Shown here: positions 1-32,000 of the stretch, piece after piece | Layout of the letters: every line of letters starts with the position of its first letter | Position numbering within the stretch: position 1 is the first letter of the stretch | Assembly (NCBI RefSeq): GCF_003086415.1 | Contig: NZ_QEFP02000014.1 | Location: 1 to 32,000 of the forward strand | Length of the DNA stretch: 32,000 bases | Source: Candidatus Nanobsidianus stetteri | Lineage (GTDB): Archaea; Nanobdellota; Nanobdellia; Nanobdellales; Nanobdellaceae | Direction: 5' to 3' | Notes under the pieces: generated by a model | Database searches by the model: none | The model's input: the letters and a program-made list of their open reading frames with translations, nothing else | What the model was told of the DNA's origin: nothing | Made by a program: the position numbers and the translations under genes

Positions 1-126
1 CAAAGAAAAAAACAAAACCACCACAATTTTTATCAAATACATAGATCTCAACTTTATAATATCTTAAACTGATTATATTTTTTCTATTGAGATAAATTTA
101 TATTTTAAAAACAATAAAATATTAAA

Positions 127-717
127 ATGATAATAAACTTTGGAATACAGGAATATTTGTTTCTTTTTATAATATCGGAAATAATAGTTGGATTAGTATT
201 ACCATTTATTATAATAAAGGAAGAAAGAGAAAAGATAATTGAATTAAAATTATATTCTTTGGTAGGTTTTATATTGTATGTACTTGTTGGAATGACATTT
301 ATAGTAATATTATCATCAATAAGTTATTATTATAGTTTTGGATTATTTAATTATAATTTAGGCTATGATATTGGATTTATATTATTTATAATAGGAATAA
401 TATTACAGGGTATTGCTGAAGCAACCCTTGGAAAATACTATTTACCATCTATTGGAACTGTTGAAGGTCAAAAGATAGTTAAAGATGGTATATATAAATA
501 TATAAGACATCCAGGATATTTAGGAGAAATAATAATATTTTTTGGACTGGGATTTGTAACATATAGTTTATTAGGAATATTGGGTGCTTTTATTGTATCA
601 TTAATGGTATATGTTGGAGAAGTAATTCCAGAAGAAAAATATATGTTACAAAAGTTTGGAAAGGAATATGAAGAATATATGAAAGAAACTTTTAGATTTA
701 TCCCCTATATATTTTAA
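127..717 (+). CDS. Isoprenylcysteine carboxyl methyltransferase / phospholipid methyltransferase family membrane protein
   Basis: Multi-TM protein. Its C-terminal block 'GIYKYIRHPGYLGEIIIFFG...EEKYMLQKFGKEYEEYMKETFRFIP' matches the ICMT/PEMT signature (G-x-Y-x3-RHP-x-Y-x-G ... EE-x2-L-x3-FG-x-x-Y-x-x-Y) as I recall it. Confidence 0.8.
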   Translation: MIINFGIQEYLFLFIISEIIVGLVLPFIIIKEEREKIIELKLYSLVGFILYVLVGMTFIVILSSISYYYSFGLFNYNLGYDIGFILFIIGIILQGIAEATLGKYYLPSIGTVEGQKIVKDGIYKYIRHPGYLGEIIIFFGLGFVTYSLLGILGAFIVSLMVYVGEVIPEEKYMLQKFGKEYEEYMKETFRFIPYIF

Positions 718-777
718 TTTTTTATATATTTTATTTAAGATAATACTTAAAAAATTCAATACTGGTACTATTTTAAT

Positions 778-1638
778 ATGGAACAAACTAAAATATACTT
801 CATTGGCTTGATCATCTTAATTGCGGTAGTATCGACATTGGTATTATTTACTAATTTTATATCTAACGCAAGTCTAGAATTTGCAAAACTTGAAATTGCA
901 AACCTTCAAAATAATTATACAACTTTACAAAACCAATATCAGGCATTACAATCTCAATACAATATCCTAGAATCCAATTATGAAAATCTAGAAACAAATT
1001 ATACAAATTTACAAAATATGTATCAATCATTGCAATCCCAATATAACTCATTACAAGATAACTATAATTCGTTAAAAGATATGTATTCAATCCTTCAATC
1101 CAATTACACAACTCTACAAAACATGTATCAAACTTTACAATCCCAGTATAATACATTAGAATCTAACTATGAAAATTTACAAACAAATTATACAAATTTA
1201 CAAAATATGTATCAGACGCTACAAACTCAGTATAATTCATTACAAAATCAATACAACAATTTAAATAATACTTACTGGAACATATTAACATTTTTAGGTC
1301 AAGGTAATGGTAGTGTTATGCTACAACCTTATCAATTTGCATATAAAGAAATTGCTGTACCACCTGGATTTTCAGGAATAATATACATAACAGTATCTGC
1401 ATCAGGTCCTGTTAATGTTTTCGTATTTGATTTAAATGATCTAATACAAGCTATTAAAGGCAATCCATATGGATATTACTTATATAGTCAAGGGTCATAT
1501 ATAAATGAAAATGTATCTGTAGGTCCAGGTTTTTATATAGTCTTTATATATAATCCAAACAATAATACAGAAATTTCATTATCATATGATGTAACAACAA
1601 CATATACAACAGAACCACAACTATTCTTAAATACATAA
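778..1638 (+). CDS. Membrane-anchored coiled-coil stalk protein with a C-terminal beta-rich globular domain (unknown family)
   Basis: N-terminal TM segment 'IYFIGLIILIAVVSTLVLF'. It is followed by about 19 consecutive heptads 'xLQxxYx' (residues about 33-166) and then a roughly 110 aa non-repetitive domain. Confidence 0.8.
   Translation: MEQTKIYFIGLIILIAVVSTLVLFTNFISNASLEFAKLEIANLQNNYTTLQNQYQALQSQYNILESNYENLETNYTNLQNMYQSLQSQYNSLQDNYNSLKDMYSILQSNYTTLQNMYQTLQSQYNTLESNYENLQTNYTNLQNMYQTLQTQYNSLQNQYNNLNNTYWNILTFLGQGNGSVMLQPYQFAYKEIAVPPGFSGIIYITVSASGPVNVFVFDLNDLIQAIKGNPYGYYLYSQGSYINENVSVGPGFYIVFIYNPNNNTEISLSYDVTTTYTTEPQLFLNT
874..1275 (+). repeat. 21-bp periodic coding repeat (heptad array) with a 189-bp higher-order duplication
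   Basis: The translated heptads read NLQNNYT TLQNQYQ ALQSQYN ILESNYE NLETNYT NLQNMYQ and so on. Segment 940-1056 is nearly repeated at 1129-1245, an offset of 189 nt or 9 heptads. Confidence 0.85.
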
Positions 1639-1662
1639 AAATTCAATTATTTATTCCTTATA

Positions 1663-1676
1663 TTTTTTTATTTTTT
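1663..1676 (+). terminator. Oligo-T tract, possible archaeal terminator downstream of the coiled-coil gene
   Basis: A T7 run and a T6 run lie 25-38 nt after the stop codon. T runs are common in this AT-rich DNA, so support is weak. Confidence 0.3.
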
Positions 1677-1689
1677 ATATATTTTATCT

Positions 1690-1763
1690 GGGACCGTAGT
1701 CCAGCCTGGAAGGATGTCGGTTTGGGGTACCGGTGGTCCCGGGTTCAAGTCCCGGCGGTCCCA
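1690..1763 (+). tRNA. tRNA-Pro (anticodon GGG)
   Basis: Manual cloverleaf: acceptor GGGACCG/CGGTCCC, D arm GTCC..GGAT, anticodon stem TCGGT/ACCGG with loop TTGGGGT, T arm CCGGG-TTCAAGT-CCCGG, discriminator A. No CCA is encoded. The gene is a GC-rich island in AT-rich DNA. Confidence 0.9.
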
Positions 1764-4040
1764 TCAATATAAAATAAATATTACTACTCCAATTATTCCT
1801 CCAACTAATAATCCAATATTTAAATAATTATATTGAATTGTTTCATTGAATTGTATGACAATATTTAAAGGTTGATTTACAATATAATTGTATCCATTTT
1901 CATAATAAATTGTATTATAAAAGAATCCTGGATAAATATATTTTGAAGGCAAAATATTTATTATAGTTCCATTATTTAAAAATATAGAAACATTTCCATA
2001 ATTATTTATAGAATTGTTTATAGAAATATTTACTAAGAATGGCGTATTAATATTTACTAAATATTGATATATACAATAATTAGACAGATCAATACTTGTT
2101 GGAGAAGTTATATTTATTGTTATATTATTTTGATTACAATATAATCTTTCCTGATTATTTATATAATTAATTAGATTTATTAATATGGTTATATTATTAT
2201 TTGCATTTATATAAAAACTATTATTCCCAAAATATGTATTATTATTTATTGTATAATTAAATGGAAAAGATATATTTAATTGATATTGTAAATAGCAATA
2301 ATTTGATAGATTAATAATTTCTGGGTTATTTATATTTAATGTTATATTATTTGGACAATAATATTGATAATTTCCGAAATTATATGTTTGATTTAAGTAA
2401 ATATTCAATAAATTATTTGCATAAAGGTAATATGTATTATTATAATATGTTTCATTTAGATAATTTCCGGAAATCATAAAATTTATCCCAATACTATCAT
2501 TTATGGTTACTAAATAATATTCTGTATAGTTTGCAGAAATATTATAATTATTATTTACTAACAAACTTATATTTACATATTGTTGGGAATAATTAATATT
2601 ATAATTTTCTCCATTTATTGTTAAATTATTTAGTAAATATAACGTATTATTTTGATAAATATATATTGGGATATTTATATTAAAAACTGTTCCAAATGGA
2701 TATTGATAATTTATATATGAATTATTGTAAGAATAATAAACGGATATATTGTAATTTAAAGGAGTTATACTTCCAAAATATTCTGGATAAAAAGGACCTT
2801 CAGATAAATTTACAAATCCTTGAGATATTATATTTTCATTAATATTTGAAGAATATTCTGCCGTATTATAACCAAAATTAAATATTGAAGGATCCGGGGT
2901 AATATATTGATTATTATATAAATAATACAAACCTAAATAACCACTAATATTGTTTATATCTATACATGTTCCATATCCGGGCCCTCCAATAACTAATTCT
3001 AAATCTTCTACATTATTAGAACCTGTAATAGATGGAGAAATAACTATATTACCGGATGATGGAATTAATAGTGTAACATTATCATACCAATATATATTTT
3101 GTCCATCAAAACTATATCCAAATTGAATTTCTGGATAAGAATTATTTTGAGTAACATTAATTATTAGAAATACATTTAATGGATATTGTAAATTAGAATA
3201 GTTTGTTTCATATACATAAAAATATTTATTATCATAATTACTTACTATTCCATTTCCTTCAATTGAATTATTTGATAAATAAGAATTTAATGATGTAGAA
3301 TTCCATATATTATCAACAAATTCATAATATCCACCAGTATTATTTATTAACAAAACATTTTGTAACCAATAATATTGACCATTACTTAATTCTAGGACTG
3401 CATTTAATTGTATAGAACCTGAATCTTCACCTATAAAATTATTAGAACATGAAGGATCAACATATGAACTAAAACTATTTAAATAAATATCCCCAATAAC
3501 TTCGTTTGTTGTAATATTATATCCATAAATATTTCCATTGTTAATATATATACCATAATCAGAAATTCCTATTGGAAAATAAATATTATTTATTGGTTGA
3601 TTTATTAAACTATATGTAGAATAATAATATGCATTTTGTGTATTGTTATTATAAATTACTATATAATAATTTCCCGAGGATAAAAATATACTTTGATTTA
3701 TATAATTTGTATAGTTCTGATAAATTGATGTAAAATTACTACCATTTTGAAAATTTTGATAATTTTGCTGATTCATTATATAAAAAGATAAAGGAATAGT
3801 TGAATTAAAATATATATTTAAATATTGATTTGATGAATTTATTGGATAAGAAAAATAATATCCTGGATATAAAATATAAAAATCACCATAAGATCCCTGT
3901 CCTAAATTGTATAGATTTAATTGATTTATATTTATTGGATTTATTGGAATATTAAACAATGTTGATGAATAATTTTGTGAGTATATATTAAAAAAATTAA
4001 ATATTAGAATTAATAATGCAAATAGTTTTAATTTATTCAT
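1764..4040 (-). CDS. Thermopsin-family (peptidase A5) protease with an N-terminal beta domain, a long Asn-rich C-terminal extension and a C-terminal TM anchor
   Basis: Signal peptide 'MNKLKLFALLILIFNFFNIYSQ'. The blocks 'PIGISDYG', 'ITTNEVIG', 'SIQLNAVL', 'YYWLQNV', 'FVDNIWNST', 'LELVIGGPGYG', 'LGLYYL' and 'FNFGYNTAE' (residues about 155-400) match, from memory, S. acidocaldarius thermopsin blocks PAGIASFG / ITTNEMLG / LQFNIVL / YWLQDV / FIDNVWNLT / AELVWGGGGNG / LGLYYI / YTFGADTAE. The C-terminus 'IGLLVGGIIGVVIFILY' is a TM anchor. The protein carries dozens of N-x-S/T sequons. Confidence 0.8.
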   Translation of the reverse strand: MNKLKLFALLILIFNFFNIYSQNYSSTLFNIPINPININQLNLYNLGQGSYGDFYILYPGYYFSYPINSSNQYLNIYFNSTIPLSFYIMNQQNYQNFQNGSNFTSIYQNYTNYINQSIFLSSGNYYIVIYNNNTQNAYYYSTYSLINQPINNIYFPIGISDYGIYINNGNIYGYNITTNEVIGDIYLNSFSSYVDPSCSNNFIGEDSGSIQLNAVLELSNGQYYWLQNVLLINNTGGYYEFVDNIWNSTSLNSYLSNNSIEGNGIVSNYDNKYFYVYETNYSNLQYPLNVFLIINVTQNNSYPEIQFGYSFDGQNIYWYDNVTLLIPSSGNIVISPSITGSNNVEDLELVIGGPGYGTCIDINNISGYLGLYYLYNNQYITPDPSIFNFGYNTAEYSSNINENIISQGFVNLSEGPFYPEYFGSITPLNYNISVYYSYNNSYINYQYPFGTVFNINIPIYIYQNNTLYLLNNLTINGENYNINYSQQYVNISLLVNNNYNISANYTEYYLVTINDSIGINFMISGNYLNETYYNNTYYLYANNLLNIYLNQTYNFGNYQYYCPNNITLNINNPEIINLSNYCYLQYQLNISFPFNYTINNNTYFGNNSFYINANNNITILINLINYINNQERLYCNQNNITINITSPTSIDLSNYCIYQYLVNINTPFLVNISINNSINNYGNVSIFLNNGTIINILPSKYIYPGFFYNTIYYENGYNYIVNQPLNIVIQFNETIQYNYLNIGLLVGGIIGVVIFILY

Positions 4041-4085
4041 AAGATTTTATTATTATTCATTTTTTATAAGATTTTATTTGAATAT

Positions 4086-4709
4086 TTGATTATGAGAATA
4101 TTCATTTTTTATTCAAATACCATAAGAACTGATGGAAATTTTAAAAACATATATTATTCTGGAAGATTGGATATAGCAATTAATTCAATTATACATGCTT
4201 TCTTTGTATCTAATGGATTAAGAAAAAATATTAGATTTGATTTATGTTTAAATGGAAAACCAGTTCCTCCTAGATTGATAAGAATAGAATCAGATATAAA
4301 TACCCCATGGTCAAAAAAGGATATATCTACATTATTATCGATATCATTGAAAAAATATAATAAAAAGAATATTAAAAATCCATTCCCAGGTATATATGTT
4401 GATAAAATTGACTTTTTCGATTTATTAAGAGAATATAAAGATAATGGAAAAAATATATATTTATTGGATAAAGATGGGGAATTTATTGAAAATATAAAAA
4501 TTGAAAATCCTGTATTTATTATTGGAGATTTTTTGGGAATACCAAAAGATATAAAGAAAAAGATAGAAAATGATGTAATAAAGATTTCCTTAGGAGATAT
4601 TAATTATTTTTCATCACAGGTTATTGTAATATTAAACTATTATTTAGATAAAATGAATTTTGAAAAAGATATATATGATACTTCATATAAATTTATTTAT
4701 AGGGAATGA
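4086..4709 (+). CDS. trmY: tRNA (pseudouridine54-N1)-methyltransferase TrmY (SPOUT family)
   Basis: 'GRLDIAINSIIHAFFVS', 'PGIYV' and 'GKNIYLLDKDGEFIENIKIENPVFIIGDFLGIP' closely resemble M. jannaschii TrmY as I recall it. The track start at 4086 is a TTG; the ATG at 4092 (MRIFIF...) is the more likely start. Confidence 0.85.
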   Translation: MIMRIFIFYSNTIRTDGNFKNIYYSGRLDIAINSIIHAFFVSNGLRKNIRFDLCLNGKPVPPRLIRIESDINTPWSKKDISTLLSISLKKYNKKNIKNPFPGIYVDKIDFFDLLREYKDNGKNIYLLDKDGEFIENIKIENPVFIIGDFLGIPKDIKKKIENDVIKISLGDINYFSSQVIVILNYYLDKMNFEKDIYDTSYKFIYRE

Positions 4710-5191
4710 TACTTGGTTTAGATCTATCTGCAAAAGAAAATAATAGAACTGGATATTTTTACTTTAATAAAAAGCCAGTATTTGGGGTATTATATAAAAA
4801 TGAGGAAATATTAAATTTAATAGAAAGTGAAAAATTTAAATATATATTTATTGATGCTCCTTTAAGTTATGAATATCCATATAGAGAAGAAGAAAGATTA
4901 TTATATAAATATGGATTCAAACCATTGCCATTATCTTTAAAATCAATGAAATTATTATATGAAAGAGCCAACTTATTAAAAAGTAAAATAATGGAAATTA
5001 ATAATGATATAGAAGTATATGAAACATTTCCTAGAGCTGTGGAAAAAATATTAAAATTAAAATATCAATATTTTTCAAGAATATTTAAATATAAAGATAT
5101 TTATGACGCTTATTTATCCTATTTAGCTGGCTTATTTTTTAAATTGAATAAATATCAAAAATTTGGAAATTTAATACTACCAAAGATATAA
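4706..5191 (+). CDS. DUF429-like predicted RNase H-fold nuclease
   Basis: 'ILGLDLSAKENNRTGYFYF', 'YIFIDAPLS', 'VYETFPRA' and 'DIYDAYLSYLAG' fit the DUF429 pattern (GiDla...tG ... iDaPl ... EvyP ... DAl). Its start overlaps the trmY stop by 4 nt (ATGA). Confidence 0.6.
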   Translation: MILGLDLSAKENNRTGYFYFNKKPVFGVLYKNEEILNLIESEKFKYIFIDAPLSYEYPYREEERLLYKYGFKPLPLSLKSMKLLYERANLLKSKIMEINNDIEVYETFPRAVEKILKLKYQYFSRIFKYKDIYDAYLSYLAGLFFKLNKYQKFGNLILPKI

Positions 5192-5199
5192 TATATATA

Positions 5200-5274
5200 G
5201 GACCCGTAGTTCAGCATGGATAGAATTCTCGGTTGCGGTCCGAGAGGTCCGGGGTTCGAATCCCCGCGGGTCCA
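5200..5274 (+). tRNA. tRNA-Arg (anticodon GCG)
   Basis: Manual cloverleaf: acceptor GGACCCG/CGGGTCC, anticodon stem CTCGG/CCGAG with loop TTGCGGT, T arm CGGGG-TTCGAAT-CCCCG, discriminator A. No CCA is encoded. Confidence 0.9.
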
Positions 5275-5334
5275 TATATAAATTTTTGTTACTAAAAGAT
5301 AACAATAAAAGTATTTTTCAATATTATAATAAAA
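5275..5334 (+). promoter_or_regulatory. Promoter-like module, copy 1 (degenerate palindrome GTTACTAAAAGATAAC)
   Basis: 'tatataaatttttgttactaaaagataacaataaaagtatttttcaatattataataaaa' lies directly upstream of the ATG at 5335. The same module recurs at 6081 and 7234. Confidence 0.55.
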
Positions 5335-6000
5335 ATGTCTGAAATATACTATATAATCTTCGATACAATAGTTTTTGAAATAACAAGAGAAAATAATCTG
5401 GATAAAATACTAGCATATCAAATAGATAAAAAAGAATCTCCACCTTATATTTTTCTAACAGAAAAGAGGATACCTGAAGTATTAGAAATTTATAGAAAAA
5501 CTATAAGTGGACGTTATCCTGCGGCTTTTATATTCCCCTCACCATCAGTCGAAATAATTGGAAAAGCCACTTATTTTGATGATCAATTTTTCTTAATTGT
5601 AGCATATACAGAAGAATTACCACTTTATGTACCTTTTGATAAATTAATTAGTGTATCTAAAATAATAATTTATGAGGATGATCCACAAAAGATAAAGGTT
5701 ATAGGTGCTTGCGGATCGGATGCTTTAAATATTCTAATGAATAATAATAATTTAAATAATGATAATGATAAGAATAAGAAGGAGTTAAAGTTAAGACATT
5801 ATACTATAGATTTAAGGAAAGCCAATTTAAATAATCTAACCAGGTTTTTTATATACAATTCTGTAAATAAGCAAAGTAATAAAGATGGAGAAATGAAAGT
5901 AGCCGGCACGTATATTTTTATTGGTGAAGACGAAAATCTTTCATGTAAACAATCTTATATAGCTCCTAAAGATATTAAAATACTTGAATTTTATAAGTAA
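5335..6000 (+). CDS. Hypothetical protein, paralog A of the 7297..7998 product
   Basis: It aligns over its full length with the 7297..7998 product: FIFPSPSVEI/FIVPTPSIRI, FDDQFFLIVAY/FDEKFKLVVIY, DKLISVS/DKLIKVS, DALNILMNNNNL/DALDALINNNNL, IDLRKANLNNL/IDLREANLDDL, and an identical C-terminus NLSCKQSYIAPKDIKILE. I recognise no family. Confidence 0.75.
   Translation: MSEIYYIIFDTIVFEITRENNLDKILAYQIDKKESPPYIFLTEKRIPEVLEIYRKTISGRYPAAFIFPSPSVEIIGKATYFDDQFFLIVAYTEELPLYVPFDKLISVSKIIIYEDDPQKIKVIGACGSDALNILMNNNNLNNDNDKNKKELKLRHYTIDLRKANLNNLTRFFIYNSVNKQSNKDGEMKVAGTYIFIGEDENLSCKQSYIAPKDIKILEFYK
5934..5987 (+). repeat. 54-nt perfect direct repeat, copy 1 (3' end of paralog A)
   Basis: 'aaatctttcatgtaaacaatcttatatagctcctaaagatattaaaatacttga' is identical at 7923..7976. 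Confidence 0.9.
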
Positions 6001-6014
6001 GAATATAATTTCAA

Positions 6015-6080
6015 GCAATGGAGGGAATTTGAATCTTTAGAAGATCTTTTTGTCCATTTAGATTTATTCGATTAGAGATC
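6015..6080 (-). pseudogene. Decayed tRNA-Leu pseudogene (copy of the 8006..8089 gene)
   Basis: 6020-6048 'ggagggaatttgaatctttagaagatctt' matches 8012-8040 'ggaggggatttgaacccctggcggatctt' at 22 of 29 positions. All 7 differences replace G/C with A/T. The same flank 'aatataatt' precedes both copies. Weaker similarity continues toward the 5' half, and the stems can no longer pair. Confidence 0.6.
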
Positions 6081-6147
6081 TATATATAAATTTTATGTTA
6101 CTAAAAGATAGTAACAAATAAAAATCTTTTTACTATAATAAAATATA
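6081..6147 (+). promoter_or_regulatory. Promoter-like module, copy 2 (perfect palindrome GTTACTA-aaaga-TAGTAAC at 6097-6115)
   Basis: 'tatatataaattttatgttactaaaagatagtaacaaataaaaatctttttactataataaaatata' lies directly upstream of the ATG at 6148. Confidence 0.55.
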
Positions 6148-6960
6148 ATGGCATACTTAACAAACATGCTTTTTCCATATAGGGAAAGAAAAAGTGAAAA
6201 GTCAAATCTCACTCTTGATAGTATAATTAATAGTTCTAGAAATCCTGGAAATTATGAAAATACAAATTTCAATTATCCTAAAAAACCACATTATTATGCT
6301 ATAATTGTTTTAGGAGGAGGTCCAGAACATACTGAATATAGACTTAAAAAAGCAATAGAATTATACAAACAAGGAATTGCAGATTACTTGATTGTAACAG
6401 TTGGTGAAACCGATGTTTCTATTGCTAAAAAAATAATAGAAAATGCTGATATAGATAAAGATAAATATATAGTTGATGATAGATCTACAACTACATTGCA
6501 TAATGCTCTTTATGCTAAAGAAATACTTCGAAATTTAAATGTACCAAAAGGTACATTAACAGCAATATTAACAGAAAGTCCTCATTGTCCTAGAGCTAGG
6601 GATACATTTGACCTAATCTTTAGAGGAAAATATAAAATAGATTCAATTTGTATTGAGCCTCTTCCAGATCCATATATGTGGGGTAAAGAAGAAAAAATAA
6701 AAAGTATAAGAAAATACATTCATCCTTTATATCCCTCATTAATTATCTCCTTAACATATTCAGAAAAATATTTAAGTTATTTACCAGGAATGAATGAAGA
6801 AAAAGCAGAGAAAATTGTTGATAAATTTGTAAGATCTACATCAGATACTATTAGCTATTTATTTAATACATCCTTAAAATATGCTAATAATGTAAAAGAA
6901 TATATCAAGAGAGTACTTGGAAGTTATAGATCACATGTAAATGCATCTCCAAGTAGCTAA
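6148..6960 (+). CDS. DUF218 (YdcF/SanA-like) domain protein
   Basis: 'YYAIIVLGGGPEHTEYRLKKAIELYKQGIADYLIVTVGE', 'DDRSTTTLHNALYAKEIL' and 'AILTESPHCPRARDTF' fit the DUF218 pattern (vVLGgg..R...a..ly..g.a..ii.sG ... S.nT.eNa ... vTs.fHm.Ra). Confidence 0.75.
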   Translation: MAYLTNMLFPYRERKSEKSNLTLDSIINSSRNPGNYENTNFNYPKKPHYYAIIVLGGGPEHTEYRLKKAIELYKQGIADYLIVTVGETDVSIAKKIIENADIDKDKYIVDDRSTTTLHNALYAKEILRNLNVPKGTLTAILTESPHCPRARDTFDLIFRGKYKIDSICIEPLPDPYMWGKEEKIKSIRKYIHPLYPSLIISLTYSEKYLSYLPGMNEEKAEKIVDKFVRSTSDTISYLFNTSLKYANNVKEYIKRVLGSYRSHVNASPSS

Positions 6961-7233
6961 TAAATATAGTTAAATAAGATAATATGGGTCTATTATAAAT
7001 GCAAAATTAAAAATATAGAATTAAAGGAAAATAAATATTATGTATATGCAAATTTTCTCAGAAATCAATTATAACTTTTATATTCTTCAAAAATACTTGA
7101 AAAATCAAAAAATAGGAAATCAAAAATTAAAAATTATATACAAATAAATATATTTTTACATTTATTTCTTAAATAATACAAAAGGCTCTTTCTAAAAAAT
7201 CCTTTCAGTAAGTATTACTTTTTAAAACATCTT

Positions 7234-7296
7234 TATATATAAATTTTATGTTACTATAAGATAGTAATAAAAACTTTTTCATAATATTATGATAAA
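7234..7296 (+). promoter_or_regulatory. Promoter-like module, copy 3 (palindrome GTTACTA-taaga-TAGTAAT at 7250-7268)
   Basis: 'tatatataaattttatgttactataagatagtaataaaaactttttcataatattatgataaa' lies directly upstream of the ATG at 7297. Confidence 0.55.
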
Positions 7297-7998
7297 ATGC
7301 CTTCGTATATAACGCTTAAAGCAAGAGTATATTATATAACTAGAGATGGAGGTTTGTACAATATACATGCATATGTTGAATACAACAGGGGAAGAGAAAA
7401 AGAACGTAAATTCTTTACTTTGCAAACAGAAAAGGAAATTCCAAAAATAATATTTGAAAAATATAGAAAGATAAAAGATGAAGATAAATATTATTTTCCT
7501 AAGGTATTTATAGTACCAACTCCATCAATAAGAATAAGAAAAAATAAAAAAAACATTCCTAATAAAACAGCTATTCCTTTTGATGAGAAGTTTAAGTTAG
7601 TTGTAATATATGCAAAAGACCCACCCTATCGTATACGTTTAGATAAATTAATTAAAGTGTCTAGCATGAGAATTTACGTAAGAAAGGATAAACTAAGAAG
7701 GATGTATGTTGAAGGTTTTTGTGAACCTGACGCTTTAGACGCTTTAATAAATAATAATAATTTAGAGTCAAAATCTTATAATATAGATTTAAGAGAAGCC
7801 AATTTAGATGATCTACTCAAGTTTATTAGATATGATGTTAAATACAATTCTAAAAATAATCAAAATAATAGAAATGAAGAAATGGAAAAAACTGGCCCAT
7901 ATATTTTTATTGATAAAGGTCGAAATCTTTCATGTAAACAATCTTATATAGCTCCTAAAGATATTAAAATACTTGAGATATATAAGATAAAAATATAA
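7297..7998 (+). CDS. Hypothetical protein, paralog C of the 5335..6000 product
   Basis: See the entry for 5335..6000. The two proteins are collinear and moderately similar, with an identical C-terminal 18 aa. Confidence 0.75.
   Translation: MPSYITLKARVYYITRDGGLYNIHAYVEYNRGREKERKFFTLQTEKEIPKIIFEKYRKIKDEDKYYFPKVFIVPTPSIRIRKNKKNIPNKTAIPFDEKFKLVVIYAKDPPYRIRLDKLIKVSSMRIYVRKDKLRRMYVEGFCEPDALDALINNNNLESKSYNIDLREANLDDLLKFIRYDVKYNSKNNQNNRNEEMEKTGPYIFIDKGRNLSCKQSYIAPKDIKILEIYKIKI
7923..7976 (+). repeat. 54-nt perfect direct repeat, copy 2 (3' end of paralog C)
   Basis: Identical to 5934..5987. Confidence 0.9.
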
Positions 7999-8005
7999 TT
8001 TTAAA

Positions 8006-8089
8006 TGCGGCGGAGGGGATTTGAACCCCTGGCGGATCTTATCCAATCGGACCTAAACCGACCCCCTTTGACCTCTCGGGCACCGCCGC
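8006..8089 (-). tRNA. tRNA-Leu (anticodon UAG), class II with a long variable arm
   Basis: The reverse complement reads GCGGCGG-TG-CCC..GGG-G-GTCGG-TTTAGGT-CCGAT-TGGATAAGATCCGCC-AGGGG-TTCAAAT-CCCCT-CCGCCGC-A. The anticodon loop TTTAGGT gives anticodon TAG. No CCA is encoded. Confidence 0.88.
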
Positions 8090-8098
8090 TTATAAAAA

Positions 8099-10705
8099 TT
8101 AATTTACTTTCTTTATATAAAATTTATCAACTTTCTTTTCTCCTTCCTTTAAATTAATTATTCCATCCTTACACTTCAAATTTATATCATTTATTAAATT
8201 TTTATACTTCAAAACATATTTTATTATATCAGAAATATATAAATTGGTTTCTAAATATAATTTTCCATCTTTTATATTATTTTTAATATATTCTTCTAAT
8301 ATTAAATTTAATTTTTTATTATATTCATCTCTTTCCTTATTTATTTTCTCAATATAATTATTTAAATTATTTATATCAATATTATATTTATTCTTTATAT
8401 CTAAAATTTTTTCTTCATAATCTTCAAATTCTTCTATAACCCTATCACCAGCAACAAATCTAAATCTTATTAACCCATCTGCAATTTTTTCTACACTTTT
8501 TATTTTTACTAATCCGATTTCCAATGTATTATCCAAATGTGTTCCTGAACATGCTTCAACATCTGTATTTTCTATTTCAACAATTCTTAATTTTGTTTCT
8601 GGTATAAATCCTCCCTGATATATTATAAATCCATATTTTTCTTCAGCTTCATTCCTTAATAAATAAAATTTATTTATTTTTCTTCCTTCCAATATTATTT
8701 TATTTAATTCTTTTTCAATTAACTTTATTTCATTGTATGATGGTACTTTATAATGCGTAACATCCAATTTTCCTTCATATTCATTTTTTTCAGCACCTGC
8801 CTGCCAGATATGATTTCCATATATTTTTCTTAATACAGATGTTAATAAATGGGTTGCAGTATGATGTCTAGATATTCTATATCTTCTATCTTTATCAATA
8901 ATTTGTAAAATATTCGAATTTTTATCCCAATTAACTTTTCTATCTATTTTATGTAATATTATTTTTTCATATTCAATTACATCAATAACTTTTGCAAAAT
9001 AATTTTCAAATCCTTCAATTTTATTACCATTTAGATAATCTTTTAATATTTCTTTTACATAATATGGAAAATCATAATTATTTAAAATATCTCTTGAATA
9101 ATTTTTTATTTCATCTAAATTAAATATATATCCAGTATCATTTACCTGACCACCTTTTGTTGGATAAAATACAGTTCTATCAAATATTAAATATTCATCT
9201 TCTATTCCAATTAATTTTCCAATATCATAATATTTTTTCCATGATTCATAAAATGATTTATATGTTTCTGGATAATTTAATTTTAAATTTAATTTTTCTT
9301 CTTTTTTTACTTTTTTAGATTTTTCTTTATGTTCCTCAATTAATTTATTTAATTCTTCCCTATTTATTTTTATATTTGGATTTATATCTTCTATAATTTC
9401 TAAAGAAATCCCATATGATGTATATAATTCAAATATTTTCTTTGTATCAATATTTTTTAAGTTATTTAAAATTTTTTGAGCATTTTTCTTTACTTCCAAA
9501 TATTTTTCATATTCATATTTTAATATATCAACAATTTCATTTATATTTTCTTTTAATTTTTCTTCATACCAATCTTCAGAAATCTTTATCAATAATTTTC
9601 TTAAGAAATCTTCTATATCATTTACTTCAAAATATTTATCAATAAAATAAAACATCCTTCTTGCAATTAATCTTAAATTATAATTTCCACCTATATTTGA
9701 AGGTAATGCTCCATCAGATATTGCAATATATAATGATCTAATATGATCTGAAATTGAATATATTGCCCTCATTATTTCAATATTATTCTTTGGATCTATT
9801 CCCTTTTCTTTTAAAAATTCTTCAAAAGATTTTATATCATTATTTTCAAAATCAAATAATGAAGAATACATTGAAATTTTTGATAATAAATCTATATCAA
9901 TTTCATATTTTATATTATCTAATAAAAATTTTATTGTATTTGGAAATACAATATCATATGATGTACTTGTACCATTTGTAATCCATGCAACCCTTTCTTG
10001 TCCCATTCCCATATCTAAAACTTTCAATTTATCCAATTCTATCCATTCATTATTAATAATTTTATATTGCATATATACCTGATTTGCAACCTCTAAACCC
10101 CTTATAAAGAATTCAATTGATGTACCACCATTTCCCCCACCTTCCCATTTATCTTCATGAAATATAAATTCATTCATTGGAAAATTATTATCTTCAAACC
10201 AATAGTATAGATCTAAAAAATATTGATTTATATCATATTCTTCTGGTTTTACAAATGCATGTTGTCCAATCATTACAAAACCAGTATAATGCCTCCCAGT
10301 CAATCCAACATTTCTTACATCATTAAACCTTAAACAAAATTGTGGAACAGTTAATTTTTTTGAAGGTGGTTCCGTATATCCTTCTACAACCCATGGTTGA
10401 AAATCTGCAATTGATGCAATTACAAAATCTATATCATCTCTCCATCTAGCTACAACAGGATATCTATTTATTATCGCATATCCTCTTTTATTTAAATACT
10501 TTGAAAAGCTTTCCCATACTTCTCTATATTTTAATTTTTTTCCAACAGGGTTGTTTATAAAACCATAATTTTCATGATCTCCACATATTTCCCTATTTTT
10601 ATCAAAAGTCCAAAAATATCTGCCACAAATTTTACATTTTTTTCTAAATAGACCTAAACTTTCTAAAGATCTTTTTGGATATAATTTTTCATAATTAGAT
10701 TGCAC
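8099..10705 (-). CDS. alaS: Alanyl-tRNA synthetase (full length, unsplit)
   Basis: 868 aa. It has the archaeal AlaRS N-terminal Zn-like 'CKICGRYFWT', the catalytic core 'GNGGTSIEFF', the editing-domain motifs 'HHTATHLL' and 'CSGTH', and a C-terminal domain. Confidence 0.95.
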   Translation of the reverse strand: MQSNYEKLYPKRSLESLGLFRKKCKICGRYFWTFDKNREICGDHENYGFINNPVGKKLKYREVWESFSKYLNKRGYAIINRYPVVARWRDDIDFVIASIADFQPWVVEGYTEPPSKKLTVPQFCLRFNDVRNVGLTGRHYTGFVMIGQHAFVKPEEYDINQYFLDLYYWFEDNNFPMNEFIFHEDKWEGGGNGGTSIEFFIRGLEVANQVYMQYKIINNEWIELDKLKVLDMGMGQERVAWITNGTSTSYDIVFPNTIKFLLDNIKYEIDIDLLSKISMYSSLFDFENNDIKSFEEFLKEKGIDPKNNIEIMRAIYSISDHIRSLYIAISDGALPSNIGGNYNLRLIARRMFYFIDKYFEVNDIEDFLRKLLIKISEDWYEEKLKENINEIVDILKYEYEKYLEVKKNAQKILNNLKNIDTKKIFELYTSYGISLEIIEDINPNIKINREELNKLIEEHKEKSKKVKKEEKLNLKLNYPETYKSFYESWKKYYDIGKLIGIEDEYLIFDRTVFYPTKGGQVNDTGYIFNLDEIKNYSRDILNNYDFPYYVKEILKDYLNGNKIEGFENYFAKVIDVIEYEKIILHKIDRKVNWDKNSNILQIIDKDRRYRISRHHTATHLLTSVLRKIYGNHIWQAGAEKNEYEGKLDVTHYKVPSYNEIKLIEKELNKIILEGRKINKFYLLRNEAEEKYGFIIYQGGFIPETKLRIVEIENTDVEACSGTHLDNTLEIGLVKIKSVEKIADGLIRFRFVAGDRVIEEFEDYEEKILDIKNKYNIDINNLNNYIEKINKERDEYNKKLNLILEEYIKNNIKDGKLYLETNLYISDIIKYVLKYKNLINDINLKCKDGIINLKEGEKKVDKFYIKKVN

Positions 10706-11555
10706 CCTTTTTCTTTAATAATTCATATTTCTGCATTACTAATATTTCATCCATTGAAAGTTCAGAACCATTCATAATTTTTTGTTGTATCTTTGAATAT
10801 TCTTCAATTATTTTATTCTTTTCTTCTTCAGATATTTCAACTGCTTGTTTTTGTAATCTCTGACTTATATATCTTTGTAAATCTTCATATAATTTATCTT
10901 CAAGTTCTCTTATTTTATCCTTTATTTGTTTTATTTGTTCTTTAAGTTTATTATATTCATCCATTATTTGTGTTAATCTTTCTTTTATTTGTTTTATTTG
11001 TTCTTTTACAACCTTTCTTTCATCAATATTTTTTCTAATATTTTGACCTATTATTGATAATTTAGATCTAAAAGCATTATATTCTTCCCTTAATTTATCA
11101 AATTCTTGTAAAACAGAAGATATTTCTTCATATTTACCTAAAAGCTTTCTTAAATATTTTATCCTATTCCAAATTTTCTTTTCTTGAGAATATGATAAAA
11201 CTTCCGTCTGTAAAACATATTCCAATGTTTCCAATTCCTTTTTATATTTATTTATATCTTTTGCAATATCTTTATTCTTAAATATATCTTTTCTTGTTTG
11301 CTTTATTTCATCCAGCTTTTTCTTTAATTCTTCCAACTTTTCCAATGTTTTTTGTCTCTCATTCATTAAGTTATCCAATATTTTACTATATTCTTCTTTC
11401 TTATTTCTTAATTCCTTTAATTTTTCCAATAATTCTTTTCTTTCTTTATATAAAACTCTCTTTCTAGAGTATAAATTTTCCTTTTCTTCTCCTAGCTTAA
11501 TTAATTCTTTTTTTGTTAGGATAATGCCCCTATAAAGCTTATCTGAATCAGTCAC
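10695..11555 (-). CDS. Archaeal coiled-coil protein (COG1340-like)
   Basis: 286 aa, almost entirely K/E/L-rich heptad coiled coil. Its stop overlaps the alaS start by 11 nt. The placement next to alaS and the stalk protein gene matches what I recall in other archaea. Confidence 0.55.
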   Translation of the reverse strand: MTDSDKLYRGIILTKKELIKLGEEKENLYSRKRVLYKERKELLEKLKELRNKKEEYSKILDNLMNERQKTLEKLEELKKKLDEIKQTRKDIFKNKDIAKDINKYKKELETLEYVLQTEVLSYSQEKKIWNRIKYLRKLLGKYEEISSVLQEFDKLREEYNAFRSKLSIIGQNIRKNIDERKVVKEQIKQIKERLTQIMDEYNKLKEQIKQIKDKIRELEDKLYEDLQRYISQRLQKQAVEISEEEKNKIIEEYSKIQQKIMNGSELSMDEILVMQKYELLKKKGAI

Positions 11556-11590
11556 CTTAAAATTAAATTATATATAAAAATTTATAAATT

Positions 11591-11899
11591 TTAGAAACCG
11601 AATAATGATGACAAACCTTCTAATGCTTGTTCTTCTTTCTTTTCTTCTGCTTTCTTTTCTTGCTTTTCTTCCTTCTTTTGTTCTACTTGCTGTGGAGCAA
11701 CTTGTGCTGGAGCGATAGATAATGATTCTTCCTTTATTTTATCCAAATCAACTCCCTGTAAACTTGCTAATACAGCATTTACCATTGCATCATTTGGTTC
11801 TATTCCTACTGATGTCAATACCTTTTTTATATTATCTGCATTTATTTCCTTTTTAGCTTCATGTAGTAACCATACTGCATATATATATTCAAGACCCAT
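11591..11899 (-). CDS. rpl12: Ribosomal stalk protein P1 (aL12)
   Basis: 'MGLEYIYAVWLLHEAKKEINADNIKKVLTSVGIE', an Ala/Pro/Gln hinge, a K/E-rich region and the canonical C-terminus 'EGLSSLFGF'. Confidence 0.92.
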   Translation of the reverse strand: MGLEYIYAVWLLHEAKKEINADNIKKVLTSVGIEPNDAMVNAVLASLQGVDLDKIKEESLSIAPAQVAPQQVEQKKEEKQEKKAEEKKEEQALEGLSSLFGF

Positions 11900-11942
11900 T
11901 TATTATTGTTAAAAAAAATATATTTAAAAATGATAACCTTCC

Positions 11943-13061
11943 CTATTTTATATCCTCAAATCTTTGAATTAGTCTATCTAATATAGGTTTTACTGTGGTT
12001 GTTAGTAAATCTTCATAAGATACCCTATGTGGTTCAAATGGACCATGTCTTCTAATATAATCTGCAATCTCCAGTGCTTTATTTCTTGTATAATCAAATG
12101 CTGGATCATCAAACATATCTTCTGGTCCATATAATTTATCTTTCTTTACTTGGAATCCCAATGCAATCACCCTTGGAGGTCCATCAAACCTTGTAGCTCT
12201 TGCATTCTTTAAACTTACAGGTAATAAAGGACCCCAATATGATCCTCTCATCCATCCATTTACCATATATGGAAATGAAAAAGCTTCCAATATTTCTCCT
12301 ACTGCAGGAAATCCTTTTTGTGCTCTTACAATCATTACTGGATCATCTTTTCCAGAATATTTGCCAGCCACTTCATATAATCTTTCTGTAGAAGAAACAG
12401 CAACAGGTTCATCTTTTGGATATTTATCTGATCTGGGATATACCCTCTTTATAGCAAACCTTTCTGATGTTCCAATTAATAATAATAGATCATAAATTTC
12501 TTCTGGAGAATTTAGATATATTCTTTTATGATTATATAAATCCCATACTTCAAATCTAAATCCAGGTCTCATATCTGGATCAATTACCAAACCTGGTGTA
12601 TTAAATGGATTTGCAAACATTTGAAATAAAGGATAATTAAATGCTCCAGATTCTGTTTTATCCGCAGCAAATACAATTATTGATTCTGAATGCCTTAATG
12701 TAAATTCCATTTCTGCAACCCCAGGTCCCATTCCAATTAATGAACCAGTAAATTCATTTTTTAATAAATCACCCCCTGCACCGTATAAATTCATTTCTTT
12801 TGCAATTTCGGAATTTTTCTTAAATATTTCAAATGCAATTTGATGTATTTCTCTATTATTTTCCCCTTTATTATGTAATAATATTAAATTCAAATCATCT
12901 CCTACATGTGATACAAAATAATCGAATATTTTTTCTCCCTTATATTTATCTAATATATCTGAAGCTGTTTCTTCAAATATTTCCGGAATATTTGAATTTC
13001 CTACTAAACTTCCTATATCCGCTTTTAAAACACTTATTGTTATTTTTTCTGATGATGTCAT
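11943..13061 (-). CDS. fbp: Bifunctional fructose-1,6-bisphosphate aldolase/phosphatase (class V FBPase)
   Basis: 372 aa. 'ITISVLKADIGSLVG', 'RFEVWDL', 'DDPVMIVRAQ', 'GWMRGSYWGPLLPV' and 'RFDGPPRVIALGFQV' are typical of archaeal FBPA/P as I recall it. Confidence 0.9.
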   Translation of the reverse strand: MTSSEKITISVLKADIGSLVGNSNIPEIFEETASDILDKYKGEKIFDYFVSHVGDDLNLILLHNKGENNREIHQIAFEIFKKNSEIAKEMNLYGAGGDLLKNEFTGSLIGMGPGVAEMEFTLRHSESIIVFAADKTESGAFNYPLFQMFANPFNTPGLVIDPDMRPGFRFEVWDLYNHKRIYLNSPEEIYDLLLLIGTSERFAIKRVYPRSDKYPKDEPVAVSSTERLYEVAGKYSGKDDPVMIVRAQKGFPAVGEILEAFSFPYMVNGWMRGSYWGPLLPVSLKNARATRFDGPPRVIALGFQVKKDKLYGPEDMFDDPAFDYTRNKALEIADYIRRHGPFEPHRVSYEDLLTTTVKPILDRLIQRFEDIK

Positions 13062-13157
13062 ATAATAATTTTTAATTTCATTTTTTATAGTATTATTATA
13101 CTACCTTTGAGTATAAAATTTTTAATGGTTAAATACCTTTCTTAAAAATATTTAATA

Positions 13158-14345
13158 ATGGCAAAGAGTTCACCACCTTACATAAAATATATGATACATG
13201 CGTCAGTATATATTGATGGAGTAGTTGAGAAACCTGATGTAATAGGAGCAATATTTGGACAAACAGAAGGATTGTTAGGATCAGAAATGGATCTAAGAGA
13301 ATTACAGAGATCTGGAAAAGTTGGAAGAATAGATGTGGATCTTAAAGTAGAAAATGATAAAACAATTGGGGAAATTAGGATACCAACAAGTTTGAATAGA
13401 TTTGAAACTTCATTAATAGCTGCAACATTGGAAACTGTAACTAGAATTGGACCAACACATGCAACAATAAAAGTACAAAAGATAGAAGATATAAGAAAAA
13501 CAAAGGTACAGCAAATATTAGAAAGAGCTAGAGAATTATTGACAAAATTAATAAATGAGGAATTACCAGATCCAAAAGAGTTACTATTATATTTAGAATA
13601 TTCATATAATATGAAATCATTAATTGAATATGGACCAGAAAAATTGCCTGCGGGGCCGGATGTAGATAAATCTGAAGAAATAATATTAGTAGAGGGAAGG
13701 GCTGATGTTCTAAATTTATTAAGATATGGAATTACAAATGTAATAGCATTAAATGGATTAAATGTACCAAAAACAGTAATTGATTTATCAAAGAAAAAAA
13801 TAATAACAACATTCTTTGATGGTGATAGAGGTGGGGATTTATTGGTAAAAGAATGTATGTTAAGTGGTGTTGATATTGATTTTGTAGCAAAACCTGAACC
13901 TGGAAGAGAAGTTGAAGAATTATCTGGAAAAGAAATATTAAAAGCATTAAAGAATAAAATATCATTTGATCAGATTAGAGCATATTATGAAAAATTGGAA
14001 GGAACTACTGAAGATATAAAAAATATTAGAAGCGAAAAGAAAATAAAGGATCCAATATTACAAAAATTAAAATCATATATGAATGATATATTTAAAACAG
14101 ATCAAGCTTTATTATTGGATGAAAACTTTAATATATTAAATAAAGTACCTGTAGAAAAATTGGGAGAAATAATATTGAAACATAATAATGTAGCATATTT
14201 AGTAATGGATGGAATATTAACAAGGGAATTATTGGAATTAATAGAAAAGAGTACAAACATAAAATATGTTGTATGTATAGATAGTATACAAAAGAGTAGT
14301 AATAAGGTAAAGATATATACAATAAGCGATCTTGATAAAGTCTAA
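13158..14345 (+). CDS. dnaG: Archaeal DnaG primase-like protein (Toprim domain; exosome-associated)
   Basis: 'YIKYMIHASVYIDGVVEKPDVIGAIFGQTEGLLG' is the conserved archaeal DnaG N-terminus. The Toprim block is 'IILVEGRADVLNLLRYGITNVIALNG...FFDGDRGGDLL'. Confidence 0.9.
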   Translation: MAKSSPPYIKYMIHASVYIDGVVEKPDVIGAIFGQTEGLLGSEMDLRELQRSGKVGRIDVDLKVENDKTIGEIRIPTSLNRFETSLIAATLETVTRIGPTHATIKVQKIEDIRKTKVQQILERARELLTKLINEELPDPKELLLYLEYSYNMKSLIEYGPEKLPAGPDVDKSEEIILVEGRADVLNLLRYGITNVIALNGLNVPKTVIDLSKKKIITTFFDGDRGGDLLVKECMLSGVDIDFVAKPEPGREVEELSGKEILKALKNKISFDQIRAYYEKLEGTTEDIKNIRSEKKIKDPILQKLKSYMNDIFKTDQALLLDENFNILNKVPVEKLGEIILKHNNVAYLVMDGILTRELLELIEKSTNIKYVVCIDSIQKSSNKVKIYTISDLDKV

Positions 14346-14815
14346 CTTTTTTCTACTTGATAATTTATTATTCCACTAACAGAATTATTTCCTACAGATG
14401 AATAATATAATGTTAAATATAAAATTCCACCGAGTTTTTCCCATTGGACAATTGTTAATCTTGTCTGATCATCCAATTCAAAATTATATTGCAATGTAAT
14501 ATGATTTTCTGGTTGTATTATATATATATTCTGTAAAAAATTTCCTGAAGTTATTATTGATGATGTTTGATATGAATTTTTTAACCCTAAATATGAGAAA
14601 TATATTTCTACAGAATAGTTATTTGGGTTATTTACATTAAAGGAAAAATAATTTCCATTTACGCTAAAATTTGATATATATAAATTATATATATTTTCAG
14701 GATTTACCATTTTATTTCCAACAAAATATGTTGAATATGAATAATATATTATGTAAATTACTGGTATGGAAAATGCTAGAAATAATATATTTAATATTAT
14801 CTTTTCTCTATCCAT
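14342..14815 (-). CDS. Single-pass membrane protein with a small beta-rich ectodomain (possibly LEA_2/NDR1-like)
   Basis: N-terminal TM 'IILNILFLAFSIPVIYIIYY'. 'FSFNVNNPNNYSVEIYFSY' resembles the NPN motif of LEA_2 domains. The functional call is weak. Confidence 0.4.
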   Translation of the reverse strand: MDREKIILNILFLAFSIPVIYIIYYSYSTYFVGNKMVNPENIYNLYISNFSVNGNYFSFNVNNPNNYSVEIYFSYLGLKNSYQTSSIITSGNFLQNIYIIQPENHITLQYNFELDDQTRLTIVQWEKLGGILYLTLYYSSVGNNSVSGIINYQVEKS

Positions 14816-14820
14816 AATAT

Positions 14821-15417
14821 ATGGATGAATTTAATAAATTAAAAATATATCATATGAAAAAACTTGAGGAAGCTAAGGAAAAATATTTAGCAGATCAACC
14901 TATATATTATATTCTAGATCTTATTAATTCATTAGATTTCTTTTTTACAACATCTTCATGTGCAGGTAGGATAATTTTATTAAAAATACCAAAAAGTGGG
15001 AAAAAATTTGAGGCCGAATTTCTATTTAAATCCCATTATTATGTAAATTTTTATTATATATGGAATAAATTATTAGAAGTATATAAAAATTATGATGAGA
15101 AAATATACTTTAAACAAGAACCATTTATTTTGCATGTATCTTCAAAAAATATAGAAAGGGCATATGAACTATTAAATATTGCAAGAAAATCCGGATTCAA
15201 ACATTCTGGAATATTTTTGATAAATGATAAAAGGGTAATGGTTGAAATTGTTGGAAATGAAAAAATTGAAACAATTGTATCAAAAAATAGAAAATTATTG
15301 GTAGATAAAGAATATTTTTATAATTTAGTAAAAGAGGCAAATGAGAAGTTAAAGAATGTAAGAAAAAGAATAAATATATTTTATAAAAATCTTCTATCCT
15401 ATTATATAACAAAATGA
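14821..15417 (+). CDS. taw3: tRNA wybutosine-synthesizing protein 3 (Taw3/TYW3 family)
   Basis: 'FFFTTSSCAGRIILL' (the SSC-x-GRI motif), 'EPFILHVS' and 'ARKSGFKHSGI' fit the TYW3 family. Confidence 0.8.
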   Translation: MDEFNKLKIYHMKKLEEAKEKYLADQPIYYILDLINSLDFFFTTSSCAGRIILLKIPKSGKKFEAEFLFKSHYYVNFYYIWNKLLEVYKNYDEKIYFKQEPFILHVSSKNIERAYELLNIARKSGFKHSGIFLINDKRVMVEIVGNEKIETIVSKNRKLLVDKEYFYNLVKEANEKLKNVRKRINIFYKNLLSYYITK

Positions 15418-16887
15418 ATTATCACAATAATTATTCATTGTTTCATTATTTATTCCTACAAATTCATATAAATAATAATTGTATGTAAATTGATTATTTA
15501 TATTTAATTCTGAAACATTACATGTAGCATTAAAGTAATAATTTCCATTATTATTATAACATTCAGATATGGTTGTACATAAATTTGATAAATAACTTTC
15601 CAATGAATTTTGTGAATTTGAACAGTCAGAAGAATTTTTGTACGGACCAAATTGCAATGTTTCATTATTTATAGAGCAACTTACATTATTATAATTTATC
15701 TGAATATCTACAGGTATTAAAGCTGGATAATATCCATCAGTATAATATGCATAATTTTCTAAAATATTTTCTACAAAACTTGTACTAACTTCTACATTTT
15801 TTTCATTAATAATATTTACACCAGTTATATTATACCAATATCCATTGAATATGTTGATTTTATTCAATACTTGATAATTTAACTTTGATAAAATGGCACT
15901 TACATTATTTAAACATTCCTTCATATATTCACTATATATACTATTTACTATACATTGATTATTTACAATCTGCCCAATTGATTCACATGGTATTACGATT
16001 GTTACATTTGTAATATTTGGATCTTCTACTGGCAAAAGTTGAGATGTATATAGATCTAAAACATAATAATACGGATTATTGAATGAAAAATTTAAATATA
16101 AATTATCTCCGATTGTTTCTTCAGAATATGCACTTTGATATAAATCTATATAATTTGATTGATTTATTAAATTGTTATATATAAATTGAAATGTTTGATT
16201 ATATAAATAATCTATTAATTCATTATAATATAATAAAAAGGGATATATTGAATAACCTATTTGATTATTTAATTCAGGGAAAGTTAAACTTCTTTCATAT
16301 TTATTTAATACAAAGAAATAATATTGTGGATTTGATAATACAAAATTATTAGAACCATCATAATAGAAATCCTGATATGAAAAATTTGCATGTTTAAAAT
16401 TTAAATTTCCATTTAAATATCCGATTTCATTGTTTAAATCTTGACTTACAATGTTTTTAATACTAAAAAATATATTTTCAATATTTTGATAGTTGTTTAC
16501 ATTATTTAAAGGAATTACTGGGACACATAATGAATAAATTATGTTATAATTATTTCCATTATCTTCTATATTGGTTAGATTAAATAAAAAAGGAACTTCA
16601 CATTGAGAATAATAATTTGGAATATTATTTCCAAATATATAATTTATATTATATGTAGATCCTTTAAAAATATTTGTAAAAAGATTATTTAATAAATTAT
16701 ATCTAATATCAAATGGTATATAAACAAATAATATATATAAAAATCCCTGATATGCAATATAATCTTCACTTAAATATTTTAAAGATTGAGTTGCAATTTG
16801 AATCTGGGAATTTAAATAAAATATACCAAAGAGAACTAAAATTATTACTCCTAAGAATAATGCTACTGGTGCTAAAGATGTTTTCAT
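15394..16887 (-). CDS. Surface-locus protein, 497 aa, N-terminal TM anchor, Cys-rich and sequon-rich ectodomain (unknown family)
   Basis: TM 'APVALFLGVIILVLFGIFYL'. I count 12 Cys and many N-x-S/T sequons. It is the last gene of the minus-strand run. Confidence 0.75.
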   Translation of the reverse strand: MKTSLAPVALFLGVIILVLFGIFYLNSQIQIATQSLKYLSEDYIAYQGFLYILFVYIPFDIRYNLLNNLFTNIFKGSTYNINYIFGNNIPNYYSQCEVPFLFNLTNIEDNGNNYNIIYSLCVPVIPLNNVNNYQNIENIFFSIKNIVSQDLNNEIGYLNGNLNFKHANFSYQDFYYDGSNNFVLSNPQYYFFVLNKYERSLTFPELNNQIGYSIYPFLLYYNELIDYLYNQTFQFIYNNLINQSNYIDLYQSAYSEETIGDNLYLNFSFNNPYYYVLDLYTSQLLPVEDPNITNVTIVIPCESIGQIVNNQCIVNSIYSEYMKECLNNVSAILSKLNYQVLNKINIFNGYWYNITGVNIINEKNVEVSTSFVENILENYAYYTDGYYPALIPVDIQINYNNVSCSINNETLQFGPYKNSSDCSNSQNSLESYLSNLCTTISECYNNNGNYYFNATCNVSELNINNQFTYNYYLYEFVGINNETMNNYCDNSFCYIIG

Positions 16888-16918
16888 ATAAATTCAATAA
16901 ATTTTAAAATTATTAACT

Positions 16919-17398
16919 TTAAGTTGAATAACCACTAGTATAATTTACATAAAAGTTATATAATACTGTTGGTGGACAAACATAGAATGTATATGATTCA
17001 CCATTTAAATAAACATAATAATTTATATATTCTTTATTTGGACATGCACCAATGATTGTATTATTATTAAAATAGAATGATAAAATTGTAGCGGAATCAT
17101 TTAAATAATATAACTCTTCATTTGCCAATTCATTTATTATATAATTATCCAATGCTGTATTATTATAAAATCCTGCGTATATATCTATTACAGGTACAGT
17201 TACATTATCAAAATAAATTAAAGAATCTAAAAAACCATTTGCAGATTTATATTCAATACCAACAGCATTTAAACCTGCAATATTATTTAGTGTTGGATTT
17301 CCATAGGAAAATATATTAAAGATAAATATAAATAGTAGAACTATAACAATAATTACTGCAGCAATAAATGATAAAAAGAATCCAATTTGTATTTTCAT
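16919..17398 (-). CDS. Surface-locus protein, 159 aa, N-terminal TM anchor (unknown family)
   Basis: TM 'IGFFLSFIAAVIIVIVLLFIFIF' followed by an Asn/Tyr-rich ectodomain with 2 Cys. Its start overlaps the upstream stop by 4 nt. Confidence 0.7.
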   Translation of the reverse strand: MKIQIGFFLSFIAAVIIVIVLLFIFIFNIFSYGNPTLNNIAGLNAVGIEYKSANGFLDSLIYFDNVTVPVIDIYAGFYNNTALDNYIINELANEELYYLNDSATILSFYFNNNTIIGACPNKEYINYYVYLNGESYTFYVCPPTVLYNFYVNYTSGYST

Positions 17399-18243
17399 TG
17401 TATTTGAGTAATTTTACATGAAGATATATTTATTTGGCCTCCAGCAATTATATTACATGTTTCATTATATATTCCATTCATATAAAGATTTCCTACACCG
17501 TATAAAGATACTATTACTGGTTCTCCACTATCATATTCTGGTAAAGTAATATAATATGATGCTATTGGTTGAATATATACTTCAGTATAATATACAGTTC
17601 CATAAGTTGCAGTAGAATTGAGTATTTCAGTATTATTTATAAATTGATAGTTTTGATACATATATTCTGTCTCATTATATATATATAAACTATAATTATA
17701 GAAATAATTGATTAAAAATTGGTTTAAAGATGGTAGATTTTCGTATGTGTAATCTACATTATAAATATTATATGCAACATAATATGGATTAACATTTATA
17801 TCATTTTCAAAACTAAGGTTATATGGATCATATGAATATGAATTACTTATATTGTTAATATCATAGAAAAAGAAGTATATATAATCGTCATAAGAGAAAT
17901 TTAAATATGTATATATAACTTCATTTGATTGATTTGATTCATTAGTAAAATAATCTAATGTTCCTGAGATATTCATAAAGCATTGTTGATATACATTATT
18001 ATATTCATTGATAATATTTGGATTGGGAGCATAAAATAATAATAATGGATTTCCTGTATCTTCATATAAACAATAATTTAATCTATCAATTAATAAACTA
18101 TTTGTAAATTGCTGATATGTATATTCAGAATACGATTCAATATTAAATAATGCATATAATATTGCTACAATAAAAAATGCGAATATTATAACAACCGCAG
18201 CAGCAATATATTCAATTATATCTTTTAAAGATAATGATCTCAT
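17395..18243 (-). CDS. Surface-locus protein, 282 aa, N-terminal TM anchor (unknown family)
   Basis: N-terminus 'MRSLSLKDIIEYIAAAVVIIFAFFIVAILY' followed by an Asn/Tyr-rich, sequon-rich ectodomain. It has 4-nt overlaps at both ends. Confidence 0.7.
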   Translation of the reverse strand: MRSLSLKDIIEYIAAAVVIIFAFFIVAILYALFNIESYSEYTYQQFTNSLLIDRLNYCLYEDTGNPLLLFYAPNPNIINEYNNVYQQCFMNISGTLDYFTNESNQSNEVIYTYLNFSYDDYIYFFFYDINNISNSYSYDPYNLSFENDINVNPYYVAYNIYNVDYTYENLPSLNQFLINYFYNYSLYIYNETEYMYQNYQFINNTEILNSTATYGTVYYTEVYIQPIASYYITLPEYDSGEPVIVSLYGVGNLYMNGIYNETCNIIAGGQINISSCKITQIQ

Positions 18244-19352
18244 GATGTAGAAGATAATACTGATACATTTAAATATGGTTGGCCTCCAGATTGTACACCC
18301 ACCTTTGATAAAATAATAAACTCTGGAAATACTTGATTACCATTATTATCTACATTTCCTAAATCTAGTTTGAATATATTATCCTGTGAATTATCTTGTG
18401 AATTATAAATGTATGTAAAACTTGTATCACATAAATAATTATTACTACATCCATTATAAAATGTAAACTCGGGATTATAATATATTGACAATGTTAAATA
18501 TGGTTGATATACTGTATATTTTCCATTTGGAATTGACAAAAAGAGCCAATTAGTGCTTTGTTGTATAAATTGATTATAATAGCAACTTGCATATGGACTC
18601 GATGTAGCTTGCCAATATTGATATAAGGTAATTGATGCAGTAAATGCTAAATTAAATGCAAAACCAGCTACAAAATCAGCTGGAGGTGGTAAAACTTCAT
18701 CTAATATCATATCTCCAACCTGCATTATAGTAAATTCTGCAGTAGACCACAAGGTAGGTCCCACAGAAGATTGTAATGCATTAAATATATCTCCCCATAT
18801 GTTATAGTTTCCGGATGCATATTGTAAAAGTGTAGATTGATATGTATATAATCCATATGTACCAGCAGCAGCTATTGCTGTTTGTTTTGCAATTTGAGAT
18901 GAAGATCCAAATACTTTATTTAAAGCATTTAGTAAAGATGTTGTTTTACCACCATACTTTAATCCTGGCAGATATGAAAATACTTCAGCCATAAAAGAAT
19001 TTAATGCATCATCTGCAAGTTGTTGCCATAGATCATTTACATAACATTCTCCAATACTAACTAAAAAATCATTATTATTATATAAAGGAATAAATAGGGC
19101 GGATGATTGTATTGGAGGAATTATCCTAAATTCATAGAAAAATACTGGAGCATTTGTTACAAAAAATGCTGCTGTCATATTCCCAGGTTCTGATGTTGAA
19201 TATGTAATAAAACCAGCAACTTCCAATATTAAATAAGGATTATGTGTACCAAATATTCTTGCAATAATATATGGAAAATATATTCCTATTAGTGATACAA
19301 TTATTAAAAATATTGATGCTATTATTGCATCTAATAATTCATCAACATCCAT
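18240..19352 (-). CDS. Surface-locus protein, 370 aa, N-terminal TM plus an Ala/Gly/Ser-rich helical-looking middle region (unknown family)
   Basis: N-terminus 'MDVDELLDAIIASIFLIIVSLIGIYF'. The middle region ('QIAKQTAIAAAGTYGLYTY', 'DFVAGFAFNLAFTASITLY') differs in composition from its Asn-rich neighbours. Confidence 0.7.
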   Translation of the reverse strand: MDVDELLDAIIASIFLIIVSLIGIYFPYIIARIFGTHNPYLILEVAGFITYSTSEPGNMTAAFFVTNAPVFFYEFRIIPPIQSSALFIPLYNNNDFLVSIGECYVNDLWQQLADDALNSFMAEVFSYLPGLKYGGKTTSLLNALNKVFGSSSQIAKQTAIAAAGTYGLYTYQSTLLQYASGNYNIWGDIFNALQSSVGPTLWSTAEFTIMQVGDMILDEVLPPPADFVAGFAFNLAFTASITLYQYWQATSSPYASCYYNQFIQQSTNWLFLSIPNGKYTVYQPYLTLSIYYNPEFTFYNGCSNNYLCDTSFTYIYNSQDNSQDNIFKLDLGNVDNNGNQVFPEFIILSKVGVQSGGQPYLNVSVLSSTS

Positions 19353-19353
19353 A

Positions 19354-20295
19354 TTATGTAGAAACAGTTTCTCCTATGTATATATTAATATTTGCTGTAT
19401 TTCCGTTACTATTTACCTCTATATCCATTACTGTTGGTGGTAAAGAACCTGCAAAATATAATAATGGAAAGTTTATTTGGAAGTATTGGATAATATAAGT
19501 AAATGTTTCAGAACTTACAATTTCACCTTCAAGATTACTAAGCTGTATTTGAGGATTCTCTGGAAATCCTGACAATTCTACACATACTGATGGATTATAT
19601 GGCAAATTATTGTTATTTGAATTTATATTTGAACTTGGAGCACAAGATATAGAGCCACTTTCTTGATATGTATTACCATTTTCATCAATTGTTGATGTAA
19701 ATGTGCATCCATTATCATTACATGTTATTGTTGTATCATTTACTATAGTAAGAAAGAATGAAGAGGATTCTGGAAAGAAATAATCTATTATATTTACAAA
19801 AATTTGGAGACCACCTAAGTTCTTATTATTAGTAGAATATGCTAATAAACCAGCATTATCATTTAATCCTTGTATGTTTATATTTATTTGATTTATATTA
19901 CTATTTAAGGATATTTGTTTTACTAATTTACAAAATACTAATGCTGGTGCAAATATAATAGTATTTCCATTATCTGTCGTAGAAACATTCCAATATACTA
20001 CTTTAACGGATAAGAGACCTACAACCTGATTTGGAGGAAAACAATGATATAATTGCAAATACCATCCATTATTGTTTGTCAATACAAAAACATAATTATA
20101 GTCATAATTATTTATAAATACTTCTCCATTACCTCCATTATTTATATCATTAGCAATTGAATTTAAATATCCAATATATTTTGCATCATTTCCCATAGCA
20201 ACTCCAATAAATGTCACAATAATAAAGTATATTAAAACTACCAATACAATTAATACTATTATATCAAAAATTATTCTAAGAAAATCTCCTCTCAT
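19354..20295 (-). CDS. Surface-locus protein, 313 aa, N-terminal TM anchor (unknown family)
   Basis: N-terminus 'MRGDFLRIIFDIIVLIVLVVLIYFIIVTFIGV' followed by an Asn-rich ectodomain with Cys pairs. A 1-nt gap separates it from the genes on each side. Confidence 0.7.
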   Translation of the reverse strand: MRGDFLRIIFDIIVLIVLVVLIYFIIVTFIGVAMGNDAKYIGYLNSIANDINNGGNGEVFINNYDYNYVFVLTNNNGWYLQLYHCFPPNQVVGLLSVKVVYWNVSTTDNGNTIIFAPALVFCKLVKQISLNSNINQININIQGLNDNAGLLAYSTNNKNLGGLQIFVNIIDYFFPESSSFFLTIVNDTTITCNDNGCTFTSTIDENGNTYQESGSISCAPSSNINSNNNNLPYNPSVCVELSGFPENPQIQLSNLEGEIVSSETFTYIIQYFQINFPLLYFAGSLPPTVMDIEVNSNGNTANINIYIGETVST

Positions 20296-20296
20296 A

Positions 20297-20458
20297 TTAT
20301 CCTAATCCAGATTGATTTAATATTTTATATCCTACGCTTGTTACATTTGTCTGTATGGAGTTACTTGCTATGTAATAATAAAATATTATAGCTAAAATAA
20401 TTATTACTATTGCAATAATTAAAAATATTAAAAAGTTTATTGAATTATCAGCCTCCAT
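20297..20458 (-). CDS. Mini membrane protein, 53 aa (absent from the ORF track)
   Basis: My manual translation: MEADNSINFLIFLIIAIVIIILAIIFYYYIASNSIQTNVTSVGYKILNQSGLG*. Its ATG overlaps the upstream gene's stop by 11 nt (tATGGAGGCTGA). The TAA stop ends 1 nt before the next gene's start. Confidence 0.6.
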   Translation of the reverse strand: MEADNSINFLIFLIIAIVIIILAIIFYYYIASNSIQTNVTSVGYKILNQSGLG

Positions 20459-20633
20459 AGTTGTTATTATTTATACTATTTACAACATTTGTGCCATTTG
20501 TTTGCGGTATACTATTAAATAAATTTGCTCCACCTTTAAAATAAAAGTACATAAATATTGCTAATAATACTAGAGCAACTATAAATAATATTATTGCTAC
20601 TAAAAATGTATTTACTTGTGTTTTTTTATCCAT
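20448..20633 (-). CDS. Mini membrane protein, 61 aa
   Basis: 'MDKKTQVNTFLVAIILFIVALVLLAIFMYFYFKGGANLFNSIPQTNGTNVVNSINNNNYGG': a short polar N-terminus, one TM and a short Asn-rich tail. Confidence 0.65.
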   Translation of the reverse strand: MDKKTQVNTFLVAIILFIVALVLLAIFMYFYFKGGANLFNSIPQTNGTNVVNSINNNNYGG

Positions 20634-20772
20634 TTCCCCCTATTAATTGATATTGAGCAAATATATTTATATTTAGCCCTAATTTTGGTCCCAATATAAC
20701 AAAAACAAATATTAATATTAATACAGTAAATATCAATGCAAGAATTATCTTTAGAAGTTCTCCAGTTTCCAT
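20626..20772 (-). CDS. Mini membrane protein, 48 aa (absent from the ORF track)
   Basis: My manual translation: METGELLKIILALIFTVLILIFVFVILGPKLGLNINIFAQYQLIGGNG*. Its stop overlaps the next ATG by 8 nt (aATGGATAA). Confidence 0.55.
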   Translation of the reverse strand: METGELLKIILALIFTVLILIFVFVILGPKLGLNINIFAQYQLIGGNG

Positions 20773-20802
20773 TATAAATCTAAAAACTTTGCAATTTATA
20801 AA

Positions 20803-22074
20803 TTAACTTCCACCTGAACTTGAACTTGAACCTGAAATCGATGTTAATAGAATTGCCCTATTTCCCCCTTCATATGTATATTCAATTATTATGCCATTTG
20901 GTAATTGCATATTAGCTGGAATAATTATAACTTGATTCGGTGGAAAATTATTTGAAGTGGACCAGTTTTCATCAACATTACCATTTTGACCTACTTCATA
21001 TGAATTTACTAATAATTTATTATATACATTTGAATCTTGAGGATTTGAAGACATTACACTAGGATCTCTATTACTTAAAACCTGACAAGCAATATTGAAA
21101 TTACTATTATATATCACATTATCTCCATACATAACTTCTAATGGAACCTGATTATAATATTCCATCATATCTAACATACATAAAACATCATTTAATGTAA
21201 CTATATAGTTACTGTTATAGTCAAATAATAATAGGGCATATTCATTATGATTACCTGCTATAGTTACACTTTGTCCTAATGTTTCTCCATATGTATAAAA
21301 TAAATATTTTGCAATTAAATATGTTGCATATAAATTTTGACATTCCGATGATGTTGGATCACTACAATATCCTTGTTGTTCTATATAATTTGCATATGAT
21401 TGATTTAAATCGTTAAGCATTTCATTTACTTGAGCGTTACCAATATTGCTTAAATTCACAGCTACTACGCCTTCTGGAACTAAATAATATAAAATTGGGT
21501 CTTGTATCGCATGTGCCATATTATTTAAGGCATATGATAAAGCATCTAAGCCAAGTGTTCCAAATAATAAACCCGCACCTAAAGGATTTGTAAATACTTT
21601 TTTATATGCATTTCCAATACCAGATGCTATTTTATCTTTTGGAAAACCTCCATTCTCAATATCTTCAAATAGTAGATATTTCTTATTTATATTCTGTATA
21701 GTTTCTTCATCATATCCTATACTCTCCAAAAACTCTACATTCTCATCATAATTTGCCTTAATTCCAGAAACAATACCAGCAACGGTTGTAGCAATAAAAA
21801 CTCCTAATAATACATCATTTGCAATTGTTGCAGCATCAGATATTCCCTGTGCTACTGGATTTATAGTAAAACTTATACTTCCTGCTAATGCATATCCAAA
21901 TTTTGCTTCTGGTCTACCAGCATAACTAAGACCTTTTAATACATTGAAGAAAACTATTATTACAAATATTATAATAATAATTACAATAATAAGTTCTATT
22001 ACACTATCACTTATAGATTTCATATCATTTATAAAAACCTTGGATTTTATTAATTTTTTATAATGAATTTTCAA
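20803..22074 (-). CDS. Surface-locus membrane protein (unknown family), first gene of the minus-strand run
   Basis: The likely true start is the ATG at 22023 ('MKSISDSVIELIIVIIIIIFVIIVFFNVL'). The 51 nt upstream read 'cattataaaaaattaataaaatccaaggtttttataaatgat', which looks like a promoter. Further hydrophobic segments ('VLLGVFIATTVAGIVSGI', 'LGAGLLFGTLGL') are followed by an ectodomain and a Ser/Gly tail. Confidence 0.7.
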   Translation of the reverse strand: MKIHYKKLIKSKVFINDMKSISDSVIELIIVIIIIIFVIIVFFNVLKGLSYAGRPEAKFGYALAGSISFTINPVAQGISDAATIANDVLLGVFIATTVAGIVSGIKANYDENVEFLESIGYDEETIQNINKKYLLFEDIENGGFPKDKIASGIGNAYKKVFTNPLGAGLLFGTLGLDALSYALNNMAHAIQDPILYYLVPEGVVAVNLSNIGNAQVNEMLNDLNQSYANYIEQQGYCSDPTSSECQNLYATYLIAKYLFYTYGETLGQSVTIAGNHNEYALLLFDYNSNYIVTLNDVLCMLDMMEYYNQVPLEVMYGDNVIYNSNFNIACQVLSNRDPSVMSSNPQDSNVYNKLLVNSYEVGQNGNVDENWSTSNNFPPNQVIIIPANMQLPNGIIIEYTYEGGNRAILLTSISGSSSSSGGS

Positions 22075-22115
22075 TAATTATAATACTTAAAAAAATAAAT
22101 AATACTAAAAATTAT

Positions 22116-23345
22116 ATGAAAGATAAAATTAAGGCAATAGTTATATTTTTTATATTATCTTTGATAATGTTGAGTACAAAAATTATGGCACAAACAAATT
22201 TAAATGGCCAACAATATACAAATACATCAATTATAATAATAACTAATAATAGTCGTTTTGGCTATGGGTTTTCAATAACTGGTTATAATGGTCTTGTTTA
22301 TATTTATTATACAGAATTGCAATCATCAATTGCAACTATTAATGGTTTGATATTTAATGGAACTGAAGAAATGAATGCGCCTTTACCAAATTTCAATGAT
22401 TTAGGAGAAGGAAGTCCATTATTAGTTGAATTAAATAATGGATCATTAATGTTGTTATGGGGTGGTGTGCCAATGGGAAATTATAGTTTAAATAATTTAA
22501 CAATTCTTCTTCAAGCTTCAATATTAAATAATAATGTTTGGGGACCTGTTATTAATTTAACAAACAATGGTGATGCATTAAGTTATTATAGTGATGGAAA
22601 TTATATATATTTAGTTTATGAACCTACATTATCCCTTACATATAATAATACAATACTTGAAGAATTAACACTTTCAGGCAATGTTGTTAAATCTTTAAAT
22701 ATTCCGGGTATTGTTGGTATTGTTTCTGCAAATAATGGTTATGCTATTGTTCAATTTGTAAATAGTACTTATGCTTTAATAAACATAAACAATGGAAGTA
22801 TCGAATTTGTAAATGCAACAATTATTGGTTTTATTGGTAATTCTTTATATCAATTTTATAATGGAGTATTAACAATTAATCAAAATTTAACATTTAATTT
22901 GCCAATATATGAAAGTGCATTTCCGATATCATGGAATAATGGATATGTTATAATTGCATGGAGACCTGGTTTATTAAGTGTATACTATTGGAATGGTACA
23001 GAATTACAGCCAGTTGTTAATTATACAGTTCAATTTACAATAATTCCAAGAGCGACAATTTTGAATAATAATCTTTATTTAGCATGGTTTGGATTAAATA
23101 ATATTTCAACGAGTCAAGGTTCAATATATATGGCAATAACACCATTACCTTATCAAATAAATCAATATAATAATATAACAACAACTAATAGTACTATAAA
23201 TAATACTTCTACAATATCAACTTCTAATACTTCCTCATATAATTCAATACAAAATACTACATCGAATAAATCTTTATTTAGTTCAATACCAATTTGGGTT
23301 ATTATAATAGTAGTTGGTATTGTTGTATTTTTTATTTTATATTAG
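22116..23345 (+). CDS. Secreted protein with about seven repeated beta-blade-like units, a Ser/Thr/Asn-rich stalk and a C-terminal TM anchor (unknown family)
   Basis: Signal peptide 'AIVIFFILSLIMLSTKIMAQ'. Motifs recur at about 40-50 aa spacing: 'GYNGLVYIYYTE', 'NNGSLMLLWGG', 'DGNYIYLVYEP', 'NNGYAIVQFVN', 'GNSLYQFYNG', 'NNGYVIIAWRPG', 'NNNLYLAWFG'. The linker is 'TTTNSTINNTSTISTSNTSS' and the C-terminal TM is 'IPIWVIIIVVGIVVFFILY'. Confidence 0.75.
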   Translation: MKDKIKAIVIFFILSLIMLSTKIMAQTNLNGQQYTNTSIIIITNNSRFGYGFSITGYNGLVYIYYTELQSSIATINGLIFNGTEEMNAPLPNFNDLGEGSPLLVELNNGSLMLLWGGVPMGNYSLNNLTILLQASILNNNVWGPVINLTNNGDALSYYSDGNYIYLVYEPTLSLTYNNTILEELTLSGNVVKSLNIPGIVGIVSANNGYAIVQFVNSTYALININNGSIEFVNATIIGFIGNSLYQFYNGVLTINQNLTFNLPIYESAFPISWNNGYVIIAWRPGLLSVYYWNGTELQPVVNYTVQFTIIPRATILNNNLYLAWFGLNNISTSQGSIYMAITPLPYQINQYNNITTTNSTINNTSTISTSNTSSYNSIQNTTSNKSLFSSIPIWVIIIVVGIVVFFILY

Positions 23346-23346
23346 C

Positions 23347-23353
23347 TTTTTTT
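23347..23353 (+). terminator. Oligo-T tract immediately after the stop codon, possible archaeal terminator
   Basis: 'tagcttttttta': a T7 run starts 2 nt after the stop. Support is weak given the AT-rich background. Confidence 0.3.
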
Positions 23354-23443
23354 AGATTATGAAATTAAAAATATTTATAAAATTTTTATAAAAGATTTTA
23401 TTCATTTAATAATTATGAATATAGTTATATTTTTAAAATTTTA

Positions 23444-31984: not shown

Positions 31985-32000
31985 AAATTCATAATATATA

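Follow-up and report, generated by a model that had tools for sequence, protein, structure and literature searches.

In archaeal promoter-operator units, a palindrome bound by a dimeric factor (of the MDR1, Phr, LrpA, TrmB or SurR type) lies over the BRE/TATA region or over the transcription start, and recurs upstream of each gene in a small regulon. The archaeal TATA box itself is centred ~26-27 bp upstream of transcription start. Genomes of the Nanopusillaceae (~0.6 Mb) encode very few regulators. The window, by which we mean the whole 32 kb stretch of DNA that was analyzed, comes from a genome of this family with 24% GC. Between a tRNA-Arg and a tRNA-Leu gene, it carries an array of single-gene cassettes, each preceded by a copy of one short module. 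The module resembles archaeal promoter-operator units in that a short inverted repeat keeps a constant spacing to the ATG (46-52 nt from GTTACTA across cassettes), adjoins AT-rich TATA-like boxes, has arms more conserved than its spacer, and is repeated before genes of two unrelated families. It differs from them in that all copies found so far are in one locus rather than scattered over the genome, and in that the right arm and spacing differ by cassette type. To our knowledge the module sequence matches no published archaeal factor motif, and no account of this tRNA-Arg/tRNA-Leu locus was found in the literature.

Three other kinds of system share features with the array. As in tRNA-flanked plasticity regions, it is anchored at tRNA genes, its content varies by strain between flanks that are 90-100% identical, it contains a partial tRNA copy, and in the more distant relatives YN1 and Nanobdella other accessory genes occupy the same interval; unlike those regions, it has no integrase and no compositional difference, its units are single genes (0.8-1.2 kb), and the partial tRNA appears to derive from tandem duplication of the whole interval rather than from an att site. 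As in integrons, tandem single-gene cassettes that vary in number and order are parted by an element with an inverted repeat. Unlike integrons, however, the array lacks an IntI-type integrase and attI, draws on two protein families only, and has a weakly folding, shuffle-like repeat 5' of the gene instead of an attC at the 3' end; since this repeat is promoter-like and stands 5' of each gene, the cassettes are not promoterless. Like tandem paralog arrays under diversifying selection, the locus shows variable copy number, gene-conversion tracts (47 nt), pseudogenised cassette copies (contigs L104 and L096) and PAR paralogs that are 33-90% identical within otherwise near-identical genomes. In contrast to contingency or variable-protein loci, inspection of its PAR proteins by eye shows neither a signal peptide nor a transmembrane segment, and apart from A-runs of differing length in the palindrome spacer no switching mechanism is apparent.

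The variable interval is anchored on the left by tRNA-Arg(GCG) (5200-5274, plus strand), which was identified by ARAGORN and by Rfam (tRNA, 60.4 bits). The first module always starts at the base directly 3' of this tRNA, a junction common to related contigs. Here it is module copy 1 (PAR1 type; 5275-5334, plus strand), a variant that occurs in >10 contigs. It precedes PAR paralog 1 (PAR1; 5335-6000, plus strand), an ORF of 221 aa, which is followed by a decayed, 5'-truncated copy of tRNA-Leu with its 3' part kept (6009-6066, minus strand; detected by local alignment against shuffles). Module copy 2 (DUF218 type; 6081-6147, plus strand) precedes a 270-aa DUF218-domain gene (6148-6960, plus strand; Pfam PF02698, E 1.5e-16). 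The 273-nt non-coding spacer 3' of this gene (6961-7233, no strand) shows indel polymorphism between strains around 7046-7165, and no significant protein remnants were found by tblastn in the long spacers, this one included. Module copy 3 (PAR3 type; 7234-7296, plus strand) precedes PAR paralog 3 (PAR3; 7297-7998, plus strand), an ORF of 233 aa. The right anchor is tRNA-Leu(UAG) (8006-8089, minus strand; ARAGORN, Rfam), next to which lies the alanyl-tRNA synthetase gene. The sequence-only reading had placed three near-identical modules at these coordinates, each before a plus-strand gene, and had assigned them to two paralogs and a DUF218 gene; both statements were confirmed, with PAR1 and PAR3 42% identical (E 7e-43) and the third gene matching PF02698.

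The module is 60-67 bp long in its three copies, with 95% identity between copies 2 and 3 (over 38 nt) and 73% between copies 1 and 2 (over 55 nt). Copy 1 consists of an A-box, TATATAAATTTTT (5275-5287), the left arm GTTACTA (5288-5294), a spacer (5295-5299), a degenerate right arm TAACAAT (5300-5306; 4/7 positions match), the box AATAAAAG (5304-5311; -31..-24 from the ATG), a T-run (5312-5319) and ATATTATAAT (5320-5334). In copy 2, the A-box (6081-6095) is followed by a perfect palindrome with arms GTTACTA (6097-6103) and TAGTAAC (6109-6115), then by the box AATAAAAA (6117-6124; -31..-24), a T-run (6125-6132) and the remainder to the ATG (6133-6147). Copy 3 has an A-box (7234-7248), GTTACTA (7250-7256), the spacer TAAGA (7257-7261), TAGTAAT (7262-7268), the same AATAAAAA box (7266-7273; -31..-24), a T-run (7274-7280) and the remainder to the ATG (7281-7296). 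The previously proposed core GTTACTA-N5-TAGTAAC was recovered with 0 mismatches in copy 2 (6097-6115), 1 in copy 3 (7250-7268) and 3 in copy 1 (5288-5306). It spans -47..-29 relative to the ATG in copies 1 and 3 and -51..-33 in copy 2, the DUF218-type module having 4 additional nt between palindrome and AATAAA box. Across related contigs, the AATAAA, TTTT and T.T.ACTA blocks were invariant in 30/30 distinct modules. The 22 distinct palindrome cores comprised 3 left-arm, 6 right-arm and 13 spacer variants, a count that is biased because most module copies were retrieved by using a degenerate pattern that held the arms fixed. Depending on cassette type, the spacer measures 5, 6 or 7 nt and the right arm also differs. 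A rigid dimer would not tolerate a 5-7 nt spacer range equally.

The distribution of the module was assessed in ~45 related contigs and, by using exact patterns, in genome-wide scans of a few representative genomes. A module precedes 71/71 of the PAR and DUF218 cassette genes examined (61 tabulated and 10 more), and the DUF218 gene has one upstream in all related contigs; one divergent PAR gene lacks the module and has TTTTAAAAAT where the TATA-like boxes of about half of the other genes start (-36..-27). In a metagenome scan, each low-GC Nanopusillus-type match stood in this interval before a PAR or a DUF218 gene, and each of two whole representative Nanopusillus genomes contained a single core match, at tRNA-Arg. 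Within the 32 kb window, no further palindrome site with <3 mismatches was found, and the two additional 3-mismatch sites are at chance level (2.4 expected). The sequence-only reading had set its module apart from a generic promoter standing before many unrelated genes; every Nanopusillus-type match in the genome and metagenome scans was upstream of a PAR or DUF218 gene, and the module is unlike the TATA-like motif of the window's other genes. In the sequences covered, it is a control region specific to this locus rather than a promoter of the generic kind. Dispersed copies of the kind left by MITEs were not seen, all module copies being in one interval. A Nanobdella match (L006) was discarded as a chance occurrence because it sits directly past a DUF655 stop codon with no gene after it. 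Elsewhere in Nanobdella, where the flanking DUF429 protein is ~65% identical, GTTACTA stands at -47 before a gene in the same interval. The 184-aa Nanobdella interval gene was rejected as a PAR homologue (hhalign probability 0.1%).

Strain comparison bore out the earlier suggestion that the interval is accessory. Among the ~45 contigs it holds 0, 1, 2, 3 or 4 cassettes in varying order, with flanking genes 90-100% identical among strains of differing cassette content. Divergent segments between strains are bounded by modules, the junctions of differences in cassette presence, absence or order are always at modules, and each cassette type is found both beside tRNA-Arg and internally. Individual modules also differ: that of L087 appears by eye to be a mosaic of two module types, and L072 lacks the TATA-like A-box with the rest of the module kept. 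Nst1 has other sequence in place of the A-box and left arm but retains the stretch from the right arm to the ATG, upstream of an intact gene; a rearrangement breakpoint (a single case) lies there inside the 5-nt palindrome spacer. In Nanobdella, HEPN/MNT toxin-antitoxin pairs lie just past the interval, between tRNA-Leu and AlaRS.

The decayed tRNA-Leu copy (6009-6066) aligned with a score of 15 versus a shuffle mean of 6.3 (sd 1.06; 0/2000 as high); z was 9-11 for the window, L044 and L063. Together with their modules and 3' flanks, the decayed tRNA-Leu among them, PAR1 and PAR3 line up collinearly. The units thus share gene, promoter and 3' flank and vary in copy number, as in a tandem segmental duplication array. 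Judged from this arrangement, the tRNA-Leu relic points to growth of the array by tandem duplication of the interval, together with homologous recombination, and not to insertion of mobile DNA. The suggestion that the region was formerly mobile found no support: the absence of an integrase was confirmed (the window encodes no domain of an integrase or of a recombinase), none of these families is among the Pfam matches listed for genes flanking related loci, IMG/VR contained neither a PAR relative nor the module, and the GC content of the interval is the same as that of its surroundings. A tRNA-integrated element or genomic island was considered on account of the partial tRNA-Leu and rejected, given that there is no integrase, GC is unshifted and the content is homologous to resident cassettes. 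Remnants of tRNA-Arg before internal modules were not significant; only a GGGTCCA heptamer is common to some contigs.

As far as its sequences and searches go, PAR is an orphan Nanopusillaceae protein family. No match was obtained in Pfam, NCBIfam or PADLOC, and searching 1.84 billion proteins with a profile returned only 11 representatives (50% identity), all from the same small family, which forms 21 clusters at 90% identity. An AF2 model of PAR3 is beta-rich (pLDDT 77, pTM 0.78); Foldseek returned no match at E<=0.001 against PDB and BFVD, only low-TM SSB/OB-like hits. The last 47 coding nt of PAR3 (7930-7976) are identical to PAR1 5941-5987. The DUF218 cassette encodes a distinct protein family and carries the same module.

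We favour, at a probability of roughly 0.6, the reading that each of the three repeats is the 5' control region of a single-gene cassette in a lineage-specific, strain-variable array of a Nanopusillus/Nanobsidianus-type nanoarchaeon, serving as a self-contained promoter, as the operator of one regulator and as a recombination substrate. Each module would act as the promoter of its own cassette, with AATAAA(A) at -31..-24 as the TBP site of a leaderless mRNA and the 6 nt preceding it (GATAGT, GATAAC or AGTAAC) in the BRE position. The inverted repeat, overlapping or abutting the BRE, would be the putative operator at which one dimeric factor switches all cassettes together, most probably as a repressor that TFB/TBP must compete with. 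The upstream TATATAAATTTT(T/A) box would mainly terminate the preceding transcript, whether that of tRNA-Arg or that of the cassette ahead. Being direct repeats that are nearly identical, the modules would also feed homologous recombination that deletes, duplicates and swaps cassettes between strains. The arms are conserved and the spacer is free in an inverted repeat that overlaps the putative core promoter, with the reservations that the variant count is pattern-biased and the PAR1 type matches at 4/7. Near the locus lie only generic wHTH-ATPase and zinc-finger proteins, and none of them stands out as a candidate factor.

In the sequence-only reading, the TATA box was TATATATAAA. The invariant AATAAA box at -31..-24 is slightly better placed and conserved for this role; the palindrome would then cover the BRE or lie upstream of it, and would not cover the start site. 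In roughly half of the genes other than these, TATA-like boxes begin at -36..-27 from the ATG, so a leaderless mRNA seems to be the usual case in this genome. The divergent PAR gene with TTTTAAAAAT, and the Nst1 and L072 modules, which keep the part from the right arm to the ATG, fit this geometry. Both assignments rely on geometry in a genome of 76% AT: AATAAAA is a poor match to the usual T-run TATA motif, and the motif ATYTTTTWAA, derived de novo from other genes, does not score on the module at the canonical place and is too weak to separate the candidate boxes. It is somewhat less probable, but quite conceivable, that the upstream box (TATATAAA; from -61..-54 in copy 3 to -65..-58 in copy 2) is the real TATA, with the palindrome over the start site and a leader of ~30 nt. 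The operator logic is unchanged under either assignment.

Tandem duplication followed by gene conversion or recombination could also have kept the modules alike, in which case they would be ordinary constitutive promoters and the palindrome would have no regulatory role. The decayed tRNA-Leu does show that the array arose by duplication, the 47 identical nt at the PAR1/PAR3 3' ends are a gene-conversion signature, palindrome symmetry is imperfect with variable spacing, and the divergent PAR gene works without a module. In close strains, moreover, non-coding spacers are roughly as conserved as modules, so constraint is seen only between cassettes and gene conversion is an alternative there. Between cassettes, however, the modules are 73-95% identical, whereas the proteins encoded behind them are either unrelated or share 33-57% identity; module conservation exceeds chance given coding regions that are non-homologous (PAR versus DUF218) or 42% identical. 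The DUF218 gene is not a PAR duplicate, yet its module reaches the ATG, and conservation holds between PAR subtypes whose identity is as low as 33-45%. The arms are far less variable than the spacer. In L103, where the cassette gene was lost, palindrome, box and ATG have decayed and the tRNA-proximal A-box is intact, and the Nanobdella GTTACTA at -47 is kept in the same interval. We regard homogenisation without regulation as unlikely.

A site-specific recombination site with the palindrome as its core, integron- or tRNA att-like and served by a recombinase encoded elsewhere, would account for the module junctions of all cassette differences, for the occurrence of every cassette type both beside tRNA-Arg and internally, and for an array that adjoins two tRNA genes and holds a partial tRNA copy; strand exchange in the palindrome spacer is hinted at by the Nst1 breakpoint. 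That breakpoint is one case, however, whose reciprocal junction did not turn up in the genome scans made, and direct repeats of 60-70 nt are enough for homologous recombination. Against such a site also stand the missing integrase or recombinase (in the window and among the Pfam families listed for genes flanking related loci), the lack of viral relatives in IMG/VR, 7-bp arms and a 5-7 nt spacer that are short versus tyrosine-recombinase sites, a repeat at the promoter-like 5' end instead of the cassette 3' end, and a weak hairpin (-2.6 to -7.8 kcal/mol at 37 C, z -1.4 to +0.7). We consider it very improbable, and equally so integron-like cassette shuffling in a genome-reduced DPANN archaeon by an unrecognisable or distant recombinase. 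Least probable of all is that the conserved sequence acts as RNA, either as a 5'-UTR hairpin or leader through which translation or stability is controlled, or as a signal that terminates or processes the RNA of the upstream tRNA or gene. If TATATAAA were the TATA box, transcription would begin close to the right arm and the leader of the mRNA would be A/U-rich and conserved; the TTTT(T) 9-13 nt past tRNA-Arg, intact in the empty-site L103, resembles an archaeal oligo-T terminator. A start ~30 nt upstream of the ATG would nevertheless leave most of the palindrome untranscribed; the only Rfam matches at E<=1 are the two tRNAs, with none for the module, predicted folds are no better than shuffles in an organism that is a thermophile, arm substitutions are uncompensated (GTCACTA/TAGTAAT, GTTACTA/TGGTAAC, GTTACTA/TAGCAAC), and a Shine-Dalgarno sequence is absent.

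The locus reveals no new class of genetic element. It stands out for its variation from empty to four cassettes in near-identical strains, for a private control sequence before each cassette, and for an orphan family with no detectable fold relatives. Were the integron-like reading true, it would give the symbiont a dedicated means to vary a few host-interaction or defence genes. The array may serve as a strain marker for hot-spring populations, and the module as a DNA bait in the search for a nanoarchaeal transcription factor. For the biology of these obligate ectosymbionts, the locus offers a handle on what they still regulate and on which genes take part in an arms race, be it in host interaction or in defence.

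The window, which has a GC content of 24.3%, was placed in the Nanopusillus/'Nanobsidianus stetteri' group, Nanoarchaeota of acidic hot springs, using neighbouring genes (thermopsin, a Methyltrn_RNA_2 methyltransferase, a DUF429/RNase-H-fold protein and an unsplit AlaRS) and near-identical public contigs. Three plus-strand open reading frames (ORFs) were identified between tRNA-Arg(gcg) (5200-5274, plus strand) and tRNA-Leu(tag) (8006-8089, minus strand), both called by ARAGORN and Rfam. The first and third, PAR1 (5335-6000, 221 aa) and PAR3 (7297-7998, 233 aa), have no Pfam hit and are paralogs (42% protein identity, E 7e-43); the second (6148-6960, 270 aa) matches DUF218 (E 1.5e-16). A promoter-like module (5275-5334, 6081-6147 and 7234-7296) directly precedes all three, with 95% identity between copies 2 and 3 over 38 nt and 73% between copies 1 and 2 over 55 nt. 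Its palindrome, GTTACTA-N5-TAGTAAC, has no mismatch in copy 2, one in copy 3 and three in copy 1, and the rest of the window held nothing below three mismatches, which is the chance level. The observation made in the sequence-only reading, three such modules before consecutive plus-strand genes (two paralogs and a DUF218 gene) between tRNAs, was confirmed in every detail. Elsewhere in the window, nine successive ORFs (15394-27270) lack any Pfam match; that they encode surface proteins is a guess.

PAR is an orphan family. At 90% identity its members form 21 clusters, all from the Nanopusillus/'Nanobsidianus stetteri' group, and a profile search of 1.84 billion proteins returned only 11 representatives. 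No relatives were found in Pfam, NCBIfam, PADLOC or viral sequences. The AlphaFold model is beta-rich (pLDDT 77, pTM 0.78) and was searched against PDB and BFVD without a significant match, yielding only low-TM SSB/OB-like ones.

Module specificity was assessed by scanning for the exact core in one genome per species. Two Nanopusillus genomes had one match apiece, in both cases immediately 3' of tRNA-Arg; a lone Nanobdella match is probably due to chance, and unrelated organisms accounted for the remainder, isolated matches attributed to chance. When the metagenome collection was scanned with a degenerate 23-nt pattern, 62 loci were obtained, among which the low-GC Nanopusillus-type matches all lay before a PAR or DUF218 gene. 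Starting instead from the genes, a module was found before 61 of 61 cassette genes (14 with modules that do not match the pattern) and before ten more in three further contigs (L104, L106 and L107). It was absent before the unrelated minus-strand genes that occasionally share the interval, which encode a DUF2341-like 375-aa protein and an unannotated 508-aa ORF. The module is not a generic promoter; had it been one, this would have counted against the sequence-only reading.

Similar sites were seen in other organisms. Four unrelated hot-spring contigs of 34-41% GC (L062, L078, L081 at 2778-2800, and L091) share an identical 23-nt sequence, TGTTACTAAAAGATAGTAACAAA. The gene whose ATG follows 2-4 nt further on encodes a 121-aa protein with a C-terminus that is HTH-like, and the site is either an independent operator or a coincidence. 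A variant, TGTTACTAAAGAATAGCAATAAA, recurs with conserved flanks (GTATGTATAAAA...) as a dispersed repeat family in WLWD/WLWI contigs of a 36-39% GC organism (L038, L042, L054, L074, L076, L085 and L088). On a 52% GC bacterial contig (L067, 2955-2977), the perfect palindrome TGTTACTATAGAATAGTAACA lies just 5' of a gene beginning MNILHCDLDAFFASVEQ, which looks DinB-like, so that the palindrome may be an SOS-box-like site.

Thirty distinct modules were aligned and divided into blocks. From 5' to 3' these are a conserved block A, (T)ATATAAATTTT (degenerate in some tRNA-adjacent copies, e.g. L072); a nearly invariant left arm, TGTTACTA; a variable spacer of 5-7 nt; a right arm with three main variants (TAGTAAC, TAGTAAT or TAACAAT); invariant blocks C, AATAAA(A), and D, TTTT(T); a conserved ATATTAT-like block E; and the conserved ATG. 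Two promoter assignments were weighed. In one, the TATATAAA box of block A is the TATA element, the palindrome covers the transcription start and about 30 nt of leader precede the coding sequence; in the other, block C is the TATA element of a leaderless mRNA, the right arm takes the BRE position and block A is mainly an oligo-T terminator of the upstream transcript. A position weight matrix built from other genes does not separate the two. Block C occupies -31 to -24 relative to the ATG in all three window copies. Among the other genes, roughly half have a TATA-like box (ATYTTTTWAA) that starts at -36 to -27, and leaderless transcription thus seems to be the rule. Furthermore, a divergent PAR gene without the module carries TTTTAAAAAT at the block C position, and L072 and Nanobsidianus stetteri Nst1, natural variants that have lost block A or the left arm, both retain blocks C-E. 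In L103, where the gene is dead, the palindrome, blocks C-E and the ATG have decayed and block A, adjacent to tRNA-Arg, is intact. On these grounds the assignment with block C as the TATA element is favoured at roughly 60%, and block A is the less probable candidate.

The palindrome was then considered as a protein-binding site. The 22 distinct cores comprise 13 spacer, three left-arm and six right-arm variants, a count biased by a search pattern that fixed the arms. Because the spacer varies, arm variants are few, arm changes occur without compensation and the hairpin is weak, protein recognition fits better than a hairpin. Whichever box is the TATA element, the palindrome is placed where regulators act in archaea, which fits a putative operator, and the module would function much as archaeal promoter-operator units do. 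The PAR1-type right arm matches the palindrome at only four of seven positions, and spacer length and distance to block C differ between cassette types. In three upstream regions (L055 at 2425, L041 at 6530 and L061 at 1536) the spacer is an A-run of 5, 6 or 7 nt depending on the strain, and slippage there could change half-site spacing.

The sequence-only reading had called for a comparison of the interval among strains, and its accessory character was borne out: the flanks are 90-100% identical between contigs and the content differs. The interval contains only a decayed module (L103), one PAR (at least eight contigs), one DUF218 (L073), DUF218-PAR (L037, L075, L079 and L094), PAR-PAR (L041), PAR-DUF218 (L097), PAR-DUF218-PAR (the window, L044, L055 and L070), PAR-PAR-DUF218-PAR (L104 and L106, and L063 with its left end cut) or cassettes together with unrelated minus-strand ORFs (L014, L052, L072 and L107). 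Each cassette type was found both internally and abutting tRNA-Arg, and PAR subtypes sharing one position are 33-90% identical. When the window is compared with L065, tRNA-Arg and module 1 are 100% identical, PAR1 drops to about 50-70%, and identity is back at 85-100% starting with module 2. The interval also holds an NTP-transferase gene in YN1 and a 184-aa ORF in Nanobdella. Taken together, it is a long-standing plasticity spot of the family rather than an invariant one.

Several local features of these intervals were also recorded. At the L103 empty site (8570-8736) only about 167 nt separate the tRNAs; within them are the first DUF218 codons and a DUF218-type module that has decayed (its left arm reads ATTACTA and its ATG has become ATA). 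The 273-nt spacer 3' of DUF218 in the window shows a ~120-nt indel polymorphism between strains (7046-7165) and a 42-nt direct repeat (6997-7038 and 7110-7151). A conserved 380-465 nt non-coding spacer separating the first PAR from the module that follows (L041 6065-6529, with equivalents in L055, L060 and L097; 73-93% identity) gives weak PAR-like tblastn traces (E about 0.1-0.3), which suggests a possible dead cassette. In Nanobdella aerobiophila (L101), GTTACTA lies exactly 47 nt 5' of the ATG of the 184-aa ORF, followed by GATAATAATAAA (9215-9263), possibly a distant relation of the module; the 184-aa protein has no detectable PAR homology. Four tandem MNT-HEPN toxin-antitoxin-like gene pairs lie beside that interval, between tRNA-Leu and AlaRS (10020-12913).

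The array's origin was traced from the sequence following PAR1. In the 80 nt 3' of PAR1, homology with the PAR3 3' end runs on into a decayed, truncated 3' part of tRNA-Leu (6009-6066) in the same orientation as the real gene. Its alignment score of 15 was reached by none of 2000 shuffles (mean 6.3, sd 1.06), and it recurs in L044 and L063 (z = 9-11), indicating a past tandem duplication of the interval. In several contigs an internal module follows GGGTCCA, the heptamer that ends tRNA-Arg; taken by itself, this is not decisive in statistical terms. The most economical scenario is that the whole interval, from the tRNA-Arg tip to mid tRNA-Leu, was duplicated in tandem, after which the copies would have diverged, a gene would have been replaced (DUF218) and the repeated modules would have undergone homologous recombination. 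The sequence-only reading had noted the lack of an integrase and nevertheless suggested an accessory or formerly mobile region. No integrase or recombinase domain was found in the window or among the Pfam hits listed for genes flanking related loci, and GC content is not deviant, which argues against insertion of mobile DNA.

Modules are 73-95% identical up to the ATG even where the genes have diverged (PAR1 and PAR3) or are unrelated (DUF218), so either gene conversion or purifying selection for a common control function must be invoked. We think that both selection and conversion or recombination act on them. An identical 47 nt at the coding 3' ends of PAR1 (5941-5987) and PAR3 (7930-7976) is likely a tract of gene conversion or reflects strong constraint on the C-terminus (CKQSYIAPKDIKILE), and the L087 module looks, by eye, like a mosaic of two module types. 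As direct repeats, the modules also explain the copy-number changes. Every junction falls at a module, as would be expected of a site-specific recombination site, and in Nst1 (L033 9948-10000), where a PAR gene has a different upstream context (PCNA, histone and a 200-aa ORF), everything left of the palindrome spacer has been replaced (…TTTTTTATAATATTT|AGATAGTAAT…), the module being cut exactly within the spacer and its right half being identical to window copy 3. However, only this one breakpoint of the kind was seen, the arms are short, the searches turned up no recombinase, and homologous recombination is enough to explain the junctions; we consider such a site very improbable.

Overall, the earlier interpretation was partly supported: it held for the module's specificity and the interval's variability, and found no support as to mobile origin. 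Defining features of an integron, an integrative element, a MITE and a structured RNA were tested and were not found, so the locus and module belong to none of these; the locus behaves like a plasticity region that is anchored at tRNA genes and made up of tandemly arrayed paralogs. No description of it was found in the searchable literature. The finding is of moderate interest, because it concerns a minimal symbiont genome and supplies a defined bait for a nanoarchaeal regulator.

Follow-up and report, generated by a model that had tools for sequence, protein, structure and literature searches.

In archaeal type IV pilins, whose precursors carry class III signal peptides, a single hydrophobic N-terminal helix is followed by a short tail; these proteins are small, and MMP1685 (EpdE) from Methanococcus maripaludis is a very short, glycosylated major pilin of this type. 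Their genes are clustered with those of other proteins possessing an N-terminal helix, and the genes for the machinery are sometimes unlinked. The Flp pilins of the bacterial Tad pili, which comprise about 45-60 aa and are mostly helical, are encoded by tandem paralogous genes located beside tadV and tadABC, and exhibit a G/xxxxEY processing motif. The conjugative pilins of the VirB2/CedA1 type consist of a hairpin of two hydrophobic helices. In FlaF/FlaG from the archaellum and in the bacterial proteins PilN/PilO, an uncleaved N-terminal helix holds the protein in the membrane beside a surface structure, and is linked to folded extramembrane domains of 100-200 residues. With respect to nanoarchaea, the so-called "hypothetical external" proteins, characterized by one N-terminal helix, display the highest densities of non-synonymous SNPs (Jarett et al. 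2018).

Nanoarchaeota live attached to a host from which they obtain most of their metabolites, and the proteins responsible for the contact are not known. Candidatus Nanobsidianus stetteri is a hot-spring nanoarchaeon belonging to the family Nanopusillaceae, in the phylum Nanoarchaeota. A stretch of 32,000 nucleotides from its genome, which is referred to as the window, contains on the minus strand three overlapping mini-genes, m48, m61 and m53, inserted among genes for surface proteins.

The products of these mini-genes resemble the archaeal type IV pilins by their small size, their single N-terminal helix followed by a short tail, the glycosylation predicted for their tails, the proximity of genes for other N-terminal-helix proteins and the lack of linkage to machinery genes, but differ by the absence of a site with a basic residue at -2 and a small residue at -1, of a convincing Pilin_N signature and of the QxSxExxxL (DUF361) signature. 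They share their size, their mostly helical nature and their tandem organization with the Flp pilins, but none of 10 orthologs per family follows the [GAS]x4[DE] rule and no Tad genes are adjacent. Compared to the VirB2/CedA1-type hairpin, a single hydrophobic segment occurs in each mini-protein, and the additional helix 37-45 modelled in m48 is short. Retention in the membrane by an uncleaved helix, as in FlaF/FlaG and PilN/PilO, is the mode proposed for the mini-proteins; however, only some 20-30 of their residues would protrude outside the membrane, and no sequence relation to these proteins was found. Finally, like the "hypothetical external" class, the mini-proteins are nanoarchaeal and possess one transmembrane helix near the N-terminus, and the large proteins of the cluster are equally fast-evolving; the mini-proteins, in contrast, evolve slowly (dN/dS ~0.23), are almost devoid of ectodomain and represent the conserved part of the cluster.

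The mini-genes and their genomic setting

The first gene of the transcription unit, m48 (20626..20772, minus strand), starts with ATG and encodes a membrane micro-protein of 48 aa. It is followed on the same strand by m61 (20448..20633; 61 aa) and m53 (20297..20458; 53 aa), which both start with ATG and encode predicted single-pass proteins. An 8-nt overlap joins the end of m48 to the start of m61, and an 11-nt overlap the end of m61 to the start of m53. These three reading frames had been translated by hand in an earlier note, and the ORF listing gives identical coordinates and matching translations. The statement that each ATG is embedded in the preceding gene holds for m61 and m53 but not for m48, whose ATG occurs 30 nt past the upstream stop codon. 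The fourth protein announced in the same note, m62 (27267..27455, minus strand; 62 aa), is indeed present and consists of a paralog of m53 and m61 whose gene overlaps by 4 nt that of an 879-aa protein (24631-27270).

The mini-genes had been expected to escape a length-filtered annotation, which is indeed the case, and the absence of two of them from the ORF track fits a length filter of 60 aa. All three already occur in the NCBI record of C. Nanobsidianus stetteri, as the hypothetical proteins MCC5447200, MCC5447199 and MCC5447198. The 2016 gene table of Nanopusillus acidilobi contains orthologs of Nst1_039, Nst1_041 and Nst1_043, and none for Nst1_040 and Nst1_042. The gene m48 corresponds to Nst1_040 in Nst1; the homologs of m48 and m53 are apparently unannotated in the N. 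acidilobi table, both ORFs being intact in CP010514. In the proteome of N. acidilobi, a study that covered about 1/3 of the proteins, none of the products of Nps_00205 to Nps_00265, i.e., of the whole cluster, was detected; if the homologs of m48 and m53 are really absent from the gene table, they were undetectable in this study for that reason.

The three mini-genes are located at the head of a run of genes consisting of p313, p370, p282 and p159, followed by p497, and every product of this run possesses an N-terminal hydrophobic helix. The same type of helix occurs throughout the cluster, which also includes p406 upstream of the mini-genes and, nearby, the pair formed by m62 and the 879-aa gene. 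The operon headed by the mini-genes covers about 5 kb, the wider cluster about 13 kb, and the genome roughly 0.6 Mb. The window as a whole is archaeal, with a G+C content of ~24%, and carries genes for TYW3, an archaeal-type fructose-1,6-bisphosphatase, a DnaG-type primase and alanyl-tRNA synthetase, together with three tRNAs. Directly before the three mini-genes, in every related locus, lies p406 (20803..22023, minus strand), whose product begins with an N-terminal helix (MKSIS...); its start is the ATG at 22023, which matches the orthologs, whereas the TTG start at 22074 proposed by the ORF tool disagrees with them. Downstream, p313 (19354..20295, minus strand) starts 1 nt past the stop codon of m53 and encodes a hypervariable surface protein anchored by its N-terminal helix and containing 6 invariant cysteines. 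The genes p370, p282, p159 and p497 (15394..19352, minus strand) come next, the first three of them overlapping or abutting, and their products match no known family. Searches with the cluster proteins in Pfam, NCBIfam and PHROGs yielded scattered sub-threshold matches to unrelated membrane families only, and profile searches against PDB sequences yielded no match.

An AlphaFold2 model of p313, built from an alignment of 53 sequences (pLDDT 85.6, pTM 0.81), consists of a predicted helix extending over residues 2-52, followed by an all-β domain for which Foldseek identified no fold counterpart in the PDB and BFVD. The p313 family is hypervariable in hot-spring metagenomes, with 120 clusters sharing 63-96% identity.

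Archaeal TATA boxes preceding leaderless mRNAs are expected at about -30. A TATA-like box, TTTATAAATT (20793..20802, minus strand), occupies positions -30 to -21 relative to the m48 ATG, from which it is likely to act as the promoter of the operon, whose transcript would be leaderless and start at m48. The motif AAGTTTTTAGATTTAT (20774..20789, minus strand) comes directly before the same ATG, and a similar motif precedes m62 (27456-27471). Across 8 Nanopusillus genomes, the 30 nt separating the upstream stop codon from the start of m48 hardly vary, and this spacer is still recognisable in the divergent L012. A TATA-like box, TTTATAAT, occurs at the same -30 distance in front of m62, together with a near-identical stretch just before the ATG. 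The consensus AA[GT]TTTTTAGAT[TA]TAT has exactly two matches in the window, before m48 and before m62; having been derived from these two sites, it makes any match statistic circular, so that the observation consists of the resemblance of both sites. A GGGGG run is located 3 nt upstream of the ATG of m61. Because the start signals of the next gene, including this G run, overlap the C-terminal ends of m48 and m61, the conservation of these ends may partly operate at the nucleotide level.

Conservation of the three reading frames

The three frames are intact, overlapping and in the same order in the corresponding loci of 8 other species-level Nanopusillaceae genomes, including those of the cultured Nanopusillus acidilobi 7A, of Nst1 and of a divergent Nanopusillaceae MAG, in which the mini-proteins comprise 44, 64 and 53 aa. 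A full HMMER search with the m48 profile among 1.84 billion representative proteins retrieved only 5 relatives, all of 26-44 aa, one of which led to a further, more distant lineage with 26% G+C. In this lineage, the gene order consists of the p406 homolog, genes for 44 aa, 56 aa (GTG start) and 62 aa, an inserted gene for 355 aa, and the p313 homolog. Searches for homologs with m61, m48 and p313 retrieved nothing beyond Nanopusillaceae sequences. A scan of metagenomes added 50 contigs, and all of those spanning the region (38/38) contain the three intact ORFs. The overlaps of 4-11 nt are retained in every lineage.

The sequences of the mini-proteins are maintained much more strictly than those of their neighbours. 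Nei-Gojobori dN/dS values reach 0.22 for m48, 0.23 for m61 and 0.24 for m53, compared to 0.54, 0.62 and 0.52 for the flanking large genes, the value of 0.62 being that of p313. When the window is compared to the divergent L012, identity amounts to 62-66% for the mini-proteins and to 29-37% for their large neighbours. Pooled pN/pS values of 0.24, 0.23 and 0.31 were obtained in the annotated frame, and values of 0.41-3.65 off-frame. Since the in-frame pN/pS values are the lowest and the dN/dS values of the mini-genes are confined to 0.22-0.24, selection acts in the annotated frame. The earlier note had suggested looking for broken frames among relatives: none was found in about 50 loci, and dN/dS, at ~0.23, is below 1.

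Chance offers a poor source of such frames. A first-order Markov simulation of 2 Mb at 24% GC produced 659 ATG-initiated ORFs of at least 45 aa, among which neither a 19-residue window with at least 90% hydrophobic residues nor a tiling triple occurred. In the six frames of the whole window, m48, m61, m53 and m62 are the only ORFs of 30-95 aa with such a helix, and all four are located outside larger genes. All three ORFs are genuine protein-coding genes.

Architecture and paralogy of the mini-proteins

The mini-proteins are built according to a common layout, consisting of 7-9 polar residues, some 19-23 hydrophobic residues and a tail of 20-30 residues. Each contains a single hydrophobic segment near its N-terminus, at residues 9-27 in m48, 10-28 in m61 and 9-27 in m53. 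The description of the products, in the earlier note, as single-TM proteins of one design in a surface operon is thus borne out: these are real genes for single-helix proteins of common design, located among surface-protein genes. The qualification of the proteins as paralog-like is appropriate for m61, m53 and m62 but not for m48. When compared by hhalign, m61 and m53 are related with a probability of 88%, the segment NSIPQTNGTNV of the former being aligned to NSIQTNVTSV of the latter, and m62 is related to m53 with a probability of 95% and, more weakly, to m61 (56%). The m48 protein, which is of similar composition and can therefore be used to control these comparisons, reaches only 12-24% against m61, m53 and m62, and by this measure of sequence relatedness is unrelated to them.

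The N-terminal flank of m61 is basic, with 2-3 Lys/Arg, and the protein contains an invariant YxKGG core. Its tail carries a glycosylation sequon, N46-G-T, in 35/36 unique proteins. Two sequons occur in m53, N38-x-T (39/39 unique proteins) and N48-x-S (38/39), and four conserved ones in m62, a fifth, N4, being confined to the copy found in the window. The residues flanking the tail sequons vary while the sequons themselves are near-invariant. Owing to the basic N-flank of m61 and to these near-invariant tail sequons, m61, m53 and m62 are predicted to be oriented with the N-terminus inside and a tail of about 25 residues outside, where it would be N-glycosylated. Cells of N. acidilobi bind wheat germ agglutinin, which indicates that their surface is glycosylated.

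The N-terminus of m48, METGELLKIILAL, is invariant within Nanopusillus, except for the replacement G4E in some variants, and the helix is followed by GPK. In the AlphaFold2 model, a helix is predicted at residues 3-31, the pLDDT exceeding 90 for the first 20 residues; a loop comes after the invariant Gly-Pro-Lys, followed by a weak helix of low confidence at residues 37-45. The distant homologs consist of 43-44 aa and start with MNNELL or MNNTIL. No sequon occurs in m48 (0/34 unique proteins). The N-terminal flank is acidic and a Lys is located past the helix, a charge distribution that leaves the predicted membrane orientation ambiguous. The family DUF7554 (PF24431) was considered for m48, since 9/9 close orthologs match it, with a best E-value of 8e-5; however, the score shown, 17.7 bits, is below the curated cut-off of 25, and this identity was dropped when 0/4 distant homologs matched. 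The N-terminal helix alone probably accounts for the match. No mention of DUF7554 was found in the literature.

Membrane subunits, filament subunits and other readings

We propose, with a probability of about 0.5, that m48, m61 and m53 are conserved membrane-resident subunits which hold in place or organise a surface assembly built of the co-encoded proteins, specific to the lineage and probably turned towards the host. Residence in the membrane is favoured over cleavage and export because the mini-proteins possess no conserved cleavage site, and membrane-embedded assembly or anchor factors would fit the evidence better than filament subunits, the two possibilities envisaged in the earlier note.

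Alternatively, the mini-proteins could be very short subunits, major or minor, of a type IV filament, extracted and polymerised by an orphan nanoarchaeal pair of secretion ATPase and TadC, with the large proteins of the cluster acting as minor pilins or tip adhesins. Their size and design are those of short pilins, the modelled p313, with its long N-terminal helix and β domain, follows the general layout of pilins, and several large proteins of the cluster begin with M-[KR]-[G/S/A], most clearly p282 with MR[SA]LSL. Moreover, N. acidilobi contains several scattered TadC/FlaJ proteins and FlaI-like ATPases. Neither a secretion ATPase, nor TadC/FlaJ, nor a prepilin peptidase was identified among the gene calls of the 32-kb window or of the related loci (up to ~16 kb), which argues against this reading, but archaeal pilin genes are often located away from the machinery genes, so that the missing linkage represents weak evidence. 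The cleavage sites also speak against it. According to the criterion for archaeal class III signal peptides, a leader that is short and conserved among orthologs ends with a basic residue at -2 and Gly or Ala (or Ser) at -1, immediately ahead of the hydrophobic stretch, the basic residue at -2 being typical of the substrates of archaeal prepilin peptidases (PMC3387779). The strict [KR][GAS] rule is followed by at most 1/10 orthologs in each mini-protein family. In m48, the candidate site between METG and E is devoid of the basic -2 residue, and Gly4, the only Gly preceding the helix, is replaced by Glu in 6/30 protein clusters; in the distant homologs, with their MNNELL or MNNTIL starts, the site is absent altogether. 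The candidate site of m53, between DN[SA] and IN, also lacks a basic -2 residue, and that of m61, between [KR][TS] and [QED], has an atypical -1 residue. The PilFind check suggested in the earlier note was performed with the published rule (PMC3244431), which requires, in the first 35 residues, [GAS]-x4-[DE] and then a stretch of 14 uncharged residues; 0/10 orthologs comply for each of m48, m61 and m53, PilFind having been trained on bacterial pilins. The Pilin_N family matches a single ortholog of m53 out of 9, at E = 0.07, which is attributable to chance. No other pilin or signal-peptide family of Pfam was reported for the mini-proteins, NCBIfam gave likewise no pilin match, and their profiles matched no pilin or archaellin among PDB sequences, just as the p313 model matched no solved pilin or archaellin. 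In addition, the tight translational coupling would suggest matched amounts rather than the excess expected for a major pilin. The expectation of filament subunits, which finds neither a conserved cleavage site, nor a pilin HMM match, nor pilus machinery nearby, is thus not upheld, and the reading appears doubtful. In a broader version of it, equally speculative, the whole cluster, mini-proteins included, would supply the structural components that have long been missing for a filament or attachment apparatus on the nanoarchaeal surface, of type IV-like or otherwise new nature. Its targeting signal would be unconventional, either left uncleaved or reduced to a leader of three residues, and it would serve for contact with a crenarchaeal host.

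It is quite unlikely that the mini-proteins act on their own as small effectors or regulators in the membrane, for instance by forming pores, by behaving like holins or by modulating a transporter or an enzyme, with no functional relation to the neighbouring surface proteins. Single-helix micro-proteins often play such roles, and weak sub-threshold matches to holin-like and viral membrane families occur for m53 and m61. However, these matches are spread over many unrelated families, score far under the cut-offs and are of the kind that any hydrophobic helix produces: among the phage holin families, TIGR01673 was matched with E = 0.036 and 14.5 bits versus a cut-off of 34.75, and the PHROGs matches, with E-values of at least 0.005, concern families of unknown function. 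The succession of p406, the mini-genes and the p313 homolog, moreover, persists even in the distant lineage, with the one extra 355-aa gene, and the paralog m62 is coupled in a similar way to another large surface protein. As for chance ORFs, or upstream ORFs that would matter only for downstream expression and whose peptides would be functionless, the short, AT-rich and overlapping nature of the mini-genes and the absence of peptides from the published N. acidilobi proteome speak in their favour, but purifying selection on the amino acids, confined to the annotated frame, motifs and sequons invariant across lineages, and the lack of anything comparable in the simulation or, apart from m62, elsewhere in the window make this reading hardly credible; dN/dS, pN/pS, the 38/38 intact contigs and the Markov simulation effectively refute it. 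The rest of the probability belongs to functions that are given no name here.

According to the preferred reading, that of membrane-resident subunits, the operon would be transcribed from its own promoter into a leaderless transcript with the mini-genes at its 5' end, and the overlapping stop/start junctions would couple the translation of the mini-genes to one another and to that of the following gene. Each product would consist of one transmembrane helix and a short tail, and would remain in the membrane as part of the conserved core of a surface assembly specific to the Nanopusillaceae. The helices of the mini-proteins may pack beside the long N-terminal helices of the cysteine-rich, fast-evolving p313, p370, p282 and p159 proteins, and m62 may, by analogy, play the same part for the 879-aa protein. 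In doing so, the mini-proteins would fasten or arrange a variable apparatus that probably faces the host.

The only Nanopusillus proteome published so far relied on a gene table from which two of the three mini-genes are apparently missing. Should the mini-proteins turn out to be pilins, a recognised gap in nanoarchaeal biology would be filled. By pairing a slow-evolving membrane core with hypervariable ectodomains, the cluster offers a concrete and testable candidate for a part of the apparatus by which these archaea contact their hosts, or for pilins missed by earlier censuses.

Gene calls and variable content of the cluster

For the protein encoded upstream of the mini-genes, the ORF tool selects a TTG start that yields a 423-residue product (20803-22074, minus strand) matching a UniRef entry. 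This version is probably too long; the ATG at position 22023, giving 406 residues, is favoured by the orthologs, by the NCBI record and by a conserved A/T-rich box located upstream. Elsewhere in the window, the stretch 8006-8089 (minus strand) is predicted by ARAGORN as a tRNA-Leu(TAG), although it scores below the gathering score of the Rfam tRNA model. Within the cluster of surface-protein genes, a plus-strand gene (22116-23345) encodes a 409-residue protein that carries a signal peptide as well as a C-terminal anchor. The gene calls of a related Nanopusillus genome (loci L001/L006) lack a counterpart at the corresponding place, and the gene content of the cluster thus differs among genomes.

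Prepilin-like N-termini and the p313 ectodomain

The most prepilin-like N-terminus of the cluster belongs to the downstream 282-residue protein p282 (17395-18243, minus strand), since it combines a basic residue at -2 and a small residue at -1 with a following Leu-x-Leu-x-Asp; the sequence MR[S/A]LSLKD opens the protein in all orthologs. In a related lineage of 26% GC, two further overlapping mini-genes for proteins of 64 and 67 residues (locus L016, 4484-4874) adjoin the alanyl-tRNA synthetase gene. The N-termini of their products contain KKS-ISLSLETL and KKS-VSLTMEKL, respectively, and look closer to class III signals than do those of the 48-, 61- and 53-residue mini-proteins. The 64-residue protein weakly resembles the 62-residue mini-protein m62 (BLAST E = 2e-4).

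The surface protein p313 (19354-20295, minus strand) gave a confident AlphaFold2 model (pLDDT 85.6), in which a helix spans residues 2-52 and a beta domain comes after it. Foldseek searches of this model against PDB and BFVD returned zero matches, so that the ectodomain may possess a new fold. The p313 family is extremely diverse in hot-spring metagenomes.

Disulfide context and promoter-like regions

A VKOR-family (disulfide-forming) membrane protein (27488-28054, minus strand) is encoded directly next to the pair formed by m62 and the 879-residue gene, which is consistent with the conserved, even-numbered cysteines of the cluster ectodomains. Promoter-like regions, each comprising a TATA-like box and a pre-ATG stretch, precede the genes of the 48-residue mini-protein m48 (20773-20802, minus strand) and of m62 (27456-27485, minus strand). 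In both genes the box begins exactly at -30, and the 16 nucleotides immediately 5' of the ATG are near-identical. This common layout suggests either co-regulation of the two genes or the duplication of a single unit made of a promoter plus a mini-gene.
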